From NCBI GenBank assembly GCA_024679065.1, contig JAGIQG010000009.1, forward strand, positions 90,396,001-90,460,000: DNA of 64,000 bases. The letters are read 5' to 3'. The position numbers were made by a program, and so were the translations under genes. This DNA comes from Sphyrna mokarran. Lineage: Eukaryota. Each line of letters begins with the position of its first letter. Position 1 is the first letter of the stretch. The notes beneath the pieces were generated by a model. It was given only the letters and a program-made list of their open reading frames with translations, had not been told where the DNA came from and searched no databases. This document shows, one piece after another, positions 1-64,000 of the stretch.

Positions 1-599
1 AAGGCAAAGGCTGTTGGCCCTGACAATACTCCAGTAATTGTACTGAAGACTTGTGTTCCACAACTTGCCACTGCCCTCACCAAGCTCTTCCTGTATAACT
101 ACAACAGTGGCATCTAACCAGAAATGTGGAACATTTTTCAGCTATGTCCTGTACACAAGAAACAAACCCAGCCAGACCAAATACCGCCCTATCAGCTCCA
201 TCAGTAAAAGGATAGAAAGGCAATCAACAATACTATCAAACAGTACTTACTCATTAATAACCTGCTTATGGATGGTCAGTTTAGGTTCTGCCAGCATCAC
301 TCACCTCCTGACCTCATTACAGCATTGGTTCAAACATGGACAAAAGAGCTGAATACTAGAGGTGAGGGTGACTGCCATTGGATGAAGGCAGCATCCTCTT
401 CACTGCCTGCTTTCCCACCTATTTCAGCATCATCCACAAACTTTGCTACATTACACTCTGTCCCTGCCTGCAGATTCTTTGTATAGATTCTAAACAGTTG
501 ATATCTGAGGGCTGAGCCCTGAGGGACCCTGCTAGCTACATTTCAACAACCAGAGAAGGAGTCATTGATCCCTACTCTGTACTTTCTGTCAGTGCATGA

Positions 600-2315
600 A
601 CATTCTATAATGAGGAACACTTGCAGCAAATGGACAGACCCCCTCACACCTGGTTTAGTTATCAGCATCACGAAAACAAATGTCATTGTCCAGATGTTAC
701 CATTCTACCATCGATCAACATTAAAATCAATTCCCACTGCAAAAGCTGCAGTTGTTGTGTCCAAACTGAGTACGAGCGTGTAAAACAAGAGAAACATGAT
801 TATAAACACCATCCAATTTTCTTTTGAAATTTTTTATTGGCTGGAATTCTCCAGCTGTTCATGGCCTACTGCTGCTCCAGTGAGAATTTAGCGTTCAGCC
901 AAATCTCCGTTCACTGCAGTGATTGGGAGAATCCTAGCTGTGGGTGAGATTAGAGAATCTGGCACATTGTCTTTGCTTCCACCTTCCTTGTGGGCAGTGA
1001 GTTACAGATCATTATCATTAGCTCCATAAAAAATGTTCTTCCTCGTATTCCCTCTTACCAAAGTCTTAAACTATGTCTCTTAATCCTTGTACTATTTGTC
1101 AAACTAATGCTGTCTTAAATGCTTTAATCACAGAAAATCGTTCCTCTTCAAGGACTAAGGATATTCTGGAAGAATTTGTGTTTTTAAAAAAACTCCGCTC
1201 TTTAAGTGTTAGTTCAGGGGCTCTGGTTGCTGCTGTTCCTGGTAAAGACAGCATATTACATGAAAAGGTAATTAAGCAGTTTTAAAGAAGCTGGTGAACT
1301 ATTTACAGAAGGGTCACATTTTGAAATAAAACCATACCTGGAAAACTGTGTTTAAAAGCTGGTAGGCTGATTTGCTTTTGGGGGGATGGGGGGCTGAGGG
1401 GGGGAGTGTGGGAAGGGGAAGGATCAAGTTCTTGACCCAATCCAAAGATGAAGACAAATGGAAGTTGCTCCAAACTCGCTCTAAATTCTGAATTGGACTG
1501 ACTGTAAGATTCCCTTGAAATACATCTGAAAAGTGGGCAAGAGCCATTGACTATTTCTCAGACCTGTAAGTCAACCAGACTCTATTTCAAGGACTTAATC
1601 CTTTTCCTTTGAACCATTAATTTTTAACAATTTGGCAGAATTCTTCTATTGTATCTTTTTGTGTGTGAGTTAAGGTATTTATGAAGAGTAATAGTTGTAC
1701 TTTCACATTTCGTAGTCTATGCTACTAAGCTAAGACACTTGACAAAAGTAGTTTTATAATAAATTGATAATTTTTTTGTGTATTGAAGAGATTAATGGGT
1801 GAAGCACATACTTAGTCATGTAGCTGGCTGAGAAAATAATTTAAATAGAAATTGTAACCCATGGTGTAGCAGAACTAGAGACAGATAGGGCACTCCCTCC
1901 ATTCGGGTTGTAACAATGGAAACAGTTTTCTTTATCTCTCTTATCTAAATTTTTCTTGATCTTGCATTCCCCTGTAAAATCTCTCCTCAATATCCTTTGC
2001 CCCAAAGGGAACAATGCCTGCTTCTCCAATTTAATCTTGCAGCTAAAGTCCCTCATCCTTGGATTAAAACAAGGTCAACAACCCCAGAGGTCTTGGAGTG
2101 TGCTGTCACCATCAGTGTACACACATTGCTAAGTCAATGATGTCTGCACTGGCTCAGTCACATAGATTGGACAGCAGCTGTATATCCAAAGATCTTCTGC
2201 AGACTGCACTGACCACTGGATGCTGGGCATCTGTATCTCTGCAACAAGGACAGCCATAAGCAGCATATGACGATCGCGGACATCGCCAACTGACAACTGA
2301 GAGACAGTCACCAAC
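600..2315 (+). mobile_element. RTE (BovB-like) LINE relic split by a MITE (~838-965), a CR1 piece and a probable solo LTR (~1097-1915)
   Basis: Peptide remnants QQMDR..GL.ISI.KTNV..Q..PSINI and YTLLSQ..LHWLSH..PKDLL; the LTR-like block begins TGTCA and ends TAACA inside a CR1 3' fragment. Confidence 0.55.
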
Positions 2316-2916
2316 ATGGAGGATAATAATTCATGATTAGGCAAATGTGTAATAAGGGCAGTAGTGACACGATCCTGGGAAAGTCCAACCTGAGTGAACT
2401 GGTTATTGCTAAGTATGTGTTGTTTTATAGCACTGTCAATGACCCTTTCTATCACTTCGTTGATGATCAAGAGTAGACTGTGGGCTGGTTATTGCCTGGA
2501 TTGGCTTCTTCCTGTTTCTTATATACAGGGCATAGCAGGTCCATGTTGTAATTGTACTGAAACACCTTGACTAGTGCAGCTGTAGGTTCTGGAGCACAAG
2601 TAATATTGTCAGGACCCATTGCCTTTGCAATGTCCAGTGTCTTCAGCTGTTTCTTCATATGAAGAGTGAATTAAAGCTTGAAGACTGAACTGCTGGTGAC
2701 CCCTGGAGGAGGCTGAGATGGATCATCCACTTGGCACTTCTGGCTGAACATTGTTGAAAATGCTTCAGCCTTATCTTTTGCACTGATGTGCTGGGCTCTT
2801 CCATCATTGGCAATGGGGTTACAGGTGAAACTTCCTCCTCCAGTGAATTACTTAATTATCCAGCATCACGCACAGTTGGATGCGGCAGGATTGCAGAGCT
2901 TAGATATGATATGCAA

Positions 2917-3292
2917 TGGATGCTATAGAGAAGTATAGAAAATGCAGGGCAGGGAAATACTTTAAAAAGGAATCAGGAGAGTAAAGAGACAAATGAAAAA
3001 CCCTGGCAGTAAAACAAAGGAAAATCCCAAAGTGTTTTCTAAGTATATTAAGGAATAATGGGTAACCAGGGAAAGAGGAGAGTCCATTAGGGACCAAAAT
3101 GGCAACCAGTGTGGAAAGGCAAAAGATGGAGGTGAGTATGAACTGAGTATTTTGCATCTGTGTTCACTATGGAGAAGAATAATATTGGTGTAGAAAGCAG
3201 GGAAGTAGATTGTAATAAATTGAACAGATTAACATTGAAAAGGAAAAGGTGTTAGTGGTTCTAATAGTCTTAAAAATGGATACATTTCCAGG
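2917..3292 (+). repeat. 376-bp inverted near-identical copy of 4106-4481 (internal CR1 fragment)
   Basis: ORFs 2900..3157(-) and 4241..4510(+) are nearly identical; the insert is absent from the paralog at ~24400. Confidence 0.9.
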
Positions 3293-4009
3293 ATATGATC
3301 ATTGTTTGTGGGATCATTTAGCTCCATCTATTACTTGCTACTTATCTGTTTGGTGTGCAAGTGGTCCTGTGTTGAGCTAAGTTTAGCTCTGCCTGGTGTT
3401 ATTCCTGATAAGCCCTCCTGCACTCCTAATTAAACCAGCATGGTGGTAATGGTAGAGTGGGGGATATGCAGGGCCACGAGGTTACAGATTGTGGTTGAGT
3501 ACAATTCTGGCATTGTGGCAGTGTGATGCAGCATGCTTTTTAAAATTAATTTGTGGAGTGTAAGCATTGCTGGCTATTCCAGCATTTATTGCCCATCCTT
3601 AAAAGACATTCAAATGGTAGTGGTGAACTGCTTTCTTCAGCCGCTGCACCTGTGGTGTATGTATAGTTAGTGCTGTTGGGGACAGAGTTTCAGGATCTTG
3701 ACCCAGCAACAGTGAAGTAACAGCAATACAACAAACTTATAAGGTTGGTGTGCCATGTACCTGCTGCATTTACCCTTCTAGATGGAGCTTTGGTGAGTTC
3801 TTGTAGTACATGTTTCTGATGGTGCACAGTGCTGCTGTTACTGCGTGTCATTTGTCATAATCCAGGTCAAAACTGTGTGCCGTAATACGGTCTGTCTGAG
3901 ACCAGAACTCTCTACTCATCTGACAAAGGGGCAAACCCTGAGAACTTGTGGGTTTACTATCAAATAAACTCATTAGACTTTAACCTGGTGTTGTGAGACT
4001 TCTTACTTG

Positions 4010-4640
4010 TTGACCTCTCCTATAGCCAGACAGGATTTGAAAATTAGTTTCAGAGCAATCTCCTTCCTTGCTTCATACAGTAATCCAGGATACATCTCAT
4101 CTGAACCTGGAAATGTATCCATTTTTAAGACTATTAGAACCACTAACACCTCTTCCTTTTCAATGTTAATCTGTTCAATTTATTACAATCTACTTCCCTG
4201 CTTTCTACACCAATATTATTCTTCTCCATAGTGAACACAGATGCAAAATACTCAGTTCATACTCACCTCCATCTTTTGCCTTTCCACACTGGTTGCCATT
4301 TTGGTCCCTAATGGACTCGCCTCTTTCCCTGGTTACCCATTATTCCTTAATATACTTAGAAAACACTTTGGGATTTTCCTTTGTTTTACTGCCAGGGTTT
4401 TTCATTTGTCTCTTTACTCTCCTGATTCCTTTTTAAAGTATTTCCCTGCCCTGCATTTTCTATACTTCTCTATAGCATCCAATGTTTTTAAACTCTTGTA
4501 TTTGTCATAAGCCTCTCCTTTTTCCTTACCAGTCCAATCCTCGATATCCAGGTTTTTCTGGATCTCTTGTGTCACTTTATGGGACCATGTTGACCCTATA
4601 CTCTCTCTATTTCATTTTTGAATGACTTCCATTGCTCTGA
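4010..4640 (-). mobile_element. Decayed CR1 LINE ORF2 fragment
   Basis: Remnants ENPKVF.KYI..RVTRE..GP..DQ.G, YFASVFT, PG.DE. Confidence 0.7.
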
Positions 4641-4954
4641 TGTGGGATTGGGTTCATTTTCCTTAGGCAGCAGAATCAGAGGGAGAGGGAGAAGAGACAG
4701 CAGAATAGACAAACTGTTCATAGAGCGGATGAGGAGCTGGCGGGCTGTCACCAGGAGGCCCACTCAGGCCTTTTATGGAGCCCTCAACCAGTGTGTTCAG
4801 TGGTTCTGCATCACTGGGAGGTGGTCACTGAACTTACTACTAGTGCGTGCCTGCTAACTTGGCAACTGTCATTACACATTCATCTGCAATAATCAACAGT
4901 TACATCCAACTTTCATTCTCCACAATTACTCAGCAGCAAGGCCTAGCCACCGCA

Positions 4955-5205
4955 CATCTGGAAAGGGAAAAGACACTGAGGCCAGGACACTGGGGTTAAT
5001 AATAAACATCTGGAATGGGAAAGGGCACTGAGGCCAGGACACTGGTGTCAATAATAAACATCTGGAATGGGAAAGGGCACTGAGGCCAGGACACTGGGGT
5101 TAATAATAAACATCTGGAATGGGAAAGGGCACTGAGGCTAGGACACTGGGGTTAATAATAAACACCTGGAATGGGAAAGGGCACTGAGGCCAGGACATTG
5201 GTGTC
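4955..5205 (+). repeat. 52-bp minisatellite, left part (~5 copies)
   Basis: Unit AATAATAAACATCTGGAATGGGAAAGGGCACTGAGGCCAGGACACTGGGGTT. Confidence 0.92.
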
Positions 5206-5207
5206 TT

Positions 5208-7142
5208 TGTTATAATCCAGGTCAGAAACTCCAAGGTATTTCACGAAATCAGCCTAGACCTTAGGTTTTGCATTTTGAATTTGTTACGGGTAAGTATAAG
5301 ATGTTTCACTTCAGGTATGGTTCAAATAATCCACTAGGAAGCTTCTATCCTTCTGCTTTTCTTCTCTGTCAAAATACCTTTCAAACATGGTCACATTACA
5401 TACTCAGTGAATTTTCCTACTATTTGGTATATTCATCAAATAATTCACCTCACTCAATTTCCTTTTAATTTGATAAGGCCTAATAAATGTTGGCTTTTAA
5501 AGGTTCACTTACCAATGGTACCAGTACTTTATTCCCATTAGCTCCATTAGCAAAACTATGAATTTTTGATTTCTTATCCACTTCCTGTTTCATCACATGC
5601 TGTGCCACTTTTAAATGTTGTCTAATCAATTCAGTTGCTCTATTTAACCTTTCCCTAAAATTTGACACATAGTCCAATAATGTGGTCTCAGAATGCTGAC
5701 TCACCAAATTCTCAATCAATTTCAATAGTCCTCTTACCTCATGACCAAAAATCAATTCCAATAGATTGAATTTGGTTGATTCATTAAGCGCATTCCTGAC
5801 TGTAAAAGTTACAAATCCTCTGGATAATCTTGACAATGAGCCCATAACATTGTCTTTAAAGTTTGATGTCATCACATCCCTGTGATTCTGGATGGTATGC
5901 AGTTGATTTAAATTATTTTATTCCTAAGCTATCTATAACTTCCTTGAACAACTTTGATGTAAAATTTGATCCTTGATCTGATTGTATTTCTGTGGGTAGT
6001 CCATATAGAACAAAGAACAAAGAAAATTACAGCACAGGAACAGGCCTTTCAACCCGCCAAGCCTGCATTCACCACGCTGCCCAACTTAACTAAAACCACC
6101 TAAACGTCCAGGGACCATATCCCTCTATTCCCATCCTATTCATGTACTTAGCAAGATGCTCCTTTTTTTCCACTTCTACTATCTACCCCGGCAATGAATT
6201 CCAGGCAACCACCACTCTCTGTGTAAAAAATCTGCCTCATACATCTCCTTTAAATCTTGTCTCTCGCATCTTAAACCTATGCCCCCTAGTAATTGACTAT
6301 TCCACTCTGGGAAAAAGCTTCTGACCATTCACTCTGTCCATGCCTCTCATAATCTTGTAGACTTCTATCAGGTCTCCCCTCAACCTCCATCGCTCCAGTG
6401 AGAACAAATCAAGTTTGTCCTACCGCTCCTCATAGTAAATACCTTACATACCAGGCAATATCCTGGTAAATCTTTTCTGTACCCTCTCCAAAGCCTCCAC
6501 ATCCTTCTGGTAGTGTGACATCAGAATTGAACACTATATTCCAAGTGTGACCGAACTAAGTTTCTATAAAGCTGCAAAGTGACTTGCCAATTTTTAAACA
6601 CAATACCCCGGCTGATGAAGGTAAATGTGCCGTAAGCCTCCTTGACTACTTTCTCCATCTGCATTGCCACTTTCAGTGACCTGTGTATCTGTACACACAG
6701 ATCCCTCTGCTTATCAAAATCTGTATTAGATCTTCCAAAATGCATTACCTCACATTTGTCTGGATTAAACTCCAGTTGCCATCTCTCCGTGCAAATCTCC
6801 AAACTGATCTATATCCTGCTGTATTCTCTGATGGTCTTCATTACTCTCTGCAAGTTGGCCAATCTTTGTTTCATCCTTAAACTTAATAATCAATCCAGTA
6901 ACATTTTCCTCCAACTCATTTATATATATTGCAAACAGCACAATGTAGTAAAACATTTAAGTAATTTCTCTATAATCCTTTAGCTGTAATATTGCATAAT
7001 GGGATAGCTCTGGAAACTGAGTAGACACATCCCTTATAGTCAATAGATACTGAATCCCCCTTTTTGTTTTAATTAAGACTCGGATAAATAGTTCCTTAAA
7101 TGCTGGAATGGGTATTAAGGGCACTGGTTTTATCATCACTTG
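5208..7142 (-). mobile_element. Gypsy/Ty3 LTR retrotransposon remnant (integrase + 3' LTR), interrupted by CR1
   Basis: IKPVPLIPIPAF..F.RVLI..KTKRG.QYLLTI.D.STQFPE (ORF 6957..7169) and EST.F..ELIFGHEVRG.L.L (ORF 5480..5875); LTR ends ..TATAACA at 5208. Confidence 0.8.
6006..6945 (-). mobile_element. CR1 LINE 3' part inserted in the Gypsy integrase
   Basis: WQLEFNPDKCEVMHFG, RDL.VQ.H.SLK, LY..LVR.HLEY.VQF; short tandem-repeat tail at 6006-6025. Confidence 0.9.
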
Positions 7143-7422
7143 AAGCCAGGATATTGGGGTCATTAACAAACACCTGGAATCGGAAAGGGCACTGAGGCCA
7201 AGGCAGTGGGATCATTAATAAACATCTGGAATGGGAAAGGACACTGAAGCCAAGGCACTGGAGTCATTAATAAACATCTGGAATCGGAAAGGGCATTGAG
7301 ACCAGGACACTGGAGTCATTAATAAATATCTGGAATGGGAAAGGGCACTGAGACCAGGACACTGGGGTCATTAAACATCTGGAATAGGAAAGGGCACTGA
7401 GGCCAGGACACTGGGGTCATTA
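7141..7422 (+). repeat. 52-bp minisatellite, right part (~5.5 copies)
   Basis: Same unit as 4955-5205. Confidence 0.9.
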
Positions 7423-7448
7423 AAATATATTTGTGCTCTTCCTATAAT

Positions 7449-8232
7449 AAGAAGTCTCACAACAGGTTTATTTAGTTACATAAGCCACATGCTTTCGGAG
7501 TGCTGCTCCCTCATAAGGTGAGTGGGAGTTCCGTTCACAAACAGGGCATATGAAGACACAAACTCAATTTACAAAATAATGGTTGGAATGTGAGTCTTTA
7601 TAGGTAATCAAGTCTTAAAGGTACAATGTGAATGGAGAGAGGGTTAAGCACAGGTTAAAGAGATGTGTATTATCTTCAGCCAGGACACAGTGAAATTTTG
7701 CAACTCCTGGCAAGTCATTACAGACAATGTGACATGAACTCAAGATCCCAGTTGAGGCCATCCTCATGTGTGAGGAACTTGACTATCAGTCTCTGCTCAG
7801 TGGCTCTGCATTGTCCTGTGTTGTGAAGGCTGCCTAGGAGAACATATACCTGAAGACCAGAGGTCGAATGCCCGTGACTGCTGAAATGTTCTCCAACAGG
7901 GAGACAACACTCTTGCCTGGTAATTGTCAAGCAGTCTTCATTCATCCATTGTCATAGTATTTGCATGGTTTCCCCAATGCCCAGGGACCCGCCTGGGATT
8001 GCAAAATACCTTTAAGACTTGATTACCCATAAAGACTCGCATACCAATCATTAGTTTGTAAACTGAGTTTGTGCCTTTATATGCCCTGTTTGTGAACAGA
8101 ACTCCCAGGTAAAGGAACAGTGCTCTGAAAGCTGGTAGCTTGTGCTACCAAATAAACCTGTTGAACTTTAACCTGGTGTTGTGAGACTTCTTACTGCATT
8201 TACCCCAGTCCAATGCCGGCATCAACACATCA
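7449..8232 (-). mobile_element. Penelope-like element: GIY-YIG endonuclease remnant with inverted pLTR arrangement
   Basis: ORF 7718..7945 LPVGEHFS..GH...EQRLI.KF.THEDGLN; 7449-7624 is an inverted copy of ~8007-8193. Confidence 0.75.
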
Positions 8233-9684
8233 TCTTTTCTTATAACCCAATTTATTGAAACCCTATATCCATCACTGTGAGTATGCCACCTTCCTCTATC
8301 TCAGATTCTGTGGTCTTCCCCTACTCACTAATATAGAGACAAATCATGAGGGAGGGGGTGAACGCTGAGTGTCTTTTGCCCTCTCAGTATCCTCCAAACA
8401 GAGGCACTATCCAGTATGTATCCCATCCTAATCCTAACCATTCCTCCAGCTTTGCAATACAGTGGATATGGTGCAGTTCATGACCATGTTAGCAGAGGAT
8501 GCTAGGACACTATTACACTATAGAGAAAAACAACTCCCATTCTGACACCTTCACCCAGAGACAGCTGACTCCACAGAAAGCTGAATTCTAATTGGCCAAT
8601 TTGGGCTTTCATCTGGTTTGTACTTGCATATCCTGTATTTCTGGCCTCTTCAGGACTGGTTTCCGCTCTTGGGACTTTCCAACCCATGATATCTCATAAT
8701 AAAATGTTACCCTATCAAGAGTAATCCTAAGAGTTTCGCTGTGTTATTATCTATAGTAATGTTAGAATGTTCCAGTAACTGTTAATAACCTCACCCCATT
8801 CCATCTGATGTCCAAAAATATATTTAATCTATAAATGTCATTACAAAATACTTCATTTATAAATGTAATTACAAAATAATTGCATGGAAAATTACAAAAT
8901 AATTCCACTTTTTTAACTCTATGCAATTTTAATATTCTTGATATTTACTGAATACATTTCCATATCAAGCATACAGGCTGAAAGCAAAATATTTCAAATT
9001 GAATATGAAGCAAGTGCAATAGAATTCATTTCTATTGTGAGTAGAATAGCATGTCCCACTCTCAGGTGTTTCAATACAATTTCAAAGTTGCTGCCATTCA
9101 CATTGTGTATTCCATGTGGGACCTACAGCCTGAGGGGCTCTGCAGTAAACAATTTCCAGGCCCTCCATGTACAATGATTGAAGGACACCCTGGAAGATAC
9201 TCCTCACATTAATTCTCGTCTGACCCCAAACCAGATTGTACCTGTGCTTTCCAGTGTTACTGTACCAATATAGAATATTCATTTGTAAGGTGTTTATTAT
9301 ATTCACATTGTCACTTAGTGAATTATTTTTGAAGGTTAGCCGTCCATCCAATATTGAAAAGTTCAGCAGCCAATTTATGTGAGTCTTTTGGTGGTGTAGC
9401 ATGGGGAAGGATGTTGACCACTGATTTTTTTGGTATGTTTAACGTATCTTCACGTCCATAAAATGTTTTTTATTCCTTGGGGAATAGTGAGGGGAAGTAA
9501 TGGAAGAACTTTCAAGTTGATTATCAGCTGTTGAACTCTCCAGCCATGGCCAACAAGTCTTGGCATTGAAATTGAACCCGGAGCTTCTAGTTGAGTGGTA
9601 ACAGTGCTACCATTGAACAACAGGATCTCCACACCACTGATATTAATTGTATTTAATTGCATAGAGATTATGGACATTTCCAGA

Positions 9685-10038
9685 GAAGTGATGGCACAGT
9701 GGTATTGTCATTGGGCCAGTAATGCAGAGACGCAAGGTAATGCTCTGGGATCTGGGTTGAAATCTCGCCATGGCAGATGGTGAAATTTGAATTCAATAAA
9801 AATCTGGAATTAAAGGTCTTATGATGACCATGAAACCATTTTCGATTGTCAGAAAAGTCTATCTGGTCTTTACTGCTTTAGAGATGAAATCTGCTGTCCT
9901 TATCAGGTCTGGCCTTCAAGATCCACAGCCATGTGGTTTACATACCTAACAAATCATTCAGTTTGAGGATAATTAGGGATGGATAACAAATGCTGGCTGA
10001 GCCAGCAATGCCCACATCCCAGGAATGAATATTAAAAA
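9685..10038 (+). mobile_element. tRNA-derived SINE sharing its head with the LINE at 20205 and ending in a LINE-like tail
   Basis: A-box TGGCACAGTGG, B-box-like GGTTGAAATC; 9700-9940 resembles 20205-20440; 3' tail ATGAATATTAAAAAA. Confidence 0.6.
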
Positions 10039-10497
10039 ATTGGAGATTCACTTGAATCCCAATAGACACAGATTGAAATTGTGTTTATTTACACTGCTTA
10101 TAATTAGTAGCTGTGTAAATATAAAGGTGTGTAAAAATTGGCTCCAATTCTTCCTTAACCAATGAGTGACTAAGGAAGATTTATATTCCCTGAAGAGGAA
10201 ACAGACTAATGGGACCTTGCATTAACATAAAAACACCTCTGTCAAATCAACTTTCCATCCAATGTCTCCCCAATAGAGCCAGGAGAGTGGTTTTATCCAG
10301 AAACTCAGAAACTCAAAGTGGTAGACAGTCTCTGGAGAGACCAAGAAGGGACATTGAGCTGAAATACTGGCTGAGCCACATTTAACACAAGACACTGGCT
10401 GTGATTCTCCCATCCTGCTGGAATAGGCCAGGTTATTGTAAATCAGTTGATTTGTGGGGTTCCTGCAAACATTTCTGCTGCATTTCCATTTCCCAGC

Positions 10498-11352
10498 GCT
10501 GGAATTTTGGCAGGGTCTGTTTTGCACCAGAAATCGGTGGGAAGACGTGGAAATGATTGGAATAATAATTTCCCTACAATTTAAATGAGATTAGTGGGCT
10601 CAGGACTGAAAACAAGGTCTGCATGAGTTACCAACTTTTGGGAACTAGTGGCCCAACCCTGAGAAGGGGGATGCAATTGGAGCTCCAGGGGTCAGGTGGT
10701 GGGGATTTGATGCCCCCAGAGCATGGGTATCCTGCAGTGCCAGCCTGGGTCTCCTAGAACTGCTCAAGGGACAAGGTGCCCATGCCCAGGGGGCAAACCT
10801 ATGTGGGCAGTGCCACAGTGATAGATCCTATTTTGGGCAAATACCACGTAGGAGTTGGAGGGCCTTGCAGCTATTCTACATTGGGGGCAGGACAGAGGCC
10901 AGCCATCAGAGTGGGCTGCGGAGGTTGGGTTCTGTTGGGGAAGTGAGTCTGCCTGCGGGGGTGCCCATAGGGGAAGTTTGGGGATTTTCAATGTGAGGGG
11001 GCATTGGAGATCAGTGCAGCCTGGGATGGGGGAGGTAGCTGAGAATGGTCGGGGGGAGGCTGTGATTGGGTCATCGGATGTTTGAGAGGTGCATTAAGGG
11101 GGTCCCGAGCTGGCCAGCAAATGTGAGGCTGACAGTTTGGGGTGACTGTGTATGCGTAGAAGCTGCTGGTTTCAGCCTCCCAGGTGGGAATAGACCCCAT
11201 CCCCTGAAATGTAATGTCAATCGTGTTTGTGGCCTCTGCATTGCACAGAGTGTGGGAGATTCTAGTGTGAACTCCCACTGAAAAAATAATCGGGATTTCT
11301 ACCAGTTTCCTCATGAATTCAACACTTTGAATTTTCTGAGGAGAATTCCACC
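10498..11352. mobile_element. Probable non-autonomous DNA transposon (Harbinger-like)
   Basis: Termini GCTGGAATTTT..GGAGAATTCCACCC resemble the imperfect TIRs at 838-965, 37063-37246 and 15875-18648. Confidence 0.4.
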
Positions 11353-11399
11353 CACTGTCATGATTCATGTGTTGAAGTGTGCCAATGGACCAAGTGTTT

Positions 11400-12995
11400 G
11401 GAGGATTGGTATTTAAACATCTGTGGATGCACTGTATGCAAATTTCCAGAAGGCATTTGACACGATGCCACAGTGCAAAATGTTGTAGGGGTAACATATC
11501 AGAATGGAAAGAGAATTGGCTGGCTAACAGGAAGCAGAGAGTAAGCAGAAATTGATCTTTTTTCTGGTTGGTAGGATGTGATGAGTGGAGTGCCAAGGGG
11601 ATCAGTACTGGGGCATCAACTTTTTACAATTTATACCATTAACTTGGTAAAAGGTAATGTCGAGGTTGTTGAAAAGGACGAACTTCAAACAATGGCCATT
11701 ACAAAAATTCTGAGCAAATCATTGGGATTAAAGACAGACAAGTCTCCAGGGCTAGACAGCCTAACCTAGGGTCATAAAGGAAGTGACAACAGAGATAGTG
11801 AAGGCATTTGTTATAATATTCTAAAATTCCCTGAATTCTGGAAATGTTCCAGTGGATTGGAAAAAGATGTTTAAAAGGGAAGAAAGGCAGAAAGTAGGAA
11901 ACTGTAGACCAGTTAGTTTAACGACTGTATTGGAATGTTTTTGGGCTCCATTATTAAGGAAGTAGTACAAGACATTTGGAAAGTCAAAACACAATCCATC
12001 AGAGTCAATATGGTTTAAGAAGAATGAATCATATTTGAATTATTTGCTCGAGTTCTTTGAAGAAGAAATAAGCAAAGTGGATAATGGGTGTAGTGTCAAT
12101 GCTTTTATTTAGAGTTCCAGAAGGCATTTGATAAGATGCCATACAGGAGATTAATGCACAAGGTAAGATCCCATGTGATTGAGAGTAATATATTAGCTTG
12201 GATAGAAGACTGGCTAACCAACAGAAAGCAGACAACGGTAACAAATAAGCCTTTTTCTGGTTGGCAAACTAATGGAATGCCAGAGGGTGCAATCCTGTGC
12301 TCCAACTATTTATATAATCTACATTAATGACTTGGATACAGGCATAGATTGTACTATAGTTAATTTTCAGATGATATTAAAATAGATGCGATGTAAGTTG
12401 CAATGAGGAAATAAGAAATTTACGAATGAACATGAGTAGCTTAGGTGATTGGGCAAAATTATCAAATAGAATTTAATGTGGACAGGTGTATGGTTACTCA
12501 TTTTGGTCAGAGGAATAAAATGGCAACTCATTGTCTACACGAAGAGAAACTTCAGAATGCTTCGGTGTCGCGGGATCTGGGTATTCTTGTGCACAGATCA
12601 GAAAATTAGTATGCAGAAGGAGAAGGTAACGACTCAGGCAAATGGAATTTTGGCATTTGTTGCTCATGGAATACGGCATAAAAATAGGGAAGTTGTAACT
12701 CTGTAGGGTATTGGTGAGACTGAATCTGGAGTACTTCACTCAGTTCTATTCCCCTTACTTGAGAAATGATGTAACTCCATTGGAGATAGTTCAGAGAAGA
12801 TTCACTAGATTGATTCTAGAGATGAAGGACTTATTTTATAATGAGAGATTGAGCAGTTTAGCCAATATTCGCTGGAGTTTAGAAGAATGAGAGGAGATGT
12901 AATTGAGGTATATAAAATACGAAAGGATATTGATGTAGAGCGGATGTTTCTCTTTGTTGGACATTTGGGAATTAATTTTAGGCAGATTTAAAACA
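11400..12995 (+). mobile_element. Decayed CR1 LINE RT fragments
   Basis: SGVPRGSVLG.QLF.IY, KTDKSPG.D, WIEDWL.NRKQ, QANGILAF. Confidence 0.8.
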
Positions 12996-13039
12996 GAACT
13001 GGAAAATTCAGCCCTAAGTGTTTTAGGTCACAGTATAAA

Positions 13040-14705
13040 CATGTATAGAAAATAGATACAGGAGTAGGCCATTTGGCCCTTCGAGCCTGCTCCACCATTC
13101 ATTATAATTATGGCTGATCATCAAATTCAATATCCTGATCCTGCCTTCCCCCTGTATCGCTCATTCGTTTTTGTCCCAAGAACTCTATCTAATATCTTCT
13201 TGAAATCACAGATTCACCACTCCCTAGGTGAAGAAATTTCTCTTCACCTCAGTTCTAAAATGCTGACCCCCTTATCCTCAAACTCTGACCTTTAGTTCTG
13301 GACTCCACCATCATTGGGCACATTTTTATTGACTCTATCCTGTCTAATCCTGTTAGAAATTTATAAATTTCTATGAGATCCCCTCTCACTCTTCTAAACT
13401 CCAGTAAATATAACCTTAACTGACTTAATCACAGGATTCCTACAATGCAGAATGAGCACAGTGCAGCAAACCTGCTCTGACAACAATCCCACCAAGATCC
13501 TATCCCTGTAACCCCATGTATTTACCATGTTAGTCACCCTAACACTAGGGGGCATGGAATGTCAACCTAACTTGCACTTCTTTGGAGTGTGGGAAGAAAC
13601 TGGAGCACCCGGAGGAAACTCATATAGACATGAGGAGAAAGCGCAAACAGGAATTGGATCCGGGTCCTTGGTGTTGTGAGATAACAGTGCTAACCACTGT
13701 GCCACCATGCTGCCCAATCTCTCCCCATATTTTAGATCTGCTGTCTCAGGAATCAGCCTGGTAAACCTTTGCTGTACTTCCTCTATAGCAAGGACATCCT
13801 TCCTCAGATAAGGACACCAAAACTGCCCACTATACTCCAGATGTAGCCTCACCAGCACCCCATATAATTGCAGTAAAACATCCTTATACCTGTACTCAAA
13901 TCCTCTCACTATGAAAGCCAACATACCATTTGCCTTCTTTACTGCCTGTTGCACCTCTCTGTTTATTTTCAGTGATTAATACACAAGGACACCAAGGTCT
14001 CACCGAGTATCCACCTCTCTCTGTTTACACCCATTCAAATTTTATTCATTCTATTTTTGCAACCAAAGTGGATAACCTCACATTGATCTAAATTATACTG
14101 TATCTGCTATGCAGATGCTCAATCAGCCTGTCCAAATCACGCTGAAGCATCTCTTCATTCTCCTCACAGCTCACCCTCCCATCCAACTTTGTATCATTTG
14201 CAAATTTGAGGATATATATTTAGTTCCCTCTTCCAAATCATTAATATATAATGTGAACAGTTGGAGTCCTAGGACAGTTCACTGCAGTACCCCACTAATA
14301 ACTGCCTGTCAATCGGAAGGAGACCCATTTATTCCAACTCTTTGCCTCCTGTCTGCTAACCAGTTTTCTATCCACCTCAAGACACTATCTGTAATCCCAT
14401 TGCTTTAACCTTAAATAATAATCTGCTGTGTGAGACCTTGTTGAAAGCCTTCTGAAAATCTAAATAAACCACATCTACTGGATCTCCCTGATCAACTCTA
14501 CTAGTTACATCTTCAAATAATTCCAATTTATTGATCAAGAATGATTTCCCCTTTATAAATCTATGCTGACTTTGTCTGATTATAATCACTGCTTTCCAAA
14601 TGCTACATTATAAATCCTTGACAAATGATTCTCACAACTTCCCTACTCCTGACATTAGGCTCACTGATTTATAATTCCACATTTTCTCTCTACCTTCCTT
14701 TTTGA
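13040..14705 (-). mobile_element. CR1 LINE 3' half, carrying an HE1-like SINE at ~13430-13715
   Basis: ORFs 14377..14589 (DVVYLDFQKAF.KV.H) and 13562..13954 (KKANGMLAFI.RG.EY..LVR.HLEY). Confidence 0.9.
13430..13715 (-). mobile_element. HE1-like tRNA-derived SINE
   Basis: Head GGGCAGCATGGTGGCACAGTGGTTAGCACTG, body GGGTGCTCCAGTTTCTTCCCACA; flanked by AATC inside CR1. Confidence 0.8.
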
Positions 14706-15092
14706 AATAAATTGGTCAAAGGTCTTATGATTTTATGTTCTTACGATCAGCAATGAAGGAGCCCAGAACCATGTTGCCAATTTCCTGAGCTTTCAATGTA
14801 GCAACTCTTCATTCTATGTAAGCTGTCTGCCATTCTACAGGGGTAACATTATTAAATCTAATGGAAGGTTCAAGTTCAATCAACAGATGTTGGGTTCCTG
14901 GCTGGGATTATCCAGTCCTTTCATGTTGCAGAGAATGGTTTCTAGGCTACGATAAACCATAAACAAGAAGGAGATGGACTTTTCTTGAGCTATTGCTCAT
15001 AAATGTTCAGGCAGAGCCTGTGGGAGTGGCTGGGCCTGTTAATAATCTCACTGTACACTGATCCAGAATCAAATCTTCACCAACATACTCTA

Positions 15093-15452
15093 CCCAGCAA
15101 CTCATGACTCCTCTATCTGATTGGCTGTAGACAGCCAAGCTACTGTTTTCACATCATTCTGCTATTAGTTAGATTTCACAATGTGGAATTAGGTTACCTT
15201 CAGAGACAGGGACTTTCCATCAAAATCTCCAATTACCAGCCACACAACCTGTTCCTTCACAACACTACACAATCTACTGGAGTCAGTGTCAATCTCCATT
15301 CCAGTCTTAGAGACAGGGACTTTCCATCAAAATCTTCATTTACCAGCTTCACACAACCTGCTCTTCCTCAACACAATACAAACTACACTTACCTGGTATA
15401 ATAACAGGAGTCAATGCTGATCTTCATTTCATTCCAGGGACAGGGATTTTCT
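15093..15452 (+). promoter_or_regulatory. Distal X1-X2-Y module (10-bp spacer) followed by tandem NF-kB sites
   Basis: CCCAGCAACTCATG (15093-15106), TGACTC, CTGATTGGCT (15117-15126); GGGACTTTCC at 15209 and 15316, GGGATTTTCT at 15443. Confidence 0.6.
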
Positions 15453-15874
15453 AACTCGCATTCTCAGTGTATGAGTGAGGCTGGAAAGGCCAGCATCTAT
15501 TGCCCATCCATAATAATCCTTTACTGATAGAATCACATAGATCAGAATTTTTATGTCTGTGTCAACTTTTCAAAGAACATGTTAACTCTTTCCACAATTC
15601 TGCTCTTTACCCACATCACTGCAAGATTTTCAACCATCTGCATGAATCTGCATGGATGCATATTGAATCTGCATCCTGTCCCCACATCAGGCAATGCCGT
15701 CCAAATAATAAACATATCCTGTGTAAAAAAGGTTATGTCGTGTTGCTTCTGCTCCTTTTCCCAATCATCTTACTGACCTTTCTTCAATCCATTTCTCTTT
15801 ATTTATCCCAATCTAAACTCTTCATGACTTTATACACCTCAATCTGCTGAACATATCCAGCATTTTCTGTTTTA

Positions 15875-18648
15875 GGACAGAATTTTCCATTCTGTGGACT
15901 AACTCCAGTGACAGGTAGGAAAATGAGTTTGATTCCCTGGATATTGGGAAGGGTTCTTGTGCTAGTTTGTCCATGGTTCAGTTCATTGTAAATGCATCAA
16001 TGAGGAGCTGATCAAATCTCATGACAGAGCAGACATGAGATTCAATCATGGTATGGATTTGAAGGTCCATGTTTAAAAATATTCCCCCCGCAGCCCCGTC
16101 CACTCCCCCACCCCCTGCCAGCTCCTCCACGCACCCCCACCTCACACACACACACAGTCATTCTCTGCAGTTTAAACCTTGTAATCTCCCTCAGAGGAAA
16201 CAAATCCTTTCCTCCATGTTTAGTGACAGCTCCCTGGAAAGACTCCTTCAGGCAGTCTGGGACTGGTGGGAGATTCTTGACTTATGGGACAGAAGCTGGA
16301 GATCCACCAGTCAGTGTGCTGGTCTGGGAGGAGATCACCAGGAGATCAATACCTGTGACCCTCAGAAGAGGATTGAACTGTAGTGCAGGCAGAGGATGAA
16401 TGATCTCAACCGTTCTACCAGAGTAGGTCAACCTTCTCACTCTCAACTGACTCACTTCTAACATCATCAGGTATTCACAGGATCACAATCCTCAGGAATC
16501 TCACACATGACTAACTGAAGGGACATCAGCACTGATTGTCTCACTGATGCTTCAACGTTTTCACCCTCACTGAGAGCACTCAGCACACACAGCAGGTATT
16601 CACGCTTCTCATCTCTTTTTTACCCCTGGTGCTTTCAGTTTATTTATCAGATTTTAGGCAGATCATGACCTCCCACAGCAACAGGGGAGATCTCACACTG
16701 GAGTGGGAATGCCAGGGTTAAGGCCACTCTCTCCCTACAAGGAGCAGAAGGCAGAGCTGGCCTGAGAGAGCAGGAGGTAGAGCTGGGCTGAGAGAGTAGG
16801 AGGAAGAGCTGGCCTGAGAGAGCAGGAGGAAGAGCTGGCCTGAGAGAGCAGGAGGGAGAGCTGGCCTGAGAGAGCAGGAGGCAGAGCTGGCCTGAGAGAG
16901 CAGGAGGCAGAGCTGGCCTGAGAGAGCAGGAGGCAGAGCTGGCCTGAGAGAGCAGGAGGCAGAGCTGGCCTGAGAGAGCAGGAGGCAGTGCTGGCCTGAG
17001 AGAGCAGGAGGCAGAGCTGGCCTGAGAGAGCAGGAGGGAGCTAGCCTGAGAGAGCAGGAGACAGAGCTGGCCTGAGAGAGTAGGAGGCAGAGCTGGCCTG
17101 AGAGAGCAGGAGGCAGAGCTGGTCTGAGAGAGCAGGAGACAGTGCTGGCCTGAGAGAGCAGGAGGCAGAGCTGGTCTGAGAGAGCAGGAGGCAGAGCTGG
17201 CCTGAGAGAGCAGGAGGCAGAGCTGCCTGAGAGAGCCTGGACCGTTCTTGCACAAAAGGCAAGATCAGCATCTCCTAATAAGCCAGTGAGAGTCTGTGCA
17301 GTTTCTGGGTCTTCATGGAGTCCCTCTGGCATATGTTCCACCAGGAAAGGCATGAAAGCAATAGGCCCTTCTTCACCTCCTACTCTGCTTGAAAGTCATA
17401 AAAAAGGCAGTATTGCCTGATTATTTCATGCTACCTGCATCTTTGTGCTTCTATAGATGAGAGACATGATTGAATATTAACCTGCAATGATCACCTTCCA
17501 TCGCCAAGCTAAGGGGAGTTATTGTCTGGTATTTTTGACTTTGGGATTTTCCAGTCTCGCCGAAAGCAGTTCCCATGTAATGGGGTCCCTGGCAGTGTGG
17601 CGAGTGAGAAACACAAATGGCTATTGAATTCAGTGGGACTAGAAGATCCCAGTGACAATCAATGCAAATCACCTCCACCATCGGAAATCCCTCAGTGGAG
17701 TGAACTAGAAAATCCCGGTCATTGTGAATCCCTGGGATAGCCCTCATTCCAGGTATTTCAACACAAGATCCTCCCTTGCAGCTAAAACACATCATGAAGG
17801 ATCACATGTGTCTGAAGGTCCTCAAAAGCATCACCCGTGACCCCCCCTTCTCCTTCGCCCCTCCCTCTTCCACATCCTCCTTCCCCCCTCTCCATTACCC
17901 CAACACCTCAGGCACAACAGCACATTCACAAAGGGGATTGGATCTGAATGAGTACATGCAGCTTCTATCAACCTCAGTCAGAACACTGCCACCCAACATC
18001 TGGTGTCCAAATCCTTCCATTAACATAACGTGTCTCAGTTGAGCTTTGTCCTGAAGTGGAAATTATTAGAGTGTTCCTTCAATCAGTAAGAAAGGACAGT
18101 AATGGATGATTCCCAGAAGCACTCAGATCCTTACTCTAGCAATTCTTTACAAAGTTACTTTCCTACAGTGTCATTGCATCAAGCTGTCGAAATAGTGTTG
18201 CTCCGATTCCACTTTGAGAGCAGTTTCCAGCCCTCTCCTGTCACTATCCACATCCTTCTACCCTCCTTGATCCTTAACAAACCCATTCCCCAGATCACTC
18301 TCCTACTTCCCCCTTTAATCATAGAACCCATCTTCATTGTTATTGATACTCCTCTCTCTAATCTATTTTCTGCTGATATCCCCATGCTCCACATTGACCT
18401 CACCCTTGAAGCCCCCATGCACAGTGACCTACAGGAATCCCCCCACCCATGAGACCACCTGATGTCTCCCTCTTCAAACCTGGACTGGGACTAAGACATG
18501 TACGCCAGGCACAGCCCTATTGTATAGTTAAATTCTGGCTCCAACACTGTGGTACCTTTTAAAGTGGTTGAATCCCACATTACTAGTGCTGCCAGCGCCG
18601 TTGGGAGTTATCCCAATTTTCCTGGTGGCAGCAGGAGAATCATGTCCC
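15875..18648 (+). mobile_element. PIF/Harbinger-like DNA transposon relic with Myb/SANT-like ORF remnant (~16205-16430)
   Basis: Imperfect TIRs GGACAGAATTTTCC / GGAGAATCATGTCC (11/14); remnant FSDSSLERLLQAV...CRQRMNDL resembles Harbinger Myb-like proteins. Confidence 0.5.
16751..17237 (+). repeat. 26-bp G-rich minisatellite, ~19 copies
   Basis: Unit GCAGAGCTGGCCTGAGAGAGCAGGAG; explains ORFs 16647..17353. Confidence 0.97.
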
Positions 18649-18665
18649 ATATTCTGGCTATTCCA

Positions 18666-18965
18666 GGTGCAGCACGGTGGCACACTGGTTAACACTGCTG
18701 CCTCATTGCGCCAGGGACTCAGTTTTGATTTCTGGCTTGGATGACTGTCTGTGCAGAGTCTGCACGTACTCCTCATGTCTGTGTGGGCTTCATCTGGGTG
18801 CTCCGGTTTCCCCCCAGAGTCCGAAGGATGTGCATTGGCCATTCTAAGTGTGCCCTCAATGTACTCAAACAGGCACCAGAGTGTAGCGACCGGGGGATTT
18901 TCACAGTAACTTCATTGCAGTGTTAATGTATGCTTATTGTGACAGTAATAAATAAACTTAAAAAA
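18666..18965 (+). mobile_element. HE1-related SINE with a different 3' tail
   Basis: GCAGCACGGTGGCACACTGGTTAACACTGCTGCCTCA head, GGGTGCTCCGGTTTCC body, tail ..AATAAATAAACTTAAAAAA. Confidence 0.8.
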
Positions 18966-19252
18966 CAGTTGAAATATGATATATTGCCTTTTATAAATTC
19001 AGGAAAACCTCCCAGCTCTCATAATCTGTGTCCCTTTCATCACCAGTAACGTGAGTTTAATGAATGAAACAGGAAGTTATTGCAGTGTTAGTTTGATTGA
19101 AAACTCTCCCAAAGAATATTTCTTTAAATGTTGTGGGTGTCTGAATTTGGAGAGAGTCCAGGGTAAGTGTGAGAGCAGACAGGAACACACAAAACCCACA
19201 GCTTCTGTTTGGGCAGCTGGCATCCTGACTGTGGACAGGTTCAATAGGCTGT

Positions 19253-19296
19253 TACCAATAGGAATTTAGATCACCAGACTGTCATCTGTTGCTGAG
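19253..19296 (-). promoter_or_regulatory. Distal X1-X2-Y module
   Basis: Minus strand CTCAGCAACAGATG (19296-19283) with TGAC, 20-bp spacer, CCTATTGGTA (19262-19253). Confidence 0.65.
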
Positions 19297-19844
19297 AGAC
19301 ATTCTCTCCTGGAGCTCACATTTTATCACAACACTTCTAAATAACTCAGTCCCTTTGCATCTCTCGGGTGAGTTGGTGATCCAGCTCCCTGAGCTTAGCT
19401 GTGGTGAAATACCTCAGTAAAACAGTTTGCGATATATGGACACTAACCCCAGATACAGGGCTGTCCCATCACAGGTCAACACTCAGAGCATCTTCACAAG
19501 GAGAAACAGACCTGGACACAAAACAATCCCTTCCTGGCTGGAAATGGGGACAGTCTTTGCATCATTTTGATCTTTTAACTTCCTGCTGGACAGTAATCTG
19601 AGGGAAATTTTTATTTTAGTGCAGCTAGTCTGGTTTCAACAGGAAAAGATAATTAATGCAGAAAATCAGAGCCTAATGGTTTGAACCAAGAATGTTATCA
19701 GATCTTAGTGTAGTTAAGGACACTCTGCACTGTTACGGTGTAGAAGAAGCTCATTCAGCCCATATTGTCTGCATTAGCTATCGAATGAGCAACTTTTCTG
19801 CCAGTTTCCTGTATTCTCTCTGTAACAGGTGATGTTGTGGCATT

Positions 19845-20203
19845 CATAGAATCCCGACAGTGCAGAAGAAGCCCAATCAGCCCATCAACTCAGTACCAAC
19901 TCTCTAACAGAGTATTTTACCCAGCTCTCTTCCCCATCCTATCCCTATAATCCCACACATTTATTATGGCTAATCCCATCTAATCTCCACATATTTGGAC
20001 ACTAAGGGGCAATTTAACATGGACAATGTACCTAACCTTCACATCTTTGGACTGTGGGAGAAAACGAGAGCACCCAGAGGAAACCCATGCAGGCACAGGG
20101 AGAATGTACAAACTCCAAAAAGACAGTCACCCAGAGCTGGAATTGAACCTAGTTTCCTGGAACTGTGAGGTAGCAGTGATAATCACTGTGTCACTCTATC
20201 ACC
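19845..20203 (-). mobile_element. HE1-like SINE
   Basis: Reverse complement of the same body (ACCTTCACATCTTTGGACTGTGGGAG..CACCCAGAGGAAACCCATGCAG). Confidence 0.75.
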
Positions 20204-20204
20204 A

Positions 20205-21720
20205 ATATTGTCACTGGACTAATAATTCAGAGACAGTGAGATTCTCTAGGGACCTGAGTTTTGAAATTTTAATTCAGCAAAAAAAATCAGGAATTAAAAA
20301 GTCTGATAATGACTGTGAAACCATTGCTGATTGTAGTAAAAGTCCATCTGGTTCAATAATGTCCTTTTGGGGAAGGAAATCTGCCATGTTAACCTGATCT
20401 GGCCTACATGTGACCCCAGATCCACAACAATGTGTTTGATCTTGAAGTGGCCACTCAGTTGTATCAAAGCATTATGAAGCTGAACAGGAATAGAATTGGA
20501 TGGGCCACCCGTCACTAGGTACTGGACTAAATTATGGCAGACTCAGTCCTGTCAACCCTGCAAAGCCTTACTAACATCTGGAGTCTTGGGAGAGATATGG
20601 TACAGACTAGTCAAGCAACAGCCTGACATAGTCACACTCACTGAATCATACCTTACAGATAATGTCCCAGATACCACCATTACCAGCCCTGGGCACATGT
20701 CCTGTTCCACCGTTAGGACAGACCCAGCATAGATGGCAGTATGGTGGTATACAGTCAGGATGGAGTTGCCCTGGGAATCTTCAACATTGACCATGAAATC
20801 TCATGGCCCCAGGTCAAACATTGATAAGGAAACTTCCTGCTGATTACTACGTACTGCCCCCCTTCAGTTGATGAATCAGTACTCGTCCATCTTTAACATC
20901 GCATGGAGGAAGCATTCAGGGTGGCAAGGGTGCAGAATGTACTCTGGCTGGCTTGGTAGTACCACCACAGACTGAACTGGTTGGGTTCTAAAGGATGTAG
21001 CTGCTAGATAGAGGTGGTGAGGAAAACAAGAGGGAGAAACATACTTGACCTCATTCTCATCAACCTCCTGCCATAGATACATCTGTCCATGACTGTATCA
21101 GTAAAAGTGACCACAGCACAGTCACTGTGCAGACGAAGACCCATTTTGATATTGAGATTCCCCAACCAATAGATTAGATCCAAGTTCTGCAGTCCTTCCA
21201 CATCCAGTCAGGAATGATGGTGGACAATTAAAAACTCACTGGAGGAGGAGGCTCCATAAATATTCCCATCCTCAGTGATGGAGGAGCCAAGCACATCGTA
21301 ACAATCTTCAGCCAGAAGTACCAAGTGGATAATCCATCTTGGCCTCCTCCAGAGGTCCCCAGCATCTCAGATGCCAGACTCCAGTCAATTCGATTCATTT
21401 CATGTGATATCAAGAAATTGCTGAAGGCATTGGATTATGCAAAGGCTGTTGGACCTGACAATATTCCAGAAGTTGTACACTGAAGACTTGTGCTCCATAA
21501 CTGGCTGCTCCCCTAGCCAAGTTCTTCCTGTATAGCTACAACACTGGCATCTAACCGGAAATGTGGAACATTTTTCAGTTATGTCCTATACACAAGAAAC
21601 AAACCCAGCCAGACGAATTACCGCCCCATCAGTCTATTCTCAATTATCAGTAAAAGGATAGAAGGGCAATCAACAATACTATCATTAATTACTCATTAAT
21701 AACCTGCTTATGGATGGTCA
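20205..21720 (+). mobile_element. CR1-group LINE with SINE-like 5' head; endonuclease to RT remnants
   Basis: LGE..RLVKQQPDIV.LTESYL (APE N-terminus), LDLIL.N, KA.GPDNI, PVHKK. Confidence 0.75.
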
Positions 21721-24700
21721 GTACTCTGCCAGGGTCAGTACTCTGCTCAGTACTCAGGATTCTGCCAGGGTCACTCAGCTGTACTTTCTGTCAGTGCATG
21801 AACATTCTATAATGAGGAACACTTGCAGCAAATGGACAGATCCTCTCACGCCTGGTTTAGTTATCAGCATCACGAAAACAAATGTCATTGTCCAGATGTT
21901 ACCATTCTACCATCGATCAAAATTAAAATCAATTCCCACTGCAAAAACTTCAGTTATTGTGTCCAAACTGAGTATGAGAGTGTCAAACAAGAGCAACATG
22001 ATTATAAACACCATCCAACTTTCTTTTGAAATTCTTTATTGGCTGGAACTCTCCAGGTGTTTATGGCCTACTGCTGCTGCCAGTGAGAATTTGGCACTCA
22101 GCCAAATCTCCATTCACTGCAGTGATTGGGAGAATCCTAGCTGTGGGTAAGATTAGAGAATCTGGCCCATTGTCTTTGCTTCCACCATCCTTGTGGGCAG
22201 TGAGTTACAGATCATTACCAACAGCTGCATAAAGAATGTTCTTCCTCGTATTCCCTCTGCATCTCTTACCAAAACCGTAAACCGATATCTCTTAATCCTT
22301 GTACTGTTTTGTCATACCAATGCTGTCATAAATACGTTAATCACAGAAAATTGTTTCTCTTGAAGGCCTAAGGACATTCTGGAAGAATTTGTGTTTTTAA
22401 AAGTTCTTAAAATGTTAGTTCAGGGTCTCTGGTTGCTGTTGTTCCTGACAAAGATAGCATATTACATAAAAAGGTAATTAAGCAGTTTTGAAGAAGCTGG
22501 TTAGCTATTTACAGAAAGGTCACATGATAATTCATAGTTTTGAATTAAAATCATACCTAGAAAACTGTGTTTAAAAGCTAGTAGGCTGATTTGCTTTTGG
22601 GGGTATGGTGTGTTGATGGGGGAGAGTAGAAGGAAAAGGATCAATTGCTTGGATAAAGACATAAACAGTTCCTGAAGTTCTTGACCCAATCCAAAGATGG
22701 AAACAATGGAAGTTGCTCCAAACTCGCTCTACATTCTGAAATGGACCAACTGTAAAATTCTCTCGAAGGACATCTGAAAACTGGGCAAGAGCTAGTGACT
22801 ATTTCTCAGACTTGTAAGTCAACCAGACTCTATTTCAAGGACTTCATCCTTTTCCTTTGAACAATTGATTTTTAATAATTTGGTAGAATTCTTCTATTGT
22901 ATCTTTTTGTGGGTGTGAGTTAAGGTATTTATAAAGAGTAATTATAATTTCACATTTCATAATCTAGGCTATTAAACTTTGCTCCTGTACTTGACAAGAG
23001 TAGTTTTATAATAAACTAATAATTTTGTTGTGTATTGAAGAGATTAATGGGTGAATTACATACTTAGTCATGTAGCTGGCTGGGAAAATAATTTAAATAG
23101 AGGTTGAGATCCATGGTGCAGAGGCAGTAGAGACAGATAGCACCCCCTCCTCCCCCGCTCCAGGTTGTTACAATGGGAACAGTTTTCTTTATCTCCATTA
23201 TCTAAATTTCTCTTTATCTTGTACTGCCCTGTAAAATCTCCCCTCAATTTCCTTTATCCCAAAGGTAACAACACCAGCTTTTCCAATTTAATCTTGCAGC
23301 TAAAGTCCCTCATCTTTGGATTAAGACATAGTCAACAATCCCAGAGGTCTTGGAGTGTGCTGTCACCATCAGTGTACACACATTGCTAAGTCAATGATGT
23401 CTGCACTGGCTCAGCCACATTATTGGACAGCAGCTGTATATCCAAAGATCTTCTGCAGACTGCACTGACCACTGGATGCTGGGCATCTGTATCTCTGCAA
23501 CAAGGACAGCCATAAGCAGCATGTGACGATCGCAGATATTGCCAACTGACAACTGAGAGACAGTCACCAACATCTGTGATCTCTGGAAGCTGACTTTTTG
23601 GAATGGCATTATCAGAGGTGAGCAGAAATAGATATCTCGTACACAGAAAAAGAGGATTCAGAGAAAACAGAGGCAGGCGAATACTGAACTCTCTCAGCCC
23701 ATTGTCTTCCTTTGCAGTAAATACAGTACAGATTGCCATATCAGAGTGGGCTCTGCTGTCATACTAGGTGATGCTTAACACAAAGTTAACCTTTATCTCA
23801 TGAGATGGAAGGATAATAATTAATTCATGGTTAGACAAAATGTGTAATAAGGGCAGTAGTGACACGATCCTGGGAAAGCCCAAGCTGAGTGAACTGGTTA
23901 TTGTGAAGTATGTGTTGTTTTATAACACTGTCAATGGCTTTTTCTATCACTTTGTTGATGATCAAGAGTAGACTGTGGGCTGGTTATTGCCTGGATTGGC
24001 TTCTTCCTGTTTCTTATATACAGGACATAGCTGGTCCATGTTGTAATTGTACTGAAACACCTTGACTAGTGCAGCTGTAGGTTCTGGAGCACAAGTAATA
24101 TTGTCAGGACCCATTGCCTTTGCAATGTCCAGTGTCTTCAGCTGTTTCTTCATATGAAGAGTGAATTAAAGCTTGAAGACCGAACTGCTGGTGACCACTG
24201 GAGGAGGCTGAGATGGATCATCCACTTGGCACTTCTGGCTGAACATTGTTGAAAATGCTTCAGCCTTATCTTTTGCACTGATGTGCTGGGCTCTTCCATC
24301 ATTGGCAATGGGGTTACTGGTGAAACTTCCTCCTCTAGGGAGTTATTTAATTATCCACCATTATTCATAGTTGGATGCAGCAGAATTGCAGAACTTAGAT
24401 ATGATCATTGCTTGTGGGGTCATTTAGTTCTATCTATTACTTGCTGCTTATCTGTTTGGTGAGCAAGAGGTCCTATCTTGTAGCTTCACCAGGTTGACAC
24501 CTAATTTTTGGGTCTGCCTGGTATTGTTCCTGGCAAGCCCTCCTGCACTCCTCATTGACCCAACATGGTGGGAATGGCAGAGTGGGGGATATACAGGGCG
24601 ATGAGGTTATAGATTGTGGTTGAGTACAATTCTGCATTGTGGCAGTGTGATACAGCATGTTTTTTAATTTAATTTGCAGGATATGGGTATTACTGGCTAT

Positions 24701-24947
24701 TCCAGCATTTATTGCTCATCCTTAAAAGACATTCAAAAGATGGTGGTGAACTGTCCTTGCAGCCGCTGCACCTGTGGTATATGAACAATTAGTGCTGTTA
24801 GGGAGAGAGTTTCAGGATCTTGACCCAGTGACAGTGAAGTAAGAGCAATATAACAAACTTACAATTTTGGTATTACTGTGTATCTGTAGCATTTGCCCTT
24901 TTAGATGGAGCTTTGGCGAGTTCTTGCAGTGCTGTTACTGTGTGTCA
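21436..24947 (+). repeat. Segmental duplication copy B
   Basis: Direct-orientation paralog of 1-3850; lacks the 2911-3292 insert and ~280-577, and carries extra ~23575-23805. Confidence 0.92.
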
Positions 24948-25232
24948 GTGGTGGAGGGAGTAATGAAGGGTCTCCTCATTGTGAAGGGAGTAATTCATAA
25001 GGACAGTGTAGTGCTCAGCCCCCCAGCATATTGTTATGGACAGATGCATCTGCACCAAGTTGATAGAAGACCGAAGGATTTAACAAAGGGGAAATGCAAA
25101 TTGGTGCCAATTGCAAGTCATTTAGAGTAGAGTTGGGGAAGATCTTATAATCAATAATCTGGGACAATAAAAGGTGCCATTCATGTACCCTACAGTGTTT
25201 GTGCTAATAATGAAATTTTTTGTATTGAAATA

Positions 25233-25297
25233 TAACCTCAGAAAAACATTCTGCCTGGCAACAGATGACATGTCCCATTTTTAAAATTTCATTGGCT
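25233..25297 (+). promoter_or_regulatory. Distal S-X1-X2-Y module (candidate RFX/CREB/NF-Y/CIITA enhancer)
   Basis: TAACCTC (S-like) -14 bp- CCTGGCAACAGATG (X1, 25254-25267) with TGAC X2 half-site, 20-bp spacer, TTCATTGGCT (Y, 25288-25297); kB-like GGGATTTTCC at 25382. Confidence 0.7.
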
Positions 25298-25544
25298 AAG
25301 TATGTTTGTCTTTATAACGTATTAACACCACTTGACAGATTAAGCAATCGCAGTAAAATATTGACTTGCTGTTTGTAGTTGGGGATTTTCCATTCATGCC
25401 CTTCCCCCTCGCTGCAAACTGGAACCCAAGAGAAACTCTTTGCAGCTCTGTGTTTCTTAATCTAGAATAACCAATTCTCAACAATAAACTCCACTTCCTC
25501 CACCTGTTCTCTGGAACAAGTTCCCTTTGAACACCACTCACTTG

Positions 25545-25830
25545 CTCCAAATAAACAGAGTACCTGCTATGTGTACTTGCATGGCTCCAAGCAACACCAG
25601 CTTTTTTGTGGGACATGTCGAACATTCCTTATTTACTAAGATTCCCATTCTCATCTTTTTTTCCGGTACATAAATGATTGTATTGCTGCAACTTCCTGTT
25701 CTCACTGTACACAAGGAATTGAGATGACTTCTTTCCAATTGTCACCTTTCTCTCATCTTCACCTATTCCCTGACCATTCCCACCCTTAACTTCCCTCTAT
25801 TCTGTTTTCGGGGAAGACTATTAAGGAACA
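25545..25830 (+). mobile_element. Penelope-like RT fragment
   Basis: AM.T.MAPS...FVG.VE..FRYI.DC remnant. Confidence 0.55.
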
Positions 25831-25861
25831 TTCACCAAATATACATATAAACATACAAAGT

Positions 25862-26338
25862 AAGAGCAGCATTCTTTCTGGTTGTATCACAGCTTGATAT
25901 GGCTCCTGCTCTGCCCAAGACCGCAAGGAACTACAAAAGGTCAGTGAATGTAGCCCAATCCATCATTCAAACCAGCCTCCCATCCATTGACTCTGCCTAT
26001 ACTTCCTGCTGCCTCAACAAAACAGCCAGCATAACTAAAGAACCCACGCACCCGAGACATTCTCTCTTCCACCATCTTCCTTCAGGAGAAAGATACAAAG
26101 GTTTGAGGTCATGTACCAACTGACTCAAGAACAGCTTCTCCCCTGCTGCTGTCAGACTTTTGAATGGGCTTACCTTGCATTAAGTTGATCTTTCTCTGCA
26201 CCCTAGCTATAACTGTAACACTACATTCTGCACTCTCTCCTTTCCTTCTCTATGAACAGTGTGTTTTGTCTGTAAAGCGTGCAAGAAATAGTTCTGAGTG
26301 TTAATACATGTGGCAATAATAAATCAGATCAAATCAAA
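25862..26338 (+). mobile_element. Rex1/Babar LINE 3' end
   Basis: SILSGCITAW.GSCSAQDRKEL..V..AQ.I..TSLPSIDS.Y..HP.HSLF..LPSG.RY; tail AATAAATCAGATCAAATCAAA. Confidence 0.8.
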
Positions 26339-26377
26339 GGCTCTTAGCCACAGATAATAAATTAATATTGGAATGAT

Positions 26378-26447
26378 CGTGTAGAGATGCCGGCGTTGGA
26401 CTGGGGTAAACACAGTAAGAAGTCTGACAACACCTTATCAGACTTCT
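26378..26447 (-). mobile_element. 70-bp Penelope 3'-end insertion with fold-back and 12-bp TSD
   Basis: Matches Penelope termini at 60601-60655 and ~8180-8232; TATTGGAATGAT at 26366 and 26448. Confidence 0.75.
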
Positions 26448-26799
26448 TATTGGAATGATTCCCATTGGTTAGCTGGGATAGTGATGAACCAGGTGGAATG
26501 GTGCCATTTTCAAATGGAAACTACTGGTTTGTGGTTAGTTCCCTTTCTGACAGTGAAACTGTTACTCTCTCATACAGAGAAGAATTTGGACATGTGATAT
26601 TATTTGGAATAAACAGGGCCAAAGTTCCTATTTTATCTCATTTTCACTTCCCAATACCAGAGAAAGAGGATTTGAAATCACAACAGTATTGGTGTGTGTA
26701 TGGAGGAGGGGATGTATTTGCAAACCAGCTATTGCAGTTAAAGCCCATTTTCAGGGTAGGGTCATGTTGTGTGATGTTGTAAATAGACACTGATGTATA

Positions 26800-28500
26800 T
26801 TGTACATTGCCTAATTGCCCAGCACATGTTCTCACACGTCCTCCTGTCCTGCCTAGCTGCTGGAGATTATTCTCACCAGATTCCTCTTACCCTGCCTACC
26901 TCACCCACCACTGTCTCTGCTATTGAGTCAGTTCTCACATCCCTGCAGAATATTTGTTCACTTGTGAATAAGACTTTCTCCAAGTACCATGATTGACATC
27001 ATGGTACTTGGGGAAAAACTGGCTGATGACTGCTAACCATTTCTCTCTCAGTGAAGCCTCCTTATACCTTCCACCACCTACACTGCCCAGAAGATCCATC
27101 ACATGAATGCTGTGGTCCTTATCATTGAGTCACACTTGTCTTTCCTCTATTTTTTTGATATCTTCTTTTTTGAGATCCACATAATTTTCGACTTCTCCAG
27201 TTGTCGACTGTTCTCCAAACTCCACTTCAGATTCTCTCTGAGGCATTCTCAACTATTTCTTCCCTCAGCTTTTACATAGAGTGGCACCTTATTCTCAGTG
27301 CTTCACACCACTCTGAACTCACTCTTACTCTCTTTCTACTTGGGAATGGCTCTGATATCTGTGCATTGAAGTTTCAGATTACACATTTGAGCATATCTGG
27401 TACAGTTCTGGTTTAACCATCACCATCAGATCTTGTTGGACCTCATCTTTCCTGTGGGATTCGCTCTTTAACACCGATCTATTAATCACTTCAGGATTGT
27501 CATGGGGAATAAGGATGGGTATTGAATATTTTTCTCTAGTATAAACTATCTTTTTAAATCCCTCTCCTCTGTCCACCTCCCACTGAGCTCCCTGTCACTT
27601 GGAATCATGATTATTCAGCTGGTTCTGTTTCTTTCCCTCCATCCCATCAAGTGAATTCCCCCAACACACACACACACAAAATCAGCCTCCGCTAAACTTG
27701 TAGCTTTCTCTAGTTTCTCTCTTATTTCATCTAATTTCTTCCCCAAGTTCATCTTGTCTGAGAAACCCTTGTTCACTCAACCCCTTTCCCATCTGACTGC
27801 TGATCATCTAACTTCCTTATCTGGTACCGTGTTAACTAGAAGTGTTAATAATTCTACCCCCATCACATCTGCTGTATTCACCCTCCTCTTCACAAAACCC
27901 AACTTTTCTTGAGCTGGCAAATCACTGCTCCATCTCAAACCTCTTTTTCACACCACAATCACTCAACATATTGTCACTTCCTGAATCAATCATCATCTTT
28001 TCTTCAACTGCCTGTTTGAATCCATCCCCTCCCCCATCTGATTTCTGCTCCTACCACAGTACTGAAACAGCCCTCATCAACATCATAAAGATCATCCTCT
28101 GTGACTGTGACCAAGGTGCATTGTCCCTTCTCAAATCCAACTTTTGGTGTAGTTAACTAAGCCATCCTGCTCCAACACTATCTTTCTCCAACAGCATCCT
28201 GATGATCTGCTCAATGGTCTGCCCCACTCTTGCCTATTTGACCCATGGGTGAAGCATCTTTAGCAGAATCCCAGTGCTACTGATTCACATTCACCATGAT
28301 CTCCAAAGAATCTAGTTTTCACTTTCTCCTCATCCTCTTCTGTTATTGGTTAGCTTCAACATTCACTCTAACATAAGTATCTACCTCCCTGATATGTGTA
28401 ATGATTCCTCCACTGACTCTTTATTTAGCAGATTGTCTGTTGAACTAACAGTCTTGGATCACCACCAATTTCCTCTTGTTGAATATTGGAGAGACTGAAG
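26800..28500 (+). mobile_element. Old L2 LINE remnant
   Basis: ORF 27842..28156 F.SYHSTETALI.I...IL.D.DQG..SLL (L2 RT motif). Confidence 0.75.
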
Positions 28501-28844
28501 TTATAGGCTGGAACATTCCAGTTTTCATGCTAGCGGAATCTTCTAGCACACTGAGTACATTCAATGGGAAATCCTGTTGAAATGGTGGGACCAGAAGATC
28601 CTGCTGTAAAATATGCTATCTAGTGTATGAAAAATCCCTATTGGGTGCAATCTTACCTGTTGCTCATGCTATGCTCCTGGGATCCAGTCAAATCTCCATT
28701 CACTGCAGCAGGAGTGTGTGGTGATGAGATTCCAGCATTACGCAGAGGAACAAAGACAATCCCTGATCTTGTCACTGATCCCATCCCTCTGGCCTTGGAT
28801 TAAACCAGACTACCTGAGACCTTGAGCTGATCTTGAGTTTTAAC

Positions 28845-29220
28845 AGGTATTGGTTACATTTTTGCCTATGAGTAAGAAGATTGTGGGCTCGAGCCCTACT
28901 CCAGGGTTTGAGAACAAATGTTCAGGCTGACAATCCAGTGCAGCACTAAGGCAGTCACAGGATCTGTTGTTTAGATCAAATTATTTTAGCCACAGCCCGA
29001 ATTGTTCTCAGATGTAAAAGATCCTATGATAGTATTTTAAAGTCAAACAGGGGTTGAGTTCCCTGGCTAACATTGATCCTGCAATGACTGTCTCAGAATA
29101 TCTGGTCATTAACACATTGCTATTTGAGAGGCCAAACATTGGTGGCTGTGTTTCTGCCTTACAACAATGACTTCAAAGATGTATTCCATTGGCTGCAAAG
29201 CACTTTGAGACATCTGATAA
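28845..29220 (+). mobile_element. Deu-domain SINE (SacSINE1/AmnSINE-like)
   Basis: GATGTAAAAGATCC.ATG..TATTT, TCTGGTCATT..CACATTGCT.TTTG, GCAAAGCACTTTGAGAC motifs recalled from DeuSINEs. Confidence 0.65.
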
Positions 29221-29609
29221 AGCATCCAACTAATGTCCTGACTTAGTCCATCTGCACTGGAAACCTCACCTTTAAAAAGTTAGAGAGAGCATTCAGCCCA
29301 TCATACTTGTGCTGGCCAAAATAAATGGATCAATAAATAAACTAACTGCTCATTTTAATCCCATTTTCCAGTACCTGGTCTACAGCCTTGCAGCTTATTG
29401 CCTGATTTGACTAGCCCACTGCTCCTTGGCCCATTCTTCATAAATTTCAGCTCATCCAAAAATATATCTGTCACAAGGAAGCGTCTCTAATAACTTCTGT
29501 TTTTTTCCCTGTGAAATTACTTCTACAGCTCCTCTGAGGATCTATCCTTGATCTCCTCCCATTTCTTATTATAGTGAGTTTACCTGTAGCCCTGGGTCTC
29601 TATTAATGA

Positions 29610-30480
29610 GCATTAAGACCATAAGTAATCATACATATGGACTAAAACAATGGAAACAAGAACTGCAGGAGATCATCCATCAACTCCAAACTTACTGTTT
29701 TCAATAAGATCAAGGCTGATTGTGGTTTAAATTTCCTGCTTTTTCCTGTAAATCTTGATCCTTTGAATTTAAAAAGATATCTAACTCACTCATATTTAAT
29801 AGTTCACTAAGCTTCATAGCTCACTGTGAAAGAAAATCCCAAAAGTCAACAGTTCTACATTTAAATGGAGACTTTTTTTTGAAATCATGGCCCACAATTC
29901 TAGATTCTCCCATAAAAGAAAACATCCTCTCCTGTTAACTATCCCCTCCACCTCAGAATCTTGTCACAATACAATCACCTTATTTGTGAACCTCAATGAA
30001 TATAGGCCCAATCTGCTTAACATCACCTCATAAGACAATTCCATCAACTCAGGAATCAATTTAGTGAATCTTTGATTTGCTTCTAAGGTGACTCTAACCT
30101 TTATGTATAATTGTAACAAGAGTCCTACCTTTATATTCCCTCCTTTGCAGTGCAACTAAAATTCCAATTATTTTCCTAATTCACCACACCTGTTGCTAAC
30201 TGTGATTCATGTGCAAGAATAATCAGATCCCTCAAAGCAGTCTGTTTAAGTCCTGTTTTATTTTGCATGCTAAAACAGACTTCACATTATATTCCATTTG
30301 CTAATTTTTTAAATCACAGGTAGAGGTGGGAACATCAGGGTGGCAGCATGGGCTTGTTGGGCCGAAGGGCCTATTTCCCGTGCTGTTTTGTTCAAATACT
30401 TTTAGAAATCCTAATACATTATATCTACTGATTTCCTTTTTCCCACCCACTACCTTTTCAAAGAACTTGTGAATATCAGT
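29610..30480 (-). mobile_element. Highly decayed CR1 with a short 3'-end fragment of a younger CR1 family (+, 30316-30392)
   Basis: QRFTKLIP..LSYE.LSRLGLYSL (ORF 29964..30155). Confidence 0.65.
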
Positions 30481-31371
30481 CAGGTACATGTGTCCAATTC
30501 TGCTATTCTCTGGCTGATGCTTGGGACTTGATCTTTTGTGACCATGGTAGGGTTACCTTCACCTCAAGTTCAGCACAACTCTAACCACTTGATATTATTA
30601 AAGACAGCCCAGTGATTCAGCCAGGAACCTCAATTCAAGCCTGCTCAGTAAAGCACTTCAGTCAAATTAAGTGTTTCCCCAGTAAAAGTTTCTTCCTTGT
30701 GATTATTCAGATTCAATTAGAAACCAAGAGGCACTTCCTCAATTTGTTTACTCAGCCAATACTTGGAGAAACTCTCTCAGGACATTGATACAAATGCCTA
30801 GTTATTCTAACACTAATTCCCTAGTTATAGGATAGTTATTCTGTGACTGTCTAGTTATCTAATGATAGAGCAAGGACAGTAAGCCAACTGGGATTTATTT
30901 CCAGTCTGACAGGCACAGATTTAGTGTGAACAGAAAACTAAATTGGTCTCCTTCCCAACCAGAGATACTGTTCCGCCTGATTCTGTCATTGCTCTGGTAG
31001 CCAGCTATATTTTATTGAATCACCATTGATTCTAAATTGAGTAAGCTACTTTGAATGGTGGTGTAGTTTTGTGGCTATAAATCAAGATGTGGTCAATAAT
31101 CTTACTGGGGAGTTTGAATTGGGTATTGCAGGATACCTAGGCCTCTAGCCCAAGTTTTGTACTGTAAGACAGTTGTTAGAAACGTACACACCAGAAAGGG
31201 GACTCATAACTAAAGCCAAGTGCACCAGCCTCTTACCGAGCAGAGAAGAAAGAGAATTTCTGCATTGCTCCAGTGATTTGATTGTGGAGGCTCCAGGGTG
31301 ATTAATTGGGGGGAATGAAAAGCTTTTAAATTACTGTAGTGAGTGCAGCAACAGCAAAAGTACAAGTGATC

Positions 31372-31377
31372 TTTAAT
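31372..31377 (-). terminator. Candidate polyadenylation signal ATTAAA for the MHC IIB gene (alternative AATAAA near 31011)
   Basis: Hexamer ~460 nt after the stop with U/GU-rich sequence downstream; no transcript evidence. Confidence 0.3.
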
Positions 31378-31835
31378 CAAATTGGTTCCACTATGACAGA
31401 CATTCAAAGATTAAAAATCAAAATCTGCATAAAATCATTTAGATACTAAATTGGACTAGTAAATAATGTAGATTTCTAATCATTTACAACAAAGAAACTA
31501 AAACAGAAAGATTCAGCCTGCCACACAGATATGATACAGAGATCAGTGCTGGCTGTATCACATCTGGGTATAAGGAAATTGGGAAGGTGTCACTCAGGTT
31601 GGCAGCAAGCTATACACTGATTATATTCAGTTTAGTTGTGTATTTAACATAAATAAGCTGCAGTGTAAAAATATCCCATATCAGCAAAATGTTAAATTGC
31701 AAGTAATCAAAAGCTGAGTCAAGCAGCATGAACTGTAATCACTCTGGATTCTGAGTCAGGAAGAGTTAAAGATGCATTTAAAGCTGTTCCATCTTGTTGT
31801 TCCAATATCTCCAATCACATCCATGAGTGGGTCAG

Positions 31836-31861
31836 TTAACTTACAGCTGGACCCATCAGAC
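31836..31861 (-). CDS. mhc2b: MHC IIB exon 6 coding part RLMGPAVS*
   Basis: Acceptor TCTTTGTTTCAG, in frame with exon 5, TAA at 31838-31836. Confidence 0.75.
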
Positions 31862-34800
31862 CTGAAACAAAGATTCAGTGTTAGAAAGTACCAGGAACAT
31901 TTTGGTGTAGAGCTCCAAACAGTACATGGTCAGCCTGTAGTTAACTTCAATAGGTACTTCATTGACAGACTGACAATAGAGCTCAATATACACAAGATTG
32001 GAAGCTTCTTTGGAATTATATTGTACAATTCAGAAATGATCAAGGCTGCAAACATGGAGTCCTGCCTTGCAAAACTATCACCATAATTCCCATCCTTGCC
32101 TGATAACCTGCCTTTTGTATATTTTTGCAGAAATGGGATTGGTAGAAATAGGGTAGCACATGGTATAAAAGGGCCTGAATAGCCATTTTGGGTTAGGAAT
32201 AGGAAGAGAAAGATATGGATAGCAAAGGAAGGAGGGTAAGAAGAGGATAGAGGAAGGTATAGGAAAGGAGTGTTGTTTATGGAGAGGTGTTGTTTTCAAT
32301 GTTTTATTACTCCAAGAAACCTGTTCAATTGTTCAAGTTGCACTTACTGTTCAGTGACATTTTGCTTTTTAAACTTTGACTTATCTTTTTAATAGTTAAT
32401 AAACTGAAATCATTTAAGGTGCTCTCTCTCTAACATGGCACAATTTACAACTGAGGTTATTGCAAAGTGAACTTTACAAATCTTAGTTCAGGTAAATAAT
32501 GGTCATCAAGCAGCAGAGATGTGATTAAGATTAAGTACTTTAGTGATAAGTTAATGCTACATGTTTGGAAACAGCTAACTAACAAGTCTTTAAGATGAAG
32601 CAAGCACAACTGTTCTATTTTGTCTTAGTACTAAGTGAATCTAGACTATTGATCTGGGAAGTTTGAGTTATGTTTAAATGCTTATTTAAACCTGACAGTT
32701 TGATTCAAGTAAGTGGCTATTTTATTCAATCCAAGGTTAACAGTAAGATACAGAAGTCATAAAATATGACTCATTTAGCTTATGGACATTGTTTAATATC
32801 ACTTCAGATAGCACAAAGAACAGTTTTTGAGCTTAAGACATGAGACCTCCATTCCAAACAGAAAGAAATCCAGTTAAAGCAGCTGAAACAAAACAGAATA
32901 GACAGTTTTGTTACAACAGGAGGGCTATATTATTGCTTCTGCTAGAGACAGTTATGAAATCAGAAGATTAAGCAGAGACTTTCATGAGCTGAGGAAGCAT
33001 GTGTCTTAAACTGGAAATGTGACTCAGATTTTAGTGAGTGTTTGATGGAAGAGAGAGTGGAGATAGACTATTATGTGCAAGTATTATTTCAGAGAGATTG
33101 AATTAAGTGGCTTTGATTCCCATTCTTCACTCCTTTTGGTAAGGGAGCCAAAAGGAATAGAATTAGAGGAAATAAAAATTATGAAAAGGCATTTTGCAGA
33201 CTTATGATTGGGAATTTGATGAGCTGATAAGGAAAAGTATAGTTATTTCTGCAGTTAGAAAGGGAGAAACTTGTCAGTGTGCCTCCAAAAACCAGAAACC
33301 TTGGTAATAGGAGACAGTAAAAGCAGAAGGGTGTTTTTCTGGCTGGAGTCAGTCACCAGTGGTACAGGGACCTCTTCTATTTGTAATATATATAAATGAC
33401 TTGGAAGAGGGAGTAAGCAGAGTGATCAGCAAACAATACAAAGATGGCTGGATTTGTGGATAGTGATCAGGCGATACAGCAGGACATAGGCTGGTAGCTT
33501 GGGCAGACAGATGGCAGATGGAATTCAATCCTGATAAATGAGGTGATGCATTTCAGGAGAAAATGTAGGGGGGAAGGTATATGATAAAGGGTAGACCTAT
33601 TAAGAGTGTAAAAACAGAGGGACTTGGTGGTGCAGGTGAACAAGTCTCTGAAGGTGGCAGAGCAAGTGGAGAAGGTTGTGAAGAAAACATGGTATGCTAG
33701 CCTTTATAGGAAGGGATATAGAGTACAAGAGCTGGTCTTTAATGTTGCAGTTATATAAAACGTTGGTTAGGCCTCATTTGGAATATTGCATCCAGTTCTG
33801 GTCGCCTTACTACTGGAAGGACATGGAGAGTGTGCAGGGGAGGTTTAGCAGGATGCTGCCTGGTATGGAAGGTCTGAGTTATGAGAAGAGGTTAGACATT
33901 TGGGACCATTTTCCTTAGAAAGACATTAGACTTAGAGATCTAATAGGTATACAAGATTATGAGGGGTATAGATAGCGTGAACAGGGTTAAGCTTTTTCCT
34001 AGGATGGACTCAAATAACACAAGGGGTCACAGGCTTAAGGGGTAAGGTATAATTTGGATGCTAGGAGTTTTTCTCCCCCCAGAGGGTGGTGGGGGTATGG
34101 AATATGCTGCCAAGTGATGGAGATAGGTACTCTGGAGTTTGAGATACTTAGATGGGCACATGAACAGAATGGGAATGGAGGGATATAGAAAACTGATTTA
34201 AAATAGGGATCATGAGCCTTGGGATAATTCCTGCAAAGTGTGTAAATAGTCAATGATATTGATGAACTTGTTTTATCCTACAGGTATTTTGTTTTGCCTT
34301 GTTTAACAAGAGGCATACATGCGATGGGTCATGAGGGCTGCTCTTGGATTTTTTGAGTATCCTAGTGCTTCACGTTGTTAGTGTATGCTTGACCTGGACC
34401 ATTTGATGGACAACACAACAGCTCAGTGACTATCACTGTGCTGTGCAGATACATGGATTTGGGCCTGTGTCTGTGGGAGTATGCACATTCTCCAGGTGCT
34501 CTGGTTTCCTACCACATCCCAAAGATGTACTTTTGGGCTGATTGGCAGAACAAATTCTCCCTAAATGGTCTCAAATTTGGTTTCAATCTATAGATCTATA
34601 AACAGACAGGGATCATGGGCAGAAGTGGGAACATCAAGGTGGCAGTGTGGGCTTGTTGGACCTAAGGACCTGTTTCCTGTGCTGTTTTGTTCAGAATGCA
34701 CCTGTGGATGAAGTGAGATGAGCTCTTCTTCCTGAGGTCTGAACAATCTCCATCCATTACTGACTGGCTAAACTGGTGTTTAACAATTTCTCCTTGAACT

Positions 34801-37800
34801 TCACTTCCTCTAAATAAATGATATGGCTATGGGCTCCAACATGGGTCCCAGTTATGCCAATCTTTATGGGTTGTGGAACATTTCCTGTTTTAATCTTACT
34901 CCAGCCCCCTCTAACTCCTTTATCTGTATATCAATGACTATTTTGGTGCTACTTTACACTCTTGTCTGGACCTAGAAATTTTAATTTCATTGCTTTCTCA
35001 CCATCACATGGCCCATCTGACACTTCCCTTCCTTGACTTGTCTATTTCTGGTGATATTGTATCAGTATCCATTACAAGCTCATTGATCCCAATAACTACC
35101 TTGACCACAGCTCTTCACACCCACATCCTGTGGGCTCCATTCTAAACATCTAGTTCCTTTAGCTGTTGCATCTATTACAATGCTGCTGCTATTGGTCTTT
35201 AACTGTTGTTTTCCACCCACTGGTTCACAGGGCTTTCAACATTCCTTGGGCCACTGCTCTCACCTTCCTCCAGAGAAGGATTAGGTCCCCAGCCTTCACT
35301 TTTTAACCCCACCAGCCTCCTTTCCCTCCTGCCCAAAATAAATCAGCATTCTTTAGGGACTGTTCTCTGGAACACACTCCTCTCCCCCAACAATCAGATG
35401 CAACACCTGCCCCTTTACTTTCTCCTATGTTCTAAAGACATCAGGTGCTTCAAGCATATCTTCAATCTGGGAGCAGCAAATGCAATAAATCAATGTGGCT
35501 CATTCAAGAGACCAAATCTGTATTTTTCCACAAATCTTGCTTTCCATCTTTGTCCCTATTCCATTAAGGTCAACTGGTTGCATTCCTATACTCCATTGAC
35601 ACTGATCTTTAGCACCATTTAGCCTTTATCATTTACACTCCATTTACCTGTGCCATTCCTATCTATTGTACCACCACCCCCCCCCCCAACCATTGTCTAA
35701 ATCTTGTCTGTTTTTCCTCAACTGATGAAGGATCATCCAGGCTCAAAACATTGGCTCTATTCTCTCCCCAGATGCTGGCAGACCTGCTGAAATTTTCCAA
35801 CATTTTTGATCTAGATTCCTGCATTTGTAGTATTTTGTTTTTGTTTCTACTTATGCTTGAGTCAAGCAAATTAGTTTATGTAAAAAATGTGTTTAATTCA
35901 TGAGGGAAACAAATTGAAATGGGAGAAAGTGGTATAATATTTGAAGTTAAGTTTAATGCAAGTTACATAGGGTTATGCAAGTGAGTAAATACTAAGTTGA
36001 TTTAGAAAAATCTCCATAGCCTTTTTAAATGCAACTTCTTACTAGTTAGAGGGGAAGTTGATCCCTCAGCTAACACCTCACCTGTCAAAGGGGAGTACCT
36101 TATTTTATAATCTGTTGAGAGAGAAATATTATGCTCTTCAATGACTGGTTAAATCAAAAAACCATCTGAGACTCAATGAACAGGTTAACAAAACCAAATA
36201 AAGTACTATTCTAATTGAATGCTGTTACCTAATTTCTAGTAGACAGTACAACCAGATTTTTATTAGAATATTGTCTTCTTTGCCATCTTCATTATGAATT
36301 GAGACTCCCTAAGACATGAGCTGTGGCAGAGGCAATTGCTAACTGTCTCATACCCCTAATGACATGTCAATATCCCCACATGTTATTGTCTTGGCAATCT
36401 GAACCAAATTCAAATCTGATAGGCTGGTGTTAACCAAGTGCTTGGGCCAAATTCAACAACAGCCTGGCCTTCTGATACAATGTTTGTGTATTGCATGCAT
36501 CCACAATTAAACTATTTTTTTTTAAAAGGGACCACACATTGCTTTTCATGCTAGCATTTTACACAATTACCAATTCTAATGTTCTACTGAACTTAGCAAC
36601 AAGTTGCAGTAAGGTTGACAGGTACGAGTGTCTGTAAATGCTAGGCTCTGAGTCAAAGATTTTTTTTTTATTACAAACAAGGTCCCAGTAGATGGAGTCC
36701 AATGTCAGGAACAAGTTAAAACAATAAAATGTAAACACAATTAAGTAAGACAATCAAGACCATTTCTTGGAAAAATAAAGAAAAAGGAAACCTGTTGGTC
36801 CTAAAACAATTCATTTGGAATGCAAAATGTCTGGTGTAAGAAATAGAAATGCCATTTAACATAATCCAAATATGCTGATGTTTAGAGACATTGTTTTAAA
36901 GGTAGGATGATATTTGATTGAGCTGTAAAGCTTCTAAGGTTCAAGCAAAATTAGGTATAACTATTGCATCTTAAAGATGAATGGGAATTTGAATTCACAC
37001 CAGATATAGTCTAATTCAATACTATTTGTTTTAATGGACATTCTAAAGTGTAGATAAGACTAGGGCTGGAATTTTCTGGCTGCTCATGCCAGCAAGTTCC
37101 TCCAGGCCTGCTAATGGCACACCCTACTGCAGAGTTCCCAGTAGCATGGGATGAAATCAATAGGAAATTCACTGAGTGGTGGGACCAGAAGATCCTGCCA
37201 TTGGCAAGCTGTACTGAAATGTGGCTGAGGTTGGAGAATCCCACCCTAGTTAAGTGATTCCTCTTGGGAAGTAGTGTTCTTGCCTTAGATTAAAAACAAA
37301 TGCTATAGTCTGGCTGCTACCTGCAGCATCAGGACTATATATAGAGATGAGCAAAGACTTTGAAAATCAGCTGAGTCTAGAATATGCTGACATAGAGATG
37401 CTGCACAAGTATTGTTTGAAGTAGCCAACAGAATAGGAAGTCAGCTGGTTCAAAATAGTCAAATTGAAAAAACAGATCAGTCATGTTTAGCTAATTCAAG
37501 CAGCATAAAATGGTGAACAGAATGAGACTTTGAATTGGACTTGATTTGAAGTGGAATAAAAACTAGTCTCAAGTTGAGACATTCCTGATCCAAGCTGACA
37601 AGGACTCTCACCTCCTGTCTTGGGCTTGATCTACATGATCCAAACTGATTGGAATAGGTATAGCTCCAAGACTTGATCTCATTTGCATCTTAGCCAAAAG
37701 GCCCAGATGCCACTTAAATGCTTCAAACAAAAAATATAACCTAATGACTTCAACCAAGCACAGCATGTCAATACTACATTTGACCTTAGCCAGGGGCAAT

Positions 37801-40800
37801 GACATGTACTTTGTTTTAAAGTCAGTTTCTCTACAAAGGTGCTGCTCAAAGTGTTTATATTTATAACCAATAGCAACATGAGGGACCAGCTGACCTAGCA
37901 TATATAGAAAACAGATGGGGATTGTGGGGATGCTTTGGCCCATGGGTGTGGCCTGAGTGTTGGTGTAATGGCATTTCTTTATTAAATTGTTATTTGTTCA
38001 CTGAAGTTAGTTCACTTTAATGCAAAGAACTTTTATTGCTCCCTACTGAAGTATCAATAGTACCAGATGAACAGTTTAATGAATTTTGGATTGGGACAAA
38101 TGAAGGTTAGGGAGTAATGTGAAATAGGAAATTGGTAACAGCTTTAAAGAGAACTAGAGGATCTTAAGTTTTGGTAGTCATAGCATGAATACTGAAAATT
38201 GATAATGCTTCCTGTAAAAAAAATTGAGGCAATCTGTAGGTGGAGGCAATTCCTATAATGTATAGTGGCCAAGGGTCATTTCATCCCAGAAACATTTTCA
38301 CTTAAACTTCTTAGAATTACAAGCTTTATATTAATCACCATCCATAGGCTGAAAGAAAAAGGGTACAAAACTAATTGGAGTAGTGTACAGATTACCCCAA
38401 TCTGGGCTAACATTATCACCAAGACAAAAAAGTGAAGGCAGAGAAAATAAATGGTACTGCATTAGTCAATTAAAACTGAAGAGTAAAAACTGCACTGTTT
38501 ACAGATGTCCTGATTCTCCACATTCTGTCTGAACTTTTCCTCAAGGATCAACATCTAGCCAGGGATGGAAGCCCCTGAACCAAAGCAAGAGACTGACTAG
38601 ATGAAATTTGGCAATTTCACTGAAAGTTATATAACTATGATGTGACTACATCTAAGTAGTTAATGCAAATGAACACAACTGGTTAAAACCTATTTCTACC
38701 ATGTTTGTGCTCAAATGACCACAATTGTTATTCAAGTCTTCACAGGAAGATACAATTCTGAGGCCCAAGTGATTTCCACAAAGTAAACTGGGCAGTGAGG
38801 GATCAATAAACTATTTCACCCTCAACTTGGGGGACTGTTGGTAGTTTTCATGTGATCATTTTGCAGTTTGGTTAGTTTTTATTAAAATAGCTTTCACTAA
38901 ATTTAGCAGAAAATACTCAAGAAACTAATGATTCAATGTTACTGGAAACAAGTCAGATAAGTCAAGTAAATAACTTAATTGTGAAAATTAAAGAATAAGC
39001 AATTCATTACAACCTGTTTAGAAAACCTGGAAGTGTTACTTGGAATACAAGTGTTCATAATTAAACTTGACTAATACAGATTCTGAAAGTGCTGAGAATA
39101 AGATTATAGCCTGAGAAGGACAAAGAACCTGTGTTAACCTTAGAGGGGATGAATAGCTTTGAGGGGACCTCAACTCAGGATGACAGGCAGCCAATTATTG
39201 GCTGCAACTCAAGAACCTCTGCAGCAGGCCATTTAGTCCAAATCTGTACCAACCCTCAGAATATCTTCTTCAGGCCTACCCATAGTCCCACACATTTGGC
39301 TAATCCTCAACTAGATGTTTTAGAACAATGAGGGGCAATTTAGTATAGCTAACCCACTCAACCTGCACATCTTTGCATTAAGCAGCAACCCATGGAGAAA
39401 ATGCAAATTCCAGACAGACAAGGCTGGAATTGAACCCAGGTCCCTGGTGCTTGAGGTAGCAGTGCTAATCACTGCCACTATGCCAGTCAAACTTCTATCA
39501 CCCAAGCTATGTCTCAGTCTACTTCATGATAAAGTCTTTAAACCAAGAATGCACACAAGATAAAACCTGATTTTTATTCCATTGACAGGTTATAGGATTG
39601 AAGCCATTTTTTGTAATAAATGGGCAGAGAGAGTGTGATGTAGAGAGATGTAAAGATAAAGGTGAGCAGTGATGGGATGTTAGGAACAGAGGAAGAGGGG
39701 GACAGAGAAGAGGTGGTGGGAAGAGTGATGTTTACAGAATTATGAGCTGTTTTCAATGTTGTAAATTTAGAACACTGGGAAGCATGGTGAGAAGTGTGTT
39801 TAATTGTTAAAGCTTTTAGGTTGTTACTGCTAATTGACAATTACCTTTTTAATGGTAAATAAATGATGAATTCAAAATTTAAAGTGTTTTGTTATGCAGT
39901 TATGTCTCCCAAATCTGATTGGATTTATGATTGGTTGGGTTAATGTAAACAAGTGAACCCCATAAATCGAGATAACTGAAAACTAACTTTCACTAACATT
40001 TAAAGAGCTTAGGACATTCTGAATCCAATTCAGAATCAGTGCAGGAGACTCACTGTCTAAACTGCTGTATCTGAGCTGGGCAATTATGATAAAAATGTTA
40101 TAATTGTTAGAACTAATTCTTCATTTGAAGAATCCACATGAACAGACCTGAAAAAGTTTTTGCTGGAATACTTACGTGGGCCATGATTGCTGGAATCCAG
40201 GATGGCTGAAAGAAAAACAAATATGGTTAGTTCAGAGTCATAAGGTTGTGGTTTACACCAGGATGAGCAGAGGTTAATGCATGATGAAAAGCAGGGCAAT
40301 CATTCCTTGGTTTTGACCAATATTTAACCATCATTGGGATTGTTTGTATTTAGAAACTTTGTCCTGTTTCCTATATTACAGCTTCATAGTCAGGTTTACA
40401 GCACAAACAGACCCTTTGGCCCAATTTATCCATGCTGCCCCTTTTCAAACCCCTCAACTAATCCCAACTGCCTGCATTTGCCCATATCCCCCTAGACAAT
40501 TAGATGGGCATAAACACTAAAAGACAAAATTGTACTCCCCTTTACTATTACCTCTGGCAGCTTGTTCCTGATAAGTATCTCTTCTTTCACCTTAAAGCTA
40601 GGCCCTCTAGTTTTAAAACTCTTCTACTCTTGGGGAAAGACACTAACTGATCTATGTCCCAATTTATAGCCCTCTATCACATCACCAAGCCTCCAAAGTG
40701 CCAGAGTAAGAGTCTCAGTCTATCCAGCTTCTCCTTATAACTCAAAGCATCAAGTCCTGGTAGCATTCTAAATCTTTTCTGCTCTATAATAGGGTGACCA

Positions 40801-43800
40801 GAACTGTACACAGTATTCCAAGCATGGCCTTACCAATGTTTGGTAAAAGTTCAACAAGTCCCAACTCCTGATCAATGAAACCAAGCCAAATGCCTTCTTC
40901 ACTATCCACTTGTGATTCCACTTAAGGAGCTGAGCCTGTACTGAAATTGGTTCTAACTCAGATGCCCTATCATTGAGTAAATCCTGCCCTAGTTTAAGCA
41001 ACCAAAATGCATCATCTTGCATTTATCTAAATTAAACTCCATCAGCCATTTGTCAGCCCACTGGCCCAACCAAGATCCCACTGCAATCCTAGGTATTCTT
41101 TACCATCCACTATGCCACCAATTTTGGTGGCATCTCCAAACTTACTAACATGCCTCCTAAACTCATCCAAATCATTAATATAAAATGAGTGGACTTGAGG
41201 CACACCATTGATAAGTGTCCAATTTGAAAAACAATCCTCTATAGTCACCCTCTGGCTTCTGTTATCAAGCCAATTTTTCTTCATTTGGCTACCTCACCCT
41301 GCATCCCATGGAGATTTAATCTTATGCAATACCTACCATGACCAATTGCACTTTGTCAAAGGCCTTGCTACAAGTCTATGTAGCCATCAACTGAACTGTC
41401 CTCATCTACCTTCTTGGTTACCCCTTCAAAAAAGCTCAAATTGAGCTATGATTTTTTTTCAGTCAAAAACCATGCTGACTGTCCCAATTGGTCCTTGCAT
41501 CTCAATGGCTGTAGATCTGGTCTCAAAATACTTTAACTATAGGTCTGAGGCTCAAGCCTGTAGTCCCCAGGCTTTTCCCTGCAGCCCTTACTGGCACATT
41601 TGCCACCCTCTAATCTTCAAGCTCCTCATGTGACTATGATTCAAATATCTCTGCAAGGGGACCAGCAATTTCCTACCTAGCCTCCTATAATGTTCTGGGA
41701 TACACATCCTCAGATGCTGGGGATTTATCTACCTTGATGTGCTTCAAGACTTCCAGTACCTCCTGTCACATGTACACTCCTCAAGCCACTATTTCCCCCA
41801 ACATCCATTCTTTAGTGAATATGGATGAAAAATTCATTTAGGATGCCACCAATCCCTTGTGGATCCACACAACCTTGTTGATCCTTGAGATCCTATTCTT
41901 TTCCCCTTTATGTATTTGTAGCTTTGGCTGAAAAATGCTTTGAGACCATAGGTATATTTAGAAAATTCTAAGTGCAAATTTAGATCAAACTTGGAACAAA
42001 TATTATCCAGAGATTGTTTGCAGCAAGCAGGGCTCCTCAGTTTTCAATCAGAAAAGGTTAGCCAAACAAGTGCTCATTTTTTCACTAAAGGTTAGTTGAA
42101 ACTAGGGTTATTCCACTATTACTCTAATGTTTAGCTAGATTCCAAGTAGCTTCTCAAACAACTGAATGAACAAGACTTCTCAAATTACTGTAGCAAACCA
42201 AAATAAATTGGCAATTTAAAATTAAATTTATATTTGTCCAATAATGCTTTAAGTTTAATTGTTATGGCTATAGAAAGATTTGGGAAAGACTACAAGCACT
42301 TCTCCCAGAAGCAGATGGAACCATTCCCACTACTGAAAGGATCAAGAACTAAAGGTCACAAGTTTAAAGTCATTGGCAATAGCAAAATAGTGGAGAAAAA
42401 TTAGTGTATTAATTGTATGATTAATTGTAGTGCACCAAGTGTTGAAGACAGATTTAATTATATTCAAAAGGGAATTAGTTTAAAAAACTAGATTGGTGCT
42501 TGATGGCTATTGCAACATGGTTCAAGGGCTGTGCTGTAGTAGGACAGGAAGGCTGGAGAAATGAATTTTCAGAACACTAATATATACGCAAGTTGAATGA
42601 TCTTCTGCACCTTAAGATTCTGTAAATAGATATTAAGTCACAGCCCTGATGTTGATGCAGTTACTTCATTCAAACCTAATGTTTCTCAGACAGTACTCAG
42701 CTTGTCTTCATTAGGAGCATCACTTGCTACTTTAGTGCCTTAAACCCAAAATTTAGTTCTAGTGGTGTTCAGCACAGTCAAATTCACTGAGCAGCATTAT
42801 TTCTCTGCTCCCCACCAGACTGAAATCCAATACACAATGCCATATTGAATTCAGGGTCTCATTTCCTGGGGGGGGCACTTAATCAGCTCAGCACTTTAGT
42901 TCTGTACTCAATTTTGCATTTCAGATGCTGGCAGAACCTGTAACAATTGTTTGTCTGCAATATTTAGTGTAGCTCAACTTCATTAGAAATGTAATCTTAA
43001 ATCTATGCATTCAATATATGTGCCTAGTTGTGCAGGAGTAATCTGGATTACATAGTCCTTTAGGAGCTGAATTAGGAAGTGTGTGATTCCAACTATAGTC
43101 AGAAAATCCTTCTGAAGGTATTCCCTGCTTTGCCTTCTATAAAAGTTTCTAGCAAAATTGCTGTGGTTTGGGCAATTTTTCTCCACATTGCACCAAGACT
43201 CAAACTAGTTGACTTCCAATACAAGGATTGTTACCAGAAGCATGGCTACCATGTCAACTGTAGGTTTAACCAAGGTCTGAAGATAGGAAGGCTTAATTTG
43301 GGTGTTGCCAGCCACTGATTTTTCTTCTGTAGAACATTCTGAGAACAGAGTCACATCCTGAGGGTAGGGGTTGTGACCCAACTGAATAGAATCTTACCTT
43401 TAGCATTCCTCAGCTTCATAATCACTCCAGCCAGCAGGATGATCAGACCAATTCCAAATCCCACAGCTCCAACAATGATCTTGTGTTTCTCTGATTCAGT
43501 TGTGCCTCCCACTTCTGTACATGTAAAACAATCCAGGTGTTAGAACAGTGCTGCTCTATTGAACTAGAGAACCTACAACTACATTACCAGGAAGCTGGAT
43601 TCAATTTTAACCTCCTTGTTCAAACTGAAACACATTCAAGCAAAGGGAAGGGAAGTGGATAGGCTGCAGAGTGCTTTACTAATTGCTTGCCAGAGTCAAA
43701 GTAGAAAACCAGGAATGGATGAAATGCTGACTGCAATAGAATTTCAACATTCCTACACAGCTCCAGCAGTTGTCTGAATCCCAAAAAGGTATAACAGACC

Positions 43801-46800
43801 ATAAGACAGAGCAGAATTAGGCCACTCAGCCCATTGAATCTGCTGTGCCATTTAATTATGGTTGATTTTTTAATCTCCATTCTCCTGCCTTTTCCCTACA
43901 AACTCCTGATCCCCTAATGAAGGGCCTACTTCTATCTTAAAGACACTCAATGACAGCCTTGTAGCAAGAGTTCAAGATTCCCCACTGGCTGAAAAAAGTC
44001 CTCCTTATCTGTTTTTAAAGAGTCATTCCTTTACTCTGGGATTGTGCCCTCTTGTTCTAGTTTTTCCCACTAATGGGAACATTCTCTCCATGTCCACTAA
44101 CTAGGCCTTGCAGTTTCCTACAAGTTTCAAGATCCCTCCTCATCCTTCTAAACTCCAACAAATACAGACTGAGTCCTCAACCATTCCTCATACAAGCTTT
44201 TCATTCCAGGAATCACTTGTGAATCTCCTCTGGACTGTTTAAGACCAGCACATCCTTTAAATATGGGACCCAAAACTGCTCATAATACTCAGGTTCTGAT
44301 CAGACCCTTATACAGTCTCAGAAGTACATCTGTGCATTCTAGCAATCTCACCACAAATGCTAACATTGCATTTGTCTTCCTAATTGCTAACTGAACCAGC
44401 ATGATAACTTTGGTAGCCTTGAATAATGACTCCAAAGTCTGTTTGATCTAAGCATTTTTCCCTTTTAGGGAAAGGTCAATGCCTCCATTCCTCCTTCCAA
44501 AGTACATAACCCCTCTTTTCCACATTGTATTCCATCTGCCACTACTTTGCCCACTAACTTGTCCAAGCCCTTCTGCAGCCCCTTGCTTCCTCAATACTAT
44601 CTGTCCTCTACATATCTTTTATCAGCAAACTTAGCAACAGTGCCTTCTTCCAAATTGAGAATGTATATTTGGAAAAGATGTGGTCCCAGCACTGGCCTGA
44701 GGCACACTAGTCACCTGCTGTCATCCTGAAAAAGACCCCTTTATCACCACTGAATTCTGTCACCCAATCCTCTTCATGCCAGGATTTTAGCCTTAACACC
44801 ATGGGCACTTAAGTCTCAAAGAATAAAGAACAAAACAGTACAGAACAGGCCCTTTGGCCCAACAAGCCCATGCAGCCACCTTGATGTTCCCACTTCTACC
44901 CATGATCCCTGTCTACGTTTAGAGATCTATGGATTGAAACCAAATTGAGACAATTTAGGGAGAATTTGTTCTGCCAACTAGCCTAAGAGCACATCTTTGG
45001 GATGTGGGAGGAAACCTGAGCACTTGGGAAAACCCACAAGCATGGGGAGAATGCACAAACTCCCACAGACAGGCACAGCAATAGTCACTGAGCTGTTGTG
45101 TTGCCCATCAAATGGTCCAGGTCAAGCATACACTAAATGCAAAGCACTAGGATACTCAAAAAATCCAAGAGCAGCCTCCCACAACCCATCACATGTATGC
45201 CCCTTGTTAGGCAACAAAGCAAACCAAAGTACCTGCAAGATAAAAACCATTACATCAATATCAAAAACATTTACACTTCCCACAGACTCCCAAGGCTCAT
45301 GATCCCTATTTTAAATCAGTTTTCTATATCCCTCCATTCCCTTTCTATTCACATGTCCAATTAAGTATTTCTTAAATAACTCTAGTACCTGCCTCCACCA
45401 CTTTACTTGGTAGCACATTCCATACCCCACCACCCTCTGAAAAAAATTCCCTCTAGCATCCAAATTATACCTTAACCCCCTCACCCTAAGCCTGTGACCC
45501 CTCATGATTTGAGTCCATCCTAGGAAGAAGCTTAACCCTGTTTACTCTATCTATACCCCTCAATTTGGTACACCTCTATTAGATCTCCTCTAAGTCTACA
45601 TCTTTCTAAGGAAACAGCCCCAATTTGCCCAACCTCTCCTTGTAACTCAGACCTTCCATACCAGCAGTGTCCTGATAAACCTCCTCTGCACTCTCTCCAG
45701 AGTCTCCACATCCTTCCGGTAGTAGGGCAACTAGAACTGGACGCAGTATTCCAAATGAGGTCTAACCAACGTTTTATACAACTGCAACATTAAAGGCCAG
45801 CTCTTGTACTCCATACCCCTTCCTATAAAGGCTAACATACTATGCTTTCTTCACAACCTTCACTTGCTCTGCTACCTTCAGAGTCTTATGCACCTGTGTC
45901 CCCAGGTCCGTTTCTATACCCCTAATAGGTCTACCCTTCATCATATACCTCCCCCTACATTCTCCCAAAATGCATCACCTTGCATTTATCAGGATTGAAT
46001 TCTATCTGCCATTTGCCCAAGCTACCAGCCTATGTCCTGCTGCATCGCCTGACAATGCTCCTCACTGTCCACAAGTCCAGCCATCTTTGTATTGTCTGCA
46101 AACTTGATCACTCCACTTACTTCCTCTTCCAAGGAATTTATGTATATTACAAATAGAAGAGGTCCCAGCACCAAGCCCTGCAGCACACCACTAGTGACCA
46201 ACCTCCAGCACCAGAAAAACACCCTTCCACTATTTGTCTCCTATTACCAAGCCAGTTACTTATCCATCTAGCTACCTGTCCTCGTATCCCATTAGTCTTG
46301 ACCTTTTCAACTAACTGAGGGGACTTTGTCAAACTCCTTACTGAAATCCATATAGACAACATCAATGGCTCACCCTTCCACTATTTGTTACCTCAAAAAA
46401 TTCTACAGATTCATAAGGCACAACCTCCCCTTAAAGCCATGCTGTGTATCCCTAATCAGATTGCAATGCTTTCAGTGCCTATACATCTTACCTCTAAGAA
46501 TCCCCTCCAACAGCTTCCCTACCACTGACATCAAACTCACCAGCCTATAATTTCCAAGGTTATCCTACTACCCTTTAAAAAGGTAAAACATTAGCTATTC
46601 CAGTCCTGTGTCCAAAGAGACAGATTTGCATCAGAGACCTAGCAATTTCACCTCACCTCCCTAAGCAGCCTGGAATAAATGCCATCAGGCCCAGGAGATT
46701 TATCAGTTTTAATGCTACCTAGAAGCTCTAACACTTCCTCCCTCAGTATGGATATTTCCCTCAACTGGTCCACAGCTCCCTGAGACAGGAGCTGTCAACA

Positions 46801-49800
46801 AGCCCCTCTCCTTCGTGAATACCGACGCAAAGTATTCATTCAGGATCTCTGCCATTTGCTCGGGCTCTAAGCACAGTTCTCTCCTGTCCCTAAGAGGTCT
46901 GATTTTCCCTCCAATCACCCTTTTATTCCTAACATAGGATTAAGGAAAATCCAAAGGCTTTTACTCCTATAAAACCATTTCATACCCCTTTTTTGCCCTT
47001 CTAAGTCTGTTTGAGCTCCCTCCTACTCTATATTCCAACACTGTTCCCAGCTGCTTTGACCTAACATACACCTCTTTTCTTCATAAAGTCCTCAATATCC
47101 CTACTAATCCACAGCTCTCTAATCTTACCTTTCCCATCTTTCCTCTTAGCCAGCACATCTTTCTTGCATCATTTTCAATATTTCCTGAAAGACTCCCACA
47201 TGCCTAGTGTGGACTTAGGCTTGAACAACTGTTTCCAGTTTCCATAAGCTTCTGCCTAATCTGACTGTCGTTAGCCTTTCCCCAATTCAGCACCCTGCCC
47301 CCAGGGCAACAAGCATCCTTTTCCACCTGTATCCTAAAGTAGACAGAATTGTCTCCTGATGTGGCACCTTGAAAAAAGACCTTCTGGAAATCTAAATCAA
47401 TCATGTCCACTGGCTCCTTTATTTAACTTCCTTGTTCCTCAATAGAGTTGAGGGAGTGCAGAGAAGCTTCACAAGGATGTTGCTGGGACTTGAAGCTGAG
47501 TTAGAAAGATTGAATAGGTTAGGACTTTATTCCCTGGAGTGTAAAATGAGAGATTTGATAGATGTGTATAAGATTGATGGTTATAAAGTGAAAACAAGCA
47601 GGCTTTTTCCCACTGAGGAAAGAGGAGAAAAACACTAGAGGACATGAGTTAAAGGTGAAAGGAGAAAAGTGCAGGTCAGTGGGACTAGGCAAAAATGGTT
47701 TAGCACAGACAAGCCAAAAGGCCTGTTTGAGCTGTAATGTTCTATTGTTACCTCAAAGAACTAAGTGTATCAGACATACGTCCCCTTGACAAAGCTGTGC
47801 TTACTCTGTCCTACTTTAATCATGCACTTCCAAGTAGTCTGCAATCTCATTTTTAATAGATACTAAAATCTTGCCAATGATTGAAATCAGGCCAACTGGC
47901 CTATAATTTTCCATCTGCTGCCTCCTTTCCTTAAAGGAAGAATGTTATATTCACCATGTTTCAGTCCTCTGGTACCCTCCCTACATCCTGTGATCCCTGA
48001 AAGATCAAAGCCTCTGCAATTTCCTCAGCTACCTTAGTATTCTGGTGTATAGTCCATCCAGTCTAGGTGATTTATCCACCTTTGTTTTCCTAGGATCTTC
48101 TCCTAAGTGATGCCAATACAATTATCTCTGCCTCCTGATTCTCCTGGAGTTCTGGCATCCCACTGGTGTCTCCCATTGTGGAAGACTCATGCAAAGTAGC
48201 TAATTAGATCCTTGCCATTGCTTTGTTTCCTGTTATTTCTCCAGCCTCATTTTCCAGTGGTCCAATGACTGTCTCTTATAGAAGTCTTATTTATATTACT
48301 AGCTTGCTTACTCATTTAGTCTTCTCCCTCTTTACTGCTTTTAGTTGTCCTCTGCTCACTTCAGTAATCCTTGCCTCTACTTTCAGTCTTTGACTCCCCT
48401 CAGCCATGGATGCCTTGTTCTTAGGAATTAATTTCTGTTGTGCCTCCCAAATAAACTCCTGCCATTGCTGTTCCATTGGCAAGGGAGCCTAGTAAAGGCA
48501 ATCAATTCTGGCCAGCTCCTCCCTCATGTCTTTGTGGTCACCTTTAATTGTAACATTAAATCCAATTCCAGCTTCTCTCTCAAACTGCACAGTAAATTCT
48601 ATCATTGTGGTCACTGCTCCAAGGGTTCCTTCATCTTAAGTTCCCTAATCAAGCCTGCCTCATTACAGATCACCAATGCCTGTTCCTCACTGGCTGGGAC
48701 AAGCTGCTCCCAAAAACCCATCTTAGATATTCCAAATTTCTTTTCTTGGGATCCATTACTACCTGATTTCCCAGTCCACCTGCATATTAAAGTCCCATGA
48801 TTATTGTAGTATGGCTTTTATATGCTTTTTCTATTTCCTGACTTTTCTGCCCCACATCCCAATTACTGCTAGGAGGCCTGTACACAACTTGGAGTTTTTA
48901 ACCTTGTGATTCTTCAACTTTACCTAGAGATTCTGTCTTCTGATCCCATATCACTTCTTGCTATCAATTTAACTTCATTCCTTACTAAGGAGGCAACCCT
49001 GCTCTGTTTGCCCATCAGTCTGTCCTTCCATAGGATAGATTCTTGGATATTTAGATTCCATCCCCGAGCCCCTTGCAGCCACCTGTAATGCCCATACCAC
49101 CCTAGTCAATTTGTACACAAGCTCATTTACCTTTTTCTGTATACATTTAGACAGTCCTGCACTGACCTTCTCATACCAATCTTTTTTGCTCTTTGATTCC
49201 TGCCATCTTCTGTGTTCTGTTCTATTGTCATGAGGTGTACAAATTGTTTAAACAAGTGCCTATCCCAGCCAAGTGAAAGAGGTCATTGAAAGTGAAAGTT
49301 AAGGGGAAATGTCAGCTTTCAGATTAAGCAACACAAGCATGAGTTGAGGGTAGTCACATGACTATCAAGCTATGGAATGACCAAGTTATACCAAGTTTAA
49401 GCTGATAATCTCTAGATCAGAAGTTTCAACTGGTGTGCTGTGAAGGCCCTAGAAGTGTGCCACAAATAGGATTAAAGTGGACATTTCAGTGTAAAGATAC
49501 ATCTAATCTTTGTTTCAGCTCTGGTTGGCATCTCAAAGTCCTGACTACATTAGCTGGGAATGTGCCACATGGTTTGGACTGGACTTAACTGAGAATATAT
49601 AATTGAGACCCTTTCCCAGCCAGTGCATCAATGGTTTGGATTACCAATTTAAAACATTCTGAACATGTTGTATGTAGCCTTTGCTGGCTGACATGCACAG
49701 GAGATCCCAGGTTTTGGAAATGTTGAATAGAGTTGAAAATAAAGTCCCTGTGCAAAAAAGCAGAAAGCAGGCACAGAAGCCTGGAGAGGTTGAATTTTCA

Positions 49801-52800
49801 CAGGAGTGAAAACTGGGTTCCCAGTATGGGAGGACAGGTAAGAAACAGAACCAAAAGAGAAACTACATTGTATTTGGGATATGATTAAGGGTTATAACTT
49901 CTTAAACTAATGATAATTGTATCAAACATCAACATGTTTTTAGGAGATAAAATGCTTGAAGGGGCAGTTCAGTTGGACAAGAGGTGTGCCTTTTGTTTTT
50001 AAAAGCGTTCCCTGACAAGTTGGGAACAACTGCTCTAGACCCCTCCCTCAGCCACATGCCAGAATTGACAAGGACAGGAAGCTCAGTGTTGCCAAAAGCT
50101 GTTATGGGCCTTAGCACCTATTCTAGGATAAATGGAAATTATCCCATGAGGACAGGCTATATTTCACAAGAAAGGAGTTAATTAAATGGATAAAAGATAA
50201 AACTAAACCATAAAGAAAGTTGATTAAGAAAATTGGTTATAAGCAGGCAAATACATTAAAAAGCAAGGAATAAAACAGAAGTCAAAGGACATAAGAGCTT
50301 GTGTACAAGATTGAGGGGTATAGATAGAGTAAACAGGGTTAAGCTTTTTCCTAGGATGGACTCAAATAGCACAAGGGGTCACAGGCTTAGGGTGAGGGGG
50401 ATAAAGTATAATTTGGATGCTAGAGAGTTTTTAGAGGGTGGTGTGGGTATGGAATGTGCTGCCAAGTGGTGGAGGCAGGTAGTCTGGAGTAATTTAAGAA
50501 ATACTTAGATGGGCACATGAACAGAATGGGAATGGAGGGGTATAGAAAACTGATTTAAAATAGGGATCATGAGCCTTAGGAGTCCCTGGGAAGTGTAAAT
50601 AGATGTTGATGTACTTGTTTTTATCCTACAGGTGCTTTGGTCCACCTTGTTGTCTAATGAGGGGCATACACACGATGGATTGAGAGAGGACTGCTCTTGG
50701 ATCTTTCAAGAGTATCCTACTGCTTCACGTCATTAGTGTACACTTGACCTGGACCATCTGATGGGCAACACAACAGCTCTGACTATCTGTGCTGTGCAGA
50801 TAAATGGATTTGGGCCTGTGTCTGTGGGAGTTTGAACATTCTCCCTGTGCTTGTGGGTTTTCTCTGGGTGCTCTGGTTTCTTCCCACATCCCAAAGATGT
50901 GCTCTTAAGCTAATTGGCAAAAGAAATTCTCCCCAAATTGTCTCAAGTTTGGTTTTTAATCCATAGATCTACAAACATGGACAGGGATCACAGGTAGAGG
51001 TGGGGACATCAGGGTGATGGCATGGGCTCATTGGGCCAAAGGGCCTGTTTCCCATGCTGTTTTGTTCTTTGACATGGAGCAGTGCTGAGTAAAATGTATT
51101 GCGATTGCCACTGTTGGCATTTGGAGTATGTTCAGCATGAACCAAGGTGCAAAACAGAAGGAGACAATATATTCAGAAAGGAATGTTTACTGCAACATTG
51201 ATATAGGCAAGGTTTATTTAGACAGTCAACATGACTAGAGCAAGTGGTGAACCTAAGTGAATAAGCAGGAAAGAAAAGATCAGTGGCAAGAAAGTTGAAT
51301 TTCTAGTATTTAGGATTCCTTTTACAGCACATCTCAAAGACTGCTAGATCTAGTATGCAAAAACAACTATGCAAGAGTTAACACCTAAAATCTGATGGTC
51401 ATTTACATGCATCTTCTTGATGGCAGATTTTGGAAAAATTACAATAGAATGATTGGCATGAATATTTTAATGAATAAACAAAACTTAAGTGATTAGAAGC
51501 AAACCAAAATTAAACAAGTAATACAGAAACACAAAAATGCATACATAGACTAGAGCCCTTGACAAGGCTCTACTGAAGAGAACAAGCTGTAGCAAATTTA
51601 TTAAAGTGATTTAGAATGGAACAGGAACACTTTCTAAAGTGGGTATGGTTCCTTCTGAGATCTGTACCAGGGCTGCCCTTTGTTTGCTGCCTGCAGCAAG
51701 ACTGCTAAAATTGACAGAATAGTCTGAAATGCAAACTGTTTCCCTCCTCAGCATTCAGAATTTTTGGGTTTTATTTTAAGTTGTATTACATAAATTGTGT
51801 TTCTTACCCCAGTCTGTGTTCTTGGGTTCATTCAGGCTGCTGTGTTCCACACGACAGGTATATTTATCCCCAGACACAGGCTGATATTGGAGAAGATCCT
51901 GAACCTGATAGGTCCAGTCACCATCTGATAACAGGGCAGTGTTGACAACATCATCAGGAACTGGCACTCCATTTTTCAACCATGTAATTTTAATTGCAGA
52001 TGGGTAAAATCCAGTAACATGGCAGGAGAGTAGGGCAGACTGTCCAGAATGTGACGTTGTTTTAGGTCGGATAGTGACTGTTGGTTTAACTGGAACAGAG
52101 ACAGTAGAGTTAACTTAGAAATAAAGAACATAGTATAATGGCAGTAAATGTTTTGCATCCACATCCAATTCTCATCCATTCTGATGCTGAAAGTGTAGAA
52201 TTTGGGAAGACCTTCAGTAATTATTTTTCTACAAGTTTAGTTTTCACTCAGGTAAGATTGGCAAGTCTTGCAAGTTATGCAATTGGAATACAGATCCACA
52301 GAGTAGGAACATCTTAACCTTACTGAAGCCATCACTTGGTAAGTAAATATGGAAATGATATACCAGGCCTCCTATTGGTCCAGTGGTTTCTGGCACCTTT
52401 TCTATTGGTTCATTTGTCATCATGCCAAATGGCTATAAAACACAGTAGCTGGGCATTAGCTCTGCTTTTCAACAAAATGTCAAGTGGTACTGTTATCTGA
52501 TCAAGTTCAATGTTACTTGTGAAGGGAAAAACATGAAACAGTGACTAAGATTCTAGGTTTAGACAAACTAATTTCAATTAGCTAAACCAGAGATTGCTCA
52601 CAGTAATTTGGGTAAAAAGGGATGGCTCTGGTGGTGTTCAAAAAAGTAGATAGAATTGGTGTATACTCCTTAAAGGAATAATTGCCAAAAGACAGGCATG
52701 GACAACTTAAGTCCAAGAGCACACAAAACAAGCTGGGAAAAACTCAGGTCTAGTATAAAAGGTGTGGCTATGGGTACCTGCATGGATCCAGATTATGCCT

Positions 52801-55800
52801 GTCTTTTTTTTAAAGTTGTAGAACACTCATTCTGGTACAAAGATTTAAATTTGTAAAATTACACTTAGCACAAATACAAGTTTCAAGTATCATTTCAACA
52901 TTATACAAATTAAAGTTTCCCAATGTAGTTGTTTAATAATTCATTTACAATCACTGAATGACTTACTCCACTGTTTCCATTTAGTACACTGACAACTGTT
53001 CAGTGCCACTTCATGCACTCAACTGAACTTCAAAAAAATTTTGCTTCAAATTTCTACCTGTCTCACCTTCACATGGTCCATGTTTTCCTTGACCCTTGTC
53101 TCCATTTCCAATAGAAGACTGATCACCAATTACAACTCACTGACTCCCACAGCGACTGAGTCTGCAAGGACTCACTTCCATGTTTCTTCACCTCCATCTG
53201 CTCTAATGACATCATGCCCACTGTCCCATCTCCTTCCCATAGTTGGAAGGTGAAACATCAGCTCCTTCACCTTATCAGCACAGGATCCTTACTTTTTAGT
53301 GAGGAATAACAGTTCACTTGCACCTCCTTCAGTTTAGGAGGCCTAGAGGCCTCTGGAGCTCACTCCAGTTACCCTGTCACCATGGTTAAACTAGAATAGA
53401 GGGTGCTAGAAAAACTCAGCTGATGCAGGATGATATTTCAAGTCCTTTGTCAGGACTGAAGGGAGGGGGAATGTTACAGGGAGGAAGAAGCACTGTTCAG
53501 AGTCCATGCCAGGGTCTTTCATCAGGGAGATCCTGGCCATACCAGCCCTAATACCCACTTCCTGACACCTTTGCATCTTATGGGCAACAGGATGAACAGG
53601 GTGGCATGGCAACATCTGTAAACCCAAAATTCAATTGTGGGCCCCCAGGGAATTCCTGCTAAAGGCATCACAGGCCATGGGGTACAGAACAGTTACTGTC
53701 TCCATCTTATGTGCAACTGAGGTGGGGGTGGGGTGTTACCTGGATGGAATGGTAGACACGCAAGATTTAAAAAGTTGTAGGGTCACCAAGAAGGCAATCT
53801 CTAGTTAGAGTAATATGCACTGTAAATTACCACAAATATTCTTGCACCCCATGGCTATGACTGTCTATGATCCACCTCAATGTTAACTGTACTCAGACTC
53901 ATTGTTAGGGGCCCTTTGGCCCACTGAGTGGGCAGTGATGATACCTACTGGAATTGTGTAGATCAGTGCCATGCTCTGGTGTCAGATCTGATGGAATACC
54001 AGAGCAGTTAAAGTACTCATCTGAAAAGTGTCAAGAGTTGAGCTCACTGGTACCCACTGCTGATTCAGTTGAGTTCCTCTACTCCAGTCACTGCTGGTCC
54101 CCCAATCAGTCCCAGCAGTGGGGAGAAAGTAGACCCACAATGACTCAATCTGAGATGACATCCTCACCACCATGTTGTTTAGGATCAGCCCAGAAATCCA
54201 CCCCCTCTGCATTTCTGGGTCATGTCTCCCCAAACCTTGCTCAGAGGTGGATCTAGGCACCAGTGTGCAGCCAGATTGGTCATCACCCTTCTGCCTGCAC
54301 CAGTAATGTGCCAAGATGGCTACCCCACACTTCCTATTGGGAGGACATTTGACAATGAGGGCCTTCCTCACCTGTTCTCTATTCTCTACCTCCTTGGTCT
54401 TGTCCTCAGCAGCCACTTGTGTTTCCTCCTCCCCAGTCCCATTCCATTTCCCCACTCGGAGTCAGGTCGTGGTGTCCAGATGTGTTAAGGGGGGGGAGTG
54501 TGTTTGGGAGGAGGGTGGGTGATTTTGCCCAGAGCGGGATTCAGGAAGCTCAGCCCCTCAGAGACAGGGAGCTCCCAGAGAGAGAGTCCCGGGGACTCAG
54601 CAGCTCCGGGCACAGGACGATCCCAGTACAGGCCGCTGGTGACATTTAATCCCCCCCCCCCCGGGGCTCTCACCTCTCCGGGACAGAACACTTTCGTCGA
54701 TGGGAACGTTGTTTTCACACATGGTGATCCCCTCCTGGTACCGCGCTTCCGTCTCCTCTTCATTCCATCTCTTCACATCCCCCTCCATCCCGCTCTTCAC
54801 CGCGATGTACTTCCTCTGGTTAAAGTCGAAATACGCGACCAGCTCTTGATCATAGACATACTCCTCAATATAGGTCCAGCTCCTGGTGTCGTTAAAATCA
54901 CATCCGTGAATGTAGTTAAAGACATGAGCCCCTGTGAGAGAGAGACTGAGTTACTGTCTGACAGAGAGAGAGAGCCCAGAGACCCGGGAAAGGGGGATCT
55001 TCCCCACCCACCCAGTCCCATCACAACATGGGGAAGGGGTGCAGCTCTCAGACCCCCCCCCCCCCCAAAACCGGGAAAACCCCACATTGTCTCAATAATT
55101 TCCAGGAAATCAGTAAGGAGGGTCAGGGTCGCTGCGGGATTAAGCCCCTATCCCAATCATTTAGCACTGCCTGGAAATTACTTCCATTCCGCGAAGAGAA
55201 ACAGGTAAAGTAAGTCAATGTGGAACTCAAGGTGACTAGAGACTGAAGCAGCCGTGACAGATTCTTTCCATCGGCCAGAGACAGAGTGAAACTGAGCTGA
55301 GAACGGTTCCAGCGAGGACAGCGGTGTGTTAAAGGATGGGGTGGTCAGTGAAAGAAAGTTGCCATGGTCCCAGATGAACATTGTCTCTGTTCCCTTTGAG
55401 AGATGAACTGTTGACAAAGGCTGCTGATAAGTCAGGTGGTGGTAGAGGACACAGGACCTCAGCTATGATCTGTGCTGACATGGTCAGATTTAAACGAAAA
55501 AGGTGACCACCAGCTCAGGACTCAACATGTGCAGAGACTAGACGGGAAGAGGTTGGAAATGGTGGAAGCGTTTGAAATGGCCAGAGTAGAGTATATTTGA
55601 GAGCAAGGAATGGATGGAAAGGAAATATAAAGGTCACCTATCATTAGGGAGCTAGGATGAGAAGACAGATGGTCAACAGTTGAAGGGAAATGGGTCAATG
55701 GAGCAAGAGATGGATCTCGGATAGAATGAGCTCAGAGTTGGACAGAAAATGGGAGGGATTCAAAACCAGTATACAAGAGAATGAAGTGGGCATAAACAGG

Positions 55801-58657
55801 ACAATCAATGCTCAATTTTGACTTTGACTTTATTGTAATTAAAGACAGTTAGTAATGGAGGTTTTTTGGGCCACTGGATGTGGAAAAGTGTGAGGTAATG
55901 CACTTTGGCAGGAACAATAAATGTGTAGAGTATAGGGCTAATGGTAGGGCTCTTAATAGTGTTGAGGAACAAAAGGATCTTGGTGTATGTGTCAATAGAT
56001 CCCTGAAAGTAGGCAGTCAAGTGGATAAAGTTGTTAAGAAGGCTTATGGAGTCTTAGCTTTTATTGGTAGGGGGATTGAATTTAGGAGCCGCAGCATCAT
56101 GTTGCAGCTGTACAAAACCCTAGTGCGGCCGCACTTGGAGTATTGTGTGCAGTTCTGGTCGCCACATTATAAGAAAGATGTGGAGGCATTGGAGAGGGTA
56201 CAGAGGAGGTTTACTAGGATGTTGCCTGTATGGAGGGCAGGTCCTATGAAGAGAGGTTGAAGGATTTGAGGTTGTTTTCGTTAGAAAGGAGGCGGCTAAG
56301 AGGGGATCTTATTGAAGCATATAAGATGATTAGAGGTTTAGATAGGGTGGACAGTGATAGCCTTTTGCCTAGGATGGAGAAAGCTAGCACGAGGGGACAC
56401 AGCTTTAAATTAAGGGGTATGAGTTATATGACGGATATCAGAGGTAGGTTCTTTACTCAAAGAGTGATTAGGGAGTGGAATGCCCTGCCTGCAGCTGTTG
56501 TAGATGCGCCAAGTTGGTGGCGTTTAAGAGGTTAGTTGATAAGTATATGGATGAGAAGGGAATGGTTTAGTTAGGAGGGGCATTGCTTTTTATTTTGGTC
56601 GGCACAACATCGAAGGCCGAAGGGCCTGTTCTGTGCTGTATTGTTCTATGTTCTATGCTCAGCCCCCAAAGCAGTTAATGGTCAATCAATTCTGCAGCAG
56701 ATTTTTTGCAATATCTTGTTTCTTTCAGAAATTTTCTAAATAATGATATTGTAATGTTGTACAAGAGGTGCTTCAATATAGTTATGTACTGTTACAATTA
56801 AGCAGTCTGTGGGGTTTTACAGTTATCAGCCTCAGTGGCCTTTCCCCATTGCTTGGGCAGCTGCTTAGGCCCACAGTCCCAGGCTTTGGAATATGCCAGA
56901 CAGCAGCAACACTTGATCAGGAGCCAAGTTTCAGGCAGATCAGATCATCTTTGCAAGTTGATGATTCCCCACATCAGCTGATGTTTTGGCAGCAGATATG
57001 CTAAAGTCAGTCCCTTGAATTTGGAGATAAGGCAAGTTCAGTGATGCCAGAAAGATAAGTAATCAGTGCAGTTTAGTAATAGAGGCAATTTGTAAAAGTA
57101 TGGGGGAGGGAGTTTGCCCACTTCAGATCTGCCTGTTCCTTGGAGTGCAATATTCAATTGTTGCAGCCAGTCACTATAGAAGTAAACATGATTACAACCA
57201 AAAAAAAAATAAGGAATAAAATCACAAGCACACTGACTTTATAATCTGTATGCATATTTATAACACTAACATTTAGTGTTAAACATCCAGTTTAGGTTGA
57301 GGATTAAAGGTCCACATGGTGAAGCTGGAGAACAACATTTCAGCTTTCCCCACACTCTCCAGAGCAATGTCCATCCTGTTACAAAGTGGCCAGAAAACAG
57401 ACAGAAGTCCACATGAGGCCTAGTTTTACACAGTTCCATCATTATATTCAATACCCACCCAGTAAAGGAGAACATTTGATATGCTTTCTTCACCAGTCTC
57501 ACCACCAAGAATCAGTGGACATGCACTCTAAAATATCACATGTCTAAACAACTATCTTCCCATTATTGGATATTCTTTATTTACCTTCCCCAATACATTT
57601 CCTCACTTTTACAGTAGGAATTCCACATGTCACTTCTGTCCACTCAAACTACTGATATAATTTTCTCAACAACTTTCCTCTGCTGAGAGGAGATTCACAA
57701 GGATATTGCCTGGGCTGGAGCATTTCAGCTATAAGGGGCTTGCTAGGGTCAGATCATCTTAGATCAGAGAATGCTAAGGTGGAACCTCAAGGTGAACAAA
57801 ATTATGAAAGGTATCAATAGGAATAATGCTCCCTCATAGGGATAGGTCAATAATCATGAGGCATAGATTTAAGGAACAGGGAATTTAGAGATTTAATAAA
57901 ATCTTTTAAGTGCAAAAGGAGATCATTTGACTTACCAAGTCTGTACTAAGTTGTCAACAGCTCATCTTGCTCAGGTCTCGTTCCATCCTGTCCACCCATA
58001 CATTTATCTTGCTAATCGTCTTAAGTTTATACTCAAGGAACAATTTAGCATGGCCAATCCACCTAACCAGCATGTCTTACAGGCTGTAAGGAAATAGACC
58101 CGGGAAAGCAGCCACATTTTTTCCTTACAGGCTGTAAGGAAATAGAAAGGAAATAGACAGAGAACATACAAATTCCACAAAGACAATCACCCAAGGCCAG
58201 AATTGAACTTGGGTCCCTAGTGCTGTGAGGTAGCAATGCTAACCACTACGTTTGAAAAACATTTCCACCCAACGGATGGTGAGGATGTGGAACTCACCGA
58301 CTGAAAGGGCGGAGGAAACGGGAACCTTAACATTTAGATGATCACTTGAAACACCCGAGTTACAGAAAGAGAAGGAAGGAGATTAGTGTAAATTGATGTC
58401 TGATAACCAGAACAGACGTGATGAACCGAAGGACCTCTGTTGTAACTGATTTCTCACTGCATGGCTGGTTGGTTTTATTTGCAAAATCCGCAATCACTTA
58501 AATCTAGAGCGAACAATTATTTTATTCCTCCCCGCTCCCTAACTGGGATCTTACCGGCTCCGCTCTCTCTCTCTCCATTGAAGATGAACAGGCTCCAGAT
58601 GAGGAGGGAGATCCGGATCCAGAGGGATCGGGAGCCGCTCACTGTAAACAAACACAT
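31836..58657 (-). CDS. mhc2b: MHC class II beta chain, complete 6-exon gene: join(58657..58555, 54931..54674, 52089..51808, 43514..43398, 40205..40176, 31861..31836); 816 nt = 271 aa + stop
   Basis: Manual splicing gives an uninterrupted ORF: leader, beta1 domain (C..C, NDT sequon, D57, W61-N62, N82), C1-set Ig beta2 domain (C..GFYP..W..DGDWTYQ..YTCRVEHSSL), Gly-patterned TM and a cytoplasmic tail over two small exons. All five introns are GT..AG and phase 1. Confidence 0.95.
33305..34692 (+). mobile_element. CR1 LINE 3' part with long 3' UTR (intron 5)
   Basis: ORF 33694..33918 LQLYKTLVRPHLEYCIQFWSPY; same family as 60912-63150. Confidence 0.9.
34695..35845 (+). mobile_element. Decayed Penelope-like element (RT remnant and 3' terminus) in intron 5
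   Basis: NNFS....MAMGSNMGPSYANL remnant at ~34780-34870; terminal CTGATGAAGGATCATCC..CAGATGCTG.CAGACCTGCTGA. Confidence 0.65.
37063..37246. mobile_element. MITE (Harbinger-like)
   Basis: GGGCTGGAATTTTC ... GGAGAATCCCACCC imperfect TIRs; related to ~28505-28610. Confidence 0.55.
40176..40205 (-). CDS. mhc2b: MHC IIB exon 5 (cytoplasmic mini-exon) AILDSSNHGP
   Basis: 30 nt, strong acceptor TTGTTTTTCTTTCAG and donor C|GTAAGT, phase-compatible. Confidence 0.8.
40385..41925 (-). mobile_element. Decayed CR1 LINE (intron 4)
   Basis: NWL.NR.QRV.I..CFS.W..GVPQ; LVRPCLEYCVQFWSPY. Confidence 0.8.
43398..43514 (-). CDS. mhc2b: MHC IIB exon 4 (connecting peptide/TM) EVGGTTESEKHKIIVGAVGFGIGLIILLAGVIMKLRNAK
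   Basis: 117 nt, CAG acceptor, G|GTAAG donor; class II beta TM glycine pattern GxxGxxxGxxxxxxG followed by basic residues. Confidence 0.93.
43795..49200 (-). mobile_element. Nested CR1 cluster in intron 3 (older CR1 at 43795-44810 and 47350-49200, younger family at 44820-47350, + strand CR1 3' end at ~47440-47748)
   Basis: VTSGVLQG.VLGPLLF.IYIN, KFAD.TK, ILNEYFASVFTKE, DFQK. Confidence 0.85.
50300..51070 (+). mobile_element. CR1 3' end with long 3' UTR (same family as 33305 and 44820)
   Basis: RGIDRVNRVKLFPRMD..TRGH.L; the UTR aligns with 34190-34692. Confidence 0.85.
51808..52089 (-). CDS. mhc2b: MHC IIB exon 3 (beta2 Ig C1 domain) VKPTVTIRPKTTSHSGQSALLSCHVTGFYPSAIKITWLKNGVPVPDDVVNTALLSDGDWTYQVQDLLQYQPVSGDKYTCRVEHSSLNEPKNTDW
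   Basis: 282 nt, the typical class II beta2 exon length; CAG acceptor, G|GTAAG donor; collinear with HLA-DRB beta2; part visible in ORF 51776..51979. Confidence 0.97.
54674..54931 (-). CDS. mhc2b: MHC IIB exon 2 (beta1 peptide-binding domain) GAHVFNYIHGCDFNDTRSWTYIEEYVYDQELVAYFDFNQRKYIAVKSGMEGDVKRWNEEETEARYQEGITMCENNVPIDESVLSRR
   Basis: CT-rich acceptor ...CACAG, donor G|GTGAG, 258 nt; class II beta1 motifs C-x-F-N-x-T, YFD, D-xxx-WN, C-x-x-N. Confidence 0.96.
55875..56657 (+). mobile_element. Young 5'-truncated CR1 LINE (intron 1)
   Basis: ORFs 55880..56260 and 56230..56535 with one frameshift; tail TTGTTCTATGTTCTATG. Confidence 0.93.
58555..58657 (-). CDS. mhc2b: MHC IIB exon 1 (signal peptide) MCLFTVSGSRSLWIRISLLIWSLFIFNGERESGA
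   Basis: ATG at 58657, hydrophobic core, donor G|GTAAG at 58555/58554, 103 nt (phase 1); lies just downstream of a TATA-like/CCAAT-rich promoter. Confidence 0.88.
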
Positions 58658-58709
58658 TTCACCCACAGCGGCTCCGACACAAACTGAACCCAGAATGAAC
58701 CCGACAGGG

Positions 58710-58957
58710 CTTTAAATACAGATACTGACCAATCACAACGGAGCATAAAGATTGACCAATCACATACCAACACACTGACCAATAAGTAGCAGGAAAATCA
58801 TCCAATCAAATCTATACATCCGGGGAATAGGGACCAATCAGCATCAAGAGCTCCGGGAGACAGCGGAGCCAATCAGAGCTTTGAATGGGCAAGCGGGATC
58901 ACGGATAGTAACAAGCCAGTCAGAGACGGGAATTAGTAATCGTCATCTGTTGCCATG
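58710..58957 (-). promoter_or_regulatory. MHC class II proximal promoter: X1 (58944-58957), X2 TGACG, variant Y box (58914-58923), six inverted CCAAT boxes, TATA-like TATTTAAA (58711-58718)
   Basis: Sense strand CATGGCAACAGATG-ACG.. vs HLA-DRA CCTAGCAACAGATG-CGTCA; 20-bp spacer then CTGACTGGCT; CCAAT on + strand at 58729, 58756, 58779, 58802, 58834, 58869. Confidence 0.85.
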
Positions 58958-59494
58958 TGGAAGTGGGCAGTTTATTTAAACTTTCCCTGTGTGGACAGTT
59001 CAGTGAGAGACAGCAATGTTGTCACTACAGGAAGCTGCATTTGGGGGGGGAAATAATCAGAGGGATTCATTAAAATCTTGAGGTGAACATGAATCAGCTC
59101 CTTCATGCAGTCTGGGCTGGAATTCTCTTCGGGACTGAGTCTATAGTCAGTGGGACAGGGAATGTTTCCTGCTCTTGAAGCTGAAGGCAGATTGCTAAAT
59201 TAATTATATAGGGGCTCAGTTCCATATCCTGTGGAGGACATGGAGTAGGTCCCACCATTATCATACAGGCAGAGGGAGGCCTGCCATTGAGGAGGTCCAT
59301 CCTCAATAATTTGTTTCTACTGACACTCTGTAAGAGTATCTTATTCAGTCTTTAACCCGGTAACCCCATTTCCCATGGCTAATCCACCTAATTGCCAAAT
59401 CTTTGAACTGTGGGAGAAACTGGAGTCACAGAGAAAATGTGCAAACTCCACACGGTCAGTGACGCAAGCCGGGAATCAAACCAAGGCTCTCTTT

Positions 59495-60480
59495 ATAACT
59501 CTGATGACCTATCAATTTTCCTAGGCAAGAATTGGTTTGATGTTATTAACAACAGCAAATTCAAATCTGATAGGTTCGTGATAGCTGAGCGACTTCTTTA
59601 AAGTAATAGGATGTCAAAATTCAAAAGCCTGTTACCAAAGTAACCCTGATGCTTCGTCGTGATTACAAATGTTGCAATCTGTGTGCCTACGTTTCAAACA
59701 TCTGAGCACTGAACGCAAAATTAGTTTTTAAAGTGACCACACTTCACAAACTCAACTTCACAACATCTCTCCCCTTACAAAAAATAATTGAACAATCAAC
59801 ATACAGTACAATTAGTCAATCCTGCCACAATTCTATTCATAAGCCTTTGAAAAGTAGCTGGTACATTTTTCATTTCAAAGGGATCGCATTAAATTTATTG
59901 TAAAAACAGAAACTTTTACTCTCTCTGACAAAGCTGCTTGTCAGTAACTGCGAAGTAAGTCCAACTTTGTGGTATAATTAGCCTGTCCTTTCTTTTTACA
60001 CATAATCCTCCAACTTTGGAATTGGATATGAGTCAGTCATTGCTTTGACCTTTCAATAATCAATGCAGAATCATTGAGTACTATCAGGTTTGAAAACCAA
60101 CATGATTAGCGAACTCCACTTGCTTTGACCTGACTCTATGATATTGTTTGTATCATCGGTTCTACTTTCTTTTGAACCTCTGTTGCTTTGAGATGATGAA
60201 GCTGATAAGGTGTTGTTTATCGGTACAGCATTCCCTCTGTTAACTTAATGTACTGTGGCATTAGTCCTACCTACTTTATTTCTACATAGATTCTCATAGC
60301 ACTATAACCAGTTTTTCAATTCAGTGCTCTGTCCTAAGTTTTTAAGGACTTCTTCATTATTTAATTGATTTTTATCTATATCAAATCCACATCATCAGAA
60401 TTTGGTTCCCTATTCTGGGTATTACTAGGATTGGATTCCTCATTCTGAGTAGCAGTAACTAATACTTCATTGTCTCTCCC
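59495..60480 (-). mobile_element. Gypsy pol (RT) remnant ~550 bp upstream of the promoter X box
   Basis: LV.KPD..FCIDY.KV...DSYPIP.LED, TKLDLL..YWQ, NVPATFQRLMNRIV. Confidence 0.75.
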
Positions 60481-60600
60481 TAGTCTTCCTATCACAAGAA
60501 GAAGAGTCTCAGTACAGATCCTTGGGGAACACCATTAGAAACCTTCCTCCAATCTGAAAAATATCAATTGACCATTACTCTCTGCTTCTTATTATTTATG

Positions 60601-60911
60601 ATGTGGAGGTGCTAGTGTTGGACTGGGATAAACACAGTAAGAAGTCTCACAACACCAGGTTAAAGTCCAACAGGTTTATTTGATAGCTTGGTGCTTACAA
60701 AATCTCACTAATTGTCCTGTCTGGAGACAATATACATATCTTTAACCTATGCTCAATGCTATTTCCACTCACATTGTCTGCACTTTTAAGACTTGATTGG
60801 CTGTAAAGACTCGCATTCTAATCAGTATTCTGTAAACTGAGTGTGTGCCTTTACATCTCCTGTTTGTGATCACAACTCTCCATTCACCCGATGAAGGGGC
60901 AGATGAAGCGC
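60601..60911. mobile_element. Penelope pLTR fragment with internal inversion
   Basis: 60601-60687 is the antisense terminus; 60690-60911 is the sense body homologous to ~7500-7700. Confidence 0.7.
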
Positions 60912-63150
60912 TATATCCCTCCATTCCCATTCTGTTCATGTGCCCATCAAAGTATTTCTTAAATAACTTCAGAGTACCTGCCCCCACCACTTTACTTGGC
61001 AGCGCATTCCATACCCCAACCACCCTATGTGTGAAAAAACTCCCTCTAGCATCCAAATTATACTTTACCCCCCTCACCCTAAGCCCGTGACCCCTCGTGC
61101 TATTCAAGTCCATCCTAGGAAAAAGCTTAACCCTGTTTACTCTATCTATACCCCTCATAATCTTGTACACCTCTATTAGATCTCCTCTAAGTCTACGTCT
61201 TTCTAAGGAAAACAGTCCCAATTTGCCTAACCTCTCCTCGTAACTCAGACCTTCCATACCAGGCAGCATCCTGGTAAACCTCCTCTGCACTCTCTCCAGA
61301 GTCTCCACGTCCTTCCGGTAGTAAGGCGACCAGAACTGGATGCAGTATTCCAAATGAGGTCTAACCAACGTTTTATACAACTGCAACATTAAAGGCCAGC
61401 TCTTGTACTCTATACCCTTCCTATAAAGGCTAGCATACTATATGCTTTCTTCACAACCTTCTCCACTTGCTCTGCCACCTTCAGAGACTTGTTCACCTGC
61501 ACCCCCAGGTCCCTCTGCGTTTCTATACTCTTAATAGGTCTACCCTTTATCATATACCTCCCCCCTACATTCTTTCTCTCGAAATGCAACACCTCACATT
61601 TATCAGGATTGAATTCCACCTACCATCTGTCTGCCCAAGCTACCAGCCTATCTCTGTCCTGCTGCATCGCCTGACAATGATCCTCACTATCCGCAAGTCC
61701 AGCCATCTTTGTATCGTCTGCAAACTTGCTGATCACTTCACTTACTCCCTCTTCCAAGTCATTTATATATATTACAAATAGAAGAGGTCCCAGTACCGAG
61801 CCCTGCGGCACACCACTAGTGACCGACCTCCAGCTAGAAAAACACCCTTCCCCTATTACTCTCTGTCTCCTATTACCAAGCCAGTTACTTATCCATCTAG
61901 CTACCTGTCCTTGTATCCCATGAGCCTTCACCTTCTCAACTAACCTCCCATGAGGGACTTTGTCAAACACCTTACTAAAATCCATATAGACGACATCAAC
62001 GGCTCGCCCTTCGTCAACCGTTTTCATCACCTCCTCAAAAAATTCTACAAGATTTGTAAGGCACGACCTCCCCTTAACAAATCCATGCTGCGTATCCCTA
62101 ATCAGATTGCAATGCTGTAAGTGCCTATACGTCCTATCTCTAAGAATCCCCTCCAACAGCTTCCCTGCCACTGACGTCAAACTGACCGGTCTATAATTTC
62201 CAGGATTATCCCTACAACCCTTTTTAAACAACGGTACAACATTAGCTATTCTCCAGTCCTCTGGGACCTCAACTGTGTCCAAAGAAGAGACAAAGATTTG
62301 AGTCAGAGGTCCAGCAATTTCACCTCCTACCTCCCTAAGCAGCCTGGGATAAATGCCATCAGGCCCAGGAGATTTATCAGTTTTAATGCTACCTAGAAGC
62401 TCTAACATTTCCTCCCTCGATATGGATATTTCCCTCAACTGGTCCACAGTTCCCTCAGAGACAGGAGCTGTCAACAAGCCCCTCTCCTTCGTGAATACCG
62501 ACGCGAAGTATTCATTCAGGATCTCCACCATTCCCTCGGGCTCTAAGCACAGCTCCCCTCCTCTGACCCTAAGAGGTCCAATTTTTCCTCTAACCACCCT
62601 TTTATTCCTAACATAGGAGTAAAAAGCCTTTGGATTTTCCTTAATCCTATCCGCCAAAATCATTTCATGCCCCCTTTTTGCCCTTCTAACTTCCTGTTTG
62701 AGCTCCCTCCTACTCTCTCTATATTCCTTCAATGCTGTCTCGGTTCCCAGCTGCTTCGACCTATCATACGCTTCTCTTTTCTTCCTAACCAAGTCCTCAA
62801 TATCCCTACTAATCCACGGCTCTCTAATCCTACCTTTCCCATCTTTCCTCTTGGCCGGCACATATCTATCTTGCAACATTTTCAGTATTCCCTTGAAAGA
62901 GTCCCACATGCCTAGCATGGACTTACCCTCAAACAACCATTCCCAATCAGTTTCCATAAGTTCCTGCCTAATTCGACCGTAGTTAGCCTTCCCCCAATTC
63001 AGCACCCTGCCCCTAGGGCAACAAGCATCCTTTTCCATCTGTATCCTAAAGTAGACAGAATTGTGGTCACTGTTAGCCACATGTTCCCCCACTATAACAT
63101 CAACCACCTGCCCTGGCTCATTACTCAGAACTAAATCCAATATAGTCCTT
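60912..63150 (-). mobile_element. Young CR1 LINE ORF2 (end of endonuclease + RT), 5'-truncated, with one nonsense codon (61620-61622) and one frameshift (~61415)
   Basis: 506-aa ORF with KSPGPDG, NYRPVSLTS, QHGF..GRSCLTNL, DFSK.FDKVPH, GVPQGSVLGPLLF, FADD; continues in ORFs 61410..61619 and 60769..61389. Confidence 0.97.
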
Positions 63151-64000
63151 CTATAGTCGGGCTACTATGAAGACCAGCACAAAATACCTGTTCAATGCTA
63201 CAGACATTTTCTCCTTTCCAGTTATTACATTCCCCTTCTCATCCTCTAAAGGACCAATGTTTACTTTAGCTACTCTTTTTTGTTTTATGTATTTGTAGAA
63301 ACTCTTGTTTTTTTTTATATTTTGAATTAGTTTACTCTCAGAATCCATCTTACTTTTCTTTATAGCCTTTTTTGTGGCTTTCGGTTGCCATTTAAAGATT
63401 TCCCAATCCTCTAATTTCCCACAAATCTTTGCCACTTTGTATACATTTTCTTTCAATTTGACACCTTCTTTTATTTCCTCAGATATCCATGGCTGATTAT
63501 CTCTTTTTCTACAGTCCTTCCTTATTACCAGCATAGACTTTTGTTGAGCACTGTGAAAAATCACTTTGAAAGTCCTCCACTATTCCTTAATTGTCCCACC
63601 ATAAAGTTTTTGCTCCCAGTCAATGTTAGTCACCTCCTCCCTCATGCCATTGTAATCTTCTTTGTTTAAGCACAAGACGCTGGTATTGGATTTTACCTTC
63701 TCATGCTGCACATGTATTTTAAATTGAACTATACTGTGATTACTTCTTCCAAGAGGATCCCTAACTGTGAGATCATTAATCGTTCCTGTCTCATTACCCA
63801 GGACCAGATCTAGGATAGCTTGCTGTCTTGTCGGTTCCAGTACATACTGTTCAAGGAAGCTATCGTGGATACATTCTATGAACTCCTCCTCAAGGCTGCC
63901 TTGACAGACCTGGTTTGACCAATTGATACTGAGATTAAAATCCCCCATGATAATTGCTGTACCATTTTTACATCCATCAGTTATTTCTTTGTTTATCTCT
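63151..64000 (-). mobile_element. Second CR1 (different subfamily), endonuclease region
   Basis: MGDFN..INW, Q.V.EPTR..AILDLVL, PW; several stops. Confidence 0.9.

What the first reader, a model, noticed from the sequence alone, without database searches (positions are those of the whole stretch)
15093..25391. Cluster of orphan MHC-II X1-X2-Y modules downstream of a shark class II beta gene: candidate distal enhancer/LCR system
Seen: the 12-mer GCAACAGATGAC (X1 core + X2 half-site) occurs three times in my manual scan, at the gene promoter (58942-58953, -), at 19281 (-) and at 25258 (+). Chance expectation is about 128000/4^12 = ~0.008 per window under uniform base composition. In each case a Y-type box follows after exactly 20 bp. 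A fourth variant (15093) has a perfect Y box after 10 bp. The three distal modules lie in non-TE islands with no recognisable class II exon next to them, in both orientations, accompanied by NF-kB and IRF/Ets motifs. Known: RFX (X1), CREB (X2) and NF-Y (Y) form the CIITA enhanceosome, and mammals have distal S'-Y'/XL modules that act as long-range enhancers. Inference: a similar distal CIITA-dependent enhancer architecture exists in cartilaginous fish; I am not aware of it being described there.
Basis: partly seen in the sequence, partly recalled or inferred. Interest (0 to 1): 0.85.

Follow-up and report, generated by a model that had tools for sequence, protein, structure and literature searches.

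The report
Orphan MHC X-Y modules behind shark class II gene
Three copies of the short DNA code that switches on MHC class II genes lie, with no gene of their own, 5 to 15 kb behind a shark class II beta gene, so sharks may use the remote class II enhancers known in mammals; this is not yet shown by experiment.

Summary
GCAACAGATGAC occurs 3 times (0.01 expected): in the beta-gene promoter, at 19281 (-) and at 25258 (+). ATTGG (ACTGG in the promoter) follows after the same 21 nt each time. A variant at 15097 has ATTGG after 11 nt, one helical turn less. The composite pattern appeared in 0 of 200 shuffles.

Outside the core, the three 12-mer copies (promoter, M19, M25) are unrelated (15-37% in register), and the flanks of the three distal modules are not repeated in the window. 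No Ig or Pfam exon lies near them. One run, probably RNA, holds an exact contig of the beta gene's 3' exon but nothing over the 25.2-25.8 kb module.

Best reading (0.5): distal RFX/CREB/NF-Y enhanceosome sites, like mammalian S'-Y'/XL enhancers.

Unproven or against:
- No chromatin or binding data.
- CpG depletion at the distal modules; the X2 CpG survives only in the promoter.
- No clear S box.
- NF-kB co-location is marginal, and no canonical IRF/Ets site was found.

Unchecked scan notes report similar clusters behind another class II beta gene 238 kb away and upstream of CD74. Verdict: new member of a known kind, moderate interest.

The parts
25258..25295 (+). Module M25: X1-X2 core GCAACAGATGAC (25258-25269), a 21-nt spacer, then Y core ATTGG (25291-25295). 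It is the most canonical distal module and lies at least 5.0 kb beyond the beta gene's 3' exon.
   Evidence: No contig of run X1 lies on 25201-25800.
25382..25391 (+). kB-type site GGGATTTTCC, 87 nt downstream of the M25 Y box.
   Evidence: (1 of 10 kB-type matches in the window).
19255..19292 (-). Module M19: GCAACAGATGAC (19292 down to 19281), a 21-nt spacer, then ATTGG (19259 down to 19255). Its orientation is opposite to M25.
   Evidence: Flanks are unique in the window.
15097..15124 (+). Module M15 (variant): GCAACTCATGAC (15097-15108), an 11-nt spacer, then ATTGG (15120-15124) inside CTGATTGGCT.
15202..15386 (+). Two copies of a repeat with a period of about 107 bp (78 bp aligned at 86%), each carrying GGGACTTTCC (15209, 15316). 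A third, degenerate copy with GGGATTTTCT lies near 15440. The repeat sits just downstream of M15.
58916..58953 (-). Proximal X-Y module of the beta gene: GCAACAGATGAC followed by G (so the X2 box reads TGACG), then the variant Y ACTGG at the canonical 21-nt offset. The 12-mer starts 297 bp upstream of the ATG.
58729..58873 (-). Array of six ATTGG (inverted CCAAT) boxes between the X-Y module and the TATA-like TATTTAAAG.
   Evidence: offsets 68, 103, 135, 158, 181, 208.
30364..58656 (-). MHC class II beta gene. Exons: E1 58656-58553; beta1 about 54935-54670; beta2 52096-51806; CP/TM about 43515-43396; cytoplasmic 40205-40176; last exon from 31861, with stop TAA at 31838-31836 and a 3'UTR reaching at least 30364.
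   Evidence: The closest protein is P0164 of Mustelus asterias (91% in beta2, 83.8% mean over 265 aa).

Best explanation
Two strong modules (M19, M25) and one variant module (M15) are gene-less copies of the MHC 'X1-X2-Y' enhanceosome code. They lie about 5, 11 and 15 kb beyond the 3' exon of an expressed shark class II beta gene, in both orientations.

Proposed mechanism:
- The RFX complex binds the GCAAC-containing X1 box.
- A CREB/ATF-type factor binds the adjoining TGAC half-site.
- NF-Y binds ATTGG on the same face of the helix. The spacer is 21 nt, or 11 nt in M15, one turn less.
- The assembled platform recruits CIITA in antigen-presenting cells.
- It acts at a distance as an enhancer or locus-control cluster. 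The target would be the beta promoter 34-44 kb away, or another class II gene beyond the window start.

Shown here: the motifs, their identity with the gene's own promoter core, the fixed spacing with unrelated spacer sequence, and the absence of repeats, exons and (for M25) transcripts.

Inferred: which proteins bind, CIITA dependence, enhancer activity and the target gene.
For: - The 12-mer occurs 3 times against 0.01 expected.
- The composite with the Y box gave 3 hits, against 0 in 200 shuffles.
- In-register identity among the promoter, M19 and M25 is 12 of 12 in the core. Elsewhere it is 13-22 of 60 upstream, 5-7 of 21 in the spacer and 12-20 of 80 downstream. Only the motif and the spacer length are kept. 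[quoted passage not shown]
- In mouse, Y lies 20-22 bp from X (PMC4374748, passages).
- Distal S-Y enhancers in either orientation are established in human MHC-II and Ii (PMC1802633 Table 1 and text; PMC4243378).
- Module flanks are unique in the window. No LINE protein similarity lies between 14.7 and 23.2 kb.
- No C1-set relic is found: 1 of 2146 ORFs, the beta2 exon itself, matches. None of 10 nearby ORFs reaches a Pfam cut-off, and Rfam gave 0 matches.
- Run X1 carries an exact 1509-nt contig over the beta gene's last exon (depth 590) but depth 0 over 25201-25800.
- Unchecked leads: scan notes s1-887203 and s1-886783 report similar clusters at another class II beta gene and at CD74 in this genome.
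Against:
- CpG o/e in 400 bp around the modules is 0.06 (M15), 0.10 (M19) and 0.23 (M25), against 0.39 at the promoter module and a window median of 0.10. The distal sites therefore look methylated in the germ line like bulk DNA.
- The X2 box is TGACG only in the promoter. It is TGACA in M19 and M25 and TGACT in M15, which is what CpG decay would leave and is a weaker CRE half-site.
- No convincing S box is present; only a weak shared A-rich stretch lies near -32.
- kB sites are not enriched in the window (10 against 8.7 expected), and no canonical ISRE or EICE lies near M19.
- M15 sits next to a kB-bearing tandem repeat that could be a solo LTR. This was not testable.
- RNA evidence is one small run kept as contigs. 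Its RNA status is the tool's guess, and it covers M25 only.
- The pattern that admits M15 was defined after seeing it.
Confidence: 0.5

Rival explanations
1. The modules are promoters rather than enhancers. They could be relics of class II (alpha or beta) genes lost by birth-and-death evolution, or working promoters of unannotated genes or non-coding RNAs whose exons were not recognised.
For: - S-X-Y modules typically lie within 300 bp of a start site (PMC4243378).
- M25 has a TTTATAA 17 nt downstream of its Y core.
- The loss of the X2 CpG and background CpG o/e at the distal sites fit silenced, decaying DNA.
- Large repeat insertions, which could have disrupted or replaced former exons, lie just downstream of M25 (25868-26434) and between M19 and M25 (21439-24940).
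- No RNA data exist for M15 or M19.
Against: - No C1-set relic lies anywhere near the modules. Only the beta2 exon scores; the next hit is E 0.01, inside intron 1.
- The tblastn hit at 26814-26942 is E 0.43, and E 9.7 by profile.
- None of 10 neighbouring ORFs reaches a Pfam cut-off.
- No contig lies over M25 and the 500 bp downstream in a run that holds the beta 3' exon at depth 590.
- Neutral decay deep enough to erase exons should also have broken a 12-of-12 core plus exact spacing, and this would have to hold twice.
Confidence: 0.25
2. The modules are RFX/E-box/CCAAT composites that are non-functional or serve another programme, such as other RFX family members or bHLH factors on CAGATG. 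The resemblance to the class II code would then be coincidental or a fossil.
For: - The core contains a generic RFX half-site and an E-box.
- In human cells thousands of RFX5/CREB1/NF-YB co-bound sites exist, and only a small fraction are good XY boxes (PMC4381081).
- No S box was established.
Against: - The core is identical to the class II promoter core in the same window, at the same 21-nt offset to Y. Chance expectation for the 12-mer is 0.01 per window, and the composite occurred in 0 of 200 shuffles.
- The modules cluster beside a class II gene.
Confidence: 0.15
3. The modules belong to an unrecognised interspersed repeat, for example a solo LTR carrying M15 with its kB repeats.
For: - The window is rich in LINE and SINE-like copies.
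- M15 is followed by enhancer-like tandem repeats with GGGACTTTCC.
- A very high-copy repeat lies 570 bp from M25.
Against: - No second copy of any module flank exists in the 64 kb window, even with 7-base words.
- The four modules share nothing but the motifs.
- No contig at 90% or more likeness lies on 25201-25800, whereas the neighbouring repeat draws thousands.
- A genome-wide check was not possible.
Confidence: 0.08

Closest known systems
Human distal S'-Y' enhancers of the MHC class II locus (the HLA-DRA upstream enhancer 'DRAe' and intergenic modules #2, #4, #6, #8)
   Same: Promoter-type S-X-X2-Y modules that lie away from any start site inside the class II region, in either orientation, several per locus. 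In human they are bound by RFX and CIITA and are active as enhancers (PMC1802633 Table 1 and text; PMC4243378).
   Different: - The shark modules lie 3' of a beta gene.
- No S box was established.
- X2 is a TGACA or TGACT half-site.
- No binding or activity data exist.
- The animal is a shark, for which my library searches found no description.
[quoted passage not shown]
   Same: A cluster of intergenic CIITA/XY-box sites between class II genes. PMC4381081 reports 12 intergenic sites in the locus, four of them between DRB1 and DQA1. For PMC7041702 only the search listing and abstract start were seen.
   Different: XL9 works through CTCF. No enrichment of a CTCF-core pattern was found here: 2 one-mismatch matches against 1.49 expected, neither within 1.5 kb of a module. 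Super-enhancer status is defined by chromatin marks, which are not available here.
Extra S'-Y' and Y''-S'' modules of the invariant chain (Ii/CD74) gene
   Same: Several dispersed S-Y modules serve one antigen-presentation gene (PMC1802633 Table 1). An unchecked scan note reports four such modules upstream of CD74 in this same genome (s1-886783).
   Different: It is a different gene, and that shark locus was not seen by me.
Proximal S-X-Y promoter modules of MHC class II genes and of RAB4B
   Same: The same X1-X2-Y order, the same orientation logic and a constrained X-Y distance. The shark gene's own promoter carries the identical 12-mer.
   Different: The three distal modules have no detectable exon beside them. 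For M25 there is also no transcript.

Membership tests
MHC S-X-Y (S-Y) enhanceosome module | X1 box (RFX site) with a GCAAC core | tested here: met
   The 12-mer is identical in the class II beta promoter, M19 and M25. M15 differs at 2 of 12 positions. Identity of the first 10 bases with the human DRA X box is recalled. The only support from a call is that one HLA-DRA X-box paper holds the 10-mer (search listing); the passage could not be read.
MHC S-X-Y (S-Y) enhanceosome module | X2 box (CRE/TRE-like) directly abutting X1 | tested here: inconclusive
   A TGAC half-site is present in all four modules. It reads TGACG only in the promoter, TGACA in M19 and M25, and TGACT in M15. The CREB site is also the most variable element in human (PMC4381081 discussion passage).
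MHC S-X-Y (S-Y) enhanceosome module | Y box (inverted CCAAT, ATTGG) downstream of X at a constrained, helically phased distance | tested here: met
   The spacer is 21 nt in M19 and M25, and in the promoter's variant ACTGG. It is 11 nt in M15, exactly 10 less. The literature gives Y at 20-22 bp from X in mouse (PMC4374748) and whole-turn periodicity at CIITA-regulated sites (PMC4381081). Box boundaries are defined differently in those papers, so the match is approximate.
MHC S-X-Y (S-Y) enhanceosome module | S (W) box about 16 bp upstream of X | tested here: inconclusive
   Only a weak shared A-rich 8-mer lies near -30 to -33, matching 5-6 of 8 positions per module. No reference profile was available, because figures and supplements are not held.
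MHC S-X-Y (S-Y) enhanceosome module | Cooperative binding of RFX, CREB and NF-Y, and recruitment of CIITA | not testable with these tools
   Needs ChIP, CUT&RUN or EMSA.
Distal S'-Y'/XL enhancer or locus control region | Lies away from any transcription start and any exon | tested here: met
   No C1-set exon, no Pfam domain and no Rfam family lies nearby. For M25 no contig covers 25201-25800 in run X1. M15 and M19 have no RNA data, so for them this is met only as far as exons go.
Distal S'-Y'/XL enhancer or locus control region | RFX- and CIITA-dependent enhancer activity, open chromatin and H3K27ac | not testable with these tools
   No such data are reachable. The low CpG o/e at the modules is indirect and, if anything, unfavourable.
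Distal S'-Y'/XL enhancer or locus control region | Conservation at syntenic positions in related species | not tested
Orthologous proteins to start from are P0164, P0169, P0165, P0173, P0160 and P0159.
Proximal promoter of a class II gene | Start site and first exon within about 300 bp, with class II exons downstream | tested here: not met
   Not met for M25. For M15 and M19, exons are absent but transcripts were not examined.
Interspersed repeat | Further copies of the flanking sequence | tested here: not met
   None in the window, and none among X1 contigs for M25. The whole genome was not searchable.

The most novel reading that the evidence does not exclude
The multi-module, phase-locked X-Y cluster is an ancestral class II locus-control or super-enhancer architecture that predates the split of cartilaginous and bony vertebrates. 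The enhanceosome code is kept at a phase compatible with the mammalian one (21-nt spacer, whole-turn variant), and the cluster recurs behind paralogous class II beta genes and at CD74 in the same shark genome.
Probability: 0.3. Interest if true: 0.7.

Novelty: new member of a known kind. Interest (0 to 1): 0.5.

Why it matters
Distal S-Y enhancers and the DR/DQ super-enhancer are known only from human and mouse. It is open whether long-range, CIITA-based control of class II loci is a mammalian elaboration or part of the original MHC design.

A shark locus with several phased, gene-less X-Y modules would place that design at the root of jawed vertebrates. It would also provide short, well-defined elements that can be tested directly in existing human RFX5- and CIITA-deficient cell lines.

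If the modules prove to be relic promoters instead, they would record gene loss in a shark class II region.

Tried and rejected
1. Looking for hidden class II exons beside the modules.
- A regex for the C1-set signature found 1 hit, the beta2 exon.
- tblastn of P0007 and P0008 and of 33 beta chains found only the known exons. The one extra hit was a weak one at 26814-26942 (E 0.43).
- A C1-set profile built from 567 domain segments of the held proteins scored 1 of 2146 ORFs convincingly. The next hit was E 0.01 at 57083-57241, and 26787-26993 scored E 9.7, so I treat that as noise.
- Pfam on 10 ORFs next to the modules gave 0 above cut-off. One sub-threshold TMEM95 hit scored 15.2 bits against a cut-off of 27.

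2. Getting a class II alpha query. 10 of the 150 listed representatives were scanned. None of the 10 had MHC_II_alpha and 2 of 10 had MHC_II_beta. No alpha-specific search was therefore made; the generic C1-set profile stood in for it.

4. Repeat origin. Self-BLAST at two sensitivities and LINE-protein tblastn found none for the module flanks.

5. Accessory motifs. kB, ISRE, EICE, octamer, CRE and CCAAT scans against 100 shuffles showed no window-wide enrichment. Only the kB co-location with M15 and M25 stood out, and it is marginal. A CTCF-core pattern gave 2 matches against 1.49 expected, neither within 1.5 kb of a module.

6. CpG-island status. Only the promoter/exon 1 region, the beta1 exon region (54.6-55.0 kb), one further window at 59401-59800 and a young LINE have raised CpG o/e.

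7. Literature.
- Eight searches for shark, elasmobranch, cartilaginous-fish or teleost SXY or class II promoter work found no description.
- Almeida et al. 2020 (PMC8010645) has 0 occurrences of 'promoter' or 'regulatory'.
- PMC4219347 has 0 occurrences of promoter, X box, Y box, CIITA or SXY.
- A sequence-word search returned mostly primer matches and was useless.
The S-Y profiles, PWMs and site tables in the supplements of PMC4381081, PMC4374748 and PMC4243378 could sharpen the consensus and spacing comparison, and I did not see them.

8. Scan look-ups by sequence and by relatives were blank.

Full report
**What is in the sequence**

GCAACAGATGAC occurs three times in the 64-kb window, at 19281-19292 (-), 25258-25269 (+) and 58942-58953 (-). 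The expected count from dinucleotide-preserving shuffles is 0.01, and 0 of 100 shuffles reached 3.

Read in register, each copy is followed after exactly 21 nt by a Y-type core:
- ATTGG at the 19.3 kb copy (M19).
- ATTGG at the 25.3 kb copy (M25).
- ACTGG at the 58.9 kb copy.

A fourth site, GCAACTCATGAC at 15097-15108 (M15), is followed after 11 nt by ATTGG inside CTGATTGGCT. Its spacer is exactly 10 nt shorter.

The composite GCAAC..ATGAC + 8-24 nt + ATTGG has 3 matches in the window and none in any of 200 shuffles. That pattern was written after seeing M15, so its significance for M15 is overstated. For M19 and M25 the a-priori test (extra exact copies of the promoter's own core) is already decisive.

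**The gene**

The 58.9 kb copy sits in the promoter of an MHC class II beta gene on the minus strand.

| Exon | Coordinates |
|---|---|
| Exon 1 (signal peptide) | 58656-58553 |
| beta1 | about 54935-54670 |
| beta2 | 52096-51806 |
| Connecting peptide / TM | about 43515-43396 |
| Cytoplasmic | 40205-40176 |
| Last exon | from 31861, stop TAA at 31838-31836 |

I searched the beta2 exon alone against the protein representatives (collected: 2859 proteins at E up to 0.001, the best 150 listed). I then searched the full-length database protein P0008 (32 proteins at E up to 1e-30 among 803 candidates). The joined coding sequence of the window's gene was not built or searched.

Of 33 beta chains laid on the window, P0164 of Mustelus asterias is closest: 91% in beta2, 94% in the signal peptide exon, and 83.8% mean over 265 aa. 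The window is therefore from a carcharhiniform-type shark.

The promoter module lies 297 bp upstream of the ATG. It is followed by six true ATTGG boxes at 68-208 nt and a TATA-like TATTTAAAG.

**Are the distal modules copies of something?**

They are not, as far as the window can show.
- Outside the 12-mer, in-register identity between the promoter, M19 and M25 is 13-22 of 60 upstream, 5-7 of 21 in the spacer and 12-20 of 80 downstream. That is background level.
- BLAST of 13-27 kb against the window, and of each module's 800-1000 bp surroundings with 7-base words, finds no second copy of any flank.
- The exception is a 78-bp direct repeat just downstream of M15 (15202-15277 against 15309-15386, 86%).
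- A 5'-truncated LINE copy ends at 14706, and no LINE protein similarity lies between there and 23200.
- 21439-24940 is a copy of 4-3818 (82-94%) that stops 318 bp before M25.

So what is shared is a 12-base core, a Y core and a spacer length, but not the spacer sequence. This is the signature described for mammalian XY boxes. Spacing is retained but not the intervening sequence, and CIITA-regulated sites differ by whole helical turns (PMC4381081, passages read). In mouse, Y lies 20-22 bp from X (PMC4374748, passages).

By recollection, the first ten bases of the core equal the human HLA-DRA X box and the human spacing is the same to within a base or two. The only support from a call is that one HLA-DRA X-box paper holds that 10-mer (search listing). 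I could not read the passage.

**Are they really orphan?**

- A signature regex found one C1-set exon in the window, beta2.
- A C1-set profile built from 567 domain segments of the held proteins scored 1 of 2146 six-frame ORFs convincingly (E 9e-45, beta2). The next hit is E 0.01 at 57083-57241 (+), inside intron 1 and far from the modules.
- A weak tblastn hit 1.5 kb downstream of M25 (26814-26942, E 0.43) drops to E 9.7 with the profile, so I treat it as noise.
- None of 10 ORFs beside the modules reaches a Pfam cut-off, and Rfam finds nothing in the window.

**Transcripts**

The run search on 25000-32000 returned one run, X1 (98 million letters, kept as contigs, 'RNA?' by the tool's guess, share of words 0.23). 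It was laid on 25201-31200 at 90% likeness or more, and 4032 records were placed.
- One exact contig of 1509 nt (0 differences, depth 590.6) covers 30364-31200 and runs on beyond the laid stretch. Its length fits the last exon up to the acceptor at 31861.
- It stops at 30364 where a repeat begins. The 3'UTR is therefore at least 1.47 kb, and its true end may lie further on.
- The three bins 25201-25800, which hold M25 and the 500 bp downstream of it, have depth 0.
- 25868-26434 draws thousands of contigs at 90-95% likeness, which marks it as a very high-copy repeat.
- Exon-only coverage by unique sequence is what an RNA run gives. That X1 is RNA remains my inference.
- Contigs show presence, not absence, so weak enhancer RNA is not excluded. 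An abundantly expressed gene driven by M25 is unlikely in that sample.
- M15 and M19 could not be examined, because one read-laying run of 6000 letters was allowed.

**Points against a working enhancer**

- The window is strongly CpG-depleted (o/e 0.14 overall).
- Raised o/e is found at the beta promoter/exon 1 region (0.61-0.66 in 400-bp windows), the beta1 exon region, one window at 59401-59800 and a young LINE.
- Around the modules (400 bp) it is 0.06 for M15, 0.10 for M19, 0.23 for M25 and 0.39 for the promoter module. The window median is 0.10 and the 90th percentile 0.34.
- The base after the 12-mer is G in the promoter (TGACG), A in M19 and M25 (TGACA) and T in M15. TGACA is what deamination of a methylated CpG would leave.
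- The CREB site is also the most variable part of human XY boxes (PMC4381081), so this weakens the case without excluding function.
- No S box could be established. The best shared 8-mer upstream (near -30) matches 5-6 of 8 positions in the other modules.

**Accessory motifs**

- GGGRNWYYCC occurs 10 times against 8.66 expected. 3 of the 10 lie 112-219 bp from M15 or 124 bp from M25, and two of these are in one tandem repeat.
- No GAAANNGAAAS or GGAANNGAAA lies within 400 bp of any module.
- One octamer lies 164 bp upstream of M25.
- No CTCF-core enrichment was found.

**Reading**

The most economical explanation is that M25 and M19, and less surely M15, are distal enhanceosome platforms of the kind known in human.
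- S-Y modules outside promoters (DRAe, #2, #4, #6, #8, and the extra Ii modules) bind RFX and CIITA and work as enhancers (the RAB4B S-Y module worked in both orientations in reporter assays) (PMC1802633).
- Distal CIITA intervals and 12 intergenic sites, including XL4 and XL7, mark the human class II region (PMC4243378; PMC4381081).
- The DR/DQ intergenic cluster is a super-enhancer (PMC7041702; listing and abstract start only).

The relic-promoter rival is weakened by the absence of any exon trace together with a perfectly kept core and spacing at two sites. It remains possible if the exons were deleted rather than decayed. Chance and repeat origin are unlikely on the window's evidence.

**Context from the scan (unchecked AI notes)**

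The same genome is said to hold:
- Three orphan X-Y modules 3' of another class II beta gene 238 kb before this window (s1-887203).
- Four S-X-Y-like modules upstream of CD74 (s1-886783).
- A class II promoter with a displaced X-Y module and 11 CCAAT boxes (s1-886848).

If true they make the architecture recurrent, but I could not see that DNA.

**Novelty**

My ten library searches found no description of S-X-Y modules, proximal or distal, in cartilaginous fish (two searches were sequence-word searches). The main paper on cartilaginous-fish class II genes does not mention promoters (PMC8010645). The library lacks most subscription journals, and supplements were closed.

The thing itself is a known kind, distal S-Y modules, in a new lineage and shown in silico only. 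I rate it a new member of a known kind with interest 0.5.

Noticed in passing
window 25868-26434: A very high-copy repeat. Thousands of short X1 contigs at 90-95% likeness pile up here (summed depth 16,000-36,000), with many internal joints. 26380-26434 also matches 60602-60656 and 8175-8223 in the window.
   Followed up: partly
window 16742-17236: A 26-bp unit repeated 19.2 times (93% matches) in the GC-richest part of the window (GC 0.58-0.64), with almost no CpG (o/e 0.00-0.03). It lies between the converging modules M15 and M19 and gives long spurious ORFs on the minus strand.
   Followed up: partly
window 4-3818 and 21439-24940: A 3.5-kb stretch is present twice in direct orientation at 82-94% identity. 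It is a repeat or segmental copy that ends 318 bp before M25. The region 2965-3228 / 4170-4433 also holds an inverted duplicate with identical ORFs.
   Followed up: partly
window 57083-57241 (+): An ORF in intron 1 of the beta gene, on the opposite strand, matches the first half of the C1-set profile weakly (E 0.01, 13.3 bits). It could be a relic half-exon or chance.
   Followed up: no
window 58729-58953 (-): The beta promoter has ACTGG instead of ATTGG at the canonical Y position, followed by six true ATTGG boxes at 68-208 nt. It is one of the few stretches of the window that keep CpG (o/e 0.61-0.66 in 400-bp windows).
   Followed up: partly
window 15202-15470 (+): A tandem repeat with a period of about 107 bp has two good copies and one degenerate copy, each with a kB-type site (GGGACTTTCC twice, GGGATTTTCT once). 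It lies directly downstream of M15 and could be an enhancer duplication or part of a solo LTR.
   Followed up: partly
window 30364-31861 (-): The last exon of the beta gene carries only 8 codons plus the stop, and a 3'UTR of at least 1.47 kb. It is covered by one exact 1509-nt contig in run X1. The contig breaks at a repeat, so the true poly(A) site may lie further downstream.
   Followed up: partly
window 13549-13761, 18677-18834, 20040-20194, 44990-45076, 50819-50902: A SINE-like element recurs at 71-87% identity. When translated it gives a ...GRK.EHPEETH... motif. Copies flank M19 on both sides, at about 450 bp and 750 bp.
   Followed up: no

Follow-up and report, generated by a model that had tools for sequence, protein, structure and literature searches.

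A distal S-X-Y-kB module beyond an MHC class II beta gene of a cartilaginous fish, a probable RFX/CIITA enhancer among related modules of the locus

In a window of 64,000 nucleotides (the whole stretch of DNA analysed, G000:C1548:90,396,001-90,460,000, to which positions without a contig name refer), a complete S-X-Y-kB module, named module A, lies 3' of an intact MHC class II beta gene. It is probably a distal enhancer that would use RFX, CREB, NF-Y and CIITA with an NF-kB input, like the S'-Y' enhancers of mammals. Human and mouse have established enhancers of this distal RFX/CIITA type. The enhancer option of the original prediction, as a candidate, is supported at the sequence level by a cluster of sibling modules, a motif grammar restricted to the locus, survival in a decayed unit, occurrence in four other organisms and location outside repeats. 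Membership of module A in the distal S'-Y' class is likely, because its X box, Y box and location agree with the class in sequence and position, with only a half-site for X2, and the module is probably functional. Its features are as follows.

25233-25239, + strand: S-like box TAACCTC, read directly
25254-25267, + strand: X1 box CCTGGCAACAGATG, predicted RFX site
25265-25271, + strand: X2 position, ATGACAT with a TGAC half-site, predicted CREB/ATF site
25288-25297, + strand: Y box TTCATTGGCT, an inverted CCAAT, predicted NF-Y site
25382-25391, + strand: NF-kB-type site GGGATTTTCC, 128 bp after the start of X
25200-25828, + strand: block around module A, alignable at 77% identity to a decayed fourth unit

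Re-reading of the sequence found the S, X, Y and kB elements on the + strand where the original prediction had placed them, and agreed with it that X is identical to an HLA-DRA word at 13 of 14 positions and is accompanied by TGAC, a 20-bp spacer and a kB site about 85 bp on. The gaps are 14 bp from S to X, 20 bp from X to Y and 84 bp from Y to kB. The 14-mer used for the comparison was the word supplied by the original prediction, which we take to be the HLA-DRA X box. That 14-mer, followed by CGTCATCTC, appears as an XBP1 probe in the accessible part of PMC4806502. By a promoter-trained matrix, the X box of module A scored 21.9, the highest among the listed modules. TGAC immediately 3' of X is common to modules A, A', B, D and G and the beta promoter of the window, and two paralogs of module A have TGAG or TGAT in its place, this being a half-site only with a variable fourth base. 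The S box consensus is a mammalian one, with the box expected within about 16 bp upstream of X. A RACY word was located 20-22 bp before X in five of the eight distal families (a post hoc count, with a background of 0.043 per 3-position band), and the locus's own promoters are without RACY at the -20 to -22 offset.

The beta gene occupies the opposite strand of the same window, with the following features.

31836-58657, - strand: MHC class II beta gene, likely target of module A
58657-58555, 54931-54674, 52089-51808, 43514-43398, 40205-40176 and 31861-31836, - strand: beta coding exons
30364-31861, - strand: terminal beta exon with 3' UTR, extending at least to 30364
58914-58957, - strand: beta promoter X-Y module (CATGGCAACAGATG, 20 bp, CTGACTGGCT), 33.7 kb from module A

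Direct exon scanning identified the gene (Pfam MHC_II_beta, E 7e-5; C1-set, E 1e-24). The genome-wide search with Pfam MHC_II_beta gave no match, though the exon matches on direct scan, and beta genes across the locus were mapped via the beta-2 exon. A 1509-nt contig of run X2, presumed to be RNA, spans 30364-31861 with 0 differences and is spliced, since its loose end matches exon 5. As the last exon reaches at least 30364, module A lies about 5 kb past the mRNA end. Among the pieces listed for run X2 none spans module A, and none of the listed runs that contain the module is recorded as RNA; these results bear neither way on transcription from it. The in-frame stop codon at 31836-31838 confirmed that module A is about 6.5 kb past the stop, and its + strand orientation, against the - strand of the gene, confirmed that it is inverted. 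The claim that module A is better than the gene's own promoter module held for the consensus match, X being 13/14 against 12/14 for the promoter X (58944-58957, - strand) and the Y core ATTGG against ACTGG; it went no further, because six further ATTGG boxes between X and ATG of the window's beta promoter make "better" a mere consensus score. Beta promoters of the locus carry 6-11 ATTGG boxes between X and ATG, while the alpha promoter has its Y box alone. One paralogous beta promoter has a perfect Y. The promoter of the second beta gene (G000:C1548:90,195,801, - strand) has a good X with no ATTGG at the usual 23-bp offset; judging from its sequence, small insertions appear to have displaced and damaged the Y box, and this gene may rely more heavily on distal modules.

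In the 1.06 Mb around the module we found three alpha-beta pairs arranged in tandem and all encoded on the - strand, together with a beta pseudogene that has an X-Y module of its own and what is left of a fourth beta 3' end. The alpha chain of the locus presumably resembles shark class II alpha. Module A is 33.7 kb from the beta promoter and 87 kb from the next alpha promoter. No alpha gene follows the two last copies of module A (sequence examined to 89.596 Mb), so the module moves together with beta 3' ends. In its arrangement of genes the locus agrees with the elasmobranch class II region as far as it is described in the accessible part of PMC10751288, and with the likeness of the alpha chain this makes the animal probably a shark. 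The genome also encodes an RFXAP-domain gene and CD74; a genome search with the RFX5 C-terminal Pfam family gave no match, and its control likewise matched nowhere. Tandem arrays lie amid the modules at 4954-5201, 7141-7423 and 16742-17236, two with a period of 52 and one with a period of 26 (19 copies), and similar arrays occur in other units.

Module A belongs to a cluster with a recurrent X-Y-kB layout, which the original prediction overlooked. It is one of eight distal families, of which A, A', B, D, E and F are located on the 3' side of beta genes and C and G upstream of alpha genes. The window carries five distal modules, namely module A and the four below, and most beta-side modules are in + orientation.

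8554-8680, + strand: module A', alpha-promoter-like X and spacer, Y, kB at +117
15093-15325, + strand: module D, spacer between X and Y shortened by 10 bp, GGGACTTTCC twice (at 15209 and 15316), 5 copies
19253-19296, - strand: module B, X-20-Y, no kB, 5 copies at 99-100% identity
26343-26468, + strand: module E, X and Y parted by an 82-bp insertion with an 11-bp direct repeat

The insertion in module E is present in the window copy alone and the two paralogs are intact; the split E reads as a natural loss-of-spacing allele. We scanned Y offsets with a matrix trained on promoter X boxes alone, and the results showed that, among 179 X-like sites, offsets of 22-24 occurred at 24 sites (6 of them promoters) and an offset of 13 at 5 sites, with at most 3 in any other bin. 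The spacer shortfall of module D is exactly 10 bp, about one helical turn. Around module B, 251 bp (19150-19400, - strand) occur at 99-100% identity in 5 copies. One B copy falls within a tandem duplication of 22 kb, which begins 5.5 kb left of the window at an assembly gap of 100 N; the same duplication is found in the next unit without a gap.

The kB site is placed 114-141 bp after X in five of the eight families (A, A', D, F and G), and no kB site was found within 170 bp in the seven promoter modules. Among 108 kB-type sites in 864 kb, 15 had an X-like box no more than 150 bp upstream, all of them at 114-141 bp (background 0.6%), and 14 of these 15 belong to modules A, A', D and F. Genome-wide, the X-Y-kB pattern gave 18 matches, 16 of them in this locus; it was built from A, A', D and F plus the alpha promoter, so that 14 of the 16 locus matches are circular, and the held-out family G, upstream of alpha genes, supplied 2 X-Y-kB matches with kB at +131. 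Similarity among A, A', D and F outside the motifs was not significant in any of 18 segment tests (the lowest being 7/300 and 14/300 shuffles), so the kB layout either arose repeatedly or is the sole survivor of a common sequence. Homology of A and A' outside the motifs, plausible by eye, was rejected because 58 of 300 shuffles reached its score. As the layout recurs in unrelated sequence at one locus, selection seems hard to avoid as an explanation.

To these layouts the copy counts can be added. The pattern RGCAACAGATG-N23-AYTGG matched 3 times in the window, and none of 100 shuffles gave any match; the X box alone, with up to 2 mismatches, was a weaker case, 2 of 100 shuffles reaching the 3 matches of the window. 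In 2.77 Gb, we found four copies of module A (100, 92, 93 and 82% identity), all located 3' of a beta gene or beta remnant; repeat counts from this genome DNA search are lower bounds. A local repeat mask showed the sequence of module A to be unique outside the beta 3' blocks, and with four copies at one locus it lies outside any transposable element. X-N23-Y gave 19 matches in 2.77 Gb, 10 of them inside the 0.57-Mb locus (3 A, 5 B and 2 beta promoters), where 0.002 would be expected from the outside rate, and the reversed control gave 0. Of the matches outside, we inspected 5 of 9 for X-N23-Y and 1 of 2 for X-Y-kB. Four outside the class II region have no clear gene start and are probably due to chance. 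A paralogous S-X-20-Y pair (G000:C1548:85,891,237 and 86,046,367, - strand) lies near C1-set exons at a distance of 4 Mb from the class II genes, with no clear gene start behind it.

Conservation was then compared between units and organisms. In the paralogs of module A (n=4), 3 of 14 X positions vary, and ATTGG and kB are invariant in 4/4. In the runs of four other organisms (4 of the 18 runs listed), the 241-bp module A was present at about 93% identity; the 22 variable positions listed across these four include none in X or ATTGG, and the kB site has one substitution (25390) in one of the four. Motifs were not significantly more conserved than flanks, either among the paralogs (5/173 against 145/2417 variable columns, p 0.055) or among the other organisms (1/29 against 21/212, p 0.22), and the identity of module A between units falls at the 33rd-51st percentile of 170-bp windows. 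Neither comparison amounts to a strong test of conservation, since the relatives are too close and the units were homogenised by recent duplication.

The decayed fourth unit offered a further comparison. Its same-strand alignments to 21.8 kb of unique sequence comprise four blocks of at least 200 bp, a 56-bp piece and the last exon; three of the four blocks hold A, D and A', and the fourth adjoins E. Only 8.3% of the unique sequence is alignable, yet it contains 3 of 4 module X boxes (p 0.002), a test that is confounded if blocks moved or were converted, the D block being 97% identical. The D block in the fourth unit could, from its sequence, have been transferred recently. The Y core is gone from the fourth A' copy; like the split E of the window, this decay among siblings speaks against the enhancer reading.

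By analogy with mammals, RFX would bind the X box, CREB/ATF the TGAC half-site and NF-Y the Y box, and the fixed 20-bp X-Y spacing would hold these factors in register. CIITA would dock on the RFX/CREB/NF-Y platform and evict nucleosomes, again as inferred from mammals. Module A would then contact the promoter of its likely target, the beta gene, 34 kb away, and it may also reach the next alpha promoter at 87 kb. Some 85 bp past Y, the kB site could add an NF-kB input from B-cell or inflammatory signals, which promoters lack at that position. A wider proposal, which we put forward tentatively and which may well not hold, is that the class II locus of cartilaginous fish is run by a dedicated X-Y-kB cluster, a locus control region for CIITA and NF-kB that was duplicated along with every beta gene, with at least one member from a duplicated alpha promoter and one whose spacer is one helical turn short.

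We considered it unlikely that module A instead serves as a CIITA-driven promoter for a non-coding or antisense RNA, transcribed on the + strand towards the beta 3' end. S-X-Y modules at real promoters point to the start site, according to the accessible part of PMC4374748, and the + orientation shared by most beta-side modules would agree with such a promoter. There is no TATA-like word within 500 bp of module A to accompany them, and the AATAAA at 25483, which lies 227-242 bp after X and has a counterpart in 4/4 copies, would likely end a + strand transcript early. The layout of module A also resembles that of the invariant-chain promoter, in which X-Y is followed by kB. Against this likeness, five unrelated families have the common layout and nothing common downstream, no Rfam match was found in 7000-32000 and none of the seven open frames tested near module A matched Pfam. 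An enhancer RNA is compatible with the enhancer reading of module A.

Slightly less probable still is the idea that module A is the left-over, inactive promoter of a deleted, inverted class II gene. The X box is identical at 13/14 positions to beta-type promoter X boxes, and module A' followed by module A on the + strand gives the order of an alpha-beta pair. For A', the X box matches the alpha promoter at 13/14 and the spacer is alike (0/300 shuffles reach the score), and the beta pseudogene elsewhere in the locus retains an intact module. Module A itself fits poorly: its spacer is unlike any promoter (32-269 of 300 shuffles reach the score), as is its downstream sequence (33-94 of 150). No class II exon, leader or 5' UTR was found within about 450 bp of it, where the six intact promoters of the locus have their ATG about 180-446 bp after X. 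Searching the window from 1 to 31700 by tblastn with six exon peptides gave a best E of 0.024 with none credible near module A, and nhmmer with profiles of the sequence downstream of alpha and beta promoters gave nothing better than E 1.3. The original prediction's deleted-gene option thus found neither exon, 5' UTR nor promoter-downstream remnant in its favour, and its suggested class II remnants were not seen in the stretch covered by tblastn. Module A also has a kB site, which all promoters lack, and is retained where adjacent unique DNA is lost. A 30-codon frame 327 bp after X, open in 4/4 copies and faintly like the end of a C1 domain, was rejected as a chance finding (tblastn E 3.6, no Pfam match). 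In sequence, the relic-promoter idea fits the sibling A' (8554) and the beta pseudogene at 90.076 Mb. That pseudogene (G000:C1548:90,075,872, - strand), 21.7 kb upstream of the third alpha promoter, has a stop in its beta-1 exon, no beta-2 exon found and an intact X-20-Y, with leader-like and beta-1 remnants behind the module. A promoter origin and a present enhancer function of module A can coexist.

Similarly improbable is a chromatin boundary or loop anchor, bound by RFX/CIITA between alpha-beta units like human XL9. Module A does lie between units in every copy, and several human X-like elements bind CTCF in the accessible part of PMC7866136, but a full Y box and a kB site are features of an activator. 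Chance, or membership in a transposable element, has next to no probability: LINE and SINE fragments are abundant around module A, but the four copies confined to this locus (a lower bound if it were a repeat), the uniqueness outside beta 3' blocks, the 0 matches in 100 shuffles and the 0.002 X-Y matches expected in 0.57 Mb refuted both.

The enhancer reading of module A places it beside several known human elements. Human distal S'-Y' modules include DRAe at -2.3 kb, Ii S'-Y', Ii Y''-S'', #2, #4, #6 and #8 (accessible parts of PMC2677874, PMC1802633 and PMC7866136), and module A resembles them, as described there, in the S-X-X2-Y order, as far as an S-like box and an X2 half-site can show it, the 20-bp X-Y gap, the distance from start sites and the presence of several per locus. 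Unlike them, five to eight modules are packed here into 30-55 kb 3' of each beta gene and copied with the gene, and one family has a spacer 10 bp shorter. A further feature of this locus is that five of the eight families have a kB site at nearly the same distance from X. Binding has been demonstrated for the mammalian modules, while module A is known from predicted sites. Class II promoters have an X-Y gap of 20-22 bp in the accessible part of PMC4374748; module A shares this gap range with the HLA-DRA-type promoter, together with 13/14 of X and the Y core ATTGG. It differs from such a promoter in having no gene behind it and in lying on the opposite strand to the class II genes, and its X2 is a TGAC half-site and its S-X gap 14 bp. 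With the XL elements and the DR/DQ and XL9 super-enhancers (HLA-DRB1-HLA-DQA1), it shares an intergenic class II location, and XL elements were proposed to coordinate the locus; an X box alone defines them, and CTCF binds several, whereas module A has Y and kB (accessible part of PMC7866136).

No description of distal class II enhancers in cartilaginous fish was found in a literature scope that left subscription journals and supplements outside, and the words promoter, enhancer and regulatory are absent from the accessible part of PMC10751288. The kind of element is known; new here are the dense cluster copied with beta genes, the fixed-offset kB in five of eight families and the short-spacer family. 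If the modules are enhancers in the oldest lineage bearing an MHC, long-range class II control would date to early jawed vertebrates, and if the mammalian S'-Y' enhancers descend from the shark cluster, long-range CIITA control would be as old as the MHC. The fixed kB coupling and the short-spacer variant would be natural experiments on enhanceosome geometry.

Some observations were made outside the beta 3' blocks. A C1-set exon (G000:C1548:89,629,216-89,628,950, - strand) lies 150 kb beyond the cluster, with class I-related chains as its best solved-structure matches; no X-Y module was found near it. A copying of the kB layout from the invariant-chain promoter was considered and found no support, as a scan of the CD74 locus (80 kb, 82 X-like sites) gave no X-20-ATTGG-kB module. 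Near CD74 on the opposite strand (G000:C446:72,965,414-72,978,085, + strand), three X boxes are followed by TGAGTCA, with a forward CCAAT 13 bp after X, and a fourth X box is without CCAAT; this set forms a second short-spacer layout.
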